From Naegleria gruberi (taxonomy: Eukaryota), in assembly GCA_000004985.1 (NCBI GenBank), contig GG738878.1: a stretch of DNA of 64,000 nucleotides; one strand, written 5' to 3'. The notes below the pieces were generated by a model. The model had not been told where the DNA came from. It did not search any database and saw only the letters and a list, made by a program, of their open reading frames with translations. The position numbers were made by a program, and so were the translations under genes. Of the stretch, positions 1 through 64,000 are shown in pieces. Within the stretch, counting starts at the first letter, position 1. Each line of letters starts with the position of its first letter.

Positions 1-235
1 GTTATCTCATGAAGAACACATAAAAGAACAGACAAAAACTCTTCCTCTTAATGATGTATTGTTAAAGTGGACCATTCTTACAAGCATTCCTTATTGTTCT
101 CTATTATTCCTTGGATAATAAATAGCCTCTTTTCATTCCGCCATCCCTACACTCTAAATAGATCACGTCAGTAAATTCAAAATTAAAAAATAGGCTGATG
201 AGCAATTAATACATTCTGATCAACCCACTGAGTAG

Positions 236-1236
236 ATGCCATTCAAACATTATTTTCCAATAGTGTTATCTTTTGATGATACACTTTTTCAAATTGGTGA
301 TCAATTTGAAATTCAATTATACCATGTTTTGTATACAATCAAAATGTTGTGGTATGTCCACACGGCTCTTGTAGCTTATGAACACAAATCCGAAGCTAGA
401 AATTTACGACACCATATTACATTGTTTTTAATTTTCTTCTTTGTTTCATCAGAGGGAGGAGGTGCTATTAATGAATTAATTCTTGGATTCAAAAATTCAT
501 TCATTGGAAATAATTACAAATTTGCAAGTGCATTATCCATTTGGGTTTTGTGTCATGAGGTTTTATTTACAACAGAAAAATTGAAAAAGAAGTTTTGTGC
601 ATATTTTGAAAAGGGTTGGACGAAATATGTATTGGAAATTCCAAATCAATTTCGTTTAGGATTGGGTTTATGCTATGAATGCATTTACTATGACGTTTAT
701 TTGAGGAGGAGAAAGTTTAAGAATTTTCATCACGAGGATTATCATTACAAGTATATGATATTATCGAATCCTATTGAATTTGTTGGACATTTTGTTAGTG
801 TAATTACATTGGTCATGATTTCAATGTCAATAAGGTTAGTTTCGTATTATTTCATTTCAGTAATTTTAATTTCAATAATAGTTGTTTCATTGCTCCATAT
901 TTGGCAGATAAGTTTATCAAAGGTGAAAAGTCTTCCCTCTCCTCAGTTATTTCAAAATTTAGTGCAGACACTTGGTTTTATATCAAATTATGTCTTATTG
1001 CCTCAACAATTCTCATTATTTCACAAGATTTTCTCGTAGTTACCAATACCATCTCATTTGGAGATTTCTCCCTCCCTATTATTTATATTTTCCAAATCAT
1101 TACAATTCTAATCTTTATTCTCTACCCAATAATTATTAATGATCTTGGTTATTTCCGTTCCAAATCTCCAAATCCTCCACAACAACAGCAAATTATCAAA
1201 AAGAAACAAAAAGAAAACATTTTAAAAATGCTCTAG
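236..1236 (+). CDS. Hypothetical multi-pass membrane protein. It consists of two ORF segments (236-1039 and 901-1236) in different frames. A 26-nt GT..AG stretch at 835-860 is too short to be a convincing intron, so the gene model is unresolved.
   Basis: Long ORFs with several hydrophobic helix-like stretches (FLIFFFVSS, ITLVMISMSI, IITILIFILYPIII) and a poly-Q tail. No recognisable catalytic motif. Confidence 0.25.
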
Positions 1237-1267
1237 GTTAAAATAATAAACATCATGTTCAATTACA

Positions 1268-2892
1268 TTGAAAACAACTAAGCCAGTAGGACTAACTCTT
1301 GAAAGTTTACAAAACCTCAAAAAAAAACTTAAAAATAGAAGAGCCATGAGAGGAAGAAGATCCTTCTTTACCAGAGCCTTGTTAGATGATAACAACTCGG
1401 ATAGTAGTAGCAATAGTGATGATTCACCATCAGAAGAACCTAGTAGTAATACAATATTTGATCCGAATAGTGATGAAAAATTATCCTTTACACAGGACGA
1501 TGATCAGGAAATGGTAACAAATACATCTTCTTCTAATGCAACACAATCACTCAGTGCCTTTAATCAAAGCTATTCAAAATTAAAACAATTATCATCACCT
1601 TCGTGTTTTAATATTTTGGATAAATCAGCCTTTGTTAGAGTTGAAAGAGATTTACTAACCGTAAAGTATATCGGAAATGTTCATCAGGAAATTGGAGTAT
1701 GTTATTTAATATTATTTGTTATTGATTTAATTTCATAGACTGTAAGATCAAACATTCCATTCTCTGGTGAAAAATTGATTGACTACTTTGAGATTCAAAT
1801 CAATTCCCTTAACGAAAGAGCATGTTCGGTTGTGATCGGTTTGACCGATGAGAAAGCTGATTTTGTCCCTACTAGATATCCAGGATTTGAATATAATTCA
1901 TTTGGTTTGAATGGAATGGATGGTAAGATATACAAGTAAGTTTTATTATGATAGAGTTCATTCTTACAATTTCTTAAAATAGTAATGGAAAAGGAATCAA
2001 ACAAATTACAACAAGATTCTTGGAAGGGGATGTTATTGGTTGTGGAATTAATTATAATCAGAAAGAAATATTCTTCACAAAGAATGGTACACTTGTAGGT
2101 GCTGGATTTTCAAACGTAATTTCAAATGGAAAGTTTTATCCTACAGTCTCCCTTCATTCAAAAAAAGAGGAGATTAAGGGAATATTCTCTTCATTTACTT
2201 TTAATTTGGAATCGATGAATGCATTGGAAGAAAAAATTATCAATCAAAATCTAGAAAGAGTTGCACTCTTTGACGAGGAAAAATCAGATGGAAATGAGCT
2301 GAACAACCTTATAAGAGATTACTTATTTTATATGGGTTACAGTGAGACTCTAAAAACATTTGAGCAATCTGCTACTTTGGAACAATGTAATAATGAATTT
2401 TGTGAATATAGAAAGAAAATTTGTAAATTAATTGAGCTAGGAAACTCTCAAGCTGCATATACTTTAATTTGTGAGCAAAACCCAAACTGCTTTGAGAAGC
2501 ATGAAGATGTAAAAATAAGAATCCTATGTCAAATTGTAACAGAATTACTTCAACAAAACAAATTGCTTGAGGCTCTTCAATTTTCAAGAGATAATCTGTC
2601 ACAATTTTTGATTCCAAATAACTCTCAGAAAAAGCCACTCAATGAGAAAATTCAATCTCTTATCATGGAAACCCTTGGATTATTTGCTTTTTCAGATCTT
2701 TCTTCTTGCTCATTTTCACATCTTTTGGAACAAGAAAAGAGAAATGAATTAGCTTTTGAAGTGAATCAAATGTTATTGAAAGAATCAGGATATCAGAAGA
2801 AATATTCTTCTATTGAGACCTGTTATAGACAATTAAGTGCTGTAAGAAATACTCTTTTAAATACTGGATCGGGAAAACTCTTCAACTTCTAA
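1268..2892 (+). CDS. RanBPM/RanBP9 (GID/CTLH-complex) like protein with SPRY, LisH and CTLH regions. Three exons: 1268-1696, 1739-1935 and 1983-2892.
   Basis: Introns 1697-1738 (GTATGT..AG) and 1936-1982 (GTAAGT..AG) keep the reading frame. The SPRY-like core spans the exon 2/3 junction (FEIQINSL..CSVVIGLTDEKADF..YNSFGLNGMDGKIY..GDVIGCGINYNQKEIFFTKNG). A LisH motif (ELNNLIRDYLFYMGYSETLKTFEQ) is followed by a CTLH-like helical region. The N-terminus has an S/N/D-rich low-complexity tract. Confidence 0.7.
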
Positions 2893-2918
2893 TAAACTTG
2901 TAAATATATTGTAATTTG

Positions 2919-3410
2919 TTATTTCTTCTTTGGTCGAGTAAATAAAAATTCTGAAATATTGGTAACATCATTTGGAATTATTAACAAATTTCCACTATTT
3001 GAAGAAATACTTCTTATTATTGGAATGTTATCTTTTGTGTAGGGATTATATTCTAGAGAGTGATTTTTCTTTTGTTTCTTTTTCTTTTTTGAATCTCCAC
3101 TCATAGATGCTGATTCTACTCTTTTCAATACCTTTTTAATTGCTTCATCAGCTTTATCTCTCCTTTTTCTTTTCTTTGGTAGATCTGTGCCCTGTCCATT
3201 TTGTTGTTGATTTAATACTGTGTTTCGTTCTTCGATAACTTCATCTTGATTATTTGCATTCCCTTCTTGATTAATAGCTTCTCCATTTTCTTCCTCATCG
3301 TCATCAGTTTCTGATTCCTCCTCCGCTGATAAATCTTCATTATTAATTTTTTCTTCTTCCGATTCCTCGTTAATATTTTCTTCAAAAGTTTCCTCCTCTT
3401 CTTCTGCCAT
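2919..3410 (-). CDS. Hypothetical highly acidic protein with a basic KKRKRR/KKKKKQKK cluster. It is probably nuclear.
   Basis: 163-aa ORF with E/D-rich N-terminal half, then lysine/arginine clusters resembling an NLS. No enzymatic motif. Confidence 0.4.
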   Translation of the reverse strand: MAEEEEETFEENINEESEEEKINNEDLSAEEESETDDDEEENGEAINQEGNANNQDEVIEERNTVLNQQQNGQGTDLPKKRKRRDKADEAIKKVLKRVESASMSGDSKKKKKQKKNHSLEYNPYTKDNIPIIRSISSNSGNLLIIPNDVTNISEFLFTRPKKK

Positions 3411-3809
3411 TTTTTTGTAAAATATTAACTTTTTGTAAAATAGGTTACCTATGATGTTTTAATTATTTAATATGCATGCTCTACTTGCCTGAAATGAAAT
3501 TGGATTGCATCCAAGCTTCATACTATTGACATCCATTGACAAATCCAAAAGCAGATTAGTATTAGCGCCGCTATTGTTGCGCTTAGTAAACTTGAGATGC
3601 AACATGTGACATTCAATTTCTTTTAGGATTTATTAATTTCAATCGTAAACATCGTTCATATTTTGCGTTGAAAGAGTTTCCTATTCGGTGCAAGTGGTAA
3701 TTGGGCCAAAACGTTCTATGGAGAACAAACAAAATTCCACAAGGTACTGCTTATTTTGAATTGTGCATGTAACATCTCTGCATGATGTTGTTTAAACAAC
3801 ATGTTCAAA

Positions 3810-4636
3810 TTATTCCTTGAAGATAGATTCTGGGTTCATCATCATTTCTTTCCAGTCTGAATAATCGTCAGTGAGGATAAACCTAGAGAATGTGTCTCTC
3901 AAATTCATGACAACTTCTTTTCTTAGACGAATCAACAATTCGTTGGCTGTTTCAAGATCAATCACCTTAGAGTTTGCTATCGATTTTATCAATTGTCTAG
4001 AACGACCAGATACATTTACTTGTTGAACACTTTCACCTGAAAAATACTTTCTTTGAAGAGCTTTGCATGACTCTCTTCTCTTCTTTCCATTCATTCTGGT
4101 AATCTTATTTTGTAGTGTTTGTATATCTTGTAAACATTGACAATTTTCAGCACTTTTTGCATGTTAGATGTTCAAATAAAACTATTCGAAACTTACCTAT
4201 ATTCTTTCGTACAAAATTCGTAGAAGAGATTCCAACCAATTTCATCCTTTAAAAGCATCATCAATTCGTTGGCTTCAATGCCAATACTATCATGAGCTAA
4301 ATAGGTTGTATTTGTGGCTGTTGTACTTGTAGTGTTGGTTGTGATATTAGTATGGGTTGTTGATGTTGTTATTGTGGAAAGGGCCGTTGAAACATCCATA
4401 CCATTTTCTCCAGGAGAAGTTACAGAAGATGGACTTCCATTACTTCTCTTTAAACTCTGCACAAGTCTCTTTAATTTTCCTCTCTTTGAAAGAGGTTCCA
4501 ATTCTGGTGAGGATAATGAAACTTTATCATGTTTAGTAGATTTTTTGGATGAAGGTACATAGATACTCGCTGATGATGTTGAATATTGATCAAACGAATG
4601 ACCTCTATGATTGCGATGAACATTGATGTTTCCCAT
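3810..4636 (-). CDS. RGS-domain-like protein, probably N-myristoylated (MGNINV start). Two exons on the minus strand: 4636-4197 and 4095-3810, with the intron at 4096-4196.
   Basis: Exon 1 ends ..LLKDEIGWNLFYEFCTKEY at a GTAAGT donor. Exon 2 begins directly after ..ACCAG and the frame is kept (ag+a gives Arg). The joined protein shows RGS-like motifs (FxxFL-type start, QVNVSGRSRQ resembling the RGS EVNLDxxxRE motif, and C-terminal LRDTFSRFILTDDY resembling DSYxRFLKS). A T/S/N-rich low-complexity tract lies between the N-terminus and the domain. Confidence 0.45.
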
Positions 4637-5366
4637 ATTTCACGCGTTTTCTTGTTGTTGTTGTAATATTCCAAATGAGAATGAGAGAGAAGACGCAAAG
4701 TTGTGTGCTGTTGAAGATAAAAAGTTGCGGCAACGTAAGACTTGTTGTAGTTTTTTTTTTGTTGACTTCTTTTTTAAGCCTATTAACGTGCCAATGTCAT
4801 TTTTTGAGGTGGAACTTGGCTTGCAGACAATTGATTGAAGAAAAGTTATTAATTGGCAATTTTATTAATTCGTGACTTCCTTATTGAAAGGGGCACTGAA
4901 GAACGCACACTCAGTTAATGACCATTATTATTCGATGCAACAAAGTTTTGCTGGAAGAATCTGAATGAAGTATCTGTTGTTAGTGAAATACTATGAAGTG
5001 CCAGATGTTCCTATGTTTTTCAGAGATAAATTATGAAGGGATTATCAGTGATTAGAAGAACATTAAGTTTTTAACGATTCTATTTTCTGTATCGAATAAA
5101 TAGTTGGATAGATGTTGTTTATCCTAATCTCATTTCTTCGAGGCAAAATTGTTGGTTAGGTTGACGTACGTACAAGGATATGGGAACCACTTATTCAAAA
5201 TTGATTGTTCTAATTGGAACGGAATGGGTTTACAAAACAAGAAGAAATATTACAATACAATAGATTGTAATCAGATTTTTAATGACCTGTCAAAATAGTT
5301 GTTAATACAAAAACATGAATTTGTTCATGAAATAAACGTCAAAATAAATAAAGAAACAATGTGTCT

Positions 5367-6473
5367 TTATATCTGAAGCTCAGAGACATCTTGACTGAAC
5401 AGGTTTTGAAGATTGCTGTTGATGATTTCTAGAGATTTGAGATTTTCATTTGTGGTTTCTACATTTTCATTATAGGAAATAATCTCACCAAATTGTAGTT
5501 TTACATTATTCAATACAAATAAACTTTCTTTAGATGTTTCAGTTTGAGATAATTCCTCAACAGTATTGACTTGCTTCAAATTCTCAATGTTTACATATCT
5601 GGAATAATGATATTCAATATGCCAAGTAAAAACACATAAATCTTCATTTTGTAATGTTTCTGAATTTCTTCCTAAAAACTTTTCTAAACGAATATGCTTG
5701 ACAACAACTGTTTGTTGGAATCCTTCAGTATTTACAGTCATTTCAATTCTCCATTTCTTTCCATCATACTATTAGAGTGAGAAAATTTTAAAGTTGAAAG
5801 GTATACCTACATAATCTTGTCCAAATAATTCTCTAGATTTAAATTTCATATAAATAATTGGTTGACTGACACCATCTTGTGTCATACATCTAAATATTTG
5901 AATTACTATTCAAAATGATAATATATTTTGAATAATTATTGCTACACACATACCTGGACTATTCACACCAAAAGTATCTACAACAAAATTAGTAAATGTT
6001 GAATGAATTTCAAAATTGACATCATTTTCCAATTTATCCTCAATTTCTTTAAAGAGATTATTTGAATTTAGTAATAGAATATTAGAGCAAACTCCACATA
6101 GAAATTGAGACATTCTCTTCTTCCTCTCAGAAATGATCTTTTCCACTTCAATTATTGATGATGATAAAACTCCTTCCACTTCTTTATATTCCTCTCCATC
6201 CAAAGTGATCCTATGCAATAGACGAGGAATATCCTTTCCTATTGTTGTTATTTGTTCCAAATCTTCAATCTTACCACAAACAATTTCTTTCAGATTGTTT
6301 ATCATTGTTTCAATACTCATAATTTTAGATGATTGTTGTGTTGTTTGATTAATTGATTCCGATGTTCTATTCATACGTGATGTGTTATTGTAATTATGTC
6401 CCATCAAGGCTTCATCTGTATCTTCTTCCTCACTACCACTGATAGAGGTGAACCAAAACTTGAAGGGTTTCAT
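5367..6473 (-). CDS. Hypothetical conserved-looking protein. Three exons on the minus strand: 6473-5954, 5905-5811 and 5768-5367.
   Basis: Introns 5906-5953 (GTATGT..AG) and 5769-5810 (GTAGGT..AG) restore the frame between the two large ORFs. No recognisable domain. The N-terminus has an S/E-rich acidic patch. Confidence 0.45.
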
Positions 6474-6816
6474 TTTTTTTATTGTTTGTGATTTAACGTT
6501 GAAATGTATCCTGAAAAGATTGTCATGCTACTTCTTGATTTCTCTCTCTACTTGTCAAGTGTAGTATCATAATTGTTAAGTACTATCTTTCTTTGCTATC
6601 AATGAAACCCCTTTTGAATTCAAATCATATGATGTGATAGTAAAAATTAAATCAAATTGGTAACTTTTATATTAAACAAAGAGGAAAAGCAATAGAGCTA
6701 ACATTTACAATATTCAATATTTACAGTTTTTCAAGCTTGAATAAAACTCATTGCTATGAATAAACATTCAATCAATTTGAAAATGTATTTTTGTTTTTTG
6801 TTATTCAAATAAAAAA

Positions 6817-8233
6817 ATGGCTCCACAACGTTCCATGTATGACCTTCAAGGTCCTCCAATTAATAATCCATATATTAAACAGGGAGTTAGTAGTACTACA
6901 ATTGATAATATTTCATCATCGGGAAGTGGTGGCGGAATTAAATCAATTTTTCAAACGCTAACACAATTATCATCAAATCCCGATAAGGCTATTAAAGTTA
7001 TTTCAGCTGTGTTATTAGTAATTGGAGGTGGTTCATTAATTAAAATACTTTTCGGAGGGTCAAAGCCTGTCAAAGTTGTAGAAAAGGAAGTAAATGGATT
7101 TTCAAAGAAGAGTACAGGAAAGATTGTTCCTCAACGATATGCAGGACTAAGAAATGAAGGAGCAACTTGTTAGTAAGTGTTTTTAGAATGTAAATATTTG
7201 AATTGACAATTTAAATAGTTTAAATTCACTTCTTCAAACATTGTTCCACATTCCACTCTTTAGAAAGAGTGTTTTTAAAATGATGGAAGACAAACAAGAA
7301 AGTATTGATTCTATCTCTAAAGCAATTGTTAGAGTTTTTTATAATTTACAAAAAGTACAAGAACCAAACGAAGATGGGAAAACATATTCTGGAAGTGTGT
7401 CGACAAGATGTTTAATTGAAAGTTTTGGTTGGTCAGGAAGTGAAGTTTTTGAACAACATGATATTCAAGAAGTCACAAGAATTCTTTTGGATGATTTACA
7501 AGAGAAAATGAGAGACACTTCAGTTTCGAGTGTAATTCCTAATTTACTGGCAGGTATTGTGGAGAGTGGAATTGAATGTATCAATGTTGAATATAATAGT
7601 TTCAAACAAGATTTAGTTTATGATATACAATTGGATGTTAAAGGTTGTAGAGACATTTATGCCTCCTTTGATAAGTATATCAAACCAGAATTATTAACTG
7701 GTGATAACAAATATCACGCAGAAGGACATGGATTACAAGATGCAAAGAAGTATTCCATGTTTACAGTCTTACCTAAAGTTTTAATGTTACATTTGAAGAG
7801 ATTTGACTATACTCCATTTGGAACATTACAAAAAGTTTCAGATATTCATCAATTCTATGATGAAATTGATTTGACAAAATATGTCAAACAAAAAGCAAAG
7901 AAAAACAAGAAGGAATACAAATATCATTTACATGCTGTTCTCATTCATAAAGGCTCAACTGTGAACAGTGGACACTATGTTGTGGCAGTTAATGTAAGTG
8001 ATGATGTTACTAAGAAAGAGTGGTATTTGTTTGATGACGAAAGAGCAACCAAGATTTCTCCTCTTGATGCTATTGAGGCAAACTTTGGAGGTGCTTATAA
8101 TACTGCCTACATGTTGGCATACGTTAGACATGATGCTGTTCAAGAGGTTTTGAGCCCAATGAACAGAGAGGATATTCCAGATATTCTCAGAAGTACATTC
8201 AAAAATGATGAATCTGGTTGTTCAATAATGTAA
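6817..8233 (+). CDS. Ubiquitin carboxyl-terminal hydrolase (USP/UBP family deubiquitinase). Two exons: 6817-7172 and 7219-8233.
   Basis: Intron 7173-7218 (GTAAGT..AG). Splicing creates the USP Cys-box GLRNEGATCY/LNSLLQTLFHIP, with the Tyr codon split ta|t across the junction. The C-terminal His-box is GHYVVAVNVSDD..WYLFDDERATKISP. Confidence 0.85.
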
Positions 8234-8254
8234 ATAATTTATTATTCGAATTCT

Positions 8255-9460
8255 CTACACTTGGTCTGAATTCTTTGGTTCGTTTGTTGGATAATTTACA
8301 CCATCTGATGTAGATTTTTGTAAATTTGGAAGGAGAAGAGTTTTAGCCCAAATTAACTTTGACTCTTCAGGTACAACAGCACCATAGACTTGTTGAATAT
8401 TGTCCTTAACACCAATATCATAAATATTTCCAACTTTCTTTGTTGTTGCACCTGGTTCCATTAATTTCATCTTATTAAATTGGAATTCAATTGTTGTTTG
8501 ATTGGTCAAAACAAGATAAATATGCCATGAAGTGAAGGTTGTCATGGTTACACCCATAGCACCTGAAAGAACCATTACAAAAGTCAACCAACCATTCCAT
8601 TTAGCATATAAAATTGGATCAGGAGAATATAATCCAAAAACACCAAAAGAAATCATTAAAAAGTTATAAAGAGCAGCAAGAGCTAAAAATCCAATAAAAC
8701 CAACAAAGTGTTTGTGATTATTGAGACCAACACAATTATTCAACCATGGGCAATGGTGATCCATTCTCAAAATACAAACATCACAAATATGACAATGGTG
8801 GGCTCTTGGAGGTTTTGGTTGTTGACATCTGCCACACCACTTACTAAATTTCTTTCCTGGAAGTGATTTAGTATCAGATTTTAAGGATTCAGTATCAGAA
8901 ACTGAATCTAACCATTCTTTTGGAGTGTTTCCAGGGTTTAAGCGGACGCATTGGAAATAGTTAAATGTGATTGATCCTGCTATGTAAATACCAAGAATTA
9001 AATGTAAAGTAAAAGTCCACATTTGAGTATTCATCATTGGAAGTGTAACTGTAAAGTAGAAATAATAATTTAAAGAAAGTAAAACAATTGCAAGAAGAAC
9101 CATCACTAATCCAAAAATTCTCATGCAATATTTGGCAAAGTTAATAAAGAAAAATCCAGCTTTTGATTCATATAAAGCATCCAATGGAGACATGCTAATT
9201 TTCTTATCTTCTAATTTATCAAAAAAGCCTGAACCTGGCTTTTGTGCAATAACTACATTTGATGATGGTGAAGTATTTTGTTGGTCACTGTTTGATTCGG
9301 ATAAGAGTGGTTGTTTTTGTTCCACTTGATCAAATCTCTTATTCAACCTAGAAGATAATCCATACGAATTGGCTGTATAGTCGTCCTCCTCTTCGATGTG
9401 TGGTTCGTTGTTGATGGATTGGATTATAATCCCCTCCTCTGTAGCAGAAGAATTAGACAT
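8255..9460 (-). CDS. DHHC-type zinc-finger protein S-acyl (palmitoyl) transferase.
   Basis: CGRCQQPKPPRAHHCHICDVCILRMDHHCPWLNNCVGLNNHKHF is the canonical DHHC-CRD. It is flanked by four predicted TM helices. Single exon of 401 aa. Confidence 0.9.
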   Translation of the reverse strand: MSNSSATEEGIIIQSINNEPHIEEEDDYTANSYGLSSRLNKRFDQVEQKQPLLSESNSDQQNTSPSSNVVIAQKPGSGFFDKLEDKKISMSPLDALYESKAGFFFINFAKYCMRIFGLVMVLLAIVLLSLNYYFYFTVTLPMMNTQMWTFTLHLILGIYIAGSITFNYFQCVRLNPGNTPKEWLDSVSDTESLKSDTKSLPGKKFSKWCGRCQQPKPPRAHHCHICDVCILRMDHHCPWLNNCVGLNNHKHFVGFIGFLALAALYNFLMISFGVFGLYSPDPILYAKWNGWLTFVMVLSGAMGVTMTTFTSWHIYLVLTNQTTIEFQFNKMKLMEPGATTKKVGNIYDIGVKDNIQQVYGAVVPEESKLIWAKTLLLPNLQKSTSDGVNYPTNEPKNSDQV

Positions 9461-9662
9461 TTTTTTCTGTTGTTTCTATCCAATTTCCATTCTCATAGAT
9501 TCTCGCAAAGGCTGTTACTCATCTAAATACTTCATTGTAAGGGAATTTATTAAATAGTAGTATTCAACAATTATTTGATCAATCGGTTGTGTTGACAGTA
9601 GTATTCTCTTCCTCATCACACCAACAATATTTCATGATCATCACAGAAGAAAGAATTAAAAA

Positions 9663-11312
9663 ATGAGCACATCGAACCAATCAGACTCTGAGAATGAAAA
9701 TAATAATCAGAGCATACAACCATCATCATCAACAGATGTTGCTCAACCTTCCTCCTCATCAGATGCCTCGACAATAGATTATTTTAAACCTGTTGGTGTT
9801 AATGAAGAGGGTAAACCAATGTATGATAGAACAGGCATTACTTTACACGGAATGAAAAAACATGAGAAGGATGGAAAACAACTTTGTGGTTTTGGTGGAA
9901 ATGTTTGTACACAAAGACCAATGAAGACTTTTGATTTTTGTGTAAAACACATTCTTCAAGATCCGACAGCTCCTTTTAAAAGATGTGAATATGTTGCCAA
10001 GGGAAAACATTGTGGAAATCCTGTAAAATTAGATGTTGGAGAAGATATCAGATATTGCAACATTCATAAACAAAAGATGGGCATTACTCCAAAGACAAAG
10101 AAGAAGAAATCGGAAGAGAAAACACCATCCAAGAGAGGAAGAAAAAAGGAAAAGAAGGAAGAAAGTGAAACAACACCAGAAAGTAAAGAAGTTAAAGAAG
10201 AAAAATCAACACCAGATGTTCCTCCACCTTCATCTTCTGTAGAAACAACTACAATACCAACAACAACAACATCATCAACAATAACTAGCACCACAATACC
10301 AACACCTTTAATTTCTACTCTTTCAACTTCTGTTGAGCCAATACTACCATATCCAATCAATTGTGTAAACAATAATAATGAAGATACTGACTCTGATGAT
10401 TATACAGGAGTAAATAAGCCAATCGACACAAGAAAGGAACAAAAACCACCTAAGAAATCTCCTCCACAAAAAAGAAAGAGAAAATTCAATAAGAAACCAC
10501 AACAAACTGTACTTTTTTCAGGATCTGACACAGAATCCGATGTACCAACAGATGATGATGAATGCATGGAGGAAACATACTTGTATCCTCCTTATTCTGC
10601 TCAAGAAAATGGTTCTCAATGTTTAACAGAAATGGAATTTTTGAGGATTAGAAAACATCATATTGAATCTTTGTTAAAATTGTATCGAGGAAGGCATAAG
10701 AAGATGAGGAACGAATTGGAACGAAAGTATACAGAATTTTTAATCCAAAGAGAGATGGCAGCTAATATTATTCTCAATGAACAAACAACTATCAATTCTG
10801 ATATCAAGATACGTCTTAAGAAGGTCAACTATAACAATTATTATAACCCTAAGAATAGAATGAACGATACAGACTCTGTTGTTTTACCTACTGTCAATTT
10901 CCCACCTGAAAATCAACAAGTTTATCATTGTTCCAAAGTTGAAAAGTATCATGAATCTACTAAGGAGCCATTATGTTGTCATCCAAATTGTTTCAGTAAG
11001 AGATTACTTGGAGTAGAGTTTTGTTTACAACATATAATCTATGATGAAAAACAAAGACTTTATGTACCATCAACAGGATCCACACCACTTTATGCTTCAA
11101 GCTCTGATGTAAATACTAAAATACCTAAGGAAGCAACACTTGGTGAAAGAACTGTAGTTGTAATTGAAAATGCAAACAAATTAACTTTACCAAAATGGCA
11201 AATTAATTCAGAACAAGATAAGCATGTTCAAAATCTTCTCAAAAAACTCAAAGGAGAAGATGATCCAATGCAAATTGACAATGTTCCAATTTCTGAAGAT
11301 CTTTCCAAATAA
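9663..11312 (+). CDS. KANSL2/INO80D-like protein with two Cys/His-rich putative DNA-binding domains (PF13891-like), flanked by low-complexity and basic regions.
   Basis: First module CGFGGNVCTQRPMKTFDFCVKHILQDPTAPFKRCEYVAKGKHCGNPV..YCNIHKQ. Second module YHCSKVEKYHESTKEPLCCHPNCFSKRLLGVEFCLQHIIYDE. Between them lie a K/E-rich basic stretch and a poly-T/S tract. Confidence 0.5.
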   Translation: MSTSNQSDSENENNNQSIQPSSSTDVAQPSSSSDASTIDYFKPVGVNEEGKPMYDRTGITLHGMKKHEKDGKQLCGFGGNVCTQRPMKTFDFCVKHILQDPTAPFKRCEYVAKGKHCGNPVKLDVGEDIRYCNIHKQKMGITPKTKKKKSEEKTPSKRGRKKEKKEESETTPESKEVKEEKSTPDVPPPSSSVETTTIPTTTTSSTITSTTIPTPLISTLSTSVEPILPYPINCVNNNNEDTDSDDYTGVNKPIDTRKEQKPPKKSPPQKRKRKFNKKPQQTVLFSGSDTESDVPTDDDECMEETYLYPPYSAQENGSQCLTEMEFLRIRKHHIESLLKLYRGRHKKMRNELERKYTEFLIQREMAANIILNEQTTINSDIKIRLKKVNYNNYYNPKNRMNDTDSVVLPTVNFPPENQQVYHCSKVEKYHESTKEPLCCHPNCFSKRLLGVEFCLQHIIYDEKQRLYVPSTGSTPLYASSSDVNTKIPKEATLGERTVVVIENANKLTLPKWQINSEQDKHVQNLLKKLKGEDDPMQIDNVPISEDLSK

Positions 11313-11377
11313 ACCTTATTAGACCGTTACGGATAGCTGATGGTGGATACGTGTTTTTCAAAAACAACAGAAAAAAA

Positions 11378-12634
11378 ATGAAAAAACTTGACTGCTCTGT
11401 GCAAAATTATTCCTGGGGAAGAAAAGGAAGCGAAAGTACAGTTGGAATTTTGTACGCCAACACAATAGTGGAAGGAAAAATTGATGAACAAAAACCCTAT
11501 GCAGAATTATGGATGGGAACTCATCCAAGTGGCCCATCTAAAGTAAAATTAGATGATCAGTCAGGTTCGGAATTACTTTCTGAATTTTTAAAACGAAATG
11601 TAGAACAATACTTTTCAAAAGAGGAAGTGAATGAATTCTTTGAAAAGAAGGGATATGAATTTGCTTCATTACCTTATCTTTTCAAAATTTTATCTGTAAA
11701 TCAAGCCCTTTCCATTCAGGCCCATCCTGATCAGACACTCGCTCAAAAATTGTTCAAAAACGACCCAGAACACTATAAGGATCCTTACCACAAACCAGAA
11801 CTATGTTGTGCATTGACAAAGTTTGAGGCTCTTTGTGCATTTCAAAATTTGGAATCAATTGTGGAAAATATCAAAAATATTGAATCGCTCCAATCACTTT
11901 TGAGAGCTCAAAATAATGAATTAATTGACTCTATTCTAAGTAATGATGTAAAGGATTCATCTCAAGATGATAGAAAGATTATTTTGAAGAGTTTATTTAA
12001 AAGTTTGATGACATCACCAAAATCTCTCGTAGAAGCCCATCTTCCAAACCTTGTAAAGAACCTCCAAAATTCTACCTCATCCAGAGATCAATTAATTCTT
12101 AGACTTTACAAAGATTATGGAAATGATATTGGATGTTTCTCAGTTTATTTCCTTAACCATGTTGAGTTACAACCTGGGGAAGGATTATTCTTAGGTCCAA
12201 ACGAACCTCACTCTTATCTTTATGGAGATTGTGTGGAGTGTATGGCATCATCTGACAATGTTGTTAGAGCAGGTTTGACACCAAAATTCATTGATACTGA
12301 AACACTTATTGAAATGTTGACGTACGACGATCATGCATTAGAAAAGATGAAGATGGGTGGTGAAAAAGTCAACCAATTTGAAACTTTATATACCACACCT
12401 GTTTCAGAATTCAAGGTTCAAAAAATTGTCTTGTCTAAAGGGGATAAGTACACTCTTACTCCAAATGCTATTACTATTGCTATTGTTATCAATGGAAGTG
12501 GTTTAGTGAATGGTGAAAACTCCAAGAAAGGAGATGTACTTCTTTTCCCTTTTAATTCCAAAACAGATCTTGAAAATTCTCATGAGGAATCTATGGAAAT
12601 ATTTGCTGCTACAACTAATATTCAAGCTAATTAG
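11378..12634 (+). CDS. Mannose-6-phosphate isomerase (phosphomannose isomerase, class I).
   Basis: Contains MKKLDCSVQNYSWG, YAELWMGTHPSGPS and LSIQAHPD, which are hallmark PMI class I zinc-binding motifs. The ORF track starts at 11351, but the PMI-conserved N-terminus begins at the ATG at 11378. Confidence 0.9.
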   Translation: MKKLDCSVQNYSWGRKGSESTVGILYANTIVEGKIDEQKPYAELWMGTHPSGPSKVKLDDQSGSELLSEFLKRNVEQYFSKEEVNEFFEKKGYEFASLPYLFKILSVNQALSIQAHPDQTLAQKLFKNDPEHYKDPYHKPELCCALTKFEALCAFQNLESIVENIKNIESLQSLLRAQNNELIDSILSNDVKDSSQDDRKIILKSLFKSLMTSPKSLVEAHLPNLVKNLQNSTSSRDQLILRLYKDYGNDIGCFSVYFLNHVELQPGEGLFLGPNEPHSYLYGDCVECMASSDNVVRAGLTPKFIDTETLIEMLTYDDHALEKMKMGGEKVNQFETLYTTPVSEFKVQKIVLSKGDKYTLTPNAITIAIVINGSGLVNGENSKKGDVLLFPFNSKTDLENSHEESMEIFAATTNIQAN

Positions 12635-14112
12635 TCATATTCGAAAAAATCTGTGTTTGGCATTTCTGGCAAGCTTTCAGGTGCTTCATCATATGTTTCT
12701 TTTTTGATTTGAGTAAAGTTATTTGTGAATGTTAGAAATTTGTTGGATTGAACAGTTTTCTGATCCTCATGTTTTACTTTCTTTAACAGTTCATCAGTGC
12801 TTAATTGATTAACTGGAAAGTAAGAAATACACTTTTGTAGAAAGTGGGGCAAAGGCTTTCCACAACAAATGCAAAAGGAAGTAGATAACTGAGCTAAATA
12901 CTGGAAGAATTGATGCTCATTCTCTTTCCACGTTTGAAATTTTATATCTTCTCCTATCTTGAAATTTTTAAAGTAGTTCAAAGTCTTTTCAATATCTTCC
13001 AAGTATTTGAGATCATAGTTTGATGTGTTCATATTTGGAGAGTTTAAAAATGTTGAAAAGTTTTCAATATCTGAAATATAGGTTAAAAGAAATTTCTTCA
13101 AATTAAGTAAATGTTGAATTCTATCTAGCCTTTTCATTTCGCTTTCCTCTGTTTTAACTTGGACTGAAGATAGCAATAATTCTTGTATTTGAGATACTAG
13201 ACTTCTGAAGAATTGTTCAATCTTAGGTATCAGTAATTGACTAGCCAATAATTCACTTCGTTTTTTGTAAATAAATTCCAATCTTTGAATTTCTTCACTA
13301 CTGTTATTGTTTAATGTATTCGGTAGACTGTCTTTGCTTTTTTGTTTAATAAAATGAAATGTAAATGGTTTGATGAATGAGGCATTAGAATAAAGAAAAC
13401 TAGGGCTTTCAACTTTGGGGGAAGAAATGTTTTGGCTTCTCGAGTATGATGAAGATATAAATGGTTGGGGAAGGAGATTGCATGTTGAGACAGAAAAGTT
13501 AGATGTCTTATCAACAAAAGGAGGTAGGATAAAGCTGTTTAGGGATGGAGAATGATTTTGGGATGGAGAGTATCTTACAGGAGTAATATTAGATTCTGAT
13601 AACTGTTTGTAGTTACCATTGTTTTGTGGTTTAGCTTTAAGGGCAGTAGATTGTTGGGAAACAACATTACTGAAAGAGTTGGTTTTGAAATGAATTTGGA
13701 GAAGTGAGCGAGGTTGAGAGGGAGGAAGGTGTCGAATAAGAGCAGAATTAGGTGTTGTAGGAGTGTTTGGGTTAATCATTTTCGATGACGATGATGGAGA
13801 GGTAAAACTGGAAATGTTGTTGTCATCTCGTGGAGGAATGAGTACTTGTAATTTCTTTTCCTCCAGAAATGAAGCAGAAAGTTTTTGTTTTTGATAGCTC
13901 CCTACTGTATTTTCAGTCAATTTCTTATCAGGACTTGTGTTATTCGTGAATAAGTCCCCTCCGCTCGCATGCATGTTACTGTCCACTTCACTGCAATCAT
14001 TAAATTCTAACATCTTCTTCCAAGATGTGATTGATCCACTATCTGTTGATGACTTATCATAAAACTGATTGTTGGGCGAATTACTTTCCGTAGATGTGTA
14101 TGGATTGTACAT
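12631..14112 (-). CDS. Hypothetical S/N/P-rich protein. Its stop codon overlaps the PMI stop by 4 nt on the opposite strand.
   Basis: 493-aa ORF with low-complexity S/N/T-rich N-terminal two thirds and a more structured C-terminal third. No recognisable domain. Confidence 0.4.
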   Translation of the reverse strand: MYNPYTSTESNSPNNQFYDKSSTDSGSITSWKKMLEFNDCSEVDSNMHASGGDLFTNNTSPDKKLTENTVGSYQKQKLSASFLEEKKLQVLIPPRDDNNISSFTSPSSSSKMINPNTPTTPNSALIRHLPPSQPRSLLQIHFKTNSFSNVVSQQSTALKAKPQNNGNYKQLSESNITPVRYSPSQNHSPSLNSFILPPFVDKTSNFSVSTCNLLPQPFISSSYSRSQNISSPKVESPSFLYSNASFIKPFTFHFIKQKSKDSLPNTLNNNSSEEIQRLEFIYKKRSELLASQLLIPKIEQFFRSLVSQIQELLLSSVQVKTEESEMKRLDRIQHLLNLKKFLLTYISDIENFSTFLNSPNMNTSNYDLKYLEDIEKTLNYFKNFKIGEDIKFQTWKENEHQFFQYLAQLSTSFCICCGKPLPHFLQKCISYFPVNQLSTDELLKKVKHEDQKTVQSNKFLTFTNNFTQIKKETYDEAPESLPEMPNTDFFEYD

Positions 14113-15042
14113 TCCTTCTCAATGATCATATTGTGAGAGTATTTCAACAAGGTGTGTTACTTTGATTTTGATCCGAGTTGATATACAAGTAAATTTCAAT
14201 ACTTGTGCAATGGAAATATTAATTGATCAAATTAAATATTAATTTCGGTTAAAAGGTTTTCTTGTTGAAAATCCACTTCTAAACAATAAACTATTGCAAT
14301 AGATGTTAATTCTCTTTTCAAATATAATATTTGCACTAGATGAAAACAATAATAACTTGGAAGATGATCTGATCAGAAGAACTCTCACAACAACAATACT
14401 GTCAAAAAACAACAATTGGGTCACAGAGTAAGAAAACTTCTCAGATCTTATCTAGAAAACAGTAACTAACTACAAACAAGAAACTATTACAACAACAAGA
14501 GAATGAACACTCTTCACAGGGAGTTTAATGGTTTTTTTTAAGCGGAATGAACAAAGGCCTTTGTACGGTTCCTCCTTTCAATCTCTTCTTTTTGTGTCTG
14601 ACAAAGATCACAAACAAGGCTCTCTGAAAGAGCGAAAATTAAATTGATACTGTGTTGGTTAGATATTAAAATGAATGAGAGTACCCTGTTGTAGTTCAAA
14701 TGTTGGAAGGATACTTTTCTTACGATCTTACTTTGTCGATCTGTTGGATATCAAACAAAGATTGAGATCTTAATGTTATCAGTGTTTGAAAATTTGTAAA
14801 TCTAGATCAAAAGATATGTGAAGAAAGATTTGTTGGTCTCTTGATAGATCAAAATACAAAGCCCTAATTAGTGCGTTATCAACGTTGCCAATCATTTCTC
14901 TATGTTTGTACCTAAGGGTTTTATCTTGATTGGGTAATTTGAGGGTAATCTGAGATTTTGTATCTTTTCTTTAAATTTCATTGTAATCAATAGAACGAAC
15001 ATTAAGAACCAATTAATTTAAGTGAGCTCTATATTTTTCCAA

Positions 15043-16816
15043 CTATTGAATTATTGTTCCAAAACATTGGAAAGAGCTTTGAATGGCATTTTTCTTACAT
15101 AAACCAATATCAATTATCATATTCTGCTTTGGTTCTGTATAAGTTGTAAAGTAGGCATTCGTTTTAGGGGATTTCTCTAACTTGTATATTACAAGAGGAG
15201 TCGGAGCTTCATTATCAACAATTGAATTGCATGGAATCTCTGAGAATGAAGCTAACATCCTTAATTGACCATATTTTGCTACCTCGTTTGTAATTACTGA
15301 TAAATATGTTTTGTTTACATCTTTCATCATGTCCACATATTCCTCCAACAATAAATTGGTATTATTTGTTAAAGTCTTACTTAATGACTCCAATGTTTTG
15401 GTAACTAAATCCAACTCGTTTGATAGATCCAAAATGGATAGTACAGATGGATCATATTTTATCCTTTCCTTGAAATACTGAGCTAACAAAAATTCCGTTA
15501 ATCCTCCTCCAGGTAGAACATACGGATTGGAAACAAAGAGTTTGAGACTCGTTTGGAGACCTTTCATCACTTCTTCCAATTCTTGCGTTATCAGTGGAGA
15601 GTTCGAGCACAGTACAACAGAGTATACGTCCGACATTTCATTGCTCACATGAATACAGCTTGAGTGGTTTAAATGATAAATTATAATAATAAAAATCTTA
15701 CCTTCTACCTCCAATTTCCACTTCAGATACAGATGTCAAAGAACCAATCTCAGAATTGGTCAACTCGGTAAATATTGAGGACAAAGGGGTGCAGCCAGAG
15801 ATTTTCTTGAAATTTTCAAAATTGAATACTGAAATTCTTTCTAAACAGAGAATACCCTCATTTGCTAGAATTAATTGAACACTTTTTTCAATTACTTTTT
15901 GAGAAACGACAAGTTGAATTCCCAACTTTTTCCATTCCTTGATACAATCTCTTAGTTTGGAAATAAATTCCTTAGAAGTTGTTTTTTGAGGAACCAACTT
16001 AACTGTTGCTCCTATATTACTCTCACTATATTCTTCCATTTTCTTTGCTTCTATATATACAGATTCCTTTAAAAGTACAACTTTGACATTGGTTAAATCT
16101 TGTTTTTTTCTCGATTTTATGATGTGTGGGAATGGCATGTTAAAGTAAAGACCATTCACTACTCGGCTATCTGAAACCCTTACATTATCTCCATTGATAT
16201 GATGATAAATGAAATCATTTCTCGCTCCAAATCTATTCTTACTCATTTTAGGTAGAATATCACATAATAATTTAAGGGACAACATTGTCATGTGCTCCAC
16301 TTCATATTGAGATAGATCCAAAAGTTTATCACTTCTCCATTTCAATATAGATAATTGTTTTAAATTATTAAAATCCACGTCTACCACTAATTTGTGACTT
16401 TCAACAAATTCCTCAATCCACTGAGGAATAATATTCTGCAATAGATAAGTCAATTTAAATAAAGAATAATTTCCGGTCTTGTAATTAATAAATAAATTCA
16501 ATATCAAGTAACCAAAACAACTTCCATAACTTCCACATTGTATGAGATGAGACTTGAGAAAACTTTTAATAATCTTCATCACAACCAATTCTTCATCATT
16601 AAATTCAGTCCTATCAAATAATTCAAATTTTAATAATCCCGAAGAACAATTTGTCATACAAATATCAGAATCTCTTTTTAATTCTTTTCCAATAATTGTA
16701 ATACATCCATTAGGTCCACAATTAGTAAAAAGTCGAAGTGTTTCATAGAATACAGAAAGGGGAGAACCTTTGTATTTTGATCGACTTGTTGAGGGTGGAG
16801 TTGTATTATTGAGCAT
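15043..16816 (-). CDS. Divergent group-II chaperonin (TCP-1/CCT family)-like protein, reminiscent of MKKS/BBS-type chaperonin-like proteins. Two exons on the minus strand: 16816-15702 and 15658-15043.
   Basis: Intron 15659-15701 (GTAAGA..AG) fuses the two ORFs in frame (..VEIGGR|S|CIHV..). It has the CCT-like N-terminal GPNG..ITIIG..MTNCSSGLL and the C-terminal VLPGGGLTEFLL equatorial-domain motif. The canonical GDGTT ATP-binding motif is degenerate (CGSYGSCFGYL). Confidence 0.55.
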
Positions 16817-16840
16817 TTTTTTAAATTGTATTCAAATTGT

Positions 16841-18142
16841 TTATTCCTTCTTTGGATACTTGAGCCCAGTCAATGAAGGTTTAATATAAATTGGACAAGT
16901 AAGAACAGCATCCGCACCAAAACCCACAGCACATGTAACTACAATATTGTAGCTAACTTGAATGAGTTTAGAGTTATTGATAGATGCCATCCAAAAAGCT
17001 CTATTTTCAAAATTATCATATTGTTCAGAGTTTTCAGCTTTTGACTCTATAGAACGATAGGATGGAATTTCAAAAGTAATCTTGGTTTCATAATTTTCTT
17101 CAGATAAAACAATCTTATCAATTTGTTTCTCAAACATTACAATATTTTCTTTTTCCTCAGCTGGTTTGCTCTCGAAAAACTTTAATCCACCTTCTTCCTT
17201 TTCCTCAGTTTCAATATGTCTAAATTCTTGAATAAGAGCAACATGGATGCTGTTCACAGTCTTGGTTGATTGATTATTAACTTGAAGACTGAAAACGATA
17301 TCATCGTCATACATTCTGAAAGTATTTCTAGCAAAATTACATCCAACCTTCAGCTTTTTTGCACTAAATAAATACTTTTTAGATGTTTCAAAGTGCATGG
17401 TTGATTTTCCAGAAACTCCTTCAATAGTAGGATAGAGTTCACTCACAAAGAGAATGCATGATTTTTCAATCTTACAAGTATGCAAAGATTGTTCATTACT
17501 AACAACTTTCTTTTCCTTTGGATGATGAGCAGCAACAACTGATGTATGTGCATTGTGTTCATGGTGCTGATGATTAACTTTAATTTCGTGTTGTTCCGTA
17601 ACTAAGAAGGCTTTAAATTTGTAACAAATAGAATATTGTGTATCGTGTCTTTCGTGGAATGTGCTAGTAGGAATTCTATCTGGGAGAGTATAGGAGAATG
17701 GATACGAATGTTGTCCAATATCTAAATCTTCATTCATAAAGTCTTTAATTAACATATAATCCACAAAGTAGACATGTTCTTTTACAACTTCATATTCATT
17801 GCTTTCATTCTTTTTCGAATGTCTTTCAAAAGCTTTACATCTCAAAACAAGTTTTTTAGATACAGATGAATCCAAAGTACTTGTTAATTTTACATCAATA
17901 AATCCGGATACACAATCATGTTCCTTGATAAATTTCTTGTCATTATTTGAAACTCTGATACGAATAGAACCTCCGGAAGTAATTGTATTCTTAAATTTAA
18001 AACGTTCCAGAGTAGATTGAGGAATTATTGATGATGGTGTGATGGGAACATCTTCAACTGTAACAAGAATATTATCTGGTGGTGGAGAGTGTCCAAGATC
18101 AAAGCCATTGTTGACGATGTGCTCATCCGATGCAGAGTTCAT
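16841..18142 (-). CDS. Arrestin-domain-containing protein (ARRDC/Aly-like).
   Basis: An arrestin-N-like beta-sandwich (SGFIDVKLTSTLDSSVSKKLVLRCKAFER) followed by the hallmark YPFSYTLPDRIPTSTF motif, then a second arrestin-C-like half. A His-rich insert (HQHHEHNAHTS) is present. Confidence 0.65.
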   Translation of the reverse strand: MNSASDEHIVNNGFDLGHSPPPDNILVTVEDVPITPSSIIPQSTLERFKFKNTITSGGSIRIRVSNNDKKFIKEHDCVSGFIDVKLTSTLDSSVSKKLVLRCKAFERHSKKNESNEYEVVKEHVYFVDYMLIKDFMNEDLDIGQHSYPFSYTLPDRIPTSTFHERHDTQYSICYKFKAFLVTEQHEIKVNHQHHEHNAHTSVVAAHHPKEKKVVSNEQSLHTCKIEKSCILFVSELYPTIEGVSGKSTMHFETSKKYLFSAKKLKVGCNFARNTFRMYDDDIVFSLQVNNQSTKTVNSIHVALIQEFRHIETEEKEEGGLKFFESKPAEEKENIVMFEKQIDKIVLSEENYETKITFEIPSYRSIESKAENSEQYDNFENRAFWMASINNSKLIQVSYNIVVTCAVGFGADAVLTCPIYIKPSLTGLKYPKKE

Positions 18143-18362
18143 TTTTTATGATTGGTAAATAACTAATCTTTATTTGTTTGTTAAATAATACTTCTCGTCA
18201 TAATACCATGCGTATAATATTATATTTTTCGCAGCAGTAATCGAATTGAAAATCCATCAATCATCCCACAATCAAAGATGTTAAATCATCTCAAAAGTTT
18301 TGCTGTTTTCGAGGTAATAATGAAGTAATAAGGAAACAAATCTAGAGCTTTAATGTGAAATA

Positions 18363-20102
18363 TTAAACTTTTATTGGAGCCTTAGTTTCCTGTTCTCTTT
18401 GTAAACCTCTGAACATTTTACCGAATGGTTTGTTAGGAATGAATCTTCCACTTCCTGCTTCCACATTTAATTGACCATTTTCCCAGACAACTTTACCATT
18501 AGAGATTGTCACTTCAACAACTCCTGTTACTTGTCTTCCTTCATAGACATTATAGTCAATGTTTTGATGATGTGTTTTAGCACTGATGATTCTTGTAGCA
18601 TTTGGATTCAAAATGATAATGTCAGCATCAGATCCAACTTGAATAGCTCCTTTTTGTGGGTAAATGTTAAAGATTTGAGCAGCTTCAGTGCTGGTAACTC
18701 TAACAAAATCACTTGGAGATAATTCACCACTTGCTACGAGTTTATCAAAGAGAACTGACATTCTATCTTCTAAGCCATTGACACCATTTGGAATCTTTCT
18801 AAAATCACCAAGACCCATCTTTTTTTGCTCACTATCGAAAGTGCAGTGGTCAGTTCCTGTTAAATCAAGAATTCTATTCTTAAGACCTGCAATAAGCGCC
18901 TTTTGATCCTCAATTCCTCTAATTGGAGGTGACATGACAAATCTTGCTCTATCCATCCAACTGCCCTTATAATATACACTGTCATCAAGTGATAAACCAG
19001 CAGCGATTGGCTCACCAACAATTCTATAGCCCTTTGCTTTAGCATGAGCAACTTCTTCCATTGCTTCCTTACTCATGACATGAACAATATCTGCCAATTA
19101 ATTAGTTGTTCAAGTTCAAATAAGGTAAAATAACTTACATAATGGAGCATTACCAACAGAGTAGGCAATTTCAGAGGCACGTCGAACAGCCTCAGCTTCA
19201 ACATTTGAAGGTCTGCTTTGTGGATGGCCCTCAGGTCCTGTAATATTAAATTCATTGAACAACCTTGTTTGGCCTTTTACTACCAAATCACCATTCTCTG
19301 CATGCACTTGAGAAATGGCTCCAATACTCATGGCAGTCTTGAATCCATTATATAATTCCTCATCATTGACTTGGAAAACTCCCTTATAAGCCATGAAGAA
19401 TTTAAAACTATTAATTCCATGATTTTCCACAAGTTCTTTCATTTGTTGAGCAGTATTTTCATTAAATCCTGTAATTCCAACATGGAATGAATAATCTGCA
19501 CAAGCCAATTTTTCTCCTCTCCTCTTATATTCATTGACAATATCAAGATAAGTTTCTCCTTTAGCTGGAATTGCACTTTATCAACATCTTTCCAATTGAC
19601 TAGTAAATTATAAACAACTTACAAATCCATAATCATGGTGGTTCCTCCTGCAAGTGCAGCTCTTGTTCCGTGATAAAAGTCATCCTTACTAATTGTTCCC
19701 ACTTTTGGATAATTGTGTGTGATTAAACTATTAAATATAACATAATTACATACTAAATTTAAGTGCCAAATGGACATGAGGATCAATACCTCCAGGCATT
19801 ACATATCTGTTAGAAGCATCAATTAATCTGACTTGACGATCCTCCTTCTCTTCTTGTTTTAGAATGTGATCGTAACTTTGATCATCATGAAGCACATTAA
19901 CAATTTTTCCATCTTTAATAACTACTGTTCCTTTGAATTCAAGATCGTGCGTTACGATGGTACCTCCATGGATTACTATTGTGATTGGTGCATATCGTAT
20001 GGTAACAAGTTGTGGTTCATCTTGATGTTGTGCCAACACTACACAAAGAAACAGAGAAATGATCAATGTGGTGATCAAAAGAAATGTTGTTCGCCCTTGC
20101 AT
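18363..20102 (-). CDS. Dihydropyrimidinase/hydantoinase (cyclic amidohydrolase) with an N-terminal signal/anchor peptide. About five exons on the minus strand.
   Basis: Exon 1 carries GGIDPHVHL (metal-binding HxH). Exon 2 carries DDFYHGTRAALAGGTTMIMD. Exon 3 carries CADYSFHVGITGF..QVHAENGD..ITGPEGHPQSRP..EAEAV. The last exon carries VHVMSKEAMEEVAHAKAKG..GSDADIIILNP. Introns have GTATGT/GTAAGT donors at about 19746, 19640 and 19115. The most likely start codon is at 20102 (MQGRTTFLLITTLI..). Confidence 0.85.
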
Positions 20103-20321
20103 TGTTTGTTGGATTTTTCTTTTTTCTTGTGGTATGCACTTTACAATGCTGTTTGAGTCATTTGCGTCTTTTTGGAATAGCTTTTCTCTTTTGGTTTGCC
20201 TGATGAACAAGCAAAATTTCAGTAGGGCGGAGAAACATGGGCAAGAGCTTTTTTTGCACCTTTAAGGATGTTTCATTTAAGAACTGTACAATTTATTTTA
20301 CATTTTATTTGGGCATTGAAT

Positions 20322-22363
20322 TTAGACGGAGAACTTCCAGGTCTTACACATGAAATCTTCACCACCAGAAACAAATGTTTCACTATCAATGAATGCACAA
20401 GTGGAAACACCCAAATGGTGAGCCATGTCAGTCTTAACTCTCTTACCAGCAGCAAGATCCCAAACAATCAAGTTCTTATCAAGTGAACAAGTAAGCATAT
20501 ACTTGCTATCATCAGACCAATCGACATCAACAACAGCAGATGAGTGATAAGTCATGTTGGAATACTTTGGTTTCCATGATGCAGTATCAAAAATAACAAC
20601 ATCATAAGCACTATCAGCTGAAGCTAAAAGAGCACCATCTGGAGAGTAAGAAACCTTTTGAATCTTGGCTGTGTTTTCAGCAAGTTCAGTGGCACCGTCA
20701 ACAATCTTTTGACCAGCAACCTTATAAACACGAATCTTCTTATCCTTACAACCAACAGCAATTTCACTACCATCAGGCTTAATTGAGATAGATTGTGGAT
20801 CCTTATCAATCTTGACTTCAGACAAAATCTTACCATCAGCAGAGAGCAAAGTAGCACCAACGTGAGTTGAGATGGCAACCAAATTTCCATCAGCAGAGAC
20901 AGAAACATCATTTGGAGAACCGAGCAAAGTAGTGGCATCACCAACATATGTGAAATCTGAAAGATTGACCAAACGAACTTCGTTATTTTGAGCAGCAGTA
21001 ATCAACTTGTCACCAGCAATAGCCATAGTATTAATAGTAACATCTTGGTGCCCATTTCCTTGAACCTTAGCAACACTACCAACACCAACTTCCCATTTAA
21101 TCAATTGACCACCAGTTGAACAAGTGTAGAAGAATTTACCACCAGATTTCTTATCAACAACAATCTTGTTGACACGAGCATTGTGACCCAAAATCTTTCT
21201 TTCAACACGAGTACAATCCTTAGAGAGAACGTTCAAATCACCGTTCAAAGAAATTGAAACAGGAACACCAGCAATTACTGAAACACCAACTTGAATATCA
21301 TTGGTAGAATCTCCAATAACAGTGGTAGCAACACATTCCTTAGTATCAATATTCCACAATTTGACAGACTTATCACCAGAAGCAGTGACAATATGCTTGT
21401 TGTCCAAATAGGACAAACCATAGATTGAGAGCTTGTGACCATTGGTTTGAGACAATTCACCAAGTTTTTCACCAGTCTTTCCTTCAAAGAAAATAACCTT
21501 CTTATCAGATGAGCAAGAAGCAAAAGTACTTCCGTCTGGTGAATAACGAATACAGTTAATGAAACGTTCGTGATCCTTGTTTGAGTGAGAGAACTTGAAT
21601 GGAGGACCAGTGAAAAAGTTCAAAGACAAATCAGCACCACCAGTGGCAATTCTGAATGGTCTTTCTGGACGAGAATCACAAGTGAGAACTTCCTTTGAGT
21701 GAGCAGAAATTTCACCAGTATTAGTACCCATATCATAAGCAAAAACAGCTCCGTATTCTTGTTTACCATCACCAACAGCAACAACACGTTGGGAATCACC
21801 AGTCCAAGCCAAATCACGAACACTCTTTGACAAGACACGCTTTTCCAATTTGATGGTCTTGTCAGCATTTTCAGTTGACCAAATACGAACATTACCTGAC
21901 TCATCTCCTGAAGCAATGTAAAAACCTGTTGGTGCGAACTTTGCAACATTGACCTTATGAGTGTGTTGAGTATAATAGTCAATAGAAAGCAAATTGTTCA
22001 AATCACGGATCAAAACATTGGTTCCAGAACCATAGGTGAATTTACCAGACTTGGAGGCAGGAGCAGCAGAAATAAAAGTTGGACGGCCTCTTTCGGTATT
22101 TGGGACACCACCGTATACGTTTTCTTTATAAAATGTTATTGTTGTTATTTGCAGTAGTATCACACGACATCATCATGATTCAAACAAATCATTGTATACA
22201 ACAGATCAAAGTGTCGGTATCATTATTAATCATCAATGATAATACATTGTATTCATTATCCGCATCAAATCATCATGTATACACCAACATCAAAAAAGAA
22301 TCATCAAGCTTAAGATATTCCTTGCCCAAGCGAGAAAAAATACTTACGGAGAGAGATGGACAT
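20322..22363 (-). CDS. Actin-interacting protein 1 (AIP1/WDR1) WD40 double-propeller protein. A 16-nt first exon (22363-22348) is followed by an intron at 22124-22347 and a main exon 22123-20322.
   Basis: ATGTCCATCTCTCTCC followed by a GTAAGT donor. The AG acceptor at 22124/22125 keeps the frame, giving MSISLQNVYGGVPNTERGRPTFISAAPASKSGKFTYGSGTNVLIRDLNN, a typical AIP1 N-terminus. The remaining 600 aa are WD repeats. Confidence 0.85.
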
Positions 22364-22415
22364 TTTTTTTTGTGTTGAATTGTGATGGCTTGTATTGACG
22401 ACTTGAAGCTTTTTG
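22364..22415. promoter_or_regulatory. A 52-bp divergent intergenic region between the AIP1 ATG (minus strand) and the cytochrome P450 ATG (plus strand). This is a presumed minimal bidirectional promoter.
   Basis: Start codons at 22363 (minus) and 22416 (plus). The intervening sequence is T-rich (cattttttttttgtgttgaattgtg). Confidence 0.4.
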
Positions 22416-23927
22416 ATGGTTTTATGTATTACAGCCTCTGCTCTGGCAGTTTGGTTGATAAAATTATGGATACAAACGAATGCCCAATTTGAAAAAATGA
22501 AACATGTGCCAGGAGCTTGGCAATTGCTTTCGTTTTCATTCTTTTATATTCCCTTCCTTTCTCCTTATAGTTATATTGGTAGCTATAACAATCTGGTCAA
22601 GGCTGTGGAAAAGTATGGAGACCCAATAACTAAAACATTCAGATTGACCACTTCTAAATCAAATTCTGTTTGGATTAGTGATCCAAAATTATTGAAAGAA
22701 TACTTCATTGCAAAGGCTCACAATTTCGAAAAGCCAAATTACAATGTGGCAGCCTTCTTTGGGGAAAATATTCTATCAGCACAAAACAATGAAAGTTGGA
22801 AGAAACACTTTAAAGTTTGTAATCCAGCATTTGGTCCAAAAAATCTCAAATATCTCTGTAAGGTTGCAGTAGAGTCTTGTAATTCAATGTTTGAGATGTG
22901 GGATAGAAGATGCGATGGTACAAACAATTGCATTCTCGAACATGATGACTACCCAAATTTGAGTTTGCAAATTTTGGGCTTGGCAGGTTTAAATATTGAC
23001 TTTGGTATCTATGCTGAGGAAGCAGAGGGTAAACAGTTCAGATTTCATATGGTAAATATGCAATCAGGAAGATCCATTATTTTAAAAATGTTCTTTGACA
23101 AAGAGTCTTTCATGTACAAACTCATTGGTAGAATTACTGGCATTTCACAATCTATTGAATTTTGCAGTAAATATTTGGATAAAATGATAGAGGAAAGAAA
23201 AGCTAAATTGAAGAATGAAGATTTCTGTGAGGCAGATGAAATGAGCGATATTTTGAGTCTGTTGGTGAAGGCTAATGTAATTGAAAATTCAATTTCTAAT
23301 GATGAACTCAAAAGTAACTCGATGGTAATGAGCGTTGCTGGCCATGAGACGACGGCGAACGCTTTGAGATGGGCCTCTTACTACATCTCAAAAAATACCC
23401 AAGTCCAAGAAAGGTTATGGAGAGAGATTGACGCCGTACTCAATGGAAGAAATCCTACCTATGAAGATTACCAATCTTTGGAATATGTAAATGCTGTGTT
23501 GTTGGAGACTTTAAGATTGTCTCCACCAGTCTTACACATGGGAAGAGTTGCTCTTAAAAATCTCACTTTGGGAGAGTATGAAATTAAAAAGGGAGTGTCT
23601 GTAATTCCAATGTTTGGATATGTACAGAGGAGGGAAGACATTTGGCCTAATGCTTCAGAATTCAACCCAGAGAGATTCCTTGATCCAGAGGTTAAGGCTA
23701 ATTATCAACACAACTTTACCTTTGCGGCTTTTAGCTTTGCAAATAGACAATGTTTGGGAAAGAACTTTGCATTGTTGGAGGCATGCATGATTTTATCCTC
23801 AATGATGCAAAAATATGAACTCAAATTATTGAATGATGAGGAAACAGATCCTATAGTTGCTGTACCATTTCCTGTTAATCGTCCTTCGAAGAACTTGAAA
23901 ATTCAATTGTCGAAGAGACACGATTAG
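22416..23927 (+). CDS. Cytochrome P450 monooxygenase.
   Basis: N-terminal TM anchor. It carries the ETLRLSPP K-helix ExxR motif and the heme-binding FSFANRQCLGKNFALLE (FxxGxRxCxG). Confidence 0.9.
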   Translation: MVLCITASALAVWLIKLWIQTNAQFEKMKHVPGAWQLLSFSFFYIPFLSPYSYIGSYNNLVKAVEKYGDPITKTFRLTTSKSNSVWISDPKLLKEYFIAKAHNFEKPNYNVAAFFGENILSAQNNESWKKHFKVCNPAFGPKNLKYLCKVAVESCNSMFEMWDRRCDGTNNCILEHDDYPNLSLQILGLAGLNIDFGIYAEEAEGKQFRFHMVNMQSGRSIILKMFFDKESFMYKLIGRITGISQSIEFCSKYLDKMIEERKAKLKNEDFCEADEMSDILSLLVKANVIENSISNDELKSNSMVMSVAGHETTANALRWASYYISKNTQVQERLWREIDAVLNGRNPTYEDYQSLEYVNAVLLETLRLSPPVLHMGRVALKNLTLGEYEIKKGVSVIPMFGYVQRREDIWPNASEFNPERFLDPEVKANYQHNFTFAAFSFANRQCLGKNFALLEACMILSSMMQKYELKLLNDEETDPIVAVPFPVNRPSKNLKIQLSKRHD

Positions 23928-23940
23928 AAATTCATAGAAA

Positions 23941-24863
23941 TTAATGAAAGTGCAAGTATAATATTACTAAAGCACTGAGGAAAATCCACTTCCAAAAAGA
24001 TCCAAGCTGCATCTTCTTTTTCTGTTTCTTTTGTTGGTGTTGAATAATCTCATTTTCATCAAAAGGTATTCCATTATTATATTTAGCAGCATTTGTAGTA
24101 TCTCCAAGTCTTGAATAAGTGAGAGCAATAAATTGGTAGACTCTCTCCTCGTTAGATTTATCTAATTCAATAGATTTCAAGTAATCGCCAAGTGCTTGTT
24201 TGTATTTTTCCAGTTCAAAATATGAAGATCCTCTATTAATAAAGGCAGAGCTATTGTGGGCTCGAGCTTGATTGCCTCGGTGAAATCCTTGATGGCATTT
24301 TCGTACTCGCCATTTTGATGATATGCTGAACCTCTACTTAAATATGCTGTTGAAAACTTTGAGTTCAATTCAATAGATTTTGAAAAGTCCTCGATAGCTT
24401 TGAGGTATTCCTTACTTTCCAAGTGAACAACTCCTCTTCTACTGTAAATCAGATAATCAGGGCTTTCTTCAATTACCTTATTATAATCTTTAAGAGATTT
24501 ATCAGTTTCTCCAATCTCATAATACAAATGTCCTCTAATTGTGTAAATTAATATCTTGTTTGTTGAATTAAAGTCCAAAGCAAAATTAAAATCCGAAATG
24601 GCTTTCTCCTTTTCCTTCATTTCTAAATACACAAGACCTCTACTGCAATAAACATCACCATTTTTTGGTTTTAATTTGAGAGCTTCGGAATAGTCAGATA
24701 TTGCTTTTTCAAATTCTTTCAATTCAAAATATGAACTTGCTCTGTTGTTGAGAGCAGTAAAATTATTCTTATCAAATTGGAGGGCATGGGAAAATTCATC
24801 AATGGCTATTTTAAATTTTCCACTATTGTGTGCAGACAAACCGGCAAGGAGGTGTTGTTCCAT
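23941..24863 (-). CDS. TPR-repeat protein with an apparent 1-nt frameshift near 24295. The product is either disrupted or there is an assembly error.
   Basis: Seven or more perfectly periodic 34-aa TPR units (AISDYSEALKL.., AIEDFSKSIEL.., AIKDFTEAIKLEP). The repeat continues without interruption in the +1 frame (NSSAFINRGSSYFELEKYKQALGDYLKSIELDKSNEERVYQFIALTYSRLGD), which corresponds to ORF 23941-24180. Confidence 0.55.
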
Positions 24864-24967
24864 TTGTTTAAATTAGTTTTATTAATAAAGATAACACAAA
24901 CAATAAATTGTAAATAAGAGAGTGTTTTAGATTGAACAGGGCTTAGTATTTTTTACGAACAATGTAT

Positions 24968-25040
24968 TCCCCCTTAGCTCAGTCGGTAGAGCGTCAGACT
25001 GTTAATCTGCAGGTCGGTGGTTCGAGCCCACCAGGGGGAG
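24968..25040 (+). tRNA. tRNA-Asn (anticodon GUU).
   Basis: Cloverleaf folded by hand. Acceptor TCCCCCT pairs with AGGGGGA, D-arm is GCTC-AGTCGGTA-GAGC, anticodon loop CTGTTAA gives GTT, and the T-arm is GGTGG-TTCGAGC-CCACC. Discriminator is G and no CCA is encoded. Confidence 0.9.
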
Positions 25041-26465
25041 TAATGTTTTATTTTCAATATCTTAATTTATTGTTATTATTCATTTCTGTTTTCACTCCCT
25101 TGTAGTGCAGTCTGCCTTTTGGTGGAATGTTGAACCGAAAAACAATTTGAAAATTCATTAGAAGAAGCATTAATCTTATAAAAGGAAGGTAGTTGACTGT
25201 CCGTTTAAATACACTTGAATAGGATACAACTTTTTTTCGTTGTTTGTAACTTCATGGTTGACAATCAAAGTATTCGTGGACTCCACAACATTGGAAAGTC
25301 TTGGACTGGAAAATCTCTTATTGTTAGGCAGTGAAAATGACAAGAAGGCTTACCTGAAGTCTTAATTTCCTTTTTCCATACACCATCAATCTAATGCGTG
25401 ACAATGGATTCAACCAAACCCTCTGTTTTCAAAAACCTTTTCACACATTCACATAAATAAAAATCTTATAAACGAGCTCGTGGGATCTTCTCTTCATCCC
25501 GTTTCACCAGCTCTTTAAGATACATTCCCCATCTTCAGTACTATATTTTACAACAACAATTATAGCTAAAATCGCTTTAATTCATTTAGGAAGATCATTG
25601 GAGATTGTCCAACAACAGAAATATTTTTTAATTTTAATATTTATTTAATAATCTAAATTGTTAATATCCTGATTTAAACAAACACTTTTAAACTCGTTCA
25701 ATAATTTTTAGACTTGTAGTGAAGAGCAACTCACGTACAACTCCAACCAACATCTTATTTGAAAATCAAAAACGATACCGTACTCAAACAAATAAGGAAA
25801 AGTTGGCAAGAAATCATTTCGAACAACATCAAAATTGTATTTAATTACAACCTTTTGTACAGAGTTTCGTTTCATCAGTTTACACTCTATCGACATCACT
25901 CGACCCGATATAACTGAATTGTATTGTTGGCGCCATTTTTTTATTGAATTAGCTGAGTGGTACAAGAAGAAACTGTTCGGGCTTTTCTCAACCTGTGCTG
26001 CCATTTGCTTTTCAGTTTGCCTGTTGTTTGTGTTCTCTCTCTTTGCGCATCTCTTAATCGTAATTGACGTACCGCCAAGCAAAGCACTGTATTGATTTAG
26101 AAAACGACTGTGCTGTTTGTTGTTGTTGAGGTCCAGAGTTTATTGTTATCACTCCTCAACTACCTCCTTAGTGCTTGCTCAAAATCCAAAAAAAAACACT
26201 CCATTGGCTTATTGAACTGAACAGCGGTTTCAAAGTTCATTTTCTTTCAACTTCCTTACTGCCCTCATTCCTCTTGAAATCACATTCCTACCAATCCGAA
26301 GATTGGATTAATAGCGATTGTTGATTTGCCTTATATTCCCTACAACAACACACCTCTTCTACAATATTACTACCAACTACCAACTACTTCCATTATTAAT
26401 TCTTTTAAGAATATTTAGTGATCATCGACTTTCCTCATCAAACTCTCATAACCTCCAATTTAAGA

Positions 26466-27932
26466 ATGAATACAAGAACAACACCATTCCCTTTCAGAAG
26501 AAACTACTCATCACCAAGCTGCAATGGCAGATACACATCCGATTTCAATACTCCCCAAGATAAGATACGGGATGATGAAGCAATTTCTGATACAAGCAGC
26601 TGTATCGGTAACTATAATAATTCTCCATACTCTGTTGATGGATCCTCATCCATTTCTTCTTCCTCCTCATTCATGAGGGATCGATCCCTCTCTACATGCT
26701 CTGTAAATGTTTCCCCTCTTTTAAGAAATTCTTTGGATTGTTTCTCTTCGCCTCCAAGTTATGAAACTTATGAACAACCCAGACAATTGATTAATTGGAG
26801 TGAATACTTTTTCAGTCTGAGTCAAAAACAAAGCCAAGTTAGAACGAGAAAGACAGCCTCTGTCTACCAACAATTATATACTTCAAGCTATATGAAAAGA
26901 TATAGAAGTGTTGTCTGTGATTGGTTCTTTGAAATACAGTACGCTTTGTCTTTGAGTCAAAGACTCGTCCATGTTGCTACCTTATACATGGATATTTGTA
27001 TGTATAGACTTTATTCCACAAACAGGGTAGCTTGCCCTTCCACTAACATTGCACCTGGTGAAGGTCTCTTTAGTATCAAGCAATATCTTCAATTATTAGC
27101 TGCCAGTTGCTTATGGATTTCAACCAAACGAGATGAAACTTATGGCGACTCAAAACTTAAACTCGATACCTTAGTACAATATTGCTGTGGCATGTACACC
27201 AAACAAAATTTCCAAGAAATGGAAGCTTTTGTATTAGATTTACTGGAATGGGAATTAGAAGATACTCCTTCTATCGATTTTCTTGATACAATGATGGCAT
27301 CAGACTCTGATTTATCAAGTGAAGATGACATGGAGGATGAAGAATCATCTGAAGAAGAGACATTCAACAACTTTAAGGAATCTGTTAAACACTACTCGAA
27401 AATGATTATTGATTCCTCAATACTGAATACACTCGTTACCGGATCAAATAAGGAGAAAATGGACACTTTTGAGCAACTTAAACAATTGTTTAATATCCAT
27501 GTCCCAAGCCAATACGTTCAACAACTTGAACATACATATATTTCACTCTGGATTACCATGCTTAATTATCCAAGCTTATTGGCTTTATCCTCACTTCTTT
27601 CCGGATTATTCTTATATCACTTGTATGAATCTCCTTTTGAACAAGGCCAATTATCTGGTATTTACCAATCTGCTGATATGACCACCCTGGAACAATTTGA
27701 AGATGTTCTTTCTCATTATTGGACATCAGACATGGAAATGAATATTGGTTATAGTTTGGAACAAGTAGCTATTTGCTCAAGAATTCTATACACATTCTTT
27801 CATATTGAGCAATCAAAAACCTCAGTTGAAGAAAAACCGAAACGTGAAACACAAAGACCATCAAATAATACTCGCAGCGAAACAACTCATGGATTGGATC
27901 AAATGAACTTGGCTTGCAATGAGCAACTGTAA
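26466..27932 (+). CDS. Cyclin-domain protein with acidic and low-complexity regions.
   Basis: The cyclin N-terminal box is MKRYRSVVCDWFFEIQYALSLSQRLVHVATLYMDICMYRL...LQLLAASCLWISTKRDE. The second helix bundle is LDTLVQYCCGMYTKQNFQEMEAFVLDLLEWELEDTPSIDFL. The first ATG after the GTG-initiated ORF start is at 26466. Confidence 0.7.
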   Translation: MNTRTTPFPFRRNYSSPSCNGRYTSDFNTPQDKIRDDEAISDTSSCIGNYNNSPYSVDGSSSISSSSSFMRDRSLSTCSVNVSPLLRNSLDCFSSPPSYETYEQPRQLINWSEYFFSLSQKQSQVRTRKTASVYQQLYTSSYMKRYRSVVCDWFFEIQYALSLSQRLVHVATLYMDICMYRLYSTNRVACPSTNIAPGEGLFSIKQYLQLLAASCLWISTKRDETYGDSKLKLDTLVQYCCGMYTKQNFQEMEAFVLDLLEWELEDTPSIDFLDTMMASDSDLSSEDDMEDEESSEEETFNNFKESVKHYSKMIIDSSILNTLVTGSNKEKMDTFEQLKQLFNIHVPSQYVQQLEHTYISLWITMLNYPSLLALSSLLSGLFLYHLYESPFEQGQLSGIYQSADMTTLEQFEDVLSHYWTSDMEMNIGYSLEQVAICSRILYTFFHIEQSKTSVEEKPKRETQRPSNNTRSETTHGLDQMNLACNEQL

Positions 27933-28062
27933 TAAATAAGGTCTTTTTCAACCCCTTAATTTAGATGTTGTACAAAAACATTTCCTTATTGATCTCTCGA
28001 TAAAAGACAATCCAATTAAGGAAATACGCCAAGATTTGCTTACAAATTAGTAAATTAATAAT

Positions 28063-29778
28063 TTATAAAGTTTCTGCTTCATCAGCAATGGTTGAGGTAT
28101 CGTCTTCGTCTTCACTGGAGGCAACAGCTGATTCATCATCATCAGCATCATCACCTTCAGGTATTTCGTATAAATCTAATCTGTCTCTGTTTGGATGCTT
28201 CAACAAGACAAATTCGCAATCTTGCTTATTGTTTTCTTGGAGATATCTTTGAACATATTCGATTATGAGTTTAACAACACCCCACATGTTGTACAAATGG
28301 AGTTGAAGTTGATCAGCAAAGTCTTCTGGTCTGTATTTTTCAGTGCCCAAAATAAGGTGAGTCTTTGTAGCCTTTGGTGATTGTCTTGAAACGAAACCGA
28401 GCTTGAATTGCTTGCTTGAGCTCAAAAGGGCTTGAGCAGTCCACTTAGCCATTTTGGCAGAGTTGTTCTTAAATTCAGCCATGATGATTGAGGTCTTTTG
28501 GGATTCCATTGAAGTCTTCCAATCAGCAACATTGTGATATTGATTTTGTTCTGCTGGGAAATATTCATTCAAAACCTTCAATGACATTTCTTCATCACCT
28601 GAAGTTTCCTTAGACAAACCATTGATTTCACATCTTACGAGAAGGTTAATTGAGTCACTTAATTTGAATTCACGATACTTGTAAGCCAAGTTAAAGACAC
28701 CAGTTGAGAATGGAACAGCTTCGTTACCCAATTTCTTAACTTCATCTTCCTTGAAAGCTTGTTTTTGGAGGTAAGCATTGACGAGAGTAGCTTCCTTACT
28801 CAATGAGAATGCAGAGTTGATGGATTGAACATTCTTTTCATCTACTGATGGAGGATTTGATGATGTTTCAGAAACAGAGTGCCACAAGTTAATGTTACGA
28901 CCTTCCAATTTTCTCATATCCAAATAAATCTTTCCTTCACTGACACGAACAGCCATATCCCAAGGAAGTTCGGATTTAGAAGCAGCCATAAGTGTAGCAA
29001 TAGCATCATCAGTGGCAAAAACGTTGGCTTCTGGAGCAGTCTTATTGTTAAGAAGTGGATCTTCTGATGAAGCTGGTGGTTGAAGAATATAACCATTAAG
29101 TTTTTGTGGTTTTTCCAAAGTGAGTGGTTGTTTGGCAGAAGCTCTGTCAAACTTCTTGTCATAGTATCCCAAACTACCACAAATATGACGATCAATTGGT
29201 TCAGGTGTCTTGTATCCTTTACCACTTTCCAATGGTTCTGTTGTAGCCTTCTTCAATGTACCGAATAAGAATTTATCAATCAAGACCCAGCTCTTCTTAA
29301 CCTTGATGGAAGGTTTGTAGTTTTGTGTCTTGGTTTTTTGATAATAGCTAAGTGTGGCCTTCTTTTTCTTTTGTTTGTTTTGCTTGTTTTGTTCTTGGTT
29401 GTAAGCAGCCTTTGGAGGTTGTGATTGTGTAGTAGGTCTTCTCTTGTTTTGATTATAGTTGGTGTAGGATTTTCTTTGACTTTGAGTGTTTGAAACGACC
29501 AAGTTAAAGTCGTCATTAGCACCAGTTACATTGGCAATAGCAGCAGCAACTGAGTGAGTTGTTGTACTTGTTGTTGGAGCCGATTGTTCGCTTGTCCAAT
29601 CAGCAATTTTACCAATACTTATTTTACTAGGAATAATGTGAAATAAATTTGTTGGCAAAGACAAAATTTCTGATTTAGATTGTTCAACAGAAGAGGAAGC
29701 TGGGTGAATAGGACCCCATCCTTCCTTTGATTGTTCGAGCAGAGAAATGGCAGAGAGTAAATCTGATGACGATTGCAT
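28063..29778 (-). CDS. Eukaryotic translation initiation factor 3 subunit D (eIF3d).
   Basis: Collinear matches to eIF3d: SKEGWGP, KIADWT, ANVFATDDAIATLM, NLLVRCEINGL, AEFKNNSAKMAKWT and FKLGFVSR. An acidic D/E C-terminal tail is present as in eIF3d. Confidence 0.9.
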   Translation of the reverse strand: MQSSSDLLSAISLLEQSKEGWGPIHPASSSVEQSKSEILSLPTNLFHIIPSKISIGKIADWTSEQSAPTTSTTTHSVAAAIANVTGANDDFNLVVSNTQSQRKSYTNYNQNKRRPTTQSQPPKAAYNQEQNKQNKQKKKKATLSYYQKTKTQNYKPSIKVKKSWVLIDKFLFGTLKKATTEPLESGKGYKTPEPIDRHICGSLGYYDKKFDRASAKQPLTLEKPQKLNGYILQPPASSEDPLLNNKTAPEANVFATDDAIATLMAASKSELPWDMAVRVSEGKIYLDMRKLEGRNINLWHSVSETSSNPPSVDEKNVQSINSAFSLSKEATLVNAYLQKQAFKEDEVKKLGNEAVPFSTGVFNLAYKYREFKLSDSINLLVRCEINGLSKETSGDEEMSLKVLNEYFPAEQNQYHNVADWKTSMESQKTSIIMAEFKNNSAKMAKWTAQALLSSSKQFKLGFVSRQSPKATKTHLILGTEKYRPEDFADQLQLHLYNMWGVVKLIIEYVQRYLQENNKQDCEFVLLKHPNRDRLDLYEIPEGDDADDDESAVASSEDEDDTSTIADEAETL

Positions 29779-30182
29779 TTTTTTTCTTCAAAAGAATGTT
29801 GTAAAGAATCAAAGGTTTTTAATTTAATTAATATTATTAATAATTCTTCAATGATCTTGGCTTGATTTCCTCTTCACAGATATAAATATTCGAGAAGTTT
29901 ATTTCGATATGAATACAATTCGAGATTGAAGAGAAGGGAATAATTTTATGATGGTGAATCTTTGGGTTGAAGGCTTGAAAAAAATTATTGTCTTTTGATG
30001 AAAAAGGTCAAGTTGTCCTGCTATCATGTTGTCTGGAAGAAAGTACTCTTATTATTATTAACAATCAATTATGGCTGAACAAGCAACTCGGTCAAATTTT
30101 CCACAAGTCAATTTTAAATTAAAATCTTCATCAATTAATATTATTACCCTCTTCCTATCAATATTGAATGAATTGAAAAAAA

Positions 30183-32543
30183 ATGTTGAAAAAGCTCCAC
30201 TCTATTTCATCATCAACATTACCAGTTACTCTCTCCACCACTAACGGAAGTAAAGCGGTGTTTAATATGATGGCCAATAGTGCTATTCAATCACGTTTTA
30301 ATCATCAAGCAGCTGCTATTGTTGTGGACGAAAAAAAGGTTCAATCAAATCGTCCTCCTCAAAAACAGAGTGGAGCTCCAGCCAATAACAAATTCATTAG
30401 TAAACAACATAAGAAAGAGAAATTCCAAGAATTGAATTTGGAAAAAAAAGCAAGATTGGATAATATTATTAATGACCAAAAATCGAAGCAAAAACTCGGA
30501 AAGAGAATTCTTTTGTATTTGATGAGATGTTCTCAAAAGAATATTCCTATCACAACAGTATACTTTTACTTTGATTTACTTTTGAATCATTTAAAGATTA
30601 CTATGGAACATTCATTCTTTATTCAACTTCTTAGTTTATGTAAGGATGAAGACCAATGTGTAACTGTCTTTTTACTTTCCGTGAAAGCTGAAAAGGTTAA
30701 ATTAGAAAATGGAACAGAATCAATTGAACCAATCATCAAGTTACCAAAGAATATCTCATATAATAGAGAACAGTATGAAAAGTTTAGATCATTGATGCCA
30801 TTAAATCAGCACTATAATGAAGTCATGATTTCTACAGCATTATTCCATACACTTGCTAGATTAAAGTCAAAGTATACATATGCTTTATTCAGAGCATTGA
30901 AACAATCTGATGAAAGTCTATTCAGTGAATATCACACAGTTGAATGTTACAATTGTCTTTTATTACAATATGCTAAACCACCATTTACTGATATGGAATT
31001 GGTCAACAAACTTCTTTCGGAAATGAACCAAAATGAAGCTACCAAACCAAACATTAGAACTCACACACTTCTCTTGGACTTAATTCTTAAGAGCACCTAT
31101 TCAAATGGTGAAAAGTTGCAAAGAATTCTTCAAATGACAAGAGAAATTGAGTCAGCAGATACTGCCTTCTTTAACAAACTCCTCACAAATCTCATAGACA
31201 CTCAACAATACAAAATTGCCATCCAATTATTTAATGCTATTAATCAAGCATCAGTTGGAACAGATTCCAAGATTCGTCCTGACCGTGTTACATATCACAA
31301 GATGATTTCACTCTACTTTAAGATAGGAAGCCCTGAAAAGGCTCTTTCTATTGCTAAAGCTTTTGAACAAGATCCTTTGAGTCAAATTACAAGTTATACT
31401 TGTTGTTTGGTTATTCAAGGTTTTATTGATGCTGACAGAATTCAAGAAGCCATAATGCTCTATGAAAACTTTATCAAACATCCAAAGATTAAATTGGATC
31501 AAATTTTCTTCAACGCTATTATTTCATCAGCAGGTAAAAAGAATTTACCACAACTTTTACAACGAGCAATTAAGGATATGAAGGAGCTTAAAGTGGAACC
31601 AGATTTAACCTTATACTTTACAACATTGTCATCATACTCTAGAATGGGACTTATGCCAGAAGCTGAAAAGATGTATCAATTATTCAAAGTTAAAGGTTTG
31701 CTTACATCATCAAAGCATTATACTGCCTTGATGAGAGGTTACTTTAGACTTAAAAAAGATGACATGGTATGGGATGTATTCCAAAGATTTTTGGAAGATC
31801 AAAAATTACGTGAAAAATCAGGCGATCCTCTTTATTTAGATTTTGCAATTTTATCGTATTTGTTGGCAGCTACTAGATCTAAGGAACAACTTGAACAAAT
31901 TTTCGTACACTACAAGGCATTGATTGAAAAGAATATTATTTCAGATAGTACAAATGATTACGTTATGTTGGATGATGAAGCAGAGGATGATATTATCCTT
32001 AACATTACAGAAGCAGAGGATGATGAAAAGGTTGGAGCATTTACTGATAGAGACTTAGTTGATCTTTATAATGATGATTTCAAGTTTGAAGAATCAGGAA
32101 AGATTGCCTTCTATTCAGATGTTAGACCAGAACTGTTTTATTATAGACTTTGTAGAGTTTCTTTGTATCAAAGACATACTAACATTCTCATCCAACTTTT
32201 GAACCACATGCAACTCATCGCCAAGGTTCAACCACATAGTATCAAATATTTCTCTAAAATTGTCCTTCGTTACTTGTCAACAACAGGCAGAAAGAGAGTT
32301 GTGTACTTCTTTGAGGTATTGGACAAACTTTTACAAGAGTATAAGAAGGGAACTAGGATTGTATTTTTGGAAATTCTTGCTAGGAAATATCTTGGTGCCG
32401 TTGAAAAACTAGCCGATTTTATTACTCAACAAAGAATTGAGAATTACATAAGATACAGAGGTGAAGATTTACAAGATCCTTCATTCAACTATGTACCAAA
32501 CTTTAATCAAATTTTGAAAGAACTCGCAACTATTAAAGTATAA
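30183..32543 (+). CDS. Pentatricopeptide (PPR)-repeat protein, probably targeted to mitochondria.
   Basis: Tandem 35-aa helical repeats (VTYHKMISLYFKIGSPEKALSIAKAF; QIFFNAIISSAGKKNLPQLLQRAIKDMKELKVEPDLTLYFTTLSSYSRMGLMPEAEKMYQLFKVKGLLTSSKHYTALMRGY). The N-terminus is basic and hydroxylated, like a presequence. Confidence 0.55.
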   Translation: MLKKLHSISSSTLPVTLSTTNGSKAVFNMMANSAIQSRFNHQAAAIVVDEKKVQSNRPPQKQSGAPANNKFISKQHKKEKFQELNLEKKARLDNIINDQKSKQKLGKRILLYLMRCSQKNIPITTVYFYFDLLLNHLKITMEHSFFIQLLSLCKDEDQCVTVFLLSVKAEKVKLENGTESIEPIIKLPKNISYNREQYEKFRSLMPLNQHYNEVMISTALFHTLARLKSKYTYALFRALKQSDESLFSEYHTVECYNCLLLQYAKPPFTDMELVNKLLSEMNQNEATKPNIRTHTLLLDLILKSTYSNGEKLQRILQMTREIESADTAFFNKLLTNLIDTQQYKIAIQLFNAINQASVGTDSKIRPDRVTYHKMISLYFKIGSPEKALSIAKAFEQDPLSQITSYTCCLVIQGFIDADRIQEAIMLYENFIKHPKIKLDQIFFNAIISSAGKKNLPQLLQRAIKDMKELKVEPDLTLYFTTLSSYSRMGLMPEAEKMYQLFKVKGLLTSSKHYTALMRGYFRLKKDDMVWDVFQRFLEDQKLREKSGDPLYLDFAILSYLLAATRSKEQLEQIFVHYKALIEKNIISDSTNDYVMLDDEAEDDIILNITEAEDDEKVGAFTDRDLVDLYNDDFKFEESGKIAFYSDVRPELFYYRLCRVSLYQRHTNILIQLLNHMQLIAKVQPHSIKYFSKIVLRYLSTTGRKRVVYFFEVLDKLLQEYKKGTRIVFLEILARKYLGAVEKLADFITQQRIENYIRYRGEDLQDPSFNYVPNFNQILKELATIKV

Positions 32544-32549
32544 TAGCTT

Positions 32550-35500
32550 TTATTTGTTCATTTTGTGTAGCACTGATATCAATTCGTGAGTACTGTCAAC
32601 ATTCAACACAATATCCTCATATTGATTACCGAAACTGAACCAAGATCCTGAACTGACAACCCTTATTACTACACTTTCCTTCTCTCCAGGTTTGACTTGG
32701 AAAATACTCTTACTGTCATAGGACCAAACAATCTTAATATTTTCCATAATTACTTCTGTTGGAGGTGGATTTCCAACAGAATAAACCTTATCGCCTTCAG
32801 TACATTCAACTTTAAATAAGTGTTTATCACCAACGAGAATGATTGCAGGAGTGTTTGTGAAGAAATGTTTCACATAGGTGGTTTCTCCAAATGATGGATC
32901 TTTTCTAATCAAATTGTACACATAATTTCCGAAAGCAAGATTCTGGTCGTACGGGTTTAATTTCTTATCTGCACCAACATATCTTGGGAATCTCTTTCTG
33001 GTAACATTGGCATCTCTATCGAAATATTGGGTTGTGTTTTTGAGACCTTCACTTGTTTTGTAGACGAAATCTAAAACACCAGTTACAGGCTTAACTGGAA
33101 TTCCAATTATTCCTTTTCCAATGCCTTTGAAAAAACCTGAAACACCTTCCTTGCTTGCACCTTCGATTGGTTTAGTAAAAATACCAGTACCTGCTTCAAA
33201 TAAACCGAGAGAAAGTGATTGTGCACCTGATAGAATTCCTTCACCAATGTGTTTAGGTCTCTTGCTCAAATGATTGGCCTCCTTTCTCTTAACTTGATAG
33301 TCTTCATCCATAGTCAAAAGACTAATACCATTACTAATTGATTCGGTTACCTTTGATGCTGTATTAAAAGTGCCATGAATTGAATGCTTGAAGAAAGAAG
33401 TAGTTCCCTTGGCCAGTCCTAGTGTAAAATCTTTTGGAGATTTAGTAATTCCTTCCATAGGTTCATAGAAAAGATCGTAGACACCCTTATCTATATCGTT
33501 GAATAGACCAATAGGATTGCCTAAAATATCAAAGCTGCCGAGTATTGCAAACATTTCCTGAATAGCATATCTTGTGTAATGAGATTTCACATTTTCCATG
33601 AGTTGGAATCTAGAAGTTAGAGGAGGATGGTTTAGAATTAAAGCATTTAGTCTGATTGGAGCTTCGTCGACATTCATACTCAATCTTGCTCCTAATGTTC
33701 TCAGCAAAATTGAAAGATCAGAATCTGATTCTGTAGAAATTTCATTGAAGACAAAGCTTAAATCGACCTTGATTGGATGCAATTCAAAGTATTCAAAATA
33801 GATCATTCTATCACTTTGAGGATTTGAGTAAATATTGTGGTCAAAATCAGGTATGATTTCATCGATTTCAGATTCTGCACTAGTATCTATTTTAGAAAGA
33901 ACGATTTGTTTTTCATTATTAACCTTCTTTCCTTTCAGGGATTTAACCATTTCAAATACTTCATGGGCAAATCTAAAGTCAACAGAAAGCTTAGCCTCTT
34001 GCATCAATAATGAAAGATATGGAATGTAATCAAAATCTTTTTCTTTGGTATCTATAATCATACTAAAGTGAAGGAAATCTCTTAATCCAAGTTTGTTGGC
34101 ATTTGTTAAAAGTATTGGGAATGTGCAATTTTCCATTTGATTATCAATACTAAGTCTATTCATCTTGAATTCCAAAAACTGTTTGTTCTTATCGGTCACA
34201 TTAAAGTTAAATGATAAACTTTCGGCTAGCATGTAAAGAAGTTCTTTCTGGAGATGGTTAATGATAGATATTCCAATTCCTTTCAAAAAAACAAAGGATT
34301 GAATCAAATCAGTTTGGGACTCTTCTTCTTCATTTTCTATTTCTGGAAGAACTTCTTGTTCTGAAAATTTCTCTAAAATACTGATAACTCTTGTGTAACC
34401 TCTGTAGGTAGTCAAGCGAATTAATACCTTCTTTTTAAGTTGGCTGATCGTAATTATCTTACTCTTCTTTACCTTGTCGATATCAATGGCACCTAGCTTG
34501 TACTTATCAGCAAGGGTAACATGAATAGAATGTTTGGATTTGATATCTGGTGCAGTATAAGGAATAGTTTGGTTAGGACTAATTGAAATGTACTCGCCAG
34601 TGTAAACTTGTGATACAGATATAGAGTGTGTTGTCTTGTTCACTATAAAGTAAGGGGGTAAAGCTGCCCTTGTGAAATGTACATGAACACAGCCATTTGT
34701 TTCAGTAATTTTTGCAGTTATAAAGTTACCATTAACTATTAATGGAATTTCACCAAGTGTATCAATAGTAAATGGTGTTGACCACTCTGATAATACATCT
34801 CCTGTCTTTAATCGAACACATATCATAGGAGTCTTCTTTCTGTAGAAGTGCATTAAAAGTGGATTGTCAACTTTGATAGTTTCCATCTCTTCAGCATTCA
34901 TTGTCCAATAGAAGTGGCATGGTTTTGTTTGTTGAATTGAATAAATGTGAGTCTCATCCCCAAATTGTTTAGCTTCAATTTCCAATGATTTGTTGTCTTT
35001 TGAATACAGTCCATTCACAAGTAAATATCTTGGTGTAATGATTACTACCTTTGTTCTCTCGTACTTTTCATTAGCCAACGTTACAAATGTTCCCAATTTG
35101 AGTGGTACTTTGCTTTTATCAGAAGCATGCTGTAACACCACCTCAGAGGATGCACCAACAGAATCGATAGAAAATGGTGGTGATGAAAATCCATCACTTG
35201 TTTTAAGGACAACCTTCTTGCTAAATATTAGAGATTTTTCATCTGTATAATTAAACATTAGAGATTCCTTATTATTTACGGTTGTTTTACAACCAAGTAA
35301 ACAATTTTCTTTTGATGAATCCTCAACCTCTATTGAAAAGTCAGTGTAATTCATGATCAAATAAGGACAGTGTACAACAATTTTCAAATAGGTATTGGAA
35401 GTACTTGTAACATCATATTTGAGATTCAAAATTCTTCCTGTAGTGTAAAAATTGGAAAAATTGAGAGATATGTCTTCTTGTTCTGTACTGGAGTTTGAAT

Positions 35501-38500
35501 AAATTAAATTAATATCCTTGGTTTGCCATCCTTGAATAATGGTTTGAATCCATAGTTTAGGTTTTTGCATATCAATCTTGTAAACAAAATGTGTATCACC
35601 TTTCTTAATGAATCCATTATATTTAGCAATTTTGATATTTTCATCCTTAGTGGAAGAACCAAAGAGTGCAAACTGCAAATCTTCTTGAAGTACATTTTGA
35701 ATTGCAAGTGGTGGTATAATATTAATCTTAGTCATCTTATTATGACTGGATTTAGAGTTCAAAATGCAATAAAAGTGGTCTTTCTTATTTGTTGCGTGTT
35801 TGTTCTGAGTAATAATGGTCTTTGCATGGGATTTACGAAGTGTAGAAATGGAATAAAGAAGAGGATCATTTCTTGACCACTTGTACTCACTATGTTCACT
35901 GTTGAGATCCTTGCAAGGTCTTAGAGTGAGAGTAGCATTTTCAACAACCAAATTAGTTGGTAAATAAATGGATTTAAATGGAGAGAGGACCCCAAGAGAA
36001 ACGACTTGTTCACCAATGAAACAACCTAATTGCCAAACTCTATCAGTCTTGTTTCTAATCTTACATCCACTGTGTACAATAATAGTTTTTCTCTTGTTCT
36101 TGTCTTTGATTTCAATAAATACATGATGTTCCAATTGTCCAAATTCTTTGTTAGATACCAGTATTGAATATCCGTGGATTCCATCTTTGTTAGCAAGAAC
36201 CTTTATGATTGTTCCTTCAATATTAAGATCTAAATATTGGTTTCTATCAGAATAGGAAGGAGGGAAAGAGAAATGGATTTCCTGATCTTGCTCAAGAGCA
36301 GTAACTTCGTTGGTAATCTTGAAAGAGGCTTTCAAGCCAGATTTGTTGATTATATTAAATGGTTCAAAGGTAACTGCCAACTCCTTCTGTTTTACAGTGT
36401 CTTGTTCAAGCTCTTTGATCCATGCTTTGGCAGTGCTCACCACAGTTTCCAAAGCAGAATATGTTATATTTAGGTTGATAACATCTTCACATTCAATTTG
36501 AACGATGTGGTTTGGTGATTCCTTTTGGTTTTGATATACGCAATGGATTGGAATTTTGTTCTTTTCAATTATTGGTTCCCATTCTGCATTCTTAAAATTG
36601 TAACAATCACCATAGGCAAGGAATTCTAAATAGGCAGAAATATGATTATCCTGTGGTCCCAAAGACTTGATAAGTGAGTTTAACTTAAATCCTCCCAACT
36701 GCAGTTTCACAATTGGAATGTCAAAACCACTCAGGTCATCCACAACCAATATACTAATAGACTTTAAATCTACAATAATCTTGTTAACGAGCATCTTTGG
36801 AAGAAGCTCATCACTGATCATTTCCTTAAAGTCTTTTGCAATTATAGATTTAGGTTTTGCTTCTGCAAGAGCACACTGCTCAATTATTTGGGTAATGTCT
36901 TCTTCAACTAAAATGGATGGTTTTTCCATTTGTCTCTTGAATTGTTGTGCAATATTATAAAACATTTTAACATCAAAGTAGGAAAGTCTGGTATTACCAC
37001 CCCTCAATAATAAAACTTTGATTATTCGTTCTTCCTTATCTTCTTGACTGGAAATTCTCATAATGTCTATATCTACATCAGTACTATCTACAAGAGGAAG
37101 GGTTCTATTTCCATGCTCAACCAAAATACTCAATCCTGATATTTTGAAAATGCCCTTCTCAGAGAGACCTCCTTCAGTGGATTTAAAGTCAATAGAACTG
37201 CTGAATTTAAGAACAAGAAGTCTACTGTTGACATCGCTTGAAGCTTCAGGTATTACTAGTTGTGGCGTTCCAAAGTCACCCTTCAAAAGCAGTGATGAAG
37301 AGGATGGTTTAAGTAACTTATTATTTTCTTCCAAAACAACTTCATATTGGGAAATATCGTCAATATTTGTTCCAACCATCAGTAGTTCAGCTAATCTGTC
37401 ATTTTGGAAATATTTGGTATCCGAGAAGAAGTGTCTAAAATCTAGTAATAACTCTGGAATAATTACTAGTTTAGGGTTGCTGAGCTTTAGGTTTACAGTT
37501 TCTACCAAGTTTGTTTTGTCATTCTCATAAATCATAGAAAAACAACCATTTGGATCCGAGAATTCAATAAAATTACTAAATACGTTGGTTGTATCTTGTC
37601 TCATATCAGATGCAATGATAGATCCCAAAGTCATATTCATGTGGATACAATCATTGATATCAATCTTGTTATTAAGTTGAAAGTTTGATACAGATAGTTT
37701 AGCAAAGTTTGAACCATTACTCTTTAAAATTAAAAGTGAAATATTTGGAGCCGTAACATAAACATCTGTTATAATAATATTAGAAGAAAATTTTTCAATT
37801 GTCTTTTCTGAAGAAACCCTCTTCAAAAGGAGATCTTTCTTTTTTCTTCTAGTAACCAATGTTCCAATAGATTTGTAGAATTTTCTCTCCTCATTAACAT
37901 CTCTCATACCATCTCTGATATTACCATTAATGAAGTCAAAAATGATTTGATACTGTCTGTGTGTAAGATTAAAGTTAATTTCTGAAAAATCAACAAATAC
38001 CACTTCCTTGGTTATATCAAACTCATTATTGTCTTTTGTTTTGGTGAAAGGAGTAATAATTGGTTTTTTGACATCAACTTTGATGAAAATATCAGAAACA
38101 ATTTTTTCGTGATCGTTCGATGCATCTGAAATAAATTCTAGCATGATATCGTTCAACAATACACTAACATGATCGATGGGAGTATCTGAATTTCCTTCTA
38201 AAAAGTTTTCTACAACCAAATTTCCCAAATGAGCAAGGAAGTGGTCTTTAGATTGAAAGTTGGATGGGAAAATCACCACAGGACTTGTTATTTTGATATT
38301 TAGCTTAATTTGGTTGTTAATGATTCTCTTACTAATTATATCCTTTCCCTTTAGGCCAACTTCAGCTAACTTGTTTCTAGTACTTTCTCTTTTCAAAGCA
38401 TTTAACAGAGGGCCTGATATGTAGTTCTGTGCTTTGTGGTAGAATCTTTGAATGTGCACATATTTAATGGCACTGGTATCCATAGATAAAAATTGTCGAT

Positions 38501-41500
38501 AATTGATTGCTCCTCTTTGTATCAAATCTCTATCACCTTCTTTCTCAGCGAAAAGTTCAGAGGCAGATGCACTGGAGAAAACATATTTGTAATTCAGAGT
38601 GACCACAGAACCTTTGGTCTGATCATAGAGGCCAAGAATTTCCTTGTAAAGAGATGTAGGTTCACTAAGATCCAACAGTTGGATATTTCTTAAACTTCCA
38701 GAAATCGCAACGCTATCTAAATCAATTAGGCATGATATAGTGGTACCAGCATTGATTAATAATTGGGCTATGGTTATACCATTGCTTAGGATAAATACAT
38801 TGGACTCTCCAGCTGTAATTGATGTTGTAAGAAGTTTGCAACTTTCTTGATTACCATCCAATAGCATTTTGGCTATTTCACTAAACTGTTGACCAGCATC
38901 TACTTCATCCTCATCAGGAACATAAGAATAATAATTAATCTTGTTAAAGGCTGATATTTGATCGATAATATCTTGCAAGTCGTAACCGTAGTCAATAAAA
39001 GTAGAGAGAATGGAGGGCTCAACAAAACATTGTAAGCTCTTGAACTCGATTTTGAGTAACATTTGAGAAGAAGGATCATAAATTAAAGAGGTAGGATCTG
39101 TAGATCTGGTGAATGAAACATTGACCAAGTGTTCTTCTGGATTGTTTTCATCTTCTATTGATTTGATAATGTAAAATTCTCTATCTTGCAAAATTTCTGA
39201 TTTTACGTTCATAGAGTGAAGGAATAATTGAATGTTGGTATCCAGATTGTGGTACTGTCGGAAATAAGCGTTCAGATGGGAAAAGTGAATAGAAGCCAAG
39301 TTGAAACTTTGATGAGAAAGAGTCAGTATGAATGAATTCAACTTGAATCTTATGGCTATGAGTACACCTTGTTTTTCTTCCTCCTCATCATCTTCATCGT
39401 CAGAAAAGCTTGCTTCTTTCAAAATATCAGTAATATCATCAATAAAGAAGCTTGTATCGAATGAGTAAATAAACATTCTTAGGGTTGTGATCCAATTTTC
39501 TGTTTCATCCAGAGATGAACATTTGAATTGAATAAATTTCGTTTGATAACCCTTCTTTTGTGGAAGTTCCAATATAAATGTATTTTCTATAGTGTCTGAT
39601 TTGTGTACTTTGGTATGCTTGTTCAAATGTATAATAACATGAAGAAGTCTTGTATCTTCTGTATAAATAAATATCTTCTTAGTACTGCTCACTTCTACGA
39701 AGTAAGGCACAAATTCATTATCTTCATGATTGACTTGTAGAGTTCCCATAATTTTCAAGTCGTTAATTTTCTCCTTTGTACCAGTTGGGTTTTGTTTGAA
39801 TTCTGCTACTAATTGTGTCAACTTTGAAACAGCAAGCATACTCTCTTTGGAAAGAATAAAGTTAATCTTTGGAATATCAAGCAAGAGTTGAACTTTTTCT
39901 TCCACGGTTTCTTCTTTGTGTTTAATAGCACTTGCTGCCAGTGAGGTCTTTTCTAAAATAACATCATATGTAGTAATTTGTTGTTGGTCTGTCAGATATC
40001 CAATAGCATTAATATCTTTAGGAACAACAATTTCCATATTTTCCAGATTGATATCGAACTTTTCTCTGGAAGCTATGCTAGTATCTTTACGCAGTTTGAG
40101 CAATCCAAAATCAAGTAAAAGGAATCTACTGTCAGGATCTGTTGGATTCCAAGGAATGATGATTTGTGGAGCCTTGATATCGAAGGTTAGATCCACAGTG
40201 GTGTCATCTTGCATAAGAACTTCCTTAATCTCCTTTTTGGCCAATTTAGATACTTTCTTGATATGCCTCTTGGCTTCTTTTTCTAAGCGTTTGATATTGA
40301 CATTGTCAAAGTATAAGAATGAAAGTATTCTTTGGAAAAATTCAAAGTTAACTACAATATCGATTTGATTAAGAGCTACCGTCAAATAAATATCACTCTC
40401 TTCATTCTTTTTCTCCAAAGTAGATCGCTTCTCAATGTACAAAGAAAGAAGGTTAGAGGAAGTTTCATTGTACCTTTTAGATTTTGTAATAATTTCAGGA
40501 TAAAGAGTTTGCTTGAATCTATCGAATAATGTTAAATTACCCATAGAAGAACAAACTTTGAATGCTTTGTGAGGTAAAATTTGAATATCTGATACGAATC
40601 TATCTACTTCAAGTTCTAGTAAATCATTTCTTTCGTGATAGACCCTAAATGCTACCTTGGCCAAATCTACGTGGACTCTAACCTTTACATAGTCATCAGG
40701 TATTTCAACGGGTTTCTCTTCATAACCTATAGATTTGTACAGTTCTTCTTTCACCTTATCAGAAAGCTCAATAGCCTTTGCTTGTAGTTTATCTTTCGAG
40801 AACCAGCTTGATTTCTTTTTATGCTCTTCGAAATTCTTTGCTTCCTGATTAATTTCCTTATGTGCACACTTTCTGAAGAACAGAACTTCCTGCAGTGTTC
40901 TTTGATCTTCCAGCTCAGCTAATCTCTTCTCTTCATCTGGGCTGAGCTTTTGCTTGGTTACCCACGGAACTTTTACATGAGTTTTGTAAAGCTTGACGTA
41001 TTCTTTACAATGTAAGCTCAAAATATTTTCATAATGTTGCTTTTTCTTGTCCATTTGTCTCTGAAAATTAACACATTTGAGGGCATACTTCCAATAAGAA
41101 ATGGGGTCAAATTTCTCAGGTCTAAAATGTCGGTATTGGCTTTGGATTGAATAATTTGTAATATATTCCACAATTTTAAAAATGGAATTATACTGATTCT
41201 GACTCAAACACATCTGAATATCATGCACAAAGTGAAAATCAAAATTAAAAACTGGTCTTGTAAAATCTATCCCTGAAGCGGAGAGCTTTTGCATAGTAAG
41301 CTTCAAAAATCCGTCTACTGGTTCCAACAAGTACACTCTGTCATTGGCTTTGATAATGCTCTGTATTATGTCTCTATCGCAAACTTTCTTTTCTATACAT
41401 GTATTTACAAAATCTTCTTTCTCTGTCCAAGGATTCAAATATATCGCCAGCTTGGACATGGTCAATAATTTATAAGTTAATTCTCCTAAATTTTTCTGAA

Positions 41501-42080
41501 ATTTAGTTTCAAAGTTTTCATTTGTAGAATTTACTTCCATACTCTCTAAATAAAATCCACCAACACAGTTATTATCATCTTGATATCGGATATGAATATT
41601 CTCAATTTTAATCTTTAAATTATTTAAAACTGTTTCTATCAACTTGTCGAAAAATCCTTCTTCTGTTTTTTCATCACCTGTACTAGCTGCTGCCTTTTCT
41701 GCTTTGGCAGCTTCTTGTTTTTCAAATTGATCCAATACGTGTTTTTTTAAATCTCGTTGCCTTTGTTTTTCCTCTTCTTCAACAAATGGTCTTCTCATCT
41801 TCGGACGAAGAACAATATATACATCCTTCAATCTACAAACAACAGATTTAGCATTTAAACTTGTATAGGGAACATCAAATTCAAGAAGGGATATGTGACT
41901 AAAAGAAATATAAAAAGGTATTGAATCCGAAATATTATCCAAAGCATACTCCTTCAATTTAATATCATTCAAAGAAGCAACACCTTTCAATACAGCAATA
42001 TTTAAATTCTTCCGATCAAAATTATCAACATATTGTTGCAAGTATGGTACAAGCAAACTAGATACAATATTCTCAATCAT
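32550..42080 (-). CDS. VPS13-family bulk lipid-transfer protein (chorein N-terminal domain). Single uninterrupted ORF of 3176 aa.
   Basis: N-terminus MIENIVSSLLVPYLQQYVDNFDRKNLNIAVLKGVASLNDIKLKEYAL matches the chorein-N signature. Its size and repetitive beta-rich architecture fit VPS13. It ends 6 bp from the stop of the PPR gene on the opposite strand. Confidence 0.9.
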   Translation of the reverse strand: MIENIVSSLLVPYLQQYVDNFDRKNLNIAVLKGVASLNDIKLKEYALDNISDSIPFYISFSHISLLEFDVPYTSLNAKSVVCRLKDVYIVLRPKMRRPFVEEEEKQRQRDLKKHVLDQFEKQEAAKAEKAAASTGDEKTEEGFFDKLIETVLNNLKIKIENIHIRYQDDNNCVGGFYLESMEVNSTNENFETKFQKNLGELTYKLLTMSKLAIYLNPWTEKEDFVNTCIEKKVCDRDIIQSIIKANDRVYLLEPVDGFLKLTMQKLSASGIDFTRPVFNFDFHFVHDIQMCLSQNQYNSIFKIVEYITNYSIQSQYRHFRPEKFDPISYWKYALKCVNFQRQMDKKKQHYENILSLHCKEYVKLYKTHVKVPWVTKQKLSPDEEKRLAELEDQRTLQEVLFFRKCAHKEINQEAKNFEEHKKKSSWFSKDKLQAKAIELSDKVKEELYKSIGYEEKPVEIPDDYVKVRVHVDLAKVAFRVYHERNDLLELEVDRFVSDIQILPHKAFKVCSSMGNLTLFDRFKQTLYPEIITKSKRYNETSSNLLSLYIEKRSTLEKKNEESDIYLTVALNQIDIVVNFEFFQRILSFLYFDNVNIKRLEKEAKRHIKKVSKLAKKEIKEVLMQDDTTVDLTFDIKAPQIIIPWNPTDPDSRFLLLDFGLLKLRKDTSIASREKFDINLENMEIVVPKDINAIGYLTDQQQITTYDVILEKTSLAASAIKHKEETVEEKVQLLLDIPKINFILSKESMLAVSKLTQLVAEFKQNPTGTKEKINDLKIMGTLQVNHEDNEFVPYFVEVSSTKKIFIYTEDTRLLHVIIHLNKHTKVHKSDTIENTFILELPQKKGYQTKFIQFKCSSLDETENWITTLRMFIYSFDTSFFIDDITDILKEASFSDDEDDEEEEKQGVLIAIRFKLNSFILTLSHQSFNLASIHFSHLNAYFRQYHNLDTNIQLFLHSMNVKSEILQDREFYIIKSIEDENNPEEHLVNVSFTRSTDPTSLIYDPSSQMLLKIEFKSLQCFVEPSILSTFIDYGYDLQDIIDQISAFNKINYYSYVPDEDEVDAGQQFSEIAKMLLDGNQESCKLLTTSITAGESNVFILSNGITIAQLLINAGTTISCLIDLDSVAISGSLRNIQLLDLSEPTSLYKEILGLYDQTKGSVVTLNYKYVFSSASASELFAEKEGDRDLIQRGAINYRQFLSMDTSAIKYVHIQRFYHKAQNYISGPLLNALKRESTRNKLAEVGLKGKDIISKRIINNQIKLNIKITSPVVIFPSNFQSKDHFLAHLGNLVVENFLEGNSDTPIDHVSVLLNDIMLEFISDASNDHEKIVSDIFIKVDVKKPIITPFTKTKDNNEFDITKEVVFVDFSEINFNLTHRQYQIIFDFINGNIRDGMRDVNEERKFYKSIGTLVTRRKKKDLLLKRVSSEKTIEKFSSNIIITDVYVTAPNISLLILKSNGSNFAKLSVSNFQLNNKIDINDCIHMNMTLGSIIASDMRQDTTNVFSNFIEFSDPNGCFSMIYENDKTNLVETVNLKLSNPKLVIIPELLLDFRHFFSDTKYFQNDRLAELLMVGTNIDDISQYEVVLEENNKLLKPSSSSLLLKGDFGTPQLVIPEASSDVNSRLLVLKFSSSIDFKSTEGGLSEKGIFKISGLSILVEHGNRTLPLVDSTDVDIDIMRISSQEDKEERIIKVLLLRGGNTRLSYFDVKMFYNIAQQFKRQMEKPSILVEEDITQIIEQCALAEAKPKSIIAKDFKEMISDELLPKMLVNKIIVDLKSISILVVDDLSGFDIPIVKLQLGGFKLNSLIKSLGPQDNHISAYLEFLAYGDCYNFKNAEWEPIIEKNKIPIHCVYQNQKESPNHIVQIECEDVINLNITYSALETVVSTAKAWIKELEQDTVKQKELAVTFEPFNIINKSGLKASFKITNEVTALEQDQEIHFSFPPSYSDRNQYLDLNIEGTIIKVLANKDGIHGYSILVSNKEFGQLEHHVFIEIKDKNKRKTIIVHSGCKIRNKTDRVWQLGCFIGEQVVSLGVLSPFKSIYLPTNLVVENATLTLRPCKDLNSEHSEYKWSRNDPLLYSISTLRKSHAKTIITQNKHATNKKDHFYCILNSKSSHNKMTKINIIPPLAIQNVLQEDLQFALFGSSTKDENIKIAKYNGFIKKGDTHFVYKIDMQKPKLWIQTIIQGWQTKDINLIYSNSSTEQEDISLNFSNFYTTGRILNLKYDVTSTSNTYLKIVVHCPYLIMNYTDFSIEVEDSSKENCLLGCKTTVNNKESLMFNYTDEKSLIFSKKVVLKTSDGFSSPPFSIDSVGASSEVVLQHASDKSKVPLKLGTFVTLANEKYERTKVVIITPRYLLVNGLYSKDNKSLEIEAKQFGDETHIYSIQQTKPCHFYWTMNAEEMETIKVDNPLLMHFYRKKTPMICVRLKTGDVLSEWSTPFTIDTLGEIPLIVNGNFITAKITETNGCVHVHFTRAALPPYFIVNKTTHSISVSQVYTGEYISISPNQTIPYTAPDIKSKHSIHVTLADKYKLGAIDIDKVKKSKIITISQLKKKVLIRLTTYRGYTRVISILEKFSEQEVLPEIENEEEESQTDLIQSFVFLKGIGISIINHLQKELLYMLAESLSFNFNVTDKNKQFLEFKMNRLSIDNQMENCTFPILLTNANKLGLRDFLHFSMIIDTKEKDFDYIPYLSLLMQEAKLSVDFRFAHEVFEMVKSLKGKKVNNEKQIVLSKIDTSAESEIDEIIPDFDHNIYSNPQSDRMIYFEYFELHPIKVDLSFVFNEISTESDSDLSILLRTLGARLSMNVDEAPIRLNALILNHPPLTSRFQLMENVKSHYTRYAIQEMFAILGSFDILGNPIGLFNDIDKGVYDLFYEPMEGITKSPKDFTLGLAKGTTSFFKHSIHGTFNTASKVTESISNGISLLTMDEDYQVKRKEANHLSKRPKHIGEGILSGAQSLSLGLFEAGTGIFTKPIEGASKEGVSGFFKGIGKGIIGIPVKPVTGVLDFVYKTSEGLKNTTQYFDRDANVTRKRFPRYVGADKKLNPYDQNLAFGNYVYNLIRKDPSFGETTYVKHFFTNTPAIILVGDKHLFKVECTEGDKVYSVGNPPPTEVIMENIKIVWSYDSKSIFQVKPGEKESVVIRVVSSGSWFSFGNQYEDIVLNVDSTHELISVLHKMNK

Positions 42081-42484
42081 TTTTGCATTTTTTTTAAAAA
42101 TAAAAATTAAAAATAAATTAGATTCTACAAGTAAGTGATCTCAATCGGTGAGCATTGTAATTTTTGAACACGTATTGTAGTCTAATGAGAAAATCAAGAA
42201 TTTTTTTGGATGATCATTTTAGGCAATCAGGAAATGAAGAGCAAAAACATTTGCAAACCCATTTTGACTCGTTGTCACTTTTGTAATTAATTTTGAAGCT
42301 TCTTTAAACGATGCAATACTACTTGGAAAGCATTTTCCTTCTTTTGCCAAACCCCAACAAATCAACTTGCATCAATTACAGGCGGTATTATATTTCATAG
42401 AGATTCTTATCAAAAAAAACAAATCACATCACCACGCTTCTGCTGGAAGGATAAAGAGCACCAATTCATCAGAAGAAACACATC

Positions 42485-43534
42485 ATGTCGGATACAATCA
42501 AAACAAATCCAGACGATACTCCATTATTGAAAACATTGGAAGGAGTTGATGCTACCAATGCTAGGAAAGAGTTGACAATGGAAGAGGTACATCGGGATTG
42601 GCCACACTTCTTTGTCTATTCCTCCAAAACACCACTCCACCATGCTAAAATCAAGAGAGATTTGAAGAGTGAGCAGGAAAAATTGTGTTTTGACAAGGTA
42701 GAAGAATACGTTCTTTCTGATGCTTTCATCAAGGATGTTGAAAAGTCGTGTTCCGATTCATTTAGAACCCAACAACTTTCACAACGACCTCTAATGAGAA
42801 TTGATTTGGCCAGCATTTCCAACACAGAGCAGGAAGTAGTTGATGATCATGGTTTGATTGTAGATGTATTCAGTTTGTTGAGATTTTGCAATGCCAGAAA
42901 GTTTGACTTGAATAATACCAAAGAGTTACTTACTGAAACAATTTCGTTTAGATTAGAAAAAAAACCACATCTGATAACTAAAGAACAAGTGCAAGTGGAA
43001 ATTTCCAAAGAGAAGGGCGTATGGTGTGGTTATTCAAAGCTGAACAACCCAATTATTTACATCAGTCCACAAAATCATGTGACATATGACAGAGATTTTG
43101 ATACTACCATAAATTTTACACTCTTTATGGGAGAAGTGGGTATGAAAATGATTAGAGAGTACAATCAGAAATATGTACTACCACTATTGTCAACTCAAAG
43201 TGCAGAAGATGTCTTGGAGAAATATGTGGAACAATATGTGATAGTGTATGATGGAAGAACAATTGCTATGAAGAATTGTGATGTAGCCATTATCAAAGAA
43301 TTTTTGAGAATTTCCAATTATTATGCAGAGAGATTGAGTTCTGTTGTTGTATATAGTCCTAATTGGACCTACAAGATTATGCTCAAGATGATTTCACCAT
43401 TTGTAGATAAGAAAACATATGACAAAATCAAAGTAGCCTATGATGTTAATGAAGTGGATGATCTGTTAGAAATAGAAAATGTTCCAACTCAATTTGGTGG
43501 AAAAGCAACAGTGAAATTCAATGAAGACAGTTGA
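42485..43534 (+). CDS. Sec14-like CRAL-TRIO lipid-binding domain protein.
   Basis: CRAL-TRIO N-domain followed by the lipid-binding domain (..YVLPLLSTQSAEDVLEKYVEQYVIVYDGRTIAMKNCDVAIIKEFLRISNYYAERLSSVVVYSPNWTYKIMLKMISPFVDKKTYDKIKVAY). Confidence 0.75.
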   Translation: MSDTIKTNPDDTPLLKTLEGVDATNARKELTMEEVHRDWPHFFVYSSKTPLHHAKIKRDLKSEQEKLCFDKVEEYVLSDAFIKDVEKSCSDSFRTQQLSQRPLMRIDLASISNTEQEVVDDHGLIVDVFSLLRFCNARKFDLNNTKELLTETISFRLEKKPHLITKEQVQVEISKEKGVWCGYSKLNNPIIYISPQNHVTYDRDFDTTINFTLFMGEVGMKMIREYNQKYVLPLLSTQSAEDVLEKYVEQYVIVYDGRTIAMKNCDVAIIKEFLRISNYYAERLSSVVVYSPNWTYKIMLKMISPFVDKKTYDKIKVAYDVNEVDDLLEIENVPTQFGGKATVKFNEDS

Positions 43535-43589
43535 GCTAATAAGACATTTAACTATTGGCACCTTAGCAGTGAACTACTCAGTAGTACAG

Positions 43590-43653
43590 TAATCCCAATA
43601 ATCAATTGATTGAAACCTCTTTGTAATTTAAATCATCTTTTTGTAAATTAATT
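43590..43653. repeat. Short sequence copy related to the 3' end of the SPO11-like gene (paired with 60698-60775).
   Basis: taatcccaataatcaat..tgattga[a/g]acc.tct..ttgtaatttaaatc.tttttgtaaattaatt is shared with 60698-60775, with two gaps of 7-8 nt in this copy. This copy lies in the intergenic region 55 bp downstream of the Sec14-like gene stop. Confidence 0.6.
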
Positions 43654-43895
43654 AAACAAAACTCACCTCTTGACGCCTCTTTGCAAATCTTTCATATAAC
43701 CGAGTTGCTAATTTTGTAATTATTTAGAAGAATCTCCACCTCAAAGAACTACATTGAGCCCACAACTACTGCTTCGACTCTAGCCAAATTAACACCAACA
43801 AAAAAAAGCACCAAACAAAATGGTTTCCGACACCAATAACAACAATCAGAGTTGTGCACAACAATTGGATCGCCGACAATTTTTTCATTAAGAAT

Positions 43896-46067
43896 ATGGT
43901 AACAAATTTGAACCATTTTATATATGTGAATATGACAAGGAGTGCAGTGGTGGGAATGCTGCAAATTTTGTGTCAAATAAGCTATGGACCTACATTACCT
44001 CTGCATATATTTTCAGTTTATAAGCTTCTAATTTCTACAGTAACTTTTTATTTTAGTAGACCTCTAGCAATTGTTTCTGCATCAATATTTGTTACATTTA
44101 ATGCTGCTGCTCTTGGTATTTCATTTTGGGTGAATTATGATTCATTAACACAAATCGAAAGGGATTACTTTCCTTTTAGATTTATAGAAATGTTGGTAGT
44201 ATTATATAGCGTGTTTATTGGATCAATGCTTTTCTCAATATTCATTACAGATAAGAATAAGCAATATACAGCTCAACAAATTGAAACTACGAAGGAAAAA
44301 ATTATTAGCTCTGAAAAGACAAAATATATTGCCAATTTGAGTCATGAAGCTAGAAATCCTTTGCACGCCATTAGTGGATCTATTTCAATCCTCAAACATA
44401 ATATCCAATCTGAAGAATGTAGTAATCAATGTCCTCACTGCTATGTAACAAATGGTTCTATAGCTGAATTAGTTGAAGACCTGGAAGAAAACACAACATT
44501 ATTGGAGCATATATTCTCGTCTTCATTACAAGTTAGCTCACTTGAAATGGGAAAAGTTGAGTTAAAAGTTGAAGATACTAACATGTTATGTCTAGTTGAA
44601 TCAATTACTAGTGTTTTCTCTCAATTGGCTAAAACCAAACAACTTTCACTTCACAGTTACTTTAATGTAATTAAGGTTCCAATTTTTTTGAGAGCAGATT
44701 CTGTTAGAGTAAGCCAAGTGGTAATGAATCTTATATCTAATGCCATTAAGTACACAGATAAGGGACATATTAAATTGAATTGTGATACTCTGAGTGAAAG
44801 AGAAATTCGCAAACACTTTCCAACAAAAAGTATTGAAGAGTATGAATTTATCAAAATTGAGTGTATAGATACAGGTAAAGGAATCCCTGAAGCACAAGTT
44901 AAGGATCTTTTCAAACCATTTCATGTTGTTGAACAAGGTCAAAAATCTGTTGACAGCTATATTGCTCAAACAGAAAAAATGGCAGAATTCAAAGATATTA
45001 ATGGTGCTAGTATGTTACTCAATACTAGTCGTAGCAATGGCCTCGGATTATCTATATCAAAAATGCTTATTGATAAGATGGAGGGTGATATTATTGTTTC
45101 CAGTAGTTCGAAAGGTACTAACATGACTATCATTTTACCACTGAGAAGGGTTAAGCCAGAAGTATTGAAGGAAGAACTGGTTCAGAAGAATAACAATTAT
45201 TTAACATGTGACAAGATTTTTGAGATTTTGAATGAAGAAAATGAAAGATTGAATATTATAATTATTGATGAGGATAGATTTTTCAGACACATTATGCTCT
45301 CCTATTGGAAGATGTTTAAGAGAGCTGTTCACATTAGTGCAGAGTATAAAACAAGTATAGAATTTTGTGATTCAGAATTAGACAAGGATTTAATGCAAAA
45401 TACCACAGTTATTTTCTGCCCTGAAAAAGATATCAAACATACAGAGTCCAATTTCAAACATGAACGAGTAGTTTTGATTCCAACCATTTGTAGAGGTAGT
45501 CATAGATTATTTTCGGATCGTATCTACCTTTCCAAGCCAGTGAAATTTATAGATTTGTTGGAATTTGTCTATGAACATATTTTTGATAGAACTGCTTCCT
45601 CCACTCATAGACAAAGTGTTGTGGAAATTGAGAAAATACCAAAAATAATGAAAACCAAGTCAGTACCAGTAATTGAAGAATTCAAGAGTGAAAAAAAAGT
45701 TCTTATAGTTGATGACAATCACCTAAATCTTAAAATATTGGAAAAACTCCTTAGAATATTAGGTTTTGAAGACATTGAAGTTGCCCACGATGGTATGGAA
45801 TGCTTCAACAAGTATAAGAAGAAGAATTATGATATTATTTTATTAGATTGCATAATGCCTATTCTAAGTGGAAAAGAATCTTGTGAGCTTATCAGAAACA
45901 TGGAAAAGCAAGAACACCTAGAACATAGAATCCCAATATTAGCAATCACAGCAAATGTTTGGGAAGATAGAGAATCTCTTATATCTCAAGGTTTTGACTC
46001 TGTTATTTACAAACCTATTCAGCTGGAGAAACTACAAGCAGAAATGATGGCTTTATTGGATGATTAA
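43896..46067 (+). CDS. Hybrid sensor histidine kinase. It has an N-terminal multi-TM region, HisKA/HATPase domains and a C-terminal receiver domain.
   Basis: H-box ANLSHEARNPLHAISGSI, N-box MNLISNAIKYT, G1 box IDTGKGIPE and G2 box GLGLSISKMLIDKMEGDI. Receiver domain: VLIVDDNHLNLKIL..DIILLDCIMPILSG..YKPIQ. The first ATG in the GTG-started ORF is at 43896. Confidence 0.85.
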   Translation: MVTNLNHFIYVNMTRSAVVGMLQILCQISYGPTLPLHIFSVYKLLISTVTFYFSRPLAIVSASIFVTFNAAALGISFWVNYDSLTQIERDYFPFRFIEMLVVLYSVFIGSMLFSIFITDKNKQYTAQQIETTKEKIISSEKTKYIANLSHEARNPLHAISGSISILKHNIQSEECSNQCPHCYVTNGSIAELVEDLEENTTLLEHIFSSSLQVSSLEMGKVELKVEDTNMLCLVESITSVFSQLAKTKQLSLHSYFNVIKVPIFLRADSVRVSQVVMNLISNAIKYTDKGHIKLNCDTLSEREIRKHFPTKSIEEYEFIKIECIDTGKGIPEAQVKDLFKPFHVVEQGQKSVDSYIAQTEKMAEFKDINGASMLLNTSRSNGLGLSISKMLIDKMEGDIIVSSSSKGTNMTIILPLRRVKPEVLKEELVQKNNNYLTCDKIFEILNEENERLNIIIIDEDRFFRHIMLSYWKMFKRAVHISAEYKTSIEFCDSELDKDLMQNTTVIFCPEKDIKHTESNFKHERVVLIPTICRGSHRLFSDRIYLSKPVKFIDLLEFVYEHIFDRTASSTHRQSVVEIEKIPKIMKTKSVPVIEEFKSEKKVLIVDDNHLNLKILEKLLRILGFEDIEVAHDGMECFNKYKKKNYDIILLDCIMPILSGKESCELIRNMEKQEHLEHRIPILAITANVWEDRESLISQGFDSVIYKPIQLEKLQAEMMALLDD

Positions 46068-46126
46068 TCCAAAATAGGATATTATCAATATTTGGTCATT
46101 ATTCAAAGAGTCAAGATACTAAAAAA

Positions 46127-47439
46127 ATGCCTAAACTTGCTTTGGATTTTTCAACAACTGCCTTTGACTCATATGTGCAAGATTTCAAAAGGTACACCTC
46201 TCAATTTGTGGATTTTATGTGGAGAGTTTACGAAACTTATCCAATATTGAGTATTTCACTTGGGGCATATGGATTGTTTTTAATGTTGAAAAAGTTTGTA
46301 TTTGGAGGAAAGTATTGTCCAGAGTACTTGATAACCACCTCTGAAATGTCTGGTAAAGTAGCCATTTTGACGGGTGGTAATAGTGGATTAGGATTCAGTC
46401 TTGCACAACAATTGGCTTGTAAAGGAGTAAAAGTGATATTGGCAGTTCGAAATCCTCAAAGAGGATTAATGGCCAGGTCAAAAATTGTACACTACATTAA
46501 GAAAGAAACAAATATAGACCCACCTCTCGATTCTGTTCAGGTGTATCATTGTGATTTATCGAGCCTGGAGAGTGTAAGGGAGTTTGTAACTAGTGTACAA
46601 ATCATGCTTTCCAGTAATCCAAAAGTGAAGAAGGTAGTTAATCAAGTTGGTATAGAATTGGTCACTGAAACCCAAGAGACCTATCCAGTCATTGATTTCC
46701 TTATCAATAATGCAGGAAGTATCTATCCAACTCATAGGTAAGTTTCATTATTGGCTCATTTGCTTATGCAACACATTAAAGCGTTTCTGCAAATGGAATA
46801 GAGGCACATTTTGCTGGAAATTATTTGGGACACTATTATCTTACACAGCTCTTGTTGAAGAATGGCCTAATGAAAGACAATTGCAGAATTTTGAATATTG
46901 TGTCCTCTCCCTCTCTATTTTCTGATGAAATTTACACAAGCCATAGTTCGCTTTATGAATTTTCATTATTGGATTTATTGGAGGATGGTAAATTGAAATT
47001 TGATCCTCAACAGCTCTATATGAGAAGTAAATACGCTCTCTACCTCTTTTCAATTAAACTACAGAGAGAGTTGAATCAAAGAAACATACATGGTCACTTC
47101 ATACCAAGGCATGCACAAGTATTCAGTGTATTTCCAGGAGCAACCCAAACCTCTTCAATGGTCAAGACTTCCTCACCATTTGCAAGAATTTTTACGAAAC
47201 CTTTGGAATTACTTCTTTTGAAGAGTCCTTGGCAAGGTATTCAATCTGCCTTGTACTGCTTATTAGAACACTCAAGTAAGCTTAGGGGAGGTGAATTTTA
47301 TGCTGAGTGCAGTCACTCACCACAACCAATAACTCAATCAGATGAACAACGCATGCTTCAATTATGGAATGTCTCTCATAACTTGATTCAAAACTTTGAG
47401 AAAGCTGCTTCATCTCATGGATCACACAGCCTACCTTGA
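46127..47439 (+). CDS. Short-chain dehydrogenase/reductase (retinol-dehydrogenase/WWOX-like), membrane anchored. Two exons: 46127-46737 and 46782-47439.
   Basis: TGGNSGLGFSLAQQLACKGVKVILAVRN (TGxxxGxG Rossmann motif). NNAG is followed, across intron 46738-46781 (GTAAGT..AAG, phase 2), by SVSANGIEAHFAGNYLGHYYLTQLL..RILNIVSS and a YxxxK-type catalytic region. An N-terminal hydrophobic anchor is present. Confidence 0.8.
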
Positions 47440-47466
47440 TGAACACAATTAATATTAAGAGTATGT

Positions 47467-48783
47467 TTAATCGCTAATGTATTGCAAATAAATATCATCA
47501 CTGTCGTACTCTTCATCTTCAGATCCAGAGAGCATGGCAACTAATCCACTGGATGAGTCACTATCTTCATCTTCATCTACTATTCTTGTACCAATCACTC
47601 CTTGACAATTTGGAGCTCCACATTTACATTCTTGTTGTTTTGTTTCATCATTATAAATTAAAAAGTTGTAATTATATGTAATCTCTTCTCCTTTCACAAT
47701 GTCTTTAATGGCAAATATTCCTACACGATTCTGTCCATTAACATCCCATGTTTGAGTACGTGCATTTGGTGCACAAGAATGATTAATAAATCTAGCAATA
47801 TTCCCCATCCAAGTGGCATCAATAATTTCATTTTCATTCATATTCATGCAATAATGATGCAATGACTTTTTGTAACTTCTTTTAGTTCTAGTTTCGAACT
47901 TATCCACTGAAATTACTTCTCCTACATATTCAGTTATGAAAGTGCCCTTTTTGATGACATCTTGATTGCATTTCACACCAATCCCCTTTGTATCAGATTG
48001 GAAACAAATTAATTCTGGGTAGGCCATTTTTGTGAAAACTCTATTTTGACAATTGTCTCCACAATTACAATCTGTTGGACATTCAATTTGTGATAAATAA
48101 TTAATACAATATTTTGGAATGCATCCATTCGTGCAATGACAATGATCTTGATGCTTTTTGTCTGATTGCTTGGTGGTTTTTCGTTCATTTGACATGATGT
48201 AAACAAAATCATCAGGTAACTTGATTTTTGGAAAGTACTTGGTGATGATAGCTTGCTTTGCAAGATTTGATGAATCCACTGTAAGCTTCAATTTTTTGCA
48301 TACTTTAGCAAATGGGCTTTTTTCACGTCGTTTTCTTACTGATTTTTCCTCCTTCTTTGGTTTTTGATTTTCCACCTGTTCTTTTGTCAACTGAAAGTCT
48401 GTCAATCTTTTACCATAAAAATCCTTCCTATGAGGTCTATACGTTCCTCCAAGATGGTCAAAAGCAACAAAAGTCTTCTTTAAATGAAAACGATGAATAG
48501 AAGTTAGTACCTCCTCTGGAAATGGACCATCCTCAAGTGTTCTATATTTACTAATTGTATTATCCAGATCAAAATTTGTTTGCACAGTATCTTGATAAGG
48601 TATCACATTCGGAGTAAATGGTTTTCTTTTTCTTCTGCAATTACTTTCCGTCGGAAAGGCAATTTCCGTGTGTGATCGTTTCCCAGTCTTTGAATTTTTA
48701 AAACTATCACATCGCACCTCGAAACCATCTTCTTCGTTATCACTTGCAAATCGAAGCAATTCGATATAACGAGAGTGAGACAT
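47467..48783 (-). CDS. SET-domain histone-lysine N-methyltransferase (AWS-SET-postSET arrangement, SET2/ASH1-like).
   Basis: The AWS Cys cluster is CHCTNGCIPKYCINYLSQIECPTDCNCGDNCQNR. The SET core contains GIGVKCNQDVIKKGTFITEYVGEVI and NHSCAPNARTQTWDVNGQNRVGIFAIKDIVKGEEITYNY. The post-SET is ECKCGAPNCQGVIG. Stop codons of this gene and the convergent SDR gene are 28 bp apart. Confidence 0.85.
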   Translation of the reverse strand: MSHSRYIELLRFASDNEEDGFEVRCDSFKNSKTGKRSHTEIAFPTESNCRRKRKPFTPNVIPYQDTVQTNFDLDNTISKYRTLEDGPFPEEVLTSIHRFHLKKTFVAFDHLGGTYRPHRKDFYGKRLTDFQLTKEQVENQKPKKEEKSVRKRREKSPFAKVCKKLKLTVDSSNLAKQAIITKYFPKIKLPDDFVYIMSNERKTTKQSDKKHQDHCHCTNGCIPKYCINYLSQIECPTDCNCGDNCQNRVFTKMAYPELICFQSDTKGIGVKCNQDVIKKGTFITEYVGEVISVDKFETRTKRSYKKSLHHYCMNMNENEIIDATWMGNIARFINHSCAPNARTQTWDVNGQNRVGIFAIKDIVKGEEITYNYNFLIYNDETKQQECKCGAPNCQGVIGTRIVDEDEDSDSSSGLVAMLSGSEDEEYDSDDIYLQYISD

Positions 48784-48863
48784 TTTTTTAAAATAATTTT
48801 TATAAAAATTTGCGCCAAAATTTATAACAATTTTATTATTTTTATTTAAATTCTAAGAAGAAA

Positions 48864-50253
48864 TTAAAGAATGTGATTGATTGAGAATTTTTCACGAGGA
48901 ACAGAACAAACTTCGAATGAGGAATCAATAGAGACTTCCTTTTTCATCAATTCATTCAACATTTCACCAACGACAATGCCAAATTTGAAGCCATGACCCG
49001 AACCACCCAAGAAGGTTGAAATATTCTTCTTACCACTCTTTGTTGGAATGTAATCAATGACAAAATCTTCAGTTGGTGTCATTTCATACATGCAGGTAAC
49101 GACACGATCCTTTTCATTGATTAATTCTTCATAACTTTCGTCCAATTTAACAAGTCCTTCTGGAATAACCTTCTTGAGATAGGTTTGCATGGCTTGGAGC
49201 TTTTCCTTTTCAACTGGACGTTCTTGATTTGAATCAATTTGTTGAGCTCTTTCGTCTGGATCAAAACCTCTTTCCAAATCTCCAAATACCTTGTGAGTGG
49301 CAGATTTGATATAACCCTTCTTTTCCCATTCTGGGAAACCATAGTAAGCAAGATCTAATGGTCTATCAGAGAATGGATCTAATCCCCAAGCAATCCAAAT
49401 TGGCTATTTTACAATAATATTAAGATTCAAATTGAAATTATATAGAGATACTTACTGAATTTGCAGCAGTGAGAACATTTTCTTGGACTGCCTTTTCAGT
49501 GAGCTTCCAATAAACATAACACATTCTCAATACTTCAAATTTAATGTCCAAATCAAAGTGTTGTTTAAGGAATTTCTTTGAATAGGCACCAACACAAATG
49601 GACAATTTTCTAGTTTGGAATCTCTTTCCACTTGAAGTTACAACAGTGATAATATCATCCTCTCCTTCAATAATACTTTCAACTCTTTCCTTTTCAACAA
49701 TTGAATGTTTTTCATGATCGTAATCACTCAACAAGACAGTTCTAATCTTGTTTGGATTCAAAATACCAGCTTCTGGTGAATACACGGCAAGGGTATCATC
49801 AGGAAGTCCAGTAAATTGTGGGAATTTTTGTCTCAATTGTGCACCAATTAAAACTTCATGTTCAATTCCTCTTTCTTTAGAAACTTTAGCAACCTTATTG
49901 ACATTTTCATCATCCAATTGACCAATATCCAATCCACCAGTTTTCACAAAGAAATTTTCAAAATCTTTAACAGAAGGCCACATTTCCAAAGCCTTTGTAG
50001 CCATCAATGAATAATGATAATCATCATAGGCAACTCTATAATTTAATAAATATTCGGAATATTGAACTATTAACACAAACCTAATAATTCTTGATTCACC
50101 ATGTGATGATCCCTTCGAATGCATCAATTCAAATTGTTCCAACAATAAAACTCTCCCGAAACTTGCACCATCACGTGTAGCCTGATGAAAGAGAGAAGCT
50201 CCGGCAATGCCCGAACCAACAATCAACAAATCATAAATTAAATCTTGTTGCAT
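48864..50253 (-). CDS. FAD-dependent sarcosine oxidase/L-pipecolate oxidase (MSOX/PIPOX family). Three exons on the minus strand: 50253-50081, 50035-49456 and 49403-48864.
   Basis: N-terminal dinucleotide-binding YDLLIVGSGIAGASL. Introns 50036-50080 (GTTTGT..AG) and 49404-49455 (GTAAGT..AG) keep the frame. The C-terminus GGSGHGFKFGIVVGEMLNELM is typical of MSOX-type enzymes. Confidence 0.8.
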
Positions 50254-50484
50254 TTTTTTTGTTGTTTTTAACAGTTTTCTGATCTTTCGACTTCGGAGAT
50301 GTGTTGAAACCCTATGGATAACAAATTGAAGAAACATTCCAACCGTTGATCAGTCATCTGTAGCAGCATACAGAGCTTGCATGTTGTCTGAAATGTGCAA
50401 AAGAAAGCACTAGTTTGCAGGGTAATGTGTGAAGAAAATTGAAAGAAGAATTTGTGAATTGAGAGATGTTATGTGATTAATTGT

Positions 50485-51506
50485 TTACTTTTTGAGTTTT
50501 GCCTTGAATTTTTCACCCATTAAGGATCCAATAACTTCTGCCATTGGTTCCAGTTCAGATCCAGAAATTAAATCAAACTCGAATGTAAAGTACATGAACT
50601 AATATTGAATGAATGATTCAGTAATGCATAATATTGAGAATTACTTACATGCTTGAAAGCAGTGTTTAAGTGGGCTGTATAATTATGGAAATTAATTGAA
50701 AATTTGTAAATTGAAAAAATTATTGTGAATTCTTCTTACCTTCTTCTCCAAGAATTTTAATTTGTTCCAAGTGATGAGCATAAATGTGAGCATAGACACG
50801 GAATAATCTCTTGAAAATATTTTTAATTATTTTTCCAAAATCCTAAATTTGGAAAAATTATTCAAAAATTGATCAAAATTCGCCAAAAAATCAAAAGATT
50901 AGTTGAATATAATTATGAATATTAATAGAGGAAATGAAAATAAAAACAAACCTTTGGAAAATCTTGACTCGCATCAGTTGGAAATACATTTTCATCATTT
51001 AACAAACTTTCAACCCATTCCATTAACAAGGTAACATAATCCTTTGCACAAACTGCTGTTGGTTTATCATATTTTGGATCATCTAATACATTATTTTGAT
51101 CAGTCTCCTCTAAAAAATTATATTAGAAACATACCTGGATTCATCCACAAGTATTCGAAATTTTCACCACTTGTCATTTTAGGACAAGTACTTGGTGTAC
51201 AGTATTCTTCAAGAGAACCATAAAGAATATTAATTCCATTTACAAAATCTACAACGTGAACAGCCAACCATTCATTCTTCTTTTCACCAGCTATTAAAAA
51301 AATATATTCGAAACATTTTTAAATTATTAGAAACACATACGTGGTAATTTTACAGTATTTTCCAAACCGGCAATACCCAAAGATGAAGTTGATTTCTGCA
51401 TAGCATTCTTCATCCTTTCATTCAATTGTTTGTCACAATCGATATTCTTTTTAAAAGTCTTTTTTTTATCAGAAACTCCCATCAATCCTTTTAATACACT
51501 GGCCAT
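50485..51506 (-). CDS. MOB kinase activator family protein, closest to MOB4/phocein. It has six short exons on the minus strand and is absent from the supplied ORF track because no exon exceeds 60 codons.
   Basis: Hand-spliced product: MASVLKGLMGVSDKKKTFKK.. / ..GEKKNEWLAVHVVDFVNGINILYGSLEEYCTPSTCPKMTSGENFEYLWMNP / ..KYDKPTAVCAKDYVTLLMEWVESLLNDENVFPTDASQDFPK / DFGKIIKNIFKRLFRVYAHIYAHHLEQIKILGEE / HLNTAFKH / FMYFTFEFDLISGSELEPMAEVIGSLMGEKFKAKLKK. All introns have GT(A/T)(A/T)GT donors and AG acceptors. The strongly conserved MOB core motifs are present (VDFxNxINxLYG, CPxMSxGxxxEY, LFRVYAHIYxHH). Confidence 0.75.
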
Positions 51507-51823
51507 TGTTATTTGTTGTTGTTGTTGTGTTTGATTGGAAGAATATATAATACAAAGGAGGAGATTGTTTTTTTTTTAATTTGATTTTTGTTTGACAAGT
51601 GGAAAATGATGAAGAATGATTTTTTCCGATCACTGACATGTCATGAACAAAAGTGGAATTTGGTTGACTTCTTAAAGTTTGATTATTAAGGAAAGAAGGC
51701 AACAAAAAAACTTTAAAAATTTGAAATATTTTTTTGTAATTGTTTTTAAATACTATTAAATATATTTAAATATGTTTAATAGTCTATTTTATATACAATT
51801 TTAAATTTGCACTTTAAAAAAAA

Positions 51824-54323
51824 ATGGAACAATCAAATTTTGATGCAGGTGGAGGAAGTGAATTAATTTCCATCCAAGAATTAATCAAGAAAATTCAAAG
51901 CCTTCATTCTCACTTTAATGATGATCATGAATTGCATCATCCATTCCGAAGTATTTATTTGTATGGATCGTCGGTTTATGAAAATAAGGCTTGCAAATTG
52001 GTTCATAATATTAGAGATGATGATGATGATAGTGAAGGCTATTTAATGATTAGGGAGGGAGTTGTGGTTGGTGATTTGGATATCTTGTTGGTGAGGGATG
52101 GATTTCATCATTCTGGATTGAAAGATTTGATTCATGAGGAGGATAGGGATGAAAAGGATGTTTTCTTTGAGCAGGATATTACGTTGCATTTCAAGTTGAA
52201 AGGATCTAAGGGAAATTGGTATGATATTGAGACGCATATTATGTCAACGAGTATATTTATGGAGACAATTAGACAACATAAGGGAATTACATGTCAATAT
52301 GTGTTTATGGATAGGAATGAGTTTGTGATTTATGAGGATGAATTGATGGGATGGTTTAGATGTTTTTGGTTTAGGAATTTTCATTTTCACAGGAGATTGT
52401 TTAGGAGAATGATTGTGAGAGAGGCTGATGTGTGGTGCTACTCGAAAGCAAGAAGATTAATAACCATTGAGAAAGATTATGAAAAGGGAAAGAAGAACCT
52501 CATTCACGGTATTAGATATTTTAGATTGAGTAATCAAATTTTGGAAAATTTAACAATTAATGATTACACAGTTACCAATGATTTGAAGAAACAAGTACTT
52601 TCTCAAAATTCAACAGATTGGAAATATTGGGAAGAAATGTTTGAGCCAATGTATTTATCGGAAAGAGATGAGTTCAATAAGAAAGTAGACTTACATATTC
52701 AGGGTGGCCTCAAAGTTGCATCAGAGTATTCTGAGAAGGTGGGTGTATCGACACTTTGTAATATAATTGAAGATCATGGATTACAATATCTTTCTTTGAA
52801 TTTTAGCACTGACATTATTCCACTTGCTATTTTCGATCAAAATGGTGAAGAATTGGATCTTGTAAAATATCTTACATGTGAAAGTTTAATTAGAGTGTTG
52901 CTAATGGGTGTAAAGTTGAACTCTGAAGATTACAGACATCATATATTGAAACAATTATCAAATCTAGAATCTGACATACGAGGATACTCTATTCTCTTCA
53001 AAATAACTCAACTGGAAGAGATGGAAAGAATTGATGAAACAATCCCTAGAAAACCATTGAGAGAAACTAATGGTATCGTGATGTCTGCTACAGTGACTGA
53101 TTCGTTAGAAATTACTTACAAACCAGTGGCTGTTCCTTTACCAAAAGTTTATGATGAATTCAGGTGGTTGAATACTAGCACCAAAAACAAGACTCAATCG
53201 AGTCAACTATCTTTATTAGAAGTGGATGAGATAACATCAATATCAAAAAATTATAGAGGTGATACCTACATTCTTTATAATTACTGTGGAAAATGGAGAT
53301 GGTCTCACCCAAATGAAGATCTTCAATACTTTACAAAACTATCCAATGTAAGACATAGTTCAGGTAATGAAAAGGAGCAGTTTTGCAGCTTGTTATCTCC
53401 TGGAGCTAATTTTGAAGAACTGAATGCCAGACTTGATAACCATACAAATAAGAATTTCATATTTGTCAAACCAATATCAGAAAATTATTTATCATTAATT
53501 GCTGTTCGAGACCTTACAAACAATACTATTTTAGATTTGGAACCATTCTCAAATTTACTATTTGATTGCAAATACATTCAAAAAGAAAATATTGGAATGT
53601 TAAAGAAAAAGGCCTTGGAAATGAGTTCAGATTTGCTTTACAAACTTCCTTACAAATGCTCATCTCAACATGAGAAGGATATTGTCACATTATTGAAATA
53701 CCTTTACTATCTTTCTAATTCGTTGGGTTTTTGCTATGATGGATTTAATATTAATCTAAAGTTAAAATCTGGTAGGTGAATATTCAGTGAAATGCCAATC
53801 TCAATTTTATTTTAATATCAGCCAATTAACTGTATGGCATACCTCCATTAATATTGACGATGTTACTGAGGACGGAAAATTCAACAAATTTCATGGCAAC
53901 ATTCTTAGCCAGAGTAATGAACTTCTATTGATTGAAATGGCTCTGGTGTGGTTGGAATATTCTTGGGATGAACAAGTTTTTGAAATTGAAAGAAAAAGCA
54001 ACCCAAAGACGGTTCCATTTTCGGATATCTATTTTACTATCAAACAGGATTGGAAATGTATTTGCAAACTTTACGATGATTTTTGTGAATCTTTAAAAGA
54101 ACAGATAAGTTCAAGTTCAATAGATTCCAAAGATGTCACCAAGTTCATTGCTCAAAATTGCACTGAATTTGCTCTAGAAAATAAGACAATTATTTATAAG
54201 GTAGCGGAGGCAAACTTTGAAATAAGAGCTATTGAAGTGTTCAATAGTCCCAAGAGATCTATTGATGCAAATAGTCTTGTTAAAATATGGAAAGATTACA
54301 AGAAGAAGTATCCTTCAAATTAG
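51824..54323 (+). CDS. Hypothetical large protein encoded by two adjacent ORFs (51824-53779 and 53787-54323) in different frames. The GTAGGT..AG stretch that could join them is only 16 nt, so the junction is unresolved (frameshift, sequencing error, or two genes).
   Basis: No confidently recognisable domain. The N-terminal region has a possible Pol-beta-type nucleotidyltransferase signature (IYLYGSS ... VVVGDLDILLVRDG, i.e. hG[GS] followed by a [DE]h[DE]h strand), but the spacing is atypical. This assignment is speculative. Confidence 0.35.
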
Positions 54324-54359
54324 GAATAATAACATATGTGATATTTTGGAATTAGAGAT

Positions 54360-57022
54360 TTATTTTTCAGTTAGTGCTAAAGCATAATCCTCACTACAAT
54401 TCTTTTCAGCCATACTCTTCAAGTATTGAGCTCTTCTCTTCAACTCGGCAATATATTTAATGGAGGAATAATCAATAGCGAGTTCTTCTGGTTTGTAAGT
54501 TTCTTTCCATTGTGCATTGAGTCTGTAAATTTCCTCAATTTCTTCAACGGCAGTGTCATACTTTTTATCAAAGAGAGCATCTCTTATTCTCAATAACCTA
54601 TCACTCACCACCTTCTGTGAGGATGTAATATCTTCAATTTCACCGTCGACAGTGTAAACTTCAGTTGGTTTGGATTTACCTTTTAGTCTGACTGAATCGA
54701 CATACATGCAAATAAACTTATTCTTCACAATCTCATAAGTATTGTTGCCGATAAGAATTGGTGTATCATATCTCTTGTTTAACATTTCTAATCTACCAGC
54801 AGTGTTAACAGTGTCACCAATAGCTGTGAAACTGAATCTATCCTTTGATCCAATATTTCCCATCATACAATTACCAGTATTGACACCAACTCTAATCTTG
54901 ACAATTGGAAGATTTTCCTTAATACATTTCGATTTCAATTGGTCAATCTTGTACAAACAAAGAACTGCAGCCCTTGTTCCCTTATAGGCATGGTCTTGTA
55001 CAACTCTTAATGGATTTGAAAACAGACTCATGGTACCATCCCCAATGAATTTATCAATAATACCATCATGTGCCTCAACTGTCTCAGTAATAATATTGAA
55101 ATACTCTGTCAGAATTTTAAGCAAAACAGACAAGCTTGAAGATTCTGAAAACGAAGTAAAATCTGCAATATCAGTAAACATAACAGTTGAATTCGCATTG
55201 GCCATTCCCAACTTGGAAGCATTACCTGTTCTTACAATATCCCTGACAATATCTTTTGGAATATATTTCATAAAACTGTGCAAACCATTCTTCACTGTCT
55301 TGATTGAGGTCTGTAATAGATCGAGTTCATACATGGTCTTAAGGACCTTGGATGGCTTCACTGTATCAACTTCAAGTTTAGAAATCTTGTACATATCTCT
55401 GGAAACTTTCCATATTGATCTTGTAATGAATTGAGTAACAACTATCATTAATAAGGTACCCAGAATAATAAGTATAATAGATACTGATAATAGAGCGGGT
55501 GAACTTGTGAAAATGGTCTTGACGAACCCATAGTCCTCTGTAACAATCACCACAATCCAATCAAGCCCATTATCGGTAATTTGGTGGATAGTAATCTTGC
55601 TGTTACCCACCATGAACATTGAAAAATCTGCATTTGGGTCTAAGCTTTCCTTAATTGTGCTCGTTGGGATAGTAGTAGCAGTTCCCCACATGGACTTTGG
55701 AAGATGGTACAGTATCTTTCGATCTTCCAGCACTGTACAAACCTCTGAGAATACTTCAGTTGTGTTCGAGATGTGATTTCTCACATTGGACGGGTCTTTT
55801 GTTTGCGCATTGAATGAAGAAGATATAATCAAGCCGTGTCTCTCAACAATCAAAACCTTAATAGATATTGTTTGCATATCCTTATTGGCCTCAATAACAT
55901 TAACAAGCGAACTATCAATATTGTACAAATCAAAGTGAGCACCAACAATTTGAGTAACATTTCTTGTCTCGACAGTTCCATTAGGATAGACATAATCCTG
56001 AGTATTAATAAAATCCAACGTTGTGGAAGCTCCCAGTGATGTAGCTCCAATGAATGCGTTGAAAAACACAGGTGACCACATGTAATCTGGATATGTCTTA
56101 GAAAGACCTGCCTTAAACCATGGTCTAATGGTTGGATCGTAGTTTTTGCTGGCCTGCTTTAACATGATTGGTTCATAAAAATCATCTCTCGAATAAATAC
56201 CAACAGTAGCATTATCATCTCTGATTTGAATGGTATCTCGCGTTACACTCTTTTCAATGGCACAATAATTCTTAATACTGTTGCCGTAGTAAAAGATTGA
56301 TGAACTAGGGAAGCTACTCTTGGAAGGTCCAAAGACAGATCTTATCCTCCTGCAAGTGTCATCATAACTATTGGTCAATTTGAAATTTAGTTTGTGGTCC
56401 TGGATCAATATGCCATTTCTCATCGTTTCCAGGATTGTTGGTGCTACATTGATAAAATCCTTGATTTTAGTCACGATATTCTTCTCTCTGATTGTTGTTA
56501 TATTATTAACGGATTGTTCTCCGCTTGAGTAGAACAATAATATTAAGGAACCTATGATGAATAATTATTAACATATATATTATTAAAAACTGTTAACTTA
56601 CCAATGCAAATAGCTGTTTGAAGGAGAAAGACAACGAGAAGAATATTTTGGAGAGTGTGTGGGGCTGGACAACATTCTTTGAAAAACCTTTTCATCTTGC
56701 CTTTCTTTCCCTCAGAGTACCCAAATAAATCATCAAATGTTGAACTTATCGTTGAAATTCCATCTGATTGAAGGCTTAGTGAGGCATGGGATGAAGAATT
56801 TTCTGTATTGGATTGGAAATAGTTTGTTGGTGGGTGTTCATTTGGTTCGCTTGCTGTTGTTGAGGTAATATAGGTATTCGATCTAGAGTTAAAATCACTT
56901 GAAAAGTCTAAACTCCCAGATGATGGATAAATCTTATTATCAAAATAATAAGATGCAGAATTAGATCTGTGTGATCTTGTTTTTGATATCTGCTGATGAA
57001 GAGGTGTTACTTGGGTAACCAT
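54360..57022 (-). CDS. Sensor adenylyl cyclase of the dictyostelid ACG type. Domain order is N-terminal cytosolic tail, signal-anchor, extracellular CHASE-like sensor domain, single TM, then class III cyclase catalytic domain. Two exons on the minus strand: 57022-56602 and 56551-54360.
   Basis: Intron 56552-56601 (GTAAGT..AG, phase 1) joins ..LQTAICIG to SLILLFYSSGEQSV... A hydrophobic anchor follows MKRFFKECC. The extracellular region contains RPWF. A TM helix (LLSVSIILIILGTLLMIVVTQFI) follows. The cyclase core is FTDIADFTSFSE..FIGDGTMSLF..IRVGVNTGNCMMGNIGS..FTAIGDTVNTAGRLE. Confidence 0.8.
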
Positions 57023-57859
57023 TATACAATTATACAGAGAGAGTGAAAATGTACGAGGAGGGTTGTTGGATTGAGTAAGGGTCTGTTTAGTTGTTGTGAA
57101 TTTTTGTTTTGCTGTTGTTGTGTAGAAGAGGCCGAAGAACAGCTGTGCTGTGGGCTCTATTGTTCAGTGCCTGCTTTGATTATCGATATGGGTTGTGCCA
57201 AACGAAGGAGGAGTTCTCCTAAAAAGATATGGAAGGACAATTAAGGTCGTTGAAGTTATTGGTGTTGGTATGGGAAATTAAGATTCCCAACAGGAGAGTG
57301 GAGGAAGCTGTTTGTGAAATGGATCCTTGTAATTTTTAGCGCTATCATGTAATGTAAACTTCTGTTAAAAATCGTTGAGTGTTGGTTGAGGGAACTCTTT
57401 CAAAATAAGAGCTTGCATTTACAAATAGGATAGGAGAATCTCTCATGCTACGCTTATTATTACAGCCATTTAAGGATGGCCAACCTACTTGATTTGAATT
57501 GGGCCTTAATAAGACGACCACTAGGTTACTAAATTATTATTTTCTAACTGCTGTGGAGTGGGTGAATGTTAAATATAGTGGTAATTTTTACCACCTTGTT
57601 TGGATGAGATCTGTGCAAGAATCTATTGAATATTAATGGGTAGGTCATGGACAGGTTGGTTGCACTGCTATAAGTGTCAATTGTAATTGAAATATGTTTT
57701 ACAATTCTATTCATATAGTAATTGTTTGAGCCAATTATATGTTCAAGTAAGCTTCAGTATCTTGTAACAAGTTGAATAATCGTAAATGTTGTTGATCACT
57801 TCTCAAATAGTCCATTTCATTTATTCCACACTTATCTATTGTATGAGAATCACTGTCAC

Positions 57860-60610
57860 TTAATCATCAATGCAAATAATCTCTGGTGCATCCGTTTTTG
57901 ACTTTTTGTTTGGTGGTTCAATTGAAGATGAGGGAGCAACTTCTAGTTGAAGTGTCGAATTATTATCTGTTGACTCTTCAGGTGGGGTTCTTCTCTTTTT
58001 CAATAAAGATTCCAGTTTAGTTTTAGCTGCATTGTTAAGTTCGGTTGCCTGTTTCACAAGTCTCTCAGAGATCACAAGTTTTGTTAAAATAATTGATTTC
58101 TGAACTCTTTGTTTCTGTATTTCCCTAATTGGAGCAACCATCGATTCAATGTGTGAAAGTTCCTTAACTAGGCCAGTGATTGAACAAGTTCTCTCTGTTT
58201 CTGACCATAAAAATTGTTTTAGAATCTTACAGTCACTACAAATACATGAAATACTAGATTTCACAGAAAAATTTGGTAGGGGAATAATGAACTTCTTTGT
58301 TCTAATTCCATCATCAATTAAATCAATGCTCCAGTTCAGTAGGATATCTAACTGGTCAGATTTAGGCATAATATTCGAAACAACCTCAATGAGTGGAGCG
58401 ACTAGGGTGCTATAATTCTCTTCTGATGCAACACTAAGAACAACGCGGCATGCTCTAGTAATAAAATCATTCCATGAATGGTTATGGAGCATTCGAATGA
58501 AGGAAGTTGCGAATTTCAAATCAAGGAAACAATCTCGATGGTCATATAACATCCATTCTATCAATAATTCACTCAGAGGTTTACAACTCATTGTTGATAA
58601 CACCATATTCAAACAATTTTCACTTGTCAACCATTTAGAGAATGAAAAACGTAGATTTTTCAATTTTTCAACCCCAATTTGATTTGCAATTTTGATTATC
58701 AATGGAAGGTCCAGCTCTTTGTTTTCATAAGAACCTCTTCCTCTTTGATTTGGAATAGAGTTTTTAGCCAATTCTTTTACAATCAATTTCTCATAGATTG
58801 AGGTGTCCTTCAATAAGTCTATCAACTTTGTAATACTTTCCTTATAACTGGCATACTTATAATAATCTTCCACAATATTTTCTACTACTGTTGAATGCAT
58901 TGAATATGTACATTTTTGTGCAAGTATTATTAATTTTTCAAAGCAGCTGCTATCGTATAAATGGTCATACTTATTGACAGAATACTTTGGCATTGTCATT
59001 TGTATCAACGGCACGTCATTGATTTCAATTAGAGAGCCAATAAATTCCTTCATATATCGTTTTTTACATAAATTTTCGCTAATAGTTTCTCTAAACGGTT
59101 CAATTGTAAAATGAGAAATAAGAGAAGATAAACTTTTTTGGTCTATTCCGATAACCAGTTTTGCCAATTCGACATCATTGAGCTGAATAATAGATTGAAT
59201 TACAACTTTTTCTTCATCACCCCATAAGTAGATGTTTTTCTTGGCCAGCATCTGCTTTACAAATGCAATAGAATTCTCTCTAGAGTTTGACTCTATGAAT
59301 GAAGGTAATATTTTGCTACAAAATGAAAATCCAAACTTGAGGCAAATTCTTTGTTGGCACTTCTTTGGATAAATCATTAGACATGCATTTCTGTATTGCT
59401 TTTCTTTTGTTGACCCCTCATTTCCAGTATTTTCGTTAATGGACTTGTGGAATAGTTTCATGGAAGACAGAGCAGACTTGCAAACAACACTTCTGAAAGG
59501 AACGTCTATTTTACGTTGTTGGGATCCAAAAATATACTCGAGTGATACTTCTGGATCGTCAAAACCTTCCACCTTCCTCTCCATAATTCCTAAATCTAAA
59601 ACAAGGTCTTGATATTCCTCAGCATACCTTTCCAGAATATCGTAAATATTGTAATCAGAACCTTTAAGATTTTCAGGATCCAAACTCTTTTGAGAATATT
59701 GGTGCTGAAATACATACATTCTGTAGAGAGTGTCAACATCTTTTGCATCAGCATTCCACTCAGAAACTATTTGTTGAAGTCTTTTGGCTAATTCTTCATA
59801 ACCTTTAAGTGTTGGCTTACTTTCTTTGTTACCTGAAAAACAAAGGTTATATATCAAACAAACTCTGTAACCAGAATTTACATTCTTAATCATGTGCTCA
59901 CAATCTGCATAAAAAGAAATAAAGTGAGGAGTATATCTAGAAACAGATGCAAAATCATATTCTTCCTCTTCCTCTCCGTGTCTAACTATTATTTCACCTC
60001 CACTATATTCCGAAGGAAGTTGAACAACTAGTGTTCCAAACATTCGTTCTTCCTTTTCCGAATCTTTGTGAAATTGAAAGTGACCTCCCTCTTCATATAC
60101 TAATAGCTTGTATAAATTAGCTGAGAGTCTGAGATGTTTACTAATTCCCAAGCCATCCCTAATTTCATTATCCACTAAACCGTCAATCAAATCATCCCAA
60201 GTTGGATTTGTAATTTCAAATCTTGATGGATCTAATTGCCATGTTTTTCTAACATTTTCATCGTAAATTGTATCCTCTCCTCTTCCATATGGTGCCTTAC
60301 TGCAAAATTGAATTAGCTCTGAAGCACTCCCATTCGACAATGGAAATCCAATTGTTTTAAATTGTTCATTATCCAACTTGAGTTGCAAACCTGGTAAACC
60401 AAAATCGCTGTCCAATGCACCACACTGCGTAAATTTACTTCCTCCCTTGTTTTGAGCATCCAAAATAAATTCTTGTAAATTGTCTGATGTTTTAATGGTA
60501 TCAGCATGAAGTTGAACACAATCATCATAAAAATCGGAACCGTAAGCTTCACAATAGTCACTGTCTGTTTCCGATGATTCTGATGAGGAAGAAACTCTCC
60601 TTCTGGTCAT
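57860..60610 (-). CDS. Large protein with an N-terminal 2OG-Fe(II) oxygenase (prolyl-4-hydroxylase-like, PF13640-type) domain and a 600-aa alpha-helical C-terminal region of unknown function.
   Basis: HxD...H iron triad and flanking strands: LYKLLVYEEGGHFQFHKDSEK..FGTLVVQLPSEYSGGEIIVRHGEE. The remainder has no recognisable motif. The start codon is only 47 bp downstream of the SPO11-like stop. Confidence 0.5.
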   Translation of the reverse strand: MTRRRVSSSSESSETDSDYCEAYGSDFYDDCVQLHADTIKTSDNLQEFILDAQNKGGSKFTQCGALDSDFGLPGLQLKLDNEQFKTIGFPLSNGSASELIQFCSKAPYGRGEDTIYDENVRKTWQLDPSRFEITNPTWDDLIDGLVDNEIRDGLGISKHLRLSANLYKLLVYEEGGHFQFHKDSEKEERMFGTLVVQLPSEYSGGEIIVRHGEEEEEYDFASVSRYTPHFISFYADCEHMIKNVNSGYRVCLIYNLCFSGNKESKPTLKGYEELAKRLQQIVSEWNADAKDVDTLYRMYVFQHQYSQKSLDPENLKGSDYNIYDILERYAEEYQDLVLDLGIMERKVEGFDDPEVSLEYIFGSQQRKIDVPFRSVVCKSALSSMKLFHKSINENTGNEGSTKEKQYRNACLMIYPKKCQQRICLKFGFSFCSKILPSFIESNSRENSIAFVKQMLAKKNIYLWGDEEKVVIQSIIQLNDVELAKLVIGIDQKSLSSLISHFTIEPFRETISENLCKKRYMKEFIGSLIEINDVPLIQMTMPKYSVNKYDHLYDSSCFEKLIILAQKCTYSMHSTVVENIVEDYYKYASYKESITKLIDLLKDTSIYEKLIVKELAKNSIPNQRGRGSYENKELDLPLIIKIANQIGVEKLKNLRFSFSKWLTSENCLNMVLSTMSCKPLSELLIEWMLYDHRDCFLDLKFATSFIRMLHNHSWNDFITRACRVVLSVASEENYSTLVAPLIEVVSNIMPKSDQLDILLNWSIDLIDDGIRTKKFIIPLPNFSVKSSISCICSDCKILKQFLWSETERTCSITGLVKELSHIESMVAPIREIQKQRVQKSIILTKLVISERLVKQATELNNAAKTKLESLLKKRRTPPEESTDNNSTLQLEVAPSSSIEPPNKKSKTDAPEIICIDD

Positions 60611-60657
60611 TTGTGAAATTTTTTAGTTTCAAATTAATAAAAAATTGGCGGTAATAT

Positions 60658-61767
60658 TCACAACACGTTTAAATGTAGTTCTACCTTTGCTGTGATATAA
60701 TCCCAATAATCAATCTCCAAATGATTGAGACCCTCTATTTCGACTTTGTAATTTAAATCTTTTTGTAAATTAATTTGAGTTTTTACAGTGTCATCCAATT
60801 CAAGTTGGGTGTTGTTTAGAGAGTTTATCTTTTTCAAATCCAATTCTTCCAGAGGCATCCAACAATCCTTCCACTTTGAAATCAATTGAGGAGCATTGTC
60901 AAAATCATTCAAATGAACTCCAATCCATGACATTCTGGAACAAGTTTGAAGCACCCAATAATGCCAATCTTCGGTGGAGTCTACACAACTATGGATGGTC
61001 AGATTCTCCTTCTCATTTTCAAATGATAACGAACCATTCATGTAAACATTGGCAATTTCAGCTCCATAAGGATCACCATCTGTGAGTGTGAAAATATTCA
61101 AACTTCTCCTTTGATATTTTGCTACTTGCTTTGTTAGTGTTACAATAAAATCTCTTGTTGGAACATCAGGATATCCCTTAGATGTGATTATTAATGATGT
61201 ATCTTTGAGACTGCTTGCTTGACTTTTCAACACTTGAAAAACTGACTCTTTTTCAACAATGATCACCTTATCTACTTCAACAGGGATAGAGAACTCTACA
61301 ATTTGTAAATGAGGAATCGAAGGAAGATTACACCCTTTAGAAGCACTGACTATAGTTGTTGTTGGTTGTTGTCCTCTATTTTCAATATCAATCAATGAGA
61401 TTTCCTTCCAAGCAATTGGTCCACAAACTTCTCCCTTCGATTGAGGAACAATATGAAGATCATGCCTATTAACTCGCCAACTTGATGATAAATCCTTCAA
61501 TATGGAATCTAGTTGTGTCTGATCTTTTAGAATAGGCTTGTTACAATAATACAAATCTCTCTTGGTTGAAAATTTGTTTAAAGTACACAACTGATACACT
61601 AAATTCATCACCTGAAACTTGGAAATAAATGTTGATGGATATTTGGTCAGATCTTTCAGCAAGAAGCCTTTTTCATTCGGAATATCAGATGATGGTGATG
61701 AAACTAATTCCCTCACAAAGGCTAAAACTTTCTCCTCAATTCTTTCTCTCACTTGAATTGTTTCCAT
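60658..61767 (-). CDS. SPO11: SPO11/topoisomerase VI subunit A homolog (meiotic DNA double-strand-break transesterase family). Single 369-aa ORF.
   Basis: All family motifs are in the correct order and spacing: catalytic 5Y-CAP tyrosine TKRDLYYCN; Toprim glutamate IIVEKESVFQ; SKGYPDVPTRDF; DxD metal site LTDGDPYGAEIANVY; and a C-terminal KVEIEGL motif. No introns are needed. Confidence 0.8.
   Translation of the reverse strand: METIQVRERIEEKVLAFVRELVSSPSSDIPNEKGFLLKDLTKYPSTFISKFQVMNLVYQLCTLNKFSTKRDLYYCNKPILKDQTQLDSILKDLSSSWRVNRHDLHIVPQSKGEVCGPIAWKEISLIDIENRGQQPTTTIVSASKGCNLPSIPHLQIVEFSIPVEVDKVIIVEKESVFQVLKSQASSLKDTSLIITSKGYPDVPTRDFIVTLTKQVAKYQRRSLNIFTLTDGDPYGAEIANVYMNGSLSFENEKENLTIHSCVDSTEDWHYWVLQTCSRMSWIGVHLNDFDNAPQLISKWKDCWMPLEELDLKKINSLNNTQLELDDTVKTQINLQKDLNYKVEIEGLNHLEIDYWDYITAKVELHLNVL
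60698..60775. repeat. Copy of a short repeat that overlaps the 3' coding end of the SPO11-like gene (paired with 43590-43653).
   Basis: See the paired feature. The reverse complement of this copy encodes the C-terminal ..TQINLQKDLNYKVEIEGLNHLEIDYWD.. of the SPO11-like protein. Confidence 0.6.
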
Positions 61768-61820
61768 TTTTTAAATTAGAAATTAATTTATTATTATAAT
61801 TATATTAATATTTAGGAGGA

Positions 61821-62441
61821 TTATTGGGTTGGTTTTGACTTAGCAGCAAGAAGTTTTACTCTTCTGTTATATTCTTCACGATTAGTGACATAGAGATGGA
61901 AAGGTTCAGCTTGAGCAGGATCCTTTTCGTTAGGATTATCCAACAATTCTTGAATACCTAAAAGTAATTGTTTGACAGTGAGAGAAGGCTTCCAATCCTT
62001 ATCTTCATTCAAAATACTCAAACAAACAGTACCACTTGGGAAAATGTTTGGATGGAAAAGTGGTGGTACAAATTTACACTTTGGAGGCTTGTCTGGATAT
62101 TCATCAGGGAATTCAATATCTAATCTATATTCACCTCCTTCCCATATTGTACCTGGTTTACCTGGGATACCACAATTCCATACCATTACATTAGTTGTTC
62201 CGTCTTCTTGTTGTTGAGGTCTGGCCCAGAAACCCTGTTATTGTTGTTGTTGTTAATTTTCATCACACAATTTTGTCAATTATTGTCATCATTAAAATCA
62301 ATTTAATTATTTGGTGATCGGAAGAAAATATTCTTTATATATCGATATTAAATTACACCTCAAAACAATACATACATAAGGGTGGTCCTTTCTCCAGTTC
62401 TTTCTCTCTTCCATAACTCTCTTTCTAGCGATGGAGGACAT
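61821..62441 (-). CDS. UBC9: SUMO-conjugating enzyme UBC9 (E2). Two exons on the minus strand: 62441-62376 and 62234-61821.
   Basis: Exon 1 [22 protein letters not shown] ends at a GTATGT donor. Intron 62235-62375 has an ACAG acceptor. Exon 2 is [126 protein letters not shown].. It is near-identical in motif content to UBC9 from animals and fungi, including the HPN and active-site Cys. Confidence 0.9.
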
Positions 62442-62827
62442 TTTGTTCAATTTTTGCTTTTTTTTAAATTTTTGAAAACAATTTTTATTTTTATTAAAAA
62501 ATTGCATGGCGCGGATTTCTACAAGCTTCCTGCTCAACATTCAGCAGAGAACAATGTTATTTGTTTAATGACGAATTCATCATCTGTGCTACCAAAGAAT
62601 TAATAACAAGGATTTAATTGTGTGGAAACAATTATTTTCTTCCACTATTTAGTGTAAGAGAATAATAATAGAGAAGAACAAAACGTGATTGTATTAACAT
62701 TGATGGATTTTCAACCACATGACTATGAAATTGGTTATCATGAAATTCCGAGAACCCTCTCATAGAATATTTTCTCTAGATTTTGAATTGGTGGGCAGAA
62801 TAGAAGTGCCAACAGGTTACTATTTGG

Positions 62828-63193
62828 ATGTTAGTCTCACAAGTACATAATGCATTGGTTGTTGGTCGGGGTGATAATTTGATTTTCTTTGATTTGCAAT
62901 CAAAAAAGCTATTATTTCATTACACCATTCGTCTAAAAATTCAAAATTTGATAATTAAGGAAAATGATTTGTTCATTGTTTGCTCAGACTACTGTTTGAG
63001 GAGCCTTAATTTTCCAAGGTCTTCAAAAAAACAGGTATCACCAAAAGAGGGACAGAGTTTTTATTCAATATTCTATGACGAGGATAGCCACCGAATTTTT
63101 GTTACTAATTCCTCTAACGTATTTGTGTTTGATAGAGAGCTTAACATGTTGAAATCATTTGCTTTGGGTTCAAGATTGGATTGTATGGAGTGA
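62828..63193 (+). CDS. Hypothetical small protein. The ORF is initiated at TTG in the track, the true start is unresolved, and it is possibly part of a larger spliced gene.
   Basis: 121-codon ORF with a beta-strand-rich, WD/propeller-like composition (..LVVGRGDNLIFFDLQSKKLLFHYTIRLKIQNLIIKENDLFIVCSD..). No clear motif. Confidence 0.3.
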   Translation: MLVSQVHNALVVGRGDNLIFFDLQSKKLLFHYTIRLKIQNLIIKENDLFIVCSDYCLRSLNFPRSSKKQVSPKEGQSFYSIFYDEDSHRIFVTNSSNVFVFDRELNMLKSFALGSRLDCME

Positions 63194-63339
63194 GAATTGA
63201 CCCAAAAACAGGATATTGTTATTTGTGTGAAAGTACTGATGGCACAATTTCAATTTTCAAATAAGTTTTTGTTGTAATTTTTGTAATGAGTTCTCAACAT
63301 GAACTTTGGTGTATGCATGACACGAAACATCAAAAAAAA

Positions 63340-63570
63340 ATGCAAATACAAGTCAGAACATTATCAGGAGGTTACCTCAAGTTTGATTTGGAAAATTCAG
63401 ATAAAATAATATATTTGAAGAAACTCATTGAGGAAAAGATTGGATTTAGCATTGTCAATCTACGATTAGTATATAATGGAAAGATTCTCCCAGACGATTC
63501 CTCAATAATCGATACTGGCTTAAAGAATGGTGATATCATTCATCTCACTCCCCAATTAAAAGGAGGTTGA
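63340..63570 (+). CDS. Stand-alone 76-aa ubiquitin-fold protein ending in Gly-Gly immediately before the stop codon. It is a divergent ubiquitin/NEDD8-like modifier candidate.
   Basis: MQIQVRTLSGGYLKFDLENSDKIIYLKKLIEEKIGFSIVNLRLVYNGKILPDDSSIIDTGLKNGDIIHLTPQLKGG. It has the same length and beta-grasp register as ubiquitin and is about 30-35% identical by eye (MQIxVxTLxG, SDxI, KxxIxxKxG, RLxxxGKxLxD, HLxxxLxGG). The ATG at 63340 is preceded by an A9 run. The longer ORF starts upstream at 63286. Confidence 0.6.
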   Translation: MQIQVRTLSGGYLKFDLENSDKIIYLKKLIEEKIGFSIVNLRLVYNGKILPDDSSIIDTGLKNGDIIHLTPQLKGG

Positions 63571-63747
63571 ATGCTTCTCATTCTTACTGTACAAGTTCAA
63601 TAAAAAGAAGCTTTTACAATCATAGAATGTGAATAGCAACACACTATTCCATCCAAACATGTATTTCATTGACCGGAACTCTTCTAGGAAACTCCTCCAA
63701 TTACTCCATCATAAGAACTCCTAAAGATTGAGAAGAAAAGAGCAAAA

Positions 63748-64000
63748 AAGAAAAAAATGTCTTCACTACAATCCTCTCCGTCTCTCAGACAGGTTAGATT
63801 TGATGAGAATGTGATGATTGAGAGTTTTAATAGTACTGTTGCATATGCTTCTTCTACAACTTCCGATTCTCCTAAAGGCTTTAGAAAATCATCAATTTAT
63901 TTAACTTTAATATTTGCGAGCATGTTTATAATTTTCGATTTAATGTTACCACTGTATAATAAGAGTTTATTTGCAGGATTTGGATCGCGAGGAGGATTTC
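63748..64000 (+). CDS. 5' end of a gene truncated by the window edge. It encodes a hypothetical protein with a TM segment.
   Basis: ATG at 63748 opens a frame that continues to the window end (MSSLQSSPSLRQVRFDENVMIESFNSTVAYASSTTSDSPKGFRKSSIYLTLIFASMFIIFDLMLPLYNK..). Confidence 0.25.

What the first reader, a model, noticed from the sequence alone, without database searches (positions are those of the whole stretch)
15043..16816. Divergent chaperonin-fold protein (MKKS/BBS-like) lacking the canonical ATPase signature
The spliced product has the N-terminal GPxG..hTNxxxxIL and C-terminal VLPGGG..E motifs of group-II chaperonins. The GDGTT P-loop equivalent is degenerate, and overall similarity to CCT subunits is low. 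The only well-known divergent chaperonin-like proteins are the ciliopathy factors MKKS/BBS6, BBS10 and BBS12, which assist BBSome assembly in ciliated organisms. Such a gene in an aciliate, dictyostelid-like genome would be unexpected. It would suggest either a relic of an ancestral ciliary toolkit or a repurposed CCT paralogue.
Basis: inference. Interest (0 to 1): 0.5.

Follow-up and report, generated by a model that had tools for sequence, protein, structure and literature searches.

The report
Naegleria MKKS/BBS6-like chaperonin gene
This is a real, selectively maintained gene for a divergent MKKS/BBS6-type chaperonin without ATPase residues, but it is ordinary: the genome is Naegleria gruberi, which builds flagella, and public databases already name the gene.

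Summary
On the minus strand, 16816..15702 plus 15658..15043, joined across a 43-nt GT..AG intron, encode a 576-aa protein. It has a full-length group II chaperonin fold (Pfam Cpn60_TCP1 E=5e-29; AF2 pLDDT 79.5; TM about 0.65 to Mm-cpn/TRiC). GPxG and GGG are kept. GDGTT has become GSYGS, and the catalytic Asp is Gly.

The MKKS/BBS-like reading is supported. In a scan of 1.84 billion representatives, the best hits outside Naegleria that carry names are animal "MKKS-like" proteins. Thermosomes rank about 70th. A metazoan-MKKS HMM beats a thermosome HMM by 60 bits, whereas a real CCT8 loses by 302 bits. An NJ tree puts the protein inside the MKKS-like clade in 200/200 bootstraps.

The "aciliate, dictyostelid-like" premise is wrong. 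The product is 100% identical to two NCBI Naegleria gruberi entries, both already named "McKusick-Kaufman/Bardet-Biedl syndromes chaperonin". They are the two halves of this gene. Naegleria is an amoeboflagellate.

The intron position, the synteny and purifying selection (dN/dS about 0.2) are shared with two other Naegleria genomes.

The likely role, inferred by homology only, is a non-hydrolysing adaptor that works with CCT in BBSome assembly. Only the merged gene model is new. I could not test MKKS against BBS10/BBS12.

The parts
15702..16816 (-). Exon 1. Codons 1-371 plus the first two bases of codon 372. Covers the N-terminal equatorial, intermediate and apical domains.
   Evidence: ORF and translation. 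Identical to NCBI N. gruberi partial model P0001 from M54 onward. Residues 20-371 align with N. lovaniensis P0002 and with P0003.
15659..15701 (-). Intron of 43 nt, GTAAGA...CAAG, phase 2 (AG|C = Ser372).
   Evidence: The exon 1 frame stops 2 codons into it. The same position and phase hold a 48-nt intron in locus L001 and a 53-nt annotated intron in N. lovaniensis L002. The thermosome alignment runs across the junction without a gap.
15043..15658 (-). Exon 2, with the stop codon at 15043-15045. Covers the C-terminal intermediate and equatorial domains.
   Evidence: Identical to the second NCBI N. gruberi partial model P0004, from its Met to the end. dN/dS = 0.20 between two other Naegleria species.
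16703..16720 (-). C33-G-P-N-G-C38, the conserved GP(x)G nucleotide-contact motif.
   Evidence: Aligned with LGPKGM of thermosomes and YGPxGR of MKKS. Invariant in the three Naegleria sequences.
16631..16657 (-). M54-TNCSSGLL-62, the degenerate equivalent of (V/I)TNDGATIL.
16520..16534 (-). G95-S-Y-G-S99, the degenerate equivalent of the GDGTT phosphate-binding loop. The Asp is lost.
   Evidence: Thermosomes have GDGTT and MKKS-like proteins have xDGG(L/W)F. Naegleria has GSYGS or GFYGS.
15890..15901 (-). Q306-K-V-I309. This matches the QK(V/T/L)I(H) form of the MKKS-like family, against QKGID in canonical group II chaperonins.
   Evidence: Q306 is invariant across the 46-sequence family alignment. 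Motif table.
15559..15561 (-). G405, at the position of the catalytic Asp (Mm-cpn D386; xDAL motif).
   Evidence: Residue-by-residue alignment with thermosome 3j1b and the multiple alignment. It is Ser in N. lovaniensis and non-Asp in all MKKS-like sequences.
15502..15510 (-). G422-G-G424 of VLPGGGLTE, the retained GGG nucleotide-pocket motif.
   Evidence: It is GSG in N. lovaniensis and in the L001 species.
15121..15366 (-). Expanded, poorly modelled segment of the C-terminal equatorial domain, roughly residues 470-551. 82 aa lie between the anchors, against 40-45 aa in thermosomes and CCT8.
   Evidence: Segment lengths: metazoan MKKS-like proteins have 72-120 aa at the same site. AF2 pLDDT is below 50 for residues 481-550.

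Best explanation
This is the Naegleria gruberi gene for an MKKS/BBS6-type chaperonin-like protein. It is a two-exon gene giving a 576-aa product.

The protein keeps the three-domain group II chaperonin fold and part of the nucleotide pocket (GPxG, GGG). It has lost the residues needed to hydrolyse ATP: the Asp and both Thr of GDGTT, the Asp of TNDG, and the catalytic Asp.

By homology with vertebrate BBS6/10/12, it most likely does not form its own folding ring. It would act as a non-hydrolysing adaptor that binds beta-propeller BBSome subunits (BBS7/BBS2) and couples them to canonical CCT/TRiC. That would permit BBSome assembly when the amoeba differentiates into a flagellate.

Shown here: the gene structure, fold, motif losses, family affinity, conservation and selection. 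Inferred: the partners, the BBSome-assembly role and the absence of ATPase activity.
For: Organism and prior annotation:
- 100% identity to two NCBI N. gruberi entries on one 395-kb contig, both named 'McKusick-Kaufman/Bardet-Biedl syndromes chaperonin'.

Fold:
- Pfam Cpn60_TCP1 E=5e-29.
- The AF2 model built from 46 sequences has pLDDT 79.5 and pTM 0.79.
- Foldseek matches Mm-cpn and human TRiC subunits over about 575 columns, TM 0.62-0.68, 14-17% identity.

Family affinity:
- A profile scan of 1.84 billion representatives gave only 511 hits at E<=1e-3. The best non-Naegleria hits that carry names (E 1e-23 to 1e-19) are 'MKKS-like' proteins of Branchiostoma, Amphiura, Strongylocentrotus, Mytilus and Glandiceps.
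- Further hits come from flagellate-forming protists: Ceratiomyxa, Diplonema, Flectonema and Mesostigma.
- In single-sequence phmmer, MKKS-like proteins score about 52-80 bits and thermosomes 46-50 bits.
- A metazoan-MKKS HMM built without Naegleria scores 176 bits and a thermosome HMM 117 bits. A genuine CCT8 scores 134 and 436 bits.
- NJ bootstrap: the MKKS-like clade including Naegleria separates from thermosomes plus CCT8 in 200/200 replicates.
- Shared derived characters with MKKS-like proteins are the lost catalytic Asp, the QKVI motif in place of QKGI, and the expanded C-terminal equatorial segment.
- A vertebrate-type MKKS (P0029) shows the same PDB hit pattern, with thermosomes ahead of CCT.

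Functional gene:
- Intron position and phase, and the gene order amidohydrolase-arrestin-chaperonin-...-PMI, are conserved in two other Naegleria genomes.
- dN/dS is 0.19 for exon 1 and 0.20 for exon 2.

Mechanism in vertebrates:
- BBS6-BBS12-BBS7-CCT forms a complex that stabilises BBS7 and BBS2 (PMC3370246; PMC5534436).
Against: - No BBS10, BBS12 or CCT1-7 sequences could be obtained. MKKS-specific orthology, as opposed to 'BBS-type chaperonin' in general, is therefore untested.
- The comparison set was chosen by similarity to the query.
- The distance tree could suffer long-branch attraction between fast-evolving sequences.
- Only about 20% identity to metazoan MKKS, and the placement within the clade is unresolved (sister to Metazoa in 51/200 replicates).
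- I did not check here whether N. gruberi has BBSome genes. That rests on my own knowledge of the genome paper.
- Naegleria has lost even the P-loop Asp that metazoan MKKS keeps. N. lovaniensis also lost GGG (GSG). Its biochemistry may therefore differ from that of animal MKKS.
- No expression, localisation or interaction data were available.
Confidence: 0.72

Rival explanations
1. It is a BBS-type chaperonin but not a strict MKKS/BBS6 orthologue. It could be a single descendant from before the MKKS/BBS10/BBS12 duplications, or a BBS12-like member that also lost its ATPase.
For: The position within the MKKS-like clade is unresolved (51/200 as sister to Metazoa). Naegleria groups at 147/200 with unnamed protist sequences P0020 and P0036. 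The literature treats the three BBS chaperonins as monophyletic (PMC2846930), and BBS12 also lacks the hydrolysis motif.
Against: Every named top hit is MKKS, and none is BBS10 or BBS12. The length of 576 aa, with one large C-terminal expansion, fits MKKS better than BBS10 or BBS12, which carry three to five insertions (PMC5534436). The human lengths (MKKS about 570 aa, BBS10/12 above 700 aa) are from my own knowledge.
Confidence: 0.2
2. It is a repurposed chaperonin paralogue with a non-ciliary role, for example in cytokinesis, microtubule organisation or the nucleus, and is unrelated to BBSome assembly.
For: Naegleria lost more nucleotide-site residues than animal MKKS. MKKS in mammals also has reported centrosomal, cytokinesis and nuclear roles (references cited in PMC7598677, and PMC10074162). 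Nothing in the window links the gene to cilia; the neighbours are arrestin-like, amidohydrolase and PMI genes.
Against: The named non-metazoan homologues all come from lineages that I know to have flagellated stages: Ceratiomyxa, diplonemids and Mesostigma. This is the distribution expected of a cilium-linked gene.
Confidence: 0.06
3. It is one of the eight canonical CCT subunits, and its ATP motif looks degenerate because of a missed intron or a mis-splice.
For: The public N. gruberi models are indeed mis-split at the intron.
Against: The degenerate motifs lie inside uninterrupted exon 1 and recur in N. lovaniensis and a third species. The thermosome HMM scores 117 bits, against 436 bits for a true CCT8. 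CCT hits in the PDB are only E about 1e-5. The bootstrap split from CCT8 and thermosomes is 200/200.
Confidence: 0.01
4. It is a decaying relic or pseudogene.
For: The catalytic residues are lost, and the public annotation is fragmented.
Against: The reading frames are intact in three species, with a conserved intron position. dN/dS is about 0.2 in both exons. Both exons are about 43% identical to the L001 species, with neither decaying faster.
Confidence: 0.01

Closest known systems
MKKS/BBS6 (McKusick-Kaufman/Bardet-Biedl syndrome chaperonin-like protein) of animals
   Same: It has the group II chaperonin three-domain fold. It is similar in length (576 aa against my recollection of about 570 aa for human MKKS). 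The GP dipeptide is conserved and the catalytic Asp is lost. It has QKVI in place of QKGI and an expanded C-terminal equatorial segment. MKKS proteins are the best named sequence hits.
   Different: Identity is only about 20%. Naegleria also lost the P-loop Asp that MKKS keeps (xDGGLF against GSYGS). It has an 8-10 aa insertion after the TNDG-equivalent motif. It lacks the His-Pro of QKVIHP and the CxCG feature of the metazoan C-terminal insert.
BBS10 and BBS12
   Same: They belong to the same divergent branch of CCT-related proteins, which assist BBSome assembly together with CCT (PMC3370246, PMC5534436). BBS12 likewise lacks a recognisable hydrolysis motif.
   Different: BBS10 is reported to keep a functional ATP-hydrolysis motif. 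Both carry three to five insertions. No BBS10 or BBS12 appeared among the named hits. A direct comparison was not possible with these tools.
Canonical CCT/TRiC subunits and archaeal thermosomes (group II chaperonins)
   Same: The overall fold is the same (TM 0.62-0.68), the family profile aligns end to end, and the GPxG and GGG motifs are present.
   Different: GDGTT, TNDG and the catalytic Asp are missing. Identity is 14-17%. The protein falls outside this group in the HMM and tree tests. It is unlikely to hydrolyse ATP, and whether it can form a ring is not known.
MKKS-like proteins of other protists (Ceratiomyxa, Diplonema/Flectonema, Mesostigma, unnamed environmental eukaryotes)
   Same: They form the same clade in the NJ tree, show a similar MKKS-minus-thermosome HMM score difference (+22 to +133 bits), and have lost the catalytic Asp.
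   Different: Those checked keep the DGG(L/W)F form of the P-loop. Only P0020, P0036 and P0007 show a Naegleria-like [DS]-[YH]-G replacement.

Membership tests
Group II chaperonin superfamily (Cpn60_TCP1) | Significant match to the family profile and a three-domain equatorial-intermediate-apical fold. | tested here: met
   Pfam E=5.1e-29. The family profile against the PDB gives E=4e-68 end to end. The AF2 model has pLDDT 79.5, and Foldseek gives TM 0.62-0.68 to Mm-cpn and TRiC.
Canonical CCT subunit (CCT1-8) | Intact ATP-binding and hydrolysis motifs: GDGTT, TNDG and the catalytic Asp. | tested here: not met
   The equivalents are GSYGS, TNCS and G405, and the same losses occur in two other Naegleria species.
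Canonical CCT subunit (CCT1-8) | Confident assignment to one of the eight subunit families. | tested here: not met
   CCT hits in the PDB have E of about 2e-5 to 7e-3, with no preferred subunit. The thermosome-type HMM scores 117 bits against 436 for a true CCT8. The protein is excluded from CCT8 plus thermosomes in 200/200 replicates. Only CCT8 was available as a full sequence.
MKKS/BBS6-type chaperonin-like proteins | The nearest sequence relatives are MKKS orthologues rather than CCT subunits or thermosomes. | tested here: met
   The best named non-Naegleria hits in the 1.84-billion-representative scan are 'MKKS-like'. The HMM difference is +60 bits. NJ support is 200/200.
MKKS/BBS6-type chaperonin-like proteins | Conserved Gly-Pro nucleotide-contact dipeptide together with a degenerate hydrolysis motif (Mukherjee et al. 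2010, PMC2846930). | tested here: met
   G34-P35 is present. The P-loop and the catalytic Asp are degenerate, and more so than in animals, because the one Asp that MKKS retains is also lost.
MKKS/BBS6-type chaperonin-like proteins | Family-specific insertions in the equatorial or intermediate domains (two are reported for MKKS). | tested here: inconclusive
   One expansion lies at the same C-terminal equatorial site (82 aa against 40-45 aa), but its sequence cannot be aligned with the metazoan insert. The other extra segment, after TNDG, is Naegleria-specific.
MKKS/BBS6-type chaperonin-like proteins | Orthology to MKKS to the exclusion of BBS10 and BBS12. | not testable with these tools
   No BBS10 or BBS12 sequences or profiles could be retrieved.
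MKKS/BBS6-type chaperonin-like proteins | Occurs in an organism that builds cilia and encodes the BBSome. | tested here: inconclusive
   The organism is N. gruberi, an amoeboflagellate (PMC4819266). The presence of BBSome genes in its genome was not checked here and was not found in the held literature. It rests on my own knowledge of Fritz-Laylin et al. 2010.
MKKS/BBS6-type chaperonin-like proteins | Binds CCT subunits and BBS7/BBS12, and is needed for BBSome assembly. | not testable with these tools
   This is a biochemical property, known only from vertebrates (PMC3370246).

The most novel reading that the evidence does not exclude
[quoted passage not shown] Together with the diplonemid, Mesostigma and amoebozoan homologues found here, this would mean that chaperonin-assisted BBSome assembly is ancestral to eukaryotes. 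That differs from the 2023 proposal that it is an innovation of Opimoda or Metazoa (PMC10074162). It would also mean the assembly works without nucleotide turnover by the BBS-type subunit.
Probability: 0.4. Interest if true: 0.35.

Novelty: already known. Interest (0 to 1): 0.15.

Why it matters
The practical value is small. The two adjacent N. gruberi database entries (319 aa and 197 aa) are halves of one 576-aa gene and should be merged. The correct model restores the GPxG motif and the whole C-terminal equatorial domain.

For evolution, the finding adds a well-supported Discoba example to the evidence that BBS-type chaperonins are older than animals. A 2013 paper, which I could not read, already made that point. 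A 2023 survey still places their origin in Opimoda.

For mechanism, the conserved Naegleria protein has lost the catalytic residues of GDGTT and the catalytic Asp, and in two sister species GGG as well. This is a natural hint that these proteins work as adaptors for CCT rather than as ATPases.

Tried and rejected
- AF2 with the three Naegleria sequences alone gave an unusable model (pLDDT 37). It was replaced by the 46-sequence run.
- The afdb50 fold library, which would have named MKKS, BBS10 and BBS12 models, was not installed.
- Word-indexed profile searches with the Naegleria alignment and with the 46-sequence alignment returned only Naegleria proteins plus one fungal CCT8. No named BBS10, BBS12 or CCT1-7 sequences were obtained.
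- The PDB holds no MKKS, BBS10 or BBS12 chain.
- I first thought Naegleria and MKKS shared a deletion in the apical lid segment. Measuring the segment (32-33 aa in Naegleria, 26 in MKKS, 28 in thermosomes) showed they do not, so I dropped the claim.
- Mukherjee & Brocchieri 2013, van Dam 2013 and Fritz-Laylin & Cande 2010 are not held.
- Literature searches for Naegleria BBSome content or an MKKS mention found nothing explicit.
- The window itself holds no ciliary gene and no RNA family other than one tRNA.
- The two equal-length 204-aa ORFs at 46.1-47.4 kb are not tandem duplicates.
Full report
**What is in the sequence**

The feature lies on the minus strand. An ORF starts at the ATG at 16816 and stops at a TAA two codons after a GTAAGA donor at 15701. 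A second ORF in another frame runs to the stop at 15043. Removing 15701..15659 (43 nt, GTAAGA...CAAG) joins them in frame as AG|C = Ser372. The result is a 1731-nt coding sequence and a 576-aa product.

**Is it a chaperonin?**

Yes.
- Pfam Cpn60_TCP1 matches at E=5.1e-29, against a gathering score of 34 bits. Only residues 202-575 are covered, so the N-terminal equatorial domain is too divergent for the generic profile.
- Against PDB sequences the protein alone hits archaeal thermosomes at E=3e-12. It hits CCT subunits only from E=2e-5 upward, with no preferred subunit.
- A 46-sequence family profile aligns with group II chaperonins from position 16 to 563 (E=4e-68).
- An AlphaFold2 model from three sequences was useless (pLDDT 37).
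- A model from the 46-sequence alignment is good (pLDDT 79.5, pTM 0.79). Its low-confidence parts are residues 1-11, 260-277 in the apical lid region, and 481-550.
- Foldseek against the PDB matches Mm-cpn and human or yeast TRiC subunits over about 575 columns, with TM 0.62-0.68 and 14-17% identity.

**Motifs**

In a multiple alignment with thermosomes, a CCT8 and MKKS-like proteins:

| Canonical motif | MKKS-like proteins | N. gruberi | N. lovaniensis |
|---|---|---|---|
| LGPKGM | YGPxGR | C-GPNGC | CGPHGK |
| (V/I)TNDGATIL | TSxSxxLL | MTNCSSGLL | MTCCSSGIL |
| GDGTT | xDGG(L/W)F | GSYGS | GFYGS |
| catalytic Asp (xDAL) | non-Asp | G405 | Ser |
| GGG | GGG or GAG | GGG | GSG |
| QKGID | QKVIHP | QKVIEK | QKLIDK |

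- The GP dipeptide is kept.
- The catalytic Asp position was also read residue by residue against thermosome 3j1b.
- The L001 species also has GSG in place of GGG.
- The segment between two C-terminal equatorial anchors is 82-85 aa in Naegleria and 40-45 aa in thermosomes and CCT8. It is 72-120 aa in most metazoan MKKS-like proteins.
- Naegleria has its own 8-10 aa insertion after the TNDG equivalent.
- A shared lid deletion that I first suspected is not there.

**Whose genome is it?**

The first protein search returned P0001, which is 100% identical to the product. P0001 is NCBI 'McKusick-Kaufman/Bardet-Biedl syndromes chaperonin [Naegleria gruberi]', 319 aa, on a 395-kb contig. A second entry with the same name, P0004 (197 aa), is 100% identical to exon 2.

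P0001 starts at M54 and ends '...EIGGRR', so it reads into the intron. P0004 starts at the first Met of exon 2. The public annotation therefore splits this one gene into two partial models.

Naegleria is an amoeboflagellate that builds basal bodies and two flagella de novo (PMC4819266). The premise of an aciliate, dictyostelid-like genome is wrong.

**Support for the merged gene model**

- N. lovaniensis P0002 (580 aa, 42% identical, 97% coverage) is collinear across the junction: '...MGRSCIYFTNE...' against '...GGRSCIHVSNE...'.
- Its genomic locus L002 has an annotated 53-nt intron at exactly the same codon and phase.
- A third Naegleria species (locus L001, a Logan assembly) has a 48-nt GTAGGT...CACAG intron at the same place. 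Its unspliced ORF call, P0003, ends '...MGRR' just as P0001 does.
- The gene order amidohydrolase, arrestin-like, chaperonin-like..., phosphomannose isomerase is the same in all three genomes.
- Between N. lovaniensis and the L001 species (79% amino-acid identity), Nei-Gojobori dN/dS is 0.19 for exon 1 and 0.20 for exon 2.
- Identity between N. gruberi and the L001 species is 43.5% in exon 1 and 42.3% in exon 2.

The gene is intact, spliced as proposed, and under purifying selection. It is neither a relic nor a pseudogene.

**Which kind of chaperonin?**

A profile of the three Naegleria sequences was scored against 1.84 billion cluster representatives. It found only 511 proteins at E<=1e-3 and 100 at E<=1e-10. 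That is a very small share of this large family.

The named non-Naegleria hits, at E of about 1e-22 to 1e-19, include:
- 'molecular chaperone MKKS-like' or 'McKusick-Kaufman/Bardet-Biedl syndromes putative chaperonin' of Branchiostoma, Amphiura, Strongylocentrotus, Mytilus, Glandiceps and, lower down, Oratosquilla;
- proteins of Ceratiomyxa, of the diplonemids Flectonema and Diplonema, and of Mesostigma, plus an MMETSP transcript.

Of the 30 clusters I could look up, about 17 carried a source name. None was named BBS10 or BBS12.

Further tests:
- BLAST clustering splits the 150 listed hits into one MKKS-like group of 110, one thermosome-like group of 35 that carries GDGTT, and small groups.
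- In single-sequence phmmer, the 50 or so best MKKS-like proteins score about 52-80 bits and thermosomes 46-50 bits.
- HMMs were built without any Naegleria sequence. The metazoan-MKKS HMM scores N. gruberi at 176 bits and N. lovaniensis at 156 bits. The thermosome HMM scores them at 117 and 113 bits.
- A genuine CCT8 (P0181, Russula) scores 134 against 436 bits. Other protist MKKS-like proteins show the same positive difference, +22 to +133 bits.
- A Scoredist/neighbour-joining tree of 60 sequences (497 columns) separates the MKKS-like clade, including Naegleria, from thermosomes plus CCT8 in 200/200 bootstraps.
- Naegleria groups with two unnamed sequences, P0020 and P0036, in 147/200 replicates.
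- Metazoan MKKS is monophyletic in 175/200 replicates.
- The position of the Naegleria group within the clade is unresolved, at 51/200 as sister to Metazoa.
- A vertebrate-type MKKS (P0029) also hits thermosomes ahead of CCT subunits in the PDB, as the Naegleria protein does.

**Limits of the classification**

- I could not obtain BBS10, BBS12 or CCT1-7 sequences. The fold library that would have named them was unavailable.
- The word-indexed searches did not reach beyond Naegleria.
- The comparison set was selected by similarity to the query, and the tree is distance-based.

What is established is membership of the divergent MKKS-like or BBS-type branch and exclusion from canonical CCT and thermosomes. 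Strict orthology to MKKS, rather than to BBS10 or BBS12 or to their common ancestor, is not established.

Two soft arguments favour MKKS. The length is 576 aa, with one large C-terminal expansion. The hydrolysis motif is lost, whereas BBS10 is reported to keep it, and BBS10 and BBS12 carry three to five insertions (PMC5534436; PMC2846930).

**How it most likely works (inferred)**

In vertebrates, BBS6, BBS12 and BBS7 associate with CCT subunits, regulated by BBS10. They stabilise BBS7 and BBS2 until the BBS7-BBS2-BBS9 core forms. The chaperonin-like proteins themselves are thought neither to fold substrates nor to form rings (PMC3370246; PMC5534436).

The Naegleria protein keeps the fold but has lost even more of the catalytic site. 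The most economical reading is a non-hydrolysing adaptor that hands beta-propeller BBSome subunits to CCT during flagellate differentiation.

The fold, the motif losses and the conservation are shown. The partners, the timing and the lack of ATPase activity are inferred. That N. gruberi encodes the BBSome is my recollection of the genome paper (Fritz-Laylin et al. 2010). It was not verified here, and the held literature gave nothing explicit.

**Comparison with what is known, and novelty**

The gene is already in GenBank under the MKKS/BBS name. Reviews already state that BBS-type chaperonins occur in 'ancient eukaryotes' (Mukherjee & Brocchieri 2013, as cited in PMC5534436; that paper is not held).

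A 2023 survey nevertheless describes them as mostly metazoan, with BBS6 candidates only in Mastigamoeba and Malawimonas. It concludes that they 'arose early in Opimoda', and Naegleria is not mentioned in its text (PMC10074162). The Naegleria, diplonemid and Mesostigma homologues seen here argue for an older origin. This is probably not a new point.

The only new item is the corrected single-gene model.

**Verdict**

The surprise rested on a wrong guess about the organism. This is an ordinary, already annotated ciliary-toolkit gene in a flagellate-forming amoeba, so interest is low.

Noticed in passing
window 16817-16840: Only 24 nt separate the TAA stop of the upstream arrestin-like gene (16841-18142, minus strand) from the ATG of the chaperonin-like gene. 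Its promoter must therefore lie inside the arrestin coding region, or the two genes are co-transcribed. The spacer is 78 nt in the L001 species and 62 nt in N. lovaniensis.
   Followed up: partly
window 15043-16816, compared with NCBI N. gruberi entries P0001 and P0004: The public annotation splits this gene into two partial models, 319 aa and 197 aa, both named as the MKKS/BBS chaperonin.
   Followed up: yes
window 14113-15042: A 930-nt stretch with few ORFs lies downstream of the chaperonin gene. The syntenic downstream ORF is 779 aa in L001 but only 493 aa here (12631-14112, no Pfam match). The gap probably holds 5' exons of that gene.
   Followed up: no
They share with Naegleria a P-loop replacement of the form x-[DS]-[YH]-G-x-x-F, instead of the DGGLF of other MKKS-like proteins. 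P0020 and P0036, the two included in the tree, group with Naegleria in 147/200 bootstraps. They may be further heterolobosean or otherwise related protist members.
   Followed up: partly
window 46127-46741 and 46825-47439 (+): These two ORFs are each exactly 204 aa. They are not duplicates (22% identity). They look like the two exons of one short-chain dehydrogenase, with GGNSGLG...NNAG in the first and a YxxxK-type motif in the second.
   Followed up: partly
window 24967-25041 (+): A single tRNA-Asn (GTT) gene. It is the only Rfam or ARAGORN hit in the 64-kb window.
   Followed up: yes
window 32550-42080 (-), 43854-46067 (+), 54360-56537 (-): An intron-free 3176-aa VPS13-like ORF, a hybrid histidine kinase with a receiver domain, and an adenylate/guanylate cyclase-domain protein. 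No ciliary gene is present in the window.
   Followed up: no

Follow-up and report, generated by a model that had tools for sequence, protein, structure and literature searches.

Why should a short, degraded copy of the 3' coding end of a SPO11-like gene lie in the spacer between two other genes, about 17 kb away from the gene itself? The question was raised by an initial annotation of a 64,000-nucleotide stretch of the Naegleria gruberi contig GG738878.1 (GenBank assembly GCA_000004985.1; 33% G+C), referred to here as the window. A fragmentary segmental duplication, the pseudogene of a second SPO11 copy and a short dispersed element recruited as the C-terminus of the protein had been put forward as possible origins. 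The repeat, its two flanks and the gene order around SPO11 in related organisms were analysed.

A repeated segment with two copies in the window

When positions 43590-43653 were compared with positions 60698-60775 by gapped local alignment, the proposed match was confirmed, with both copies on the same strand. Four exact blocks are common to the two copies, of 17 nt (TAATCCCAATAATCAAT), 7 nt (TGATTGA), 16 nt (CTTTGTAATTTAAATC) and 19 nt (ATCTTTTTGTAAATTAATT), and the TGATTGA block together with the following ACC is identical at 10 of 11 positions. The alignment score of the pair was 41, compared to 10.3 +/- 1.8 in shuffled sequences, and none of 2000 shuffles scored as high. A blastn search of the region against the 64-kb window gave E=3e-7. 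In a comparison of the whole window with itself, the pair was the best match (E=3e-8) and the only dispersed, non-palindromic repeat with E<0.01, the other two matches being local AT-rich palindromes. The segment is thus present in two copies in the window, with no further dispersed repeat.

The short copy differs from the long one by one substitution and four indels, instead of the two gaps of 7-8 nt originally described. With respect to SPO11, it carries deletions of 7 nt and 10 nt (or 1+9), a tandem insertion of ATC (3 nt) and the single substitution GAG>GAA. Three of its four indels are of the slippage type, and the fourth is a 1-nt deletion of C. Microhomologies of 2-3 nt were found at the 7-nt deletion (AAT) and at the 9-nt deletion (CT).

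The coding copy is ancestral

The long copy is part of an intact single-exon ORF of 369 amino acids on the minus strand (60658-61767), with orthologues in N. lovaniensis, N. fowleri and Willaertia. The Pfam domains TP6A_N (PF04406; 2.2e-13, 50.2 bits, cut-off 26) and TOP6A-Spo11_Toprim (PF21180; 2.1e-28, 99.9 bits, cut-off 24.1) were both detected in it. In an alignment with heterolobosean SPO11 proteins, residues R70, D71 and Y74 of its KRDLYY motif were invariant, and we take Y74 to be the SPO11 catalytic tyrosine. By both domains and the tyrosine motif, the ORF is classed as a putative SPO11/topoisomerase VI subunit A gene. Among 5.8 billion proteins, no N. gruberi match was found for this ORF, although the neighbouring Sec14-like and histidine kinase proteins had matches at 100%; therefore, the SPO11 ORF appears to have been left out of the deposited N. 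gruberi gene set.

The source of the repeat within the live gene (60698-60775, minus strand) encodes residues I332-D356 (INLQKDLNYKVEIEGLNHLEIDYWD). These 25 residues do belong to the C-terminal region, as had been proposed, without being the last of the protein, as 13 further codons (YITAKVELHLNVL) come after D356 and before the stop codon at 60658-60660. The C-terminus was aligned with those of five other heterolobosean SPO11 proteins, from N. lovaniensis, N. fowleri, Willaertia magna and two metagenomic relatives. No gaps were required, and K341, E343, I344, E345, L347 and Y354 were invariant across the six sequences, the first five of these being the residues of the KxEIExL motif. As this peptide is conserved without gaps across the relatives, the SPO11 coding copy is ancestral and the copy at 43.6 kb is derived from it. 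The GAG>GAA substitution is also derived in the short copy, because GAG is common to SPO11 and to its orthologue in the metagenome contig described below.

The short copy is a non-coding relic beside a Sec14-like gene

The short copy was correctly placed by the initial annotation between a Sec14-like gene and a histidine kinase gene. The former (NAEGRDRAFT_80299; 42485-43534, plus strand) encodes a CRAL/TRIO protein, as identified by Pfam, that is 100% identical to N. gruberi XP_002675327. The latter (NAEGRDRAFT_50273; 43854-46067, plus strand) is a hybrid histidine kinase ORF identical to XP_002675328. As both accessions are consecutive, there is no annotated gene between the two. Rfam and tRNA scans gave no match at either copy of the repeat; the single RNA gene detected in the window was a tRNA-Asn (GTT) at 24967-25041, on the plus strand.

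The core of the relic (43590-43653, minus strand) begins 55-56 nt past the stop codon of the Sec14-like gene and corresponds to SPO11 codons 332-356, degraded and out of frame; it is unique in the window apart from its source. On the minus strand it reads INLQKDDLNYKEVSIN followed by a stop in one frame and SIDYWDYCTTE followed by a stop in another. The pieces of the SPO11 peptide are consequently divided between two frames, and every minus-strand frame contains a stop, which bears out the description of this copy as frameless and non-coding.

Homology beyond the 64 bp was found on one side at most. To the right, the comparison of 43654-43820 with 60776-61000 was not significant (p=0.18). To the left, an extension is probable: the stretch 43541-43572 (minus strand) matches the last ~35 nt of the SPO11 coding sequence (60661-60695) at 24 of 32 positions, with p=0.013 against shuffled sequences and p=0.019 against genomic 55-mers, and reads FTAKV where SPO11 reads ITAKV. 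This similarity to the SPO11 tail (~75% identity) is suggestive of a diverged left extension of the relic. If the homology is real, the relic would cover the last ~115 nt of SPO11 completely, up to ~6 nt from the Sec14 stop codon. A match of the left flank in inverted orientation was not significant (p=0.47). The 17 nt between the extension and the core (43573-43589; ACTACTCAGTAGTACAG) represent a net insertion of 15 nt with respect to SPO11 and contain a hairpin-like ACTAC-TCA-GTAGT core; they may be repair filler.

Divergence along the relic is uneven, with 1 substitution in the 61 nt of the core (~98% identity) and 8 in the 32 nt of the left part. Uniform decay after a single event cannot have produced both. 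Three options are considered for this mismatch: a later re-copying of the core, a constraint on the core, or a left similarity due to chance.

SPO11 and the Sec14-like gene are adjacent in a relative

The closest relative found is represented by a metagenome contig of 2,815 bp (ENA ERZ27254845:k141_1808068; L001/L002, with coordinates as L002 unless indicated). Both the best match to SPO11 (P0001, 69%) and the best non-self match to the Sec14-like protein (P0008, 68%) are encoded on this contig. The two orthologues show 68-69% amino acid and 72-73% nucleotide identity to those of N. gruberi, and the genes are convergent and immediately adjacent. The Sec14-like block (737-1629, corresponding to window positions 42602-43503; 73% nucleotide identity) and the SPO11 block (1700-2670, corresponding to 60682-61646; 72%) are separated by 70 nt in the contig and by 17,178 nt in N. 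gruberi. A metagenome scan with the SPO11 alignment yielded only distant homologues, with identities of <=31%, and no closer Naegleria.

The correspondence between both genomes continues beyond the Sec14-like gene. An ungapped translated HSP (947-1732, corresponding to window positions 42821-43606) runs from the interior of this gene through the first 17 nt of the relic, and the SPO11-derived sequence starts 55 nt past the Sec14 stop codon in both cases (TAGTCCCAATACTCAAT in L002 and TAATCCCAATAATCAAT in the window). As the relic shares its register, gene and orientation with the L002 junction, it is not a randomly placed duplicate. Moreover, the relic resembles the SPO11 of N. gruberi far more than it does that of L002; therefore, it left the live gene well after the N. 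gruberi and L002 lineages had split.

The SPO11 frame of the contig lacks a stop after the conserved YIQAK (1520-1716, or 1100-1296 in L001) and continues for 141 nt over the coding sequence of the Sec14-like gene, antisense to it. The overlap of frames is either a true convergent overlap or the result of a short unrecognised intron or a sequencing error.

Gene order around SPO11 was also compared in other Naegleria. A gene for a ubiquitin-conjugating enzyme (UBC; 61821-62186, minus strand; Pfam UQ_con) is the conserved 5'-side neighbour of SPO11, and this adjacency is kept in N. gruberi, N. lovaniensis and N. fowleri. The 3' neighbour is TauE, followed by ArsB, in N. lovaniensis and N. fowleri; a gene of 345 amino acids, followed by TauE and ArsB, on contig L005; the Sec14-like gene in L002; and a 2OG-Fe(II) oxygenase gene, 47 nt away, in N. 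gruberi. With UBC kept on the 5' side and the 3' neighbour varying by species, the change was therefore on the 3' side of SPO11. A Sec14-like gene beside SPO11 was not found in N. lovaniensis, N. fowleri or L005. The orthologue of N. lovaniensis is on the same contig as SPO11, 64 kb away, and the 345-aa gene of L005, whose size would fit, is not Sec14-like. The L002 organism is nearer to N. gruberi (~69% identity) than N. lovaniensis is (49-53%). In a published grouping, N. clarki and two species from the River Leam fall together with N. gruberi, and N. fowleri and N. lovaniensis form a separate pair (PMC12482156).

At a larger scale, SPO11, UBC, SET and short-chain dehydrogenase genes are grouped in N. 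gruberi (46127-48783 and 61821-62186), N. lovaniensis and N. fowleri (L003, L005 and L006 were compared), and SPO11 and SET are neighbours on L005 as well. Order and orientation vary within this neighbourhood, which is conserved but internally shuffled. The histidine kinase belongs to a multigene family, and the context of its best N. lovaniensis homologue shares no neighbours with the window.

The relic as a probable scar of the former SPO11 3' junction

We consider it probable that the relic is the scar of the former 3' junction of SPO11 with the Sec14-like gene, left behind after a rearrangement, and we infer that the two genes once ended facing each other. The ancestral arrangement in the N. 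gruberi lineage would have had the Sec14-like gene on the plus strand and SPO11 on the minus strand, tail to tail, with stop codons a few to ~15 nt apart, and the 3' end of each gene would have run into the other. This pairing would have arisen on the common lineage of N. gruberi and the L002 organism. Subsequently, a rearrangement on the N. gruberi branch would have placed ~17 kb, from the histidine kinase to the 2OG oxygenase gene, between both partners, either by insertion or transposition of the 17-kb block or, equally, by transposition of a small Sec14 unit. The break would have fallen within the last ~80-115 nt of SPO11, and the piece would have been retained on both sides, through a staggered break filled in at both ends or through duplicative repair. 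The copy joined to the SPO11 body would have stayed under coding selection, leaving the gene whole, whereas the copy on the Sec14 side would have lost its frame by slippage-type indels and become non-coding spacer, possibly Sec14 3' UTR or poly(A) region.

As expected of a breakpoint duplication, the copies at 43590 and 60698 bracket a block that L002 lacks between its Sec14-like gene and SPO11. By its ORFs and Pfam domains, this ~17.0-kb block (43654-60657) contains the histidine kinase, SDR (adh_short), SET and DAO genes, a 651-aa ORF, an adenylate/guanylate cyclase gene and the 2OG-Fe(II) oxygenase gene. The unrearranged L002 has one SPO11 3' end with contiguous flanks, and N. gruberi has one intact copy, within the 369-aa ORF, and one degenerate, frame-broken copy. 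An inversion predicts inverted copies, and here both are on the same strand; therefore, the event cannot have been a simple inversion and must have involved an insertion or transposition, or else there was more than one event. The left extension, if real, would fit the prediction of a tail-to-tail ancestor, since it brings the relic to within ~6 nt of the Sec14 stop. The fragmentary duplication or relic first proposed is hence right in kind and was incomplete, the site being the position that the SPO11 3' end has in L002.

Several observations weigh against this explanation. Its polarity rests on one short metagenome contig, while N. lovaniensis, N. fowleri and L005 are without the Sec14-SPO11 adjacency. 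The uneven divergence of core and left part is unlike that expected of a single event followed by uniform decay, and the direct orientation of the copies makes the classical staggered-break inversion model inapplicable as such. In addition, no counterpart remnant, from the 3' end of the Sec14-like gene, was detected below the SPO11 stop codon, where the similarity was not significant (p=0.64 in the local test; genomic control 0.10).

A direct similarity of ~130 nt (~68% identity) between 42250-42375 and 43680-43814 flanks the unit formed by the Sec14-like gene and the relic. Its score of 25.5 was the best of 124 non-ORF pieces (runner-up, 23.0), although half of the match is a generic promoter/leader pattern and the whole is not clearly above a promoter-like background. 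It could have arisen as a target-site duplication when a Sec14 unit was transposed or, instead, reflect shared promoter features.

Other origins of the relic

Because one event and uniform decay do not account for the two tiers of divergence (~98% identity at the aligned sites of the core, 75% in the left part), a two-step origin was also considered, in which an old, diverged positional relic had its core later re-copied from the live SPO11 gene 17 kb away by homology-guided, error-prone break repair (ectopic gene conversion, SDSA or microhomology-mediated template switching). Besides the two tiers, of the four differences in the ITAKV codons that can be polarised, three are changes on the relic side, and the core has four indels, three of them slippage-type, for a single substitution. 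Both edges of the core would also fit such a repair, with the 17-nt hairpin-like insertion exactly at the left one and, at the right one, 8 nt that repeat the following SPO11 bases in inverted orientation (AAAACTCA vs TGAGTTTT) beside the palindrome AATTAATT. However, the left-part homology is marginal (p ~0.015), the junction features are anecdotal and none of them is individually significant, and a recipient of 75% identity is a poor substrate for homologous repair. We regard this two-step origin as a tentative possibility that would refine the main explanation, not replace it. A full second SPO11 gene, produced by segmental duplication and then almost wholly deleted beside the Sec14-like gene, is in turn unlikely. 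Several SPO11 paralogues have been reported in Naegleria (PMC9928731), and the relic does occupy the ancestral position, as if an old copy had decayed there after a new one arose. Against this, the pseudogene option finds no evidence in the flanks: homology does not go past the 3' terminal ~115 nt (p=0.18 on the right flank, with nothing further by blastn), the next ORF has its first in-frame ATG (43896) only ~240 nt past the relic, and the live gene retains its UBC neighbour and hence would have to be the old copy on its 5' side. The near-identical core also argues against the long decay needed to erase ~1 kb.

The remaining candidates fail on more direct grounds. Recruitment of a dispersed element as the SPO11 C-terminus, which the initial annotation had thought the less likely of its options, is rejected by the gap-free alignment of the orthologues with its six invariant residues and by the count of two copies in the window. 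For the 64 kb covered, a dispersed repeat or miniature transposable element was likewise discarded, as no terminal inverted repeats are visible and SPO11 has no insertion with respect to its orthologues. For a processed pseudogene or retrocopy of the SPO11 mRNA, a minus-strand A-run in 43535-43589 and flanking short direct repeats were sought and not found, and such an origin is not needed, because the position of the relic is explained by synteny with L002. A chance similarity of AT-rich sequences, or a common short dispersed repeat, has hardly any probability left. With 33% G+C, a single 17-mer match is by our estimate near the chance expectation for 64 kb, but the four blocks are collinear (E=3e-8), the window contains no other match of this kind, and both position and register coincide with the orthologous L002 junction. 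Within the window, the chance reading is effectively refuted.

A possible present-day role

The only AWTAAA hexamer within 43535-43820, a candidate polyadenylation signal of the Sec14-like transcript, is an ATTAAA at 43651-43656 (plus strand). The relic ends within this hexamer on the right and contains a TGTA 7 nt upstream of it. In N. gruberi, poly(A) sites have been described with AAUAAA or AUUAAA plus an upstream UGUA element, with a median 3' UTR of 39 nt (PMC11529991). The relic could accordingly be within the Sec14 3' UTR and help to form its poly(A) site. RNA from the plus strand of the relic is complementary to the SPO11 mRNA, with a predicted duplex energy of -77 kcal/mol, compared to -34 +/- 5 in shuffled sequences.

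From these features, the relic might be functional, being retained either as a trans-antisense to the SPO11 mRNA, after a former cis-antisense overlap, or as the Sec14 poly(A) signal; on the sequence evidence, we consider such a retention quite improbable. The predicted duplex, with perfect runs of 19, 17 and 16 nt, would speak for it, as would the appearance of the sole AWUAAA hexamer of the spacer at the right edge of the relic, with its UGUA upstream, and a core with far fewer substitutions than the adjoining part. Nevertheless, complementarity is an automatic result of common descent, and frame-breaking indels indicate that there is no length constraint. Furthermore, the relic lies 56 nt past the stop, beyond the 39-nt median 3' UTR (PMC11529991), and an AAUAAG comes right after the stop; therefore, the Sec14 mRNA may end before the relic. 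The most specific version, in which the Sec14-like transcript would carry ~64 nt of antisense damping SPO11 in vegetative amoebae, and the segment would be kept near-identical by selection or re-copying, is more improbable still. If true, a trans-antisense role would account for a core nearly free of substitutions beside diverged flanks. The remnant as a possible antisense partner of a meiosis gene would also be the only route from this locus to a wider interest; to our knowledge, a sexual cycle has never been observed in N. gruberi.

Other features of the window

For the histidine kinase, the deposited model of 613 amino acids starts at 44226. Its N-terminus is probably truncated, because the reading frame is already open from 43854 and has an ATG at 43896, and 99% of the 737-aa ORF is aligned with the N. 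lovaniensis homologue. An upstream ORF of 23 codons starts at 43821, ahead of this gene.

The motif GAGCCCACA is found three times in the window, with 0.2 expected: at 43756-43764 (plus strand), 57149-57157 (minus strand) and 24255-24263 (minus strand). Two of the copies precede an ORF start by ~130-140 nt (43896, the histidine kinase ATG, and 57022, for the cyclase), with an A/C-rich leader after them, and the motif is a candidate promoter element.

Spacers between genes on the same strand are short around SPO11, with 47 nt from the SPO11 stop to the 2OG-Fe(II) oxygenase ATG (60611-60657) and 53 nt from the UBC stop to the SPO11 ATG (61768-61820). Therefore, the promoter of the downstream gene must sit within the coding end of the upstream gene. 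Between the DAO gene and the 651-aa ORF there is a stretch without ORFs of 80 amino acids or more, in which two AT-rich near-palindromes were located (50819-50869 and 51738-51800; 81-82% self-complementary). The same stretch also seems to contain a small, unlisted gene with several exons, whose ATG would be near 51507 on the minus strand.

Comparison with known systems

In Drosophila, inversions generated by staggered breaks duplicate gene fragments of 46 bp to 1.9 kb, and the copy at one end gathers point mutations and indels (Ranz et al. 2007, PMC1885836; also PMC4965816). As in those breakpoint duplications, a fragment of a single-copy gene is found here at both ends of a rearranged segment, one functional and one decaying; its size is within the range of 46 bp-1.9 kb, and the outgroup, in this case L002, is unduplicated and contiguous. 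The N. gruberi copies differ in being direct, which does not correspond to a simple inversion, in belonging to a heterolobosean amoeba and in being at the short end of the size range. Moreover, their mechanism is inferred, not reconstructed from both breakpoints.

In yeasts, gene relics are the short remains of decayed genes between present-day genes, at sites where a gene used to lie. The N. gruberi relic resembles them as a non-coding remnant in a spacer, recognised by its likeness to a live gene, that acts as a gene-order fossil; unlike them, its parent survives 17 kb away, its core is nearly identical to the parent and only the terminal ~64-115 nt are represented. Mutagenic ectopic gene conversion, templated insertions and microhomology-mediated template switching are also known to leave marks at repaired breaks. 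The short patch from a nearby template, the deletions with 2-3-nt microhomology, the tandem triplet and the hairpin-like filler at the edge are all reminiscent of such repair, although in N. gruberi the pattern could also come from ordinary decay in AT-rich DNA.

A further likeness is with convergent overlapping genes and cis-natural antisense pairs, as the SPO11 and Sec14-like frames of L002 are convergent and either overlap or abut. The relic implies the same convergent ancestral layout for N. gruberi, where, unlike in cis-natural antisense pairs, both genes are now separated and a 64-nt putative antisense remnant stays beside the Sec14-like gene. Overall, the feature is best filed with breakpoint-associated gene-fragment duplications or with gene relics.

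The relic has no evident bearing on the function of SPO11. It would illustrate a constraint on compact genomes: with spacers as short as 47-55 nt, the splitting of abutting convergent genes would survive only if their shared end is duplicated. It is a known kind of feature, in a new example from a group whose gene-order evolution has been little studied, and it would serve as a polarised marker of a gene-order change in Naegleria, by which SPO11 and the Sec14-like gene, once tail to tail, were probably parted fairly recently.

What the first reader, a model, noticed from the sequence alone, without database searches (positions are those of the whole stretch)
60658..61767. Apparently intact SPO11/TopoVI-A gene in a dictyostelid-like genome
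The ORF carries every catalytic hallmark of SPO11/Top6A: the 5Y-CAP Tyr in RDLYY, the Toprim Glu in VEKESVF, GYPDVPTR, the DxD motif in DGDPYG and a C-terminal KVEIEGL. It has no frame disruptions. The surrounding genes strongly suggest a social amoeba; examples are the ACG-type CHASE adenylyl cyclase, hybrid histidine kinases, 40-50-nt GTAAGT introns and poly-N/Q proteins. Published comparative work reports that dictyostelids are unique among sexual eukaryotes in lacking SPO11. Two explanations are possible. Either this window comes from an amoebozoan lineage that retained SPO11, or the gene has a non-meiotic TopoVI-like role, in which case a Top6B partner would be expected elsewhere. The gene is also wedged only 47 bp upstream of the next gene's start codon.
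Basis: partly seen in the sequence, partly recalled or inferred. Interest (0 to 1): 0.7.

Follow-up and report, generated by a model that had tools for sequence, protein, structure and literature searches.

The report
Known Naegleria gruberi SPO11 gene
The ORF is a genuine, intact SPO11 (meiotic DNA-break enzyme) gene, but the DNA comes from the amoeboflagellate Naegleria gruberi, where SPO11 is expected and already catalogued, so there is no dictyostelid paradox; the one useful by-product is that the public gene model wrongly fuses it to the next gene.

Summary
Window 60658..61767 (-) is an uninterrupted 369-aa ORF with both SPO11/Top6A Pfam domains, every catalytic residue, a very confident AlphaFold model (pLDDT 94) and a full-length fold match to Top6A and yeast Spo11.

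Seven of ten large window ORFs are letter-for-letter identical to Naegleria gruberi NEG-M proteins. The closest relatives of the SPO11 ORF are from N. lovaniensis, N. fowleri and Willaertia, and the UBC9 gene upstream is syntenic. Naegleria is a heterolobosean (Discoba), not a dictyostelid.

SPO11 in N. gruberi is already published, as two paralogues with JGI ids 50278 and 81222. This locus is in GenBank as XP_002675419.1 / D2VKE9, "type IIB DNA topoisomerase".

One small new point: the public model has 1251 aa. It splices SPO11 residues 1-345 onto residue 11 of the downstream 916-aa ORF through a 152-nt GT..AG "intron". That intron deletes a conserved, confidently folded C-terminal helix, the stop codon and the 47-bp spacer. 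No orthologue is fused, so the stand-alone 369-aa ORF is the better model.

The gene scores closest to SPO11-1-type meiotic proteins and less well to TopoVIA. Interest is low.

The parts
60658..61767 (-). SPO11 coding sequence: 369 aa plus TGA stop, single exon.
   Evidence: ORF list and sequence. Pfam TP6A_N and TOP6A-Spo11_Toprim. AF2 pLDDT 94. Foldseek top hits are Top6A and Spo11.
61699..61761 (-). N-terminal helix (aa 3-23). This is the position of the helix that binds the B subunit (Top6B/TOPOVIBL) in family members.
   Evidence: Predicted helix H3-23 with pLDDT about 94. It is conserved in N. lovaniensis, N. fowleri, Willaertia and P0004. The role is inferred from Brinkmeier et al..
61450..61617 (-). 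5Y-CAP / winged-helix region (Pfam TP6A_N, aa 51-106).
61546..61548 (-). Codon of the catalytic tyrosine Y74 (second Y of RDLYY).
   Evidence: It aligns with the yeast Spo11 RDIFY tyrosine and is invariant in 102 family members.
60661..61266 (-). Toprim domain and C-terminal subdomain (aa 168-369). It includes the metal-binding residues E172 (61252..61254), D230 (61078..61080) and D232 (61072..61074).
   Evidence: Pfam match, conservation and structure.
60661..60732 (-). Conserved C-terminal 24 residues (GLNHLEIDYWDYITAKVELHLNVL, aa 346-369). The public fused gene model omits them.
   Evidence: Y354 and K361 are invariant across the five relatives (three named heteroloboseans, two metagenome sequences) plus Drosophila. 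Helix 354-368 has pLDDT 94-96. The public model P0032 ends its SPO11 part at aa 345.
60580..60731 (-). 152-nt 'intron' implied by public model XP_002675419.1 (donor GTCTCA, acceptor ..ATCAG). It is probably an annotation artefact.
   Evidence: Mapping of P0032 onto the window. The GT of the donor is absent at the homologous position in the 69%-identical relative L002 (GAGGCTCTC). No orthologue is fused.
60611..60657 (-). 47-bp spacer between the SPO11 stop codon and the ATG of the downstream gene.
57860..60610 (-). Downstream 916-aa ORF with a weak 2OG-Fe(II) oxygenase-like match. It is not part of SPO11, but the public 1251-aa model joins it to SPO11.
61768..61820 (-). 53-bp spacer between the stop codon of UBC9 and the SPO11 ATG. 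The SPO11 promoter and 5' UTR must lie here or inside UBC9.
61821..62441 (-). Upstream neighbour UBC9 (SUMO E2). It has two exons (62441..62376 and 62234..61821) and a 141-nt GTATGT..CAG intron; the product is 159 aa. It is a synteny anchor to N. lovaniensis and N. fowleri.
   Evidence: Sequence, Pfam UQ_con 1e-45, PDB UBC9 about 1e-68, and 159-aa UQ_con neighbours in L001 and L004.

Best explanation
This is the Naegleria gruberi (strain NEG-M) orthologue of SPO11. SPO11 is the Top6A-derived catalytic subunit of the TopoVI-like complex that makes programmed DNA double-strand breaks at the start of meiotic recombination. Shown: the 369-aa single-exon ORF has an N-terminal helix, a 5Y-CAP winged helix carrying catalytic Tyr74, and a Toprim domain carrying the metal ligands E172, D230 and D232. 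Inferred from family knowledge: two protomers would dimerise on DNA, each Tyr would attack one strand to form a covalent 5'-phosphotyrosyl link with Mg2+ held by the Toprim acidic residues, and the N-terminal helix would dock a TOPOVIBL partner encoded elsewhere in the genome. The gene is one of two SPO11 paralogues already reported for N. gruberi (JGI 50278) and is deposited as XP_002675419.1 / D2VKE9. That public 1251-aa model is most likely a gene-prediction artefact that fuses SPO11 to the downstream gene. The stand-alone ORF read by the first stage is the better model.
For: Organism:
- 7 of 10 window ORFs are exact matches to N. gruberi proteins EFC42578-42671 on a 395,411-bp contig.
- The taxonomy is Heterolobosea.

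Family:
- Both Pfam domains score above their cut-offs.
- PDB sequence hits are yeast Spo11 8urq (3e-16) and Top6A 2zbk and 1d3y.
- The AF2 model has pLDDT 94 and pTM 0.92.
- The top ten Foldseek hits are all Top6A or Spo11, at E about 1e-13.
- The catalytic residues are invariant or nearly invariant in 102 homologues and are all present here.

Orthology and synteny:
- The ORF is 49% identical to N. lovaniensis, 47% to N. fowleri and 41% to Willaertia.
- A 159-aa UBC9 gene lies directly upstream in N. gruberi, N. lovaniensis and N. fowleri.

Public record:
- P0032 = XP_002675419.1 / D2VKE9, 'type IIB DNA topoisomerase [N. gruberi]', begins with residues 1-345 of this ORF.
- Herman et al. 2021 Table S2 lists N. 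gruberi Spo11 as 50278 and 81222. It pairs 50278 with N. fowleri g437, two gene numbers from Smc2 (g439). That matches the SMC-UBC9-SPO11 order I see in L004. The window neighbours are NAEGRDRAFT_50265, 50270 and 50276.

Selection: dN/dS is 0.20 between the N. lovaniensis and N. fowleri orthologues.

Meiotic subtype rather than TopoVI:
- Group-profile scores for the window protein are animal SPO11 154 bits, fungal Spo11 140, plant SPO11-1 124 and TopoVIA-like 99.
- It lacks the TopoVIA signature KRDLFYTDVKLFQDQ.
- Literature: no BIN4 or RHL1 was found in excavates, these factors strictly co-occur with TopoVI A and B, and an N. gruberi sequence is in the TOPOVIBL alignment.

The fusion is an artefact:
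- The deleted C-terminal 24 residues are conserved (Y354 and K361 invariant) and fold as a confident helix.
- The donor GTCTCA differs from the UBC9 intron's GTATGT, and its GT is missing in the nearest relative.
- None of five orthologues is fused, and their downstream genes differ.
Against: - Meiosis has never been observed directly in Naegleria, so the meiotic function rests on homology and on the co-occurrence of other meiosis genes reported in the literature.
- No expression or transcript data could be consulted. The fused transcript cannot be formally excluded, and the 53-bp upstream spacer leaves little room for a promoter.
- The SPO11-1 versus SPO11-2 assignment is not resolved. The NJ tree was star-like, the group profiles differ in size, and no named plant SPO11-2 reference was available.
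- The link between JGI id 50278 and this locus is inferred from id order and synteny; it was not read from a record.
Confidence: 0.88

Rival explanations
1. The gene encodes the A subunit of a genuine, non-meiotic topoisomerase VI (SPO11-3/TopoVIA type). It would act with an ATPase-competent Top6B in decatenation or endoreduplication, as in plants.
For: Sequence and fold similarity to archaeal Top6A is about as strong as to yeast Spo11. GenBank names it 'type IIB DNA topoisomerase'. Sex has not been seen in Naegleria.
Against: The window protein scores lower against TopoVIA-like eukaryotic sequences (99 bits) than against animal, fungal or plant SPO11-1 groups (124-154 bits). It lacks the conserved TopoVIA motif KRDLFYTDVKLFQDQ and the C-terminal [21 protein letters not shown]. 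Brinkmeier et al. found no BIN4 or RHL1 in excavates, report that these strictly co-occur with TopoVI A and B, and place N. gruberi sequences among SPO11 and TOPOVIBL.
Confidence: 0.06
2. The public 1251-aa model is right. N. gruberi would then make a SPO11 lacking its last 24 residues, fused to a 906-aa 2OG-oxygenase-like protein, constitutively or by alternative splicing.
For: GT..AG boundaries exist and keep the frame. The spacer is only 47 bp. The model is the one deposited in GenBank, UniProt and EukProt.
Against: The 'intron' contains 24 in-frame codons conserved across the heterolobosean relatives, with Y354 and K361 invariant, and a helix predicted at pLDDT 94-96. It also contains an in-frame stop and the downstream ORF's own ATG. 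The donor GTCTCA is unlike the GTATGT of the neighbouring UBC9 intron and is not conserved in L002. No orthologue is fused, and the downstream genes differ (TauE, patatin, CRAL_TRIO).
Confidence: 0.04
3. One reading: a dictyostelid or other amoebozoan lineage that retained SPO11.
For: AT-rich DNA (about 33% GC) and cyclase and hybrid histidine-kinase genes nearby.
Against: Window ORFs are exact matches to N. gruberi proteins. All close homologues are heteroloboseans, and synteny is with Naegleria genomes.
Confidence: 0.005
4. A decaying relic gene with no function in an asexual amoeba.
For: No observed meiosis in Naegleria.
Against: The ORF is intact and all catalytic residues are present. Orthologues are intact in four other heterolobosean genomes or contigs. 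dN/dS is 0.20 between N. lovaniensis and N. fowleri.
Confidence: 0.02

Closest known systems
Naegleria gruberi 'type IIB DNA topoisomerase' XP_002675419.1 / EFC42675.1 / UniProt D2VKE9; by inference JGI protein 50278, listed as Spo11 in Herman et al. 2021
   Same: It is the same locus and the same DNA. Residues 1-345 are identical to the window ORF.
   Different: The public model is 1251 aa. It drops SPO11 residues 346-369 and continues into residues 11-916 of the downstream ORF through a 152-nt predicted intron. The evidence here favours two separate genes.
Naegleria lovaniensis C9374_000991 and N. fowleri FDP41_011934 (orthologues; in N. fowleri V212 by inference g437 = Spo11)
   Same: They are 49% and 47% identical to the window ORF. 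They share the two-domain architecture, the N-terminal helix, the C-terminal EIEAL..YW.Y..K end and the UBC9 gene directly upstream.
   Different: They carry an insertion of about 75 residues after the N-terminal helix that N. gruberi lacks (445 and 446 aa against 369 aa). Their downstream neighbour is a TauE gene on the opposite strand, and SMC2 flanks UBC9.
Saccharomyces cerevisiae Spo11 (PDB 8urq/8uru) and animal or plant SPO11-1
   Same: They share the catalytic Tyr in RD(I/L)(F/Y)Y, the Toprim VEKE(A/S)VF and DxDPxG motifs, and the overall fold. These groups give the highest profile scores.
   Different: Identity is only about 26-30%. The heterolobosean proteins form their own long branch. 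The partners Rec102, Rec104 and Ski8 are yeast-specific.
Archaeal topoisomerase VI subunit A (PDB 1d3y, 2zbk, 2q2e, 9o8p)
   Same: They share the 5Y-CAP plus Toprim fold, with TM about 0.6-0.7 over about 340 columns and sequence E-values of 1e-10 to 1e-23.
   Different: NCBIfam Top6A equivalog scores (38-82 bits) are far below the curated cut-offs (424-675). The archaeal enzyme is an ATP-dependent strand-passage topoisomerase that works with Top6B, whereas this is a eukaryotic SPO11-type protein.

Membership tests
SPO11/Top6A (type IIB topoisomerase A-subunit superfamily) | 5Y-CAP / winged-helix domain with the catalytic tyrosine | tested here: met
   Pfam TP6A_N scores 50.2 bits against a cut-off of 26. 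Y74 and R70 are invariant in 102 homologues and align to the yeast Spo11 RDIFY.
SPO11/Top6A (type IIB topoisomerase A-subunit superfamily) | Toprim domain with the acidic metal-binding residues (E, DxD) | tested here: met
   Pfam TOP6A-Spo11_Toprim scores 99.9 bits against a cut-off of 24.1. E172, D230 and D232 are present and conserved.
SPO11/Top6A (type IIB topoisomerase A-subunit superfamily) | Overall three-dimensional fold matches solved Top6A and Spo11 structures | tested here: met
   The AF2 model has pLDDT 94 and pTM 0.92. The ten best Foldseek PDB hits are all Top6A or Spo11, at E 5e-14 to 3e-11.
SPO11/Top6A (type IIB topoisomerase A-subunit superfamily) | N-terminal helix that contacts the B subunit | tested here: inconclusive
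   A confident helix at aa 3-23 is present and conserved among the heterolobosean relatives. Binding to a B subunit was not modelled.
Meiotic SPO11 (TopoVI-like complex) | A TOPOVIBL-type partner encoded in the same genome | not testable with these tools
   Only the 64-kb window is available. Brinkmeier et al. include an N. gruberi sequence in their TOPOVIBL alignment (Supplementary Fig. 10).
Meiotic SPO11 (TopoVI-like complex) | Meiosis-associated expression and DSB-forming activity | not testable with these tools
   No expression data were available, and meiosis has not been observed in Naegleria. The function is inferred from homology and from the co-occurring meiotic toolkit.
SPO11-1 versus SPO11-2 subfamily | Phylogenetic placement with named SPO11-1 or SPO11-2 sequences | tested here: inconclusive
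   Profiles built from animal, fungal and plant SPO11-1 give the higher scores (124-154 bits), and the KRD(L/I)YY motif resembles SPO11-1. However, the NJ tree is star-like and no named SPO11-2 reference was obtained.
Eukaryotic TopoVIA (SPO11-3) | TopoVIA sequence signature (KRDLFYTDVKLFQDQ; C-terminal [21 protein letters not shown]) and best profile match to TopoVIA | tested here: not met
   The window has STKRDLYYCNKPILKDQ and KVEIEGLNHLEIDYWDYITAK. The TopoVIA-like group gives the lowest score, 99 bits.
Eukaryotic TopoVIA (SPO11-3) | Co-occurrence with TopoVIB, BIN4 and RHL1 | not testable with these tools
   Literature only. [quoted passage not shown]
Archaeal Top6A equivalogs (NCBIfam PRK04342 set) | Score above the curated equivalog cut-off | tested here: not met
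   The best score is 81.9 bits against a cut-off of 424.
Dictyostelid (Amoebozoa) genome | Source organism is a dictyostelid | tested here: not met
   Seven of ten window ORFs are exact matches to N. gruberi proteins. The lineage is Discoba; Heterolobosea.

The most novel reading that the evidence does not exclude
The deposited 1251-aa model could reflect a real (perhaps alternative) transcript. In that transcript N. gruberi SPO11 would lose its last helix and be fused to a 906-aa 2OG-Fe(II)-oxygenase-like protein. That would be a SPO11 fusion architecture not seen in the other heterolobosean relatives examined here.
Probability: 0.03. Interest if true: 0.5.

Novelty: already known. Interest (0 to 1): 0.1.

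Why it matters
It matters little as a discovery. SPO11 in Naegleria gruberi has been part of the published "meiotic toolkit" argument for cryptic sex in this amoeba since the genome paper, and this locus is already in GenBank and UniProt. The dictyostelid SPO11 puzzle is untouched.

The practical value is a correction. The reference protein (XP_002675419.1 / D2VKE9, 1251 aa) appears to be a chimera of SPO11 and an unrelated downstream gene. It lacks SPO11's conserved C-terminal helix. Anyone using that entry for SPO11 phylogenies, domain-architecture surveys or structure modelling should use the 369-aa ORF instead.

The case also illustrates that cyclases, hybrid histidine kinases and AT-rich compact DNA are not diagnostic of social amoebae.

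Tried and rejected
1. For a while I considered that SPO11 was unannotated in N. gruberi. The word-indexed homology searches returned no N. gruberi hit, and the exact ORF is not in the protein collection. I rejected this when the exhaustive HMMER scan returned P0032, which is the N. gruberi model fused to the next gene.

2. The look-up of encoding contigs on a window protein known to be in NCBI found nothing. The annotated N. gruberi contig could therefore not be viewed directly, and the link between JGI 50278 and this locus had to be inferred from id order and synteny.

3. A third homology search with a 102-sequence profile, meant to collect named SPO11-1, -2 and -3 references, returned only 7 uninformative hits.

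4. The NJ tree of 116 homologues was star-like and did not resolve the subfamily.

5. The OCR of a published SPO11 alignment (PMC4647503, Additional file 3) was too corrupted to build reference profiles. I used it only for the motif around the catalytic Tyr.

6. Full-text searches for NAEGRDRAFT_50278, D2VKE9, XP_002675419 and EFC42675 found no paper. The Fritz-Laylin 2010 genome paper is not held.

7. dN/dS for N. gruberi against N. lovaniensis and N. fowleri could not be computed because synonymous sites are saturated.

Full report
**1. Observation**

Window 60658..61767 on the minus strand is an uninterrupted ORF of 369 codons from ATG to TGA.
- RDLYY at aa 70-74
- VEKESVF at aa 171-177
- GYPDVPTR at aa 198-205
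- DGDPYG at aa 230-235
- KVEIEGL at aa 341-347

Pfam assigns both diagnostic domains above their gathering scores. TP6A_N scores 2.2e-13 and TOP6A-Spo11_Toprim scores 2.1e-28. The best matches among solved structures are yeast Spo11 (8urq, 3e-16) and archaeal Top6A (2zbk and 1d3y).

In an alignment of 102 family members gathered by an exhaustive HMMER scan, R70, Y74, D230, G235 and K341 are invariant. E172 and D232 are at least 90% conserved. The window protein has all of them.

An AlphaFold2 model built on that alignment is very confident, with mean pLDDT 94 and pTM 0.92. Its ten best Foldseek hits in the PDB are all Top6A or Spo11 chains, at E about 1e-13 and TM about 0.6-0.7. The 47-bp gap to the next start codon is also correct.

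**2. Source organism**

Seven of ten large ORFs from across the window are letter-for-letter identical to Naegleria gruberi proteins (EFC42578, 42582, 42583, 42586, 42665, 42669 and 42671). All lie on a single 395,411-bp contig. N. gruberi belongs to Discoba; Heterolobosea. It is unrelated to dictyostelids.

The closest relatives of the SPO11 ORF are:
- N. lovaniensis, 49% identity
- N. fowleri, 47%
- Willaertia magna, 41%
- two unnamed metagenome sequences (P0001 and P0004), 69% and 43%

The gene directly upstream on the same strand is a two-exon, 159-aa UBC9. A 159-aa UQ_con gene occupies the same position in N. lovaniensis and N. fowleri.

The adenylate/guanylate cyclase and hybrid histidine kinase that suggested a social amoeba do exist, but they are Naegleria genes.

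**3. Prior knowledge**

The gene is already known.
- Herman et al. 2021 (PMC8296547, Table S2) list two N. gruberi Spo11 genes, JGI 50278 and 81222. They pair 50278 with N. fowleri V212 g437.
- In the same table Smc2 is g439. In my N. fowleri locus the gene order is SMC, UBC9, SPO11 orthologue.
- In the window, the models of the 502xx series that I could identify run 50265, 50270, 50276 along the sequence. That leaves 50278 for this position. The identification is an inference but a tight one.
- A Naegleria pangenome paper also reports SPO11 with paralogues (PMC9928731).
- Brinkmeier et al. (bioRxiv 10.1101/2022.05.08.491100) include N. gruberi sequences in both their SPO11 and TOPOVIBL alignments. 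They confirm that dictyostelids lack Spo11.

**4. The one point worth recording: the public gene model**

The word-indexed searches returned no N. gruberi protein for this ORF, and the exact 369-aa sequence is not in the collection. The exhaustive scan then returned P0032. P0032 is XP_002675419.1 / EFC42675.1 / D2VKE9, "type IIB DNA topoisomerase [Naegleria gruberi strain NEG-M]", 1251 aa.

Mapping P0032 onto the window shows what it is made of:
- SPO11 residues 1-345
- joined to residues 11-916 of the downstream ORF (57860..60610)
- through a 152-nt GT..AG "intron" at 60731..60580

That "intron" removes SPO11's last 24 codons, its stop codon, the 47-bp spacer and the ATG of the next gene.

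Several results argue that the fusion is a prediction artefact:
- The deleted segment (GLNHLEIDYWDYITAKV...) aligns with the C-termini of all the heterolobosean relatives and of Drosophila Mei-W68. Y354 and K361 are invariant.
- It forms a helix (aa 354-368) predicted at pLDDT 94-96.
- The donor GTCTCA is unlike the GTATGT of the neighbouring UBC9 intron.
- The GT of the donor is absent at the homologous position of the 69%-identical relative, which reads GAGGCTCTC.
- None of the five related genes is fused. Their downstream neighbours differ: TauE, patatin and CRAL_TRIO.

The stand-alone 369-aa reading is therefore the better gene model. Transcript data were not available to settle the point.

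**5. Function**

Shown: the protein has a confident N-terminal helix (aa 3-23), a winged-helix 5Y-CAP domain with Tyr74, and a Toprim domain with E172, D230 and D232.

Inferred from established knowledge of Top6A and Spo11:
- A dimer would cleave both DNA strands by tyrosine attack, forming 5'-phosphotyrosyl links.
- Mg2+ would be coordinated by the Toprim acidic residues.
- The N-terminal helix would bind a TOPOVIBL-type partner encoded elsewhere.

The orthologues are under purifying selection. dN/dS is 0.20 between N. lovaniensis and N. fowleri. The comparisons involving N. gruberi are saturated at synonymous sites.

The evidence favours a meiotic SPO11 over a true TopoVIA:
- Profiles built from labelled groups score the window protein at 154 bits (animal SPO11), 140 (fungal Spo11), 124 (plant SPO11-1, anchored by maize SPO11-1), 116 (an unnamed clade with a D-x-N motif) and 99 (TopoVIA-like, anchored by a diatom sequence carrying KRDLFYTDVKLF).
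- The window protein lacks the TopoVIA signature.
- Brinkmeier et al. found no BIN4 or RHL1 in excavates, report that these strictly co-occur with TopoVI A and B, and do not list excavates among the groups carrying TopoVI.

The choice between SPO11-1 and SPO11-2 is not resolved. The NJ tree was star-like and I obtained no named SPO11-2 references.

**6. Verdict**

The ORF is real and is a catalytically intact SPO11. The organism is Naegleria gruberi, SPO11 is expected there, and this very gene is already catalogued. Novelty is "already known" and interest is low. The residual value is the likely mis-fusion in the public gene model. The residual uncertainty is the subfamily assignment and the usual caveat that Naegleria meiosis has never been observed.

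Noticed in passing
window 57860..61767 (-): The public N. gruberi protein XP_002675419.1 / D2VKE9 (1251 aa) fuses SPO11 (aa 1-345) to the downstream 916-aa ORF through a 152-nt predicted intron (60731..60580). That intron deletes a conserved C-terminal helix, the stop codon and the next gene's ATG. It is probably an annotation artefact.
   Followed up: yes
window 61821..62441 (-); L001 7016..7758; L004 5012..5779: UBC9 (SUMO E2, 159 aa, two exons, 141-nt intron) lies 53 bp upstream of SPO11 on the same strand. The UBC9-SPO11 adjacency is conserved in N. lovaniensis and N. fowleri, where an SMC gene (by inference Smc2, g439 in Herman et al.) lies next to UBC9. It is not conserved in Willaertia. 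In N. gruberi no SMC gene is apparent in the about 1.5 kb of window left beyond UBC9, though this was judged by eye only.
   Followed up: partly
window 63286..63570 (+): A 94-aa ubiquitin-like ORF ending in Gly-Gly (Pfam ubiquitin 6.9e-14, Rad60-SLD 1.5e-6) lies about 850 bp from UBC9 in divergent orientation. Whether it is a SUMO or NEDD8-type modifier was not determined.
   Followed up: partly
window 54360..56537 (-) and 43854..46067 (+): These are an adenylate/guanylate cyclase catalytic-domain protein and a hybrid histidine kinase (HisKA + HATPase_c + receiver).
   Followed up: partly
window 32550..42080 (-): A single uninterrupted 3176-aa ORF encodes a VPS13-family lipid-transfer protein (the VPS13 N-terminal, middle, VAB and C-terminal domains all match).
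   Followed up: no
window 24967..25041 (+): A lone tRNA-Asn (GTT) gene is the only Rfam or ARAGORN hit in the 64-kb window.
   Followed up: no
proteins P0098, P0122, P0133, P0162 (from; not in the window): This clade of environmental or MMETSP SPO11 relatives has D-Y/F-N-P-x-G in place of the canonical DxDPxG metal-binding motif, and VEKEG(I/V)F in the Toprim motif. They may be SPO11-2-type or inactive paralogues; they were not identified.
   Followed up: no
L001 8001..9338 and L004 6001..7341 compared with window 61600..61700: The N. lovaniensis and N. fowleri SPO11 orthologues carry an acidic, low-complexity insertion of about 75 residues between the N-terminal helix and the winged-helix domain. 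N. gruberi, the 69%-identical metagenome relative and P0004 lack all or most of it.
   Followed up: no
L002 1110..1300: In the 69%-identical metagenome relative, the called SPO11 gene reads about 45 codons past the conserved ...YIQAKV end and overlaps an opposite-strand CRAL_TRIO gene. This suggests a missed stop or intron (GTACGT follows AAA) or a gene-calling artefact.
   Followed up: no

Follow-up and report, generated by a model that had tools for sequence, protein, structure and literature searches.

A stand-alone ubiquitin/NEDD8-type modifier gene missed by annotation in Naegleria gruberi, and its heterolobosean relatives

The window analyzed here, i.e. the whole stretch of 64,000 nucleotides of contig GG738878.1 from Naegleria gruberi (assembly GCA_000004985.1), carries close to one end an open reading frame (ORF) of 94 codons (63286-63570, plus strand, from the list of ORFs of the window), to which attention had been drawn by an examination of the DNA letters without any database (the sequence-only reading). 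The product starts from the ATG at 63340, the second-to-last in-frame ATG of this ORF, and comprises 76 amino acids (MQIQVRTLSGGYLKFDLENSDKIIYLKKLIEEKIGFSIVNLRLVYNGKILPDDSSIIDTGLKNGDIIHLTPQLKGG). It matches the Pfam ubiquitin profile PF00240 significantly across the domain (E=3.6e-14, profile positions 1-67 of 72, 52.7 bits for a cut-off of 25.4 bits), and its residues 1-76 align without gaps to both ubiquitin (27/76 identities, 35.5%) and NEDD8 (28/76, 36.8%). The sequence-only reading of an unfused 76-aa ubiquitin/NEDD8-like protein that ends in LKGG just before a stop codon, with about one third identity to these two modifiers, is thus borne out, and the ORF that it listed is present. The AlphaFold2 model (pLDDT 87.6, falling across the last residues) predicts a beta-grasp with elements E2-6, E12-16, H23-34, E41-45, H56-59 and E66-71, which is the beta-beta-alpha-beta-beta-(3-10)-beta fold of the ubiquitin family; according to Foldseek, this model has TM-scores of 0.87-0.93 to ubiquitin and NEDD8. 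The protein is built as type-I ubiquitin-like proteins (UBLs) are, namely as a stand-alone chain whose GG end is free or bears a short cleavable tail. The features of the locus are collected in Table 1.

Table 1. Features of the UBL locus and its surroundings in the window
Feature	Position	Strand	Basis or remark
76-aa ubiquitin/NEDD8-type modifier, coding sequence including TGA	63340..63570	+	ORF, PF00240, ungapped alignments, relatives, dN/dS
Codons 31-32, Glu-Glu (NEDD8 state)	63430..63435	+	Sequence; Gln-Asp in ubiquitin
Codon 72, Gln (non-basic)	63553..63555	+	Alignment A3; Arg in ubiquitin, Ala in canonical NEDD8
Gly75-Gly76 (GGA GGT, 63562-63567) then TGA stop (63568-63570)	63562..63570	+	Stop at the first tail codon of the relatives
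In-frame 18 codons ahead of the start (two ATGs, 63286 and 63313)	63286..63339	+	No such ATG in five of six relatives' loci, no alignment with L001, atypical context
Run of eight A before the start codon	63332..63339	+	Usual N. gruberi start context
AATAAA, polyadenylation-signal-like (putative)	63599..63604	+	Pattern scan; 29 nt past the stop
Set of reading frames between UBC9 and the UBL gene	62719-63264	+	Ends 75 nt before the UBL ATG
UBC9 (SUMO E2), two exons	62376-62441, 61821-62234	-	E2 comparison
916-aa 2OG-oxygenase-like gene	57860-60610		Collinear homologue in W. magna

Positions 63340-63570 are a real, selected and stand-alone gene that public annotation has missed. Both the 76-aa and the 94-aa sequences are absent from the public protein collection of N. 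gruberi, and no N. gruberi protein was found among the matches of the homology searches performed with the 76-aa product or its family. The eIF3d ORF of the window is identical to XP_002675413.1 of N. gruberi. Exact look-ups of the 76-aa and 94-aa products in assembled public data (SRA/ENA) retrieved no contig, and the data searched provided no transcript or peptide support for the N. gruberi copy. The same kind of look-up likewise gave no contig for the neighbouring Spo11 and eIF3d proteins, so that these look-ups speak neither for nor against a transcript.

Since all relatives of this protein keep an xQLKGG end and start at a Met aligned with Met1 of N. gruberi, the 76-aa form, and not the 94-aa ORF, is the product. 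In five of the six relatives' loci, no in-frame ATG follows the upstream stop before Met1 is reached. The closest relative (L001) does not conserve the 18-codon extension, and its upstream DNA shares 33% identity with that of N. gruberi, i.e. it is unalignable. Furthermore, the context of the ATG at 63286 (TTTTTGTA) is atypical for the N. gruberi genome. Judging from these comparisons, the 18 upstream codons are most likely an untranslated leader or intergenic DNA lying outside the protein. They hold two in-frame ATGs and not one, as had been stated; the larger protein envisaged from the first of them does not agree with the relatives, whose proteins start at Met1 and are preceded by stops or lack an upstream ATG. 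The run of nine A noticed immediately 5′ of the ATG does exist but consists of eight A followed by the A of the ATG itself. Of 21 further start codons inspected across the window, 13 are immediately preceded by at least five A, and the mean number of A at positions -10 to -1 is 6.3. A-runs being an ordinary start context in N. gruberi, this one was rejected as a mark of retrocopy.

Relatives were found in N. fowleri (FDP41_010889), N. lovaniensis (C9374_012794), Willaertia magna (ABK040_002648 and ABK040_003816) and protist metagenome contigs, and several metagenome/SRA proteins also belong to this family, called here QLKGG. The search for orthologues that had been called for thus yields relatives with a conserved GG terminus. 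Their identity to the N. gruberi product ranges from 49 to 75%. All members are stand-alone, have the common Met start and retain LKGG (13 full-length relatives; P0160 ends early, at LK). In public records, the proteins of N. fowleri, N. lovaniensis and W. magna have 78-82 aa, and the gene calls at their loci show each as a short gene of its own. N. fowleri and W. magna carry two paralogues each, the second one of N. fowleri being unannotated. A neighbour-joining (NJ) tree separates the family from ubiquitin and NEDD8 with a bootstrap of 87% for its monophyly; it left the pair formed by N. gruberi and P0001 unplaced, either as an A-type orthologue or as a separate paralogue. As far as the sequences found so far indicate, the family appears to be restricted to Naegleria and Willaertia, both vahlkampfiid heteroloboseans, and to some protist contigs. 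A HMMER search of 1.84 billion representatives with a two-sequence profile returned only polyubiquitins among its 150 best matches, their repeats summing to high scores. The sole return of the metagenome scan, L002, is a near-canonical ubiquitin ending in LRLRGGVDF, probably from a giant virus, and was placed outside the family.

The N. gruberi protein is 54-59% identical to FDP41_010889, C9374_012794 and ABK040_002648, which are uncharacterised “ubiquitin-like domain-containing” proteins in the records. It shares with them an equal length up to Gly76 and the QLKGG end, but they have a tail of two residues (CF or RF), Gln31, Gln40-Gln41 and Ile70-Leu71. Whereas these three proteins are very strongly conserved, that of N. 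gruberi is a fast-evolving, tail-less outlier. The dN/dS ratio is 0.04 between N. fowleri and W. magna, which keep 84% identity across genera, and 0.19 between N. gruberi and L001, whose flanks are unalignable. When 55 random substitutions were simulated 20,000 times, every run produced at least 25 amino acid changes, compared to the 19 observed; only 5% of the simulated neutral copies were free of stops and none was as conserved in protein as observed. The nonsynonymous branch of N. gruberi (0.14-0.15) is 4-6 times longer than that of its sister (0.03-0.04), with changes at otherwise nearly invariant positions (Q40N, Q41L, I70T and L71P). Nevertheless, a rough estimate of omega on this branch (about 0.3) is well below 1. 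By these sequence comparisons, the N. gruberi copy evolves several-fold faster than its closest relative and yet is under purifying selection. The proposal of a pseudogene or retrocopy is contradicted by the dN/dS of 0.19, by a conservation that the simulated copies did not reproduce and by the ordinary nature of the A-run.

The absence of any residue after Gly76 is peculiar to N. gruberi. All 13 full-length relatives have a tail of 1-6 residues after GG, and the tail loss is therefore local, the family as a whole not sharing it. The codons are GGA GGx TGT TTT TAA (Cys77) in N. fowleri and W. magna, and GGT TCT TTG TAA in the closest relative; in the other relatives, position 77 is Ser or Arg. 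The TGA of N. gruberi facing the TGT of N. fowleri and W. magna, the tail-less end is derived by a single-base change. Therefore, the suggestion of a lineage-specific modifier needing no maturation holds for the lineage-restricted UBL family but, as regards maturation, for N. gruberi only. Other modifiers are made directly in their mature form: NEDD8 of Plasmodium falciparum (PfNEDD8), a tail-less protein of 76 aa, and URM1, ATG12 and FAT10 (PMC7677368, PMC7600729). Like the N. gruberi product, the latter three are translated ending at the conjugating glycine (PMC7600729). However, they belong to unrelated subfamilies that differ in fold, length and enzymes, and their tail-less state is a family trait, unlike the change in one species seen here. 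The TGA is not read as selenocysteine: scanning the entire window with Rfam at gathering thresholds yielded one tRNA only and no SECIS element, the sequence past the TGA (MLLILTVQVQ*) has no counterpart in the relatives, and position 77 is variable.

The E2 gene of the neighbourhood scores 233 bits against human UBC9 and 127 bits against the next E2 family, which by this comparison makes it a bona fide SUMO E2, an orthodox UBC9. Its ATG is 899 bp from that of the UBL gene, in agreement with the 0.9 kb previously given. However, the UBL gene is not “just downstream” of it as had been claimed: the two genes are divergent, which places the UBL gene 5′ of UBC9. None of the six relatives' loci has UBC9 adjoining the UBL gene, and a functional link between the two was rejected on this ground. 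SUMO identity was also ruled out, since UBC9 is never adjacent in the relatives, the 60 best PDB matches comprise ubiquitin, engineered variants derived from it and NEDD8/RUB1 but no SUMO, and the Rad60-SLD Pfam match (E=8e-7) is much weaker than that of PF00240. Synteny is partial but speaks for orthology. In W. magna, a collinear homologue of the 2OG-oxygenase-like gene is found 2 kb from the UBL gene ABK040_002648. The loci of W. magna and N. fowleri have in common the UBL gene followed by an acyltransferase gene, with TTI1 nearby; the gene downstream in the window (ATG at 63757) is not this acyltransferase. The locus of the second W. magna paralogue shows no synteny with the window.

The 76-aa product resembles ubiquitin in its fold, length, Met1, Leu8, Lys48, Gly-Gly end and PF00240 match. 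Nevertheless, it is not ubiquitin proper: besides its identity of 35.5%, it has Gln72 in place of the Arg72 that ubiquitin E1 needs, and it is a single unfused unit, without polyubiquitin or ribosomal fusion. NEDD8, RUB1 and PfNEDD8 are, like it, stand-alone beta-grasp proteins of 76 residues aligned without gap, with a GG end, Glu31-Glu32 and a non-basic residue 72; Leu8, Lys27, Lys33, Arg42, Lys48 and Leu73 are also conserved with NEDD8. Gln72 is found in every family member except P0157 (Met). Glu32 is invariant in the family; residues 31-32 read Glu-Glu in the D-type relatives, as in N. gruberi, and the A-type ones have Gln-Glu, Glu31 of N. gruberi being derived. The NEDD8 states are thus present at these positions, some apicomplexan NEDD8s also having Gln-Glu. 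Residue 72 is a determinant of E1 specificity, non-basic in NEDD8 (Ala or Thr; Gln in apicomplexans), and residues 31/32 are important for cullin neddylation (PMC7677368). PfNEDD8, which has Gln72, is described as complementing a yeast rub1-delta mutant; like some further NEDD8s of Plasmodium it lacks a tail, which is present in sister species (PMC7677368).

In the PDB, the N. gruberi protein finds its best single-domain match in Arabidopsis RUB1, and the single sequence gives 51.4 bits with RUB1, 47.7 with NEDD8 and 35.4 with ubiquitin, whereas the family profile is about equidistant (RUB1, 71.1; NEDD8, 65-68; ubiquitin, 65-69). Across family members, 4-9 of the 32 positions that discriminate ubiquitin from NEDD8 have the NEDD8 state. 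Identity to human NEDD8 is 37% for N. gruberi and ranges from 34 to 49% in the family; the D-type relatives, labelled “ubiquitin-like protein Nedd8” by JGI, reach 45-49%, close to the 46-52% reported for PfNEDD8. Further differences from NEDD8 are Lys74 instead of Arg, Val44 instead of Ile, Gln68 in most family members and several paralogues per genome. Our reading of alignment A3 indicates that most of K4, E12, E14, R25 and R29, which we take to be NEDD8-specific surface positions, are not kept.

We consider it reasonably likely that this gene encodes a functional stand-alone type-I modifier and that its family represents NEDD8 in heteroloboseans, or else a paralogue derived from NEDD8 and working with the NEDD8 machinery. 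Naegleria has COP9 signalosome subunits (PMC7531848, PMC4860701), and should therefore have a NEDD8; it also has cullins (PMC9928731). The free carboxylate of Gly76 would be adenylated and thioesterified by an E1, handed to an E2 and joined to lysines of target proteins, cullins being the most likely targets. The Gln at residue 72, in place of Arg, and the Glu at residue 32 (in N. gruberi at both 31 and 32) lead us to predict that the activating enzyme is a NEDD8-type E1 (NAE1-UBA3) acting with a UBC12-type E2, and not the ubiquitin E1. In the relatives, the tail of 1-6 residues would need removal by a UCH/DEN1-type hydrolase; the change from TGT (Cys) to TGA at the first tail codon would have made the primary product of N. 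gruberi already mature.

Another reading, which we regard as possible but rather doubtful, is that of a third ubiquitin-type modifier of heteroloboseans beside ubiquitin and a canonical NEDD8, with its own or shared E1/E2 and its own targets. Naegleria proteins usually evolve slowly, so that a NEDD8 with only 37-49% identity would be unusual and a canonical NEDD8 encoded elsewhere in the genome is plausible. The ubiquitin of Naegleria itself is near-canonical, about three residues from the human one (PMC9741609). The equidistance of the family profile from ubiquitin and NEDD8, the bootstrap of 87%, the conserved and unique Q72-L73-K74 motif and the paired paralogues of N. fowleri and W. magna, which fit a lineage-specific expansion, point the same way, as does Gcp4, another unannotated and private small UBL of N. 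gruberi (PMC8134430). A Naegleria pangenome table gives two UBA1-type E1s per genome, and one of these UBA1-like paralogues could perhaps serve this modifier. Such a third system would tentatively comprise the QLKGG family, with at least two paralogues per genome and perhaps the second UBA1-like E1, its N. gruberi member being processing-independent and fast-diverging. Against this, Gln72 and Glu32 are states of experimentally validated divergent NEDD8s (PMC7677368), and the D-type relatives come near PfNEDD8 in identity. Furthermore, no named, canonical Naegleria NEDD8 was found in the main texts of the literature and in parts of its supplements.

A decaying or relaxed duplicate that keeps an open frame but is no longer conjugated is an improbable reading of the N. 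gruberi copy. Its long nonsynonymous branch, the four substitutions at nearly invariant sites, the stop gained straight after GG, a gene order that differs from the N. fowleri locus, and the lack of annotation and of an exact-match gene call in SRA/ENA assemblies would suit such a fate; the ORF nevertheless remains intact and its start, GG and stop are in register, with a typical start context and AATAAA after the stop. The lost tail is one that would be removed in any case, so that its loss does no harm, and both the overall dN/dS and the rough omega of the branch, like the simulated copies, argue for constraint. Still less credible, indeed very improbable, is that the UBL is a domain of a larger protein, be it the 94-aa ORF or a 3′ exon spliced to upstream frames. 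This would accommodate the two upstream ATGs, from which no stop intervenes, and the frames stopping only 75 nt 5′ of the start codon, but not the aligned Met1 of the relatives, the lack of an upstream in-frame ATG in five of six, the non-conserved extension, the upstream neighbours, which are unrelated among relatives, or the short separate genes of 78-82 aa at the relatives' loci.

Gcp4, which is related to ubiquitin and associated with the type II secretion system of mitochondria, is like the UBL a small, unannotated ubiquitin-superfamily protein of N. gruberi that is restricted to few protist lineages (PMC8134430). However, it has 69 aa and is devoid of a Gly-Gly terminus, and BLASTP produced no alignment between it and the 76-aa product at E<=100, which rules out that they are the same protein.

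This work adds a new gene to the annotation of N. gruberi, shows that the pathogen N. fowleri has a second paralogue missing from annotation, and defines a conserved, uncharacterised heterolobosean family of ubiquitin/NEDD8 type. If this family is the NEDD8 of the lineage, it would be the second independent Gln72 NEDD8 with a tail-dropping species, after Apicomplexa, and would inform the evolution of E1 gating and precursor processing; the neddylation/COP9 pathway is under consideration as a target for drugs against amoebae. If the protein is an extra modifier, a free-living protist lineage would have a conjugation pathway that is new. Lys-C should leave a Gly-Gly remnant after Lys74, which is not so for ubiquitin and NEDD8 with their Arg74, and substrates of the N. 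gruberi modifier could therefore be mapped specifically. In proteomes, the 76-aa product would be recognised by peptides such as ILPDDSSIIDTGLK and NGDIIHLTPQLK.

The 94-codon ORF at the end of the window encodes, from the ATG at 63340, a 76-residue ubiquitin-like protein (UBL), MQIQVRTLSGGYLKFDLENSDKIIYLKKLIEEKIGFSIVNLRLVYNGKILPDDSSIIDTGLKNGDIIHLTPQLKGG, and TGA directly follows Gly76. This product matches the Pfam ubiquitin family (PF00240, E=3.6e-14, over the curated cut-off) and aligns without gaps, from residue 1 to residue 76, with PDB ubiquitin (27/76 identical residues) and NEDD8 (28/76). Its AlphaFold2 model, computed from six family sequences, is a predicted beta-grasp fold (pLDDT 87.6; TM 0.87-0.93 to NEDD8 and ubiquitin). 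The ORF and its ubiquitin-family match are real, far past chance, and the sequence-only reading of a 76-aa protein ending exactly in GG, with about one-third identity to ubiquitin or NEDD8, is confirmed as that of a genuine gene. A 15-billion-protein collection that includes the N. gruberi proteome contains no copy of the product, either as 76 aa or as 94 aa, and homology searches with the UBL gave no N. gruberi protein among their matches. Therefore, this gene appears to have been left out of the public N. gruberi annotation. There is a precedent, since the supplement to PMC8134430 tags Gcp4, another small ubiquitin-related N. gruberi gene, as 'unannotated'.

Location of features in the window and on compared contigs
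Feature	Location	Strand	Remarks
UBL ORF	63286-63570	+	94 codons
76-residue UBL	63340-63570	+	ends LKGG-TGA
Lys74 codon of UBL	63559-63561	+	
Beta-propeller-looking coding sequence	62719-63264	+	three overlapping frames (62719-62850, 62828-63193, ~63189-63264)
UBC9	62376-62441 and 61821-62234	-	spliced model, 141-nt GT-AG intron
Spo11/Top6A homologue	60658-61767	-	beyond UBC9, tail-to-head, ~50 bp gap
2OG-oxygenase-like ORF	57860-60610	-	916 aa; weak 2OG-Fe(II) oxygenase domain (E=7e-5, below Pfam cut-off)
Adenylate/guanylate cyclase	54360-56537	-	
Hybrid histidine kinase	43854-46067	+	with receiver domain
VPS13	32550-42080	-	3176 aa
eIF3d ORF	28063-29778	-	exact match to N. gruberi XP_002675413.1/EFC42669.1
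tRNA gene (one)	24968-25040	+	
P0157 coding sequence	L005 10001-10243 (Logan SRR29240419); L006 3878-4120		between Sey1/RHD3 GTPase and Ist1 genes
Homologue of the 916-aa ORF	L003 (W. magna) 12166-15150		two genes downstream of UBL
Near-canonical ubiquitin	L002 828-1073		JGI Ga0172367_10044797

A larger protein starting at the in-frame ATG at 63286, of which the UBL would be one domain, had also been considered. This ATG exists, as does a second one at 63313, but the resulting 18-codon extension is not conserved: five of the six relatives' loci have no in-frame ATG between the upstream stop and Met1, this stop lying 8 codons before Met1 in L001 (the contig encoding the closest relative) and 3 codons before it in W. 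magna. Furthermore, 21 further start codons were checked within the window and 13 have at least five A immediately before them, a context matched by the ATG at 63340 (A8) and not by the one at 63286 (TTTTTGTA). Relatives and start context thus lead us to reject the larger or fused protein: the product is the 76-aa one. The reported run of nine A does exist, its ninth A being the first base of the ATG, and such a run is usual before start codons here rather than the remains of a poly(A) tail.

Word-seeded profile searches and cluster look-ups identified four groups of relatives: (i) P0001, the closest one (78 aa, ending in LKGGSL, 75% identity), encoded by the ENA metagenome contig L001, (ii) A-type proteins (78 aa, LILQLKGG followed by CF, CL or RF) from N. 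fowleri (FDP41_010889), N. lovaniensis (C9374_012794), W. magna (ABK040_002648) and several metagenomes, 54-59% identical to the N. gruberi UBL and 84% between Naegleria and Willaertia, (iii) second paralogues (W. magna ABK040_003816, 82 aa, and P0157, 80 aa, C-terminus LMLMLKGGTCYS), and (iv) D-type proteins (P0158-P0162 and P0169) from unidentified protist contigs, called at 74-140 aa (about 77-78 aa from Met1, with 1-2-residue tails when full-length). The latter are 45-49% identical to human NEDD8, and some were named 'ubiquitin-like protein Nedd8' by the JGI pipeline. The N. fowleri, N. lovaniensis and W. magna members are annotated merely as hypothetical or 'ubiquitin-like domain-containing', and P0157 is in neither NCBI, UniRef nor any other named source. 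Since a contig of run SRR29240419 (L008) is 99.98% identical to N. fowleri VFQX01000007.1, this run is N. fowleri and P0157 a second, unannotated paralogue of that species. Every member of the family stands alone and starts at a Met aligned with ubiquitin Met1. Whether orthologues keep the GG terminus had been raised as a check; all full-length members retain Gly75-Gly76. In the family alignment, Gly10, Asp21, Lys27, Glu32, Lys33, Gly35, Leu43, Val44, Gly47, Asp52, Asp53, Leu69, Leu73 and Lys74 are invariant and Gln72 is present in all members except one.

The UBL had alternatively been read as a decaying pseudogene or retrocopy. Its coding nucleotides are 76% identical to those of L001 (61% at third positions, 83-84% at first and second ones) and the flanks are unalignable. 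The Nei-Gojobori estimates (dN 0.18, dS 0.95, dN/dS 0.19) indicate purifying selection, and dN/dS is 0.04 for the A-type pair N. fowleri/W. magna. When 55 random substitutions were placed neutrally on the L001 sequence (20,000 replicates), amino-acid changes averaged 36 and never fell below the minimum of 25, compared to 19 real ones, and just 5% of replicates were stop-free. These results lead us to reject the pseudogene or retrocopy. The N. gruberi branch is clearly accelerated, judging from nonsynonymous lengths measured with A-type outgroups (0.14-0.15, versus 0.03-0.04 for P0001) and from the polarization of the 19 differences (10 derived in N. gruberi, including Q40N, Q41L, Q68H, I70T, L71P and Q31E, one in P0001 and eight ambiguous). 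With omega roughly 0.3 if dS is halved evenly between both branches, constraint on it would be relaxed yet still present.

The sequence-only reading proposed a lineage-specific modifier needing no C-terminal maturation. The N. gruberi copy does end at GG, but every full-length relative carries 1-6 residues after Gly76. From Gly75, codons are GGA GGA TGT TTT TAA in N. fowleri, GGA GGT TGT TTT TAA in W. magna, GGA GGT TCT TTG TAA in L001 and GGA GGT TGA in N. gruberi; the tail was thus lost by a single base change (TGT to TGA) at its first codon. This change would bypass the C-terminal hydrolase step and should be harmless, since the tail of ubiquitin-type precursors is cleaved off anyway. Selenocysteine, considered because this TGA is aligned with Cys, was rejected (no SECIS match, unconserved downstream peptide, Ser or Arg at position 77 in other relatives). 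The same pattern of tail-less and tailed members side by side is found in Plasmodium, whose PfNEDD8 has 76 aa and no tail while those of rodent and avian species are tailed (PMC7677368). What drew attention, the ending exactly at GG, results from one base change, is particular to this species and has precedents in the literature.

Judging by its conserved Gly-Gly at or near the end of a flexible C-terminus, its architecture without fusion partners and the strong purifying selection, the UBL is a probable type-I conjugatable modifier. PDB matches, the family profile and comparison with Gcp4 rule out ubiquitin, SUMO and Gcp4 as its identity. Positions 31, 32 and 72 discriminate ubiquitin (Gln-Asp, Arg) from NEDD8 (Glu-Glu, with Gln-Glu as the variant of some apicomplexans; a non-basic residue, either Ala/Thr or, among Apicomplexa, Gln) for their enzymes (PMC7677368). 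The N. gruberi UBL and the D-type proteins have Glu-Glu and Gln, the A-type ones Gln-Glu and Gln. PfNEDD8, which has Gln72 and no tail, is reportedly conjugated to cullins and able to complement yeast rub1-delta (PMC7677368). Since cullins and COP9 signalosome subunits are known in Naegleria (PMC9928731, PMC7531848, PMC4860701), this genus should have a NEDD8. Together with the single-sequence scores of the UBL (RUB1 51.4, NEDD8 47.7 and ubiquitin 35.4 bits), these data favour a NEDD8-type modifier as the probable explanation, in which NAE1-UBA3 would activate the protein, UBC12 would be its E2 and cullins its targets.

However, ubiquitin and NEDD8 get about equal scores with the family profile and only 4-9 of 32 discriminating positions are in the NEDD8 state, which counts against NEDD8 orthology. 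Further against it, Naegleria proteins are usually conservative. Since Naegleria ubiquitin is, moreover, near-canonical (PMC9741609), a canonical NEDD8 may exist elsewhere in the genome, and the QLKGG family could then be an additional, lineage-specific heterolobosean modifier system, a possibility that we consider rather unlikely. The UBL is best filed as an unannotated, fast-evolving ubiquitin/NEDD8-type modifier. Our search of the literature on Naegleria NEDD8 and neddylation found no paper on either Naegleria NEDD8 or this family. Lys74 is present throughout the family, in place of Arg74 of ubiquitin and NEDD8. Therefore, Lys-C digestion would leave a Gly-Gly remnant only on substrates of this modifier, providing a possible route for mapping its targets.

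The spliced UBC9 model matches human UBC9 over its full length (233 bits, versus 127 for the next E2 family) and is a genuine SUMO E2. The UBL was said to lie just downstream of it on the opposite strand; the strand is right but the genes are divergent, the UBL being on the 5′ side of UBC9. Neither UBC9 nor Spo11 occurs near the UBL in any of the six relatives' loci examined, so that a link with UBC9 was discarded and the adjacency looks fortuitous. Spo11 is a meiosis gene, and sex has not been observed in this organism. In N. fowleri and W. magna, the UBL is followed by an acyltransferase gene (PF01553), with TTI1 nearby; the gene downstream of the N. gruberi UBL (ATG 63757) is not this acyltransferase. 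In W. magna, a collinear homologue of the 916-aa ORF (four tblastx segments, E=6e-30) lies close to the UBL; gene order is thus conserved in part, which speaks for the N. gruberi UBL being an orthologue of the A-type. The NJ tree supports the N. gruberi-P0001 pair (92%) and groups the family as monophyletic to the exclusion of human NEDD8 and ubiquitin (87%) but does not separate A-type orthology from a separate paralogy of this pair. The W. magna homologue also has Ras/Roc domains. The frames between UBC9 and the UBL leave no room for ordinary introns and their joined translation has no Pfam match; the gene may have decayed, its introns may be very short, or the assembly may contain frameshifts. 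Finally, L002, a dense, AT-rich contig full of small ORFs, encodes a ubiquitin unrelated to the QLKGG family (MTMQIQVRTLTGK...LRLRGGVDF, with 2-residue N-terminal and 3-residue C-terminal extensions) that looks like a giant-virus one.
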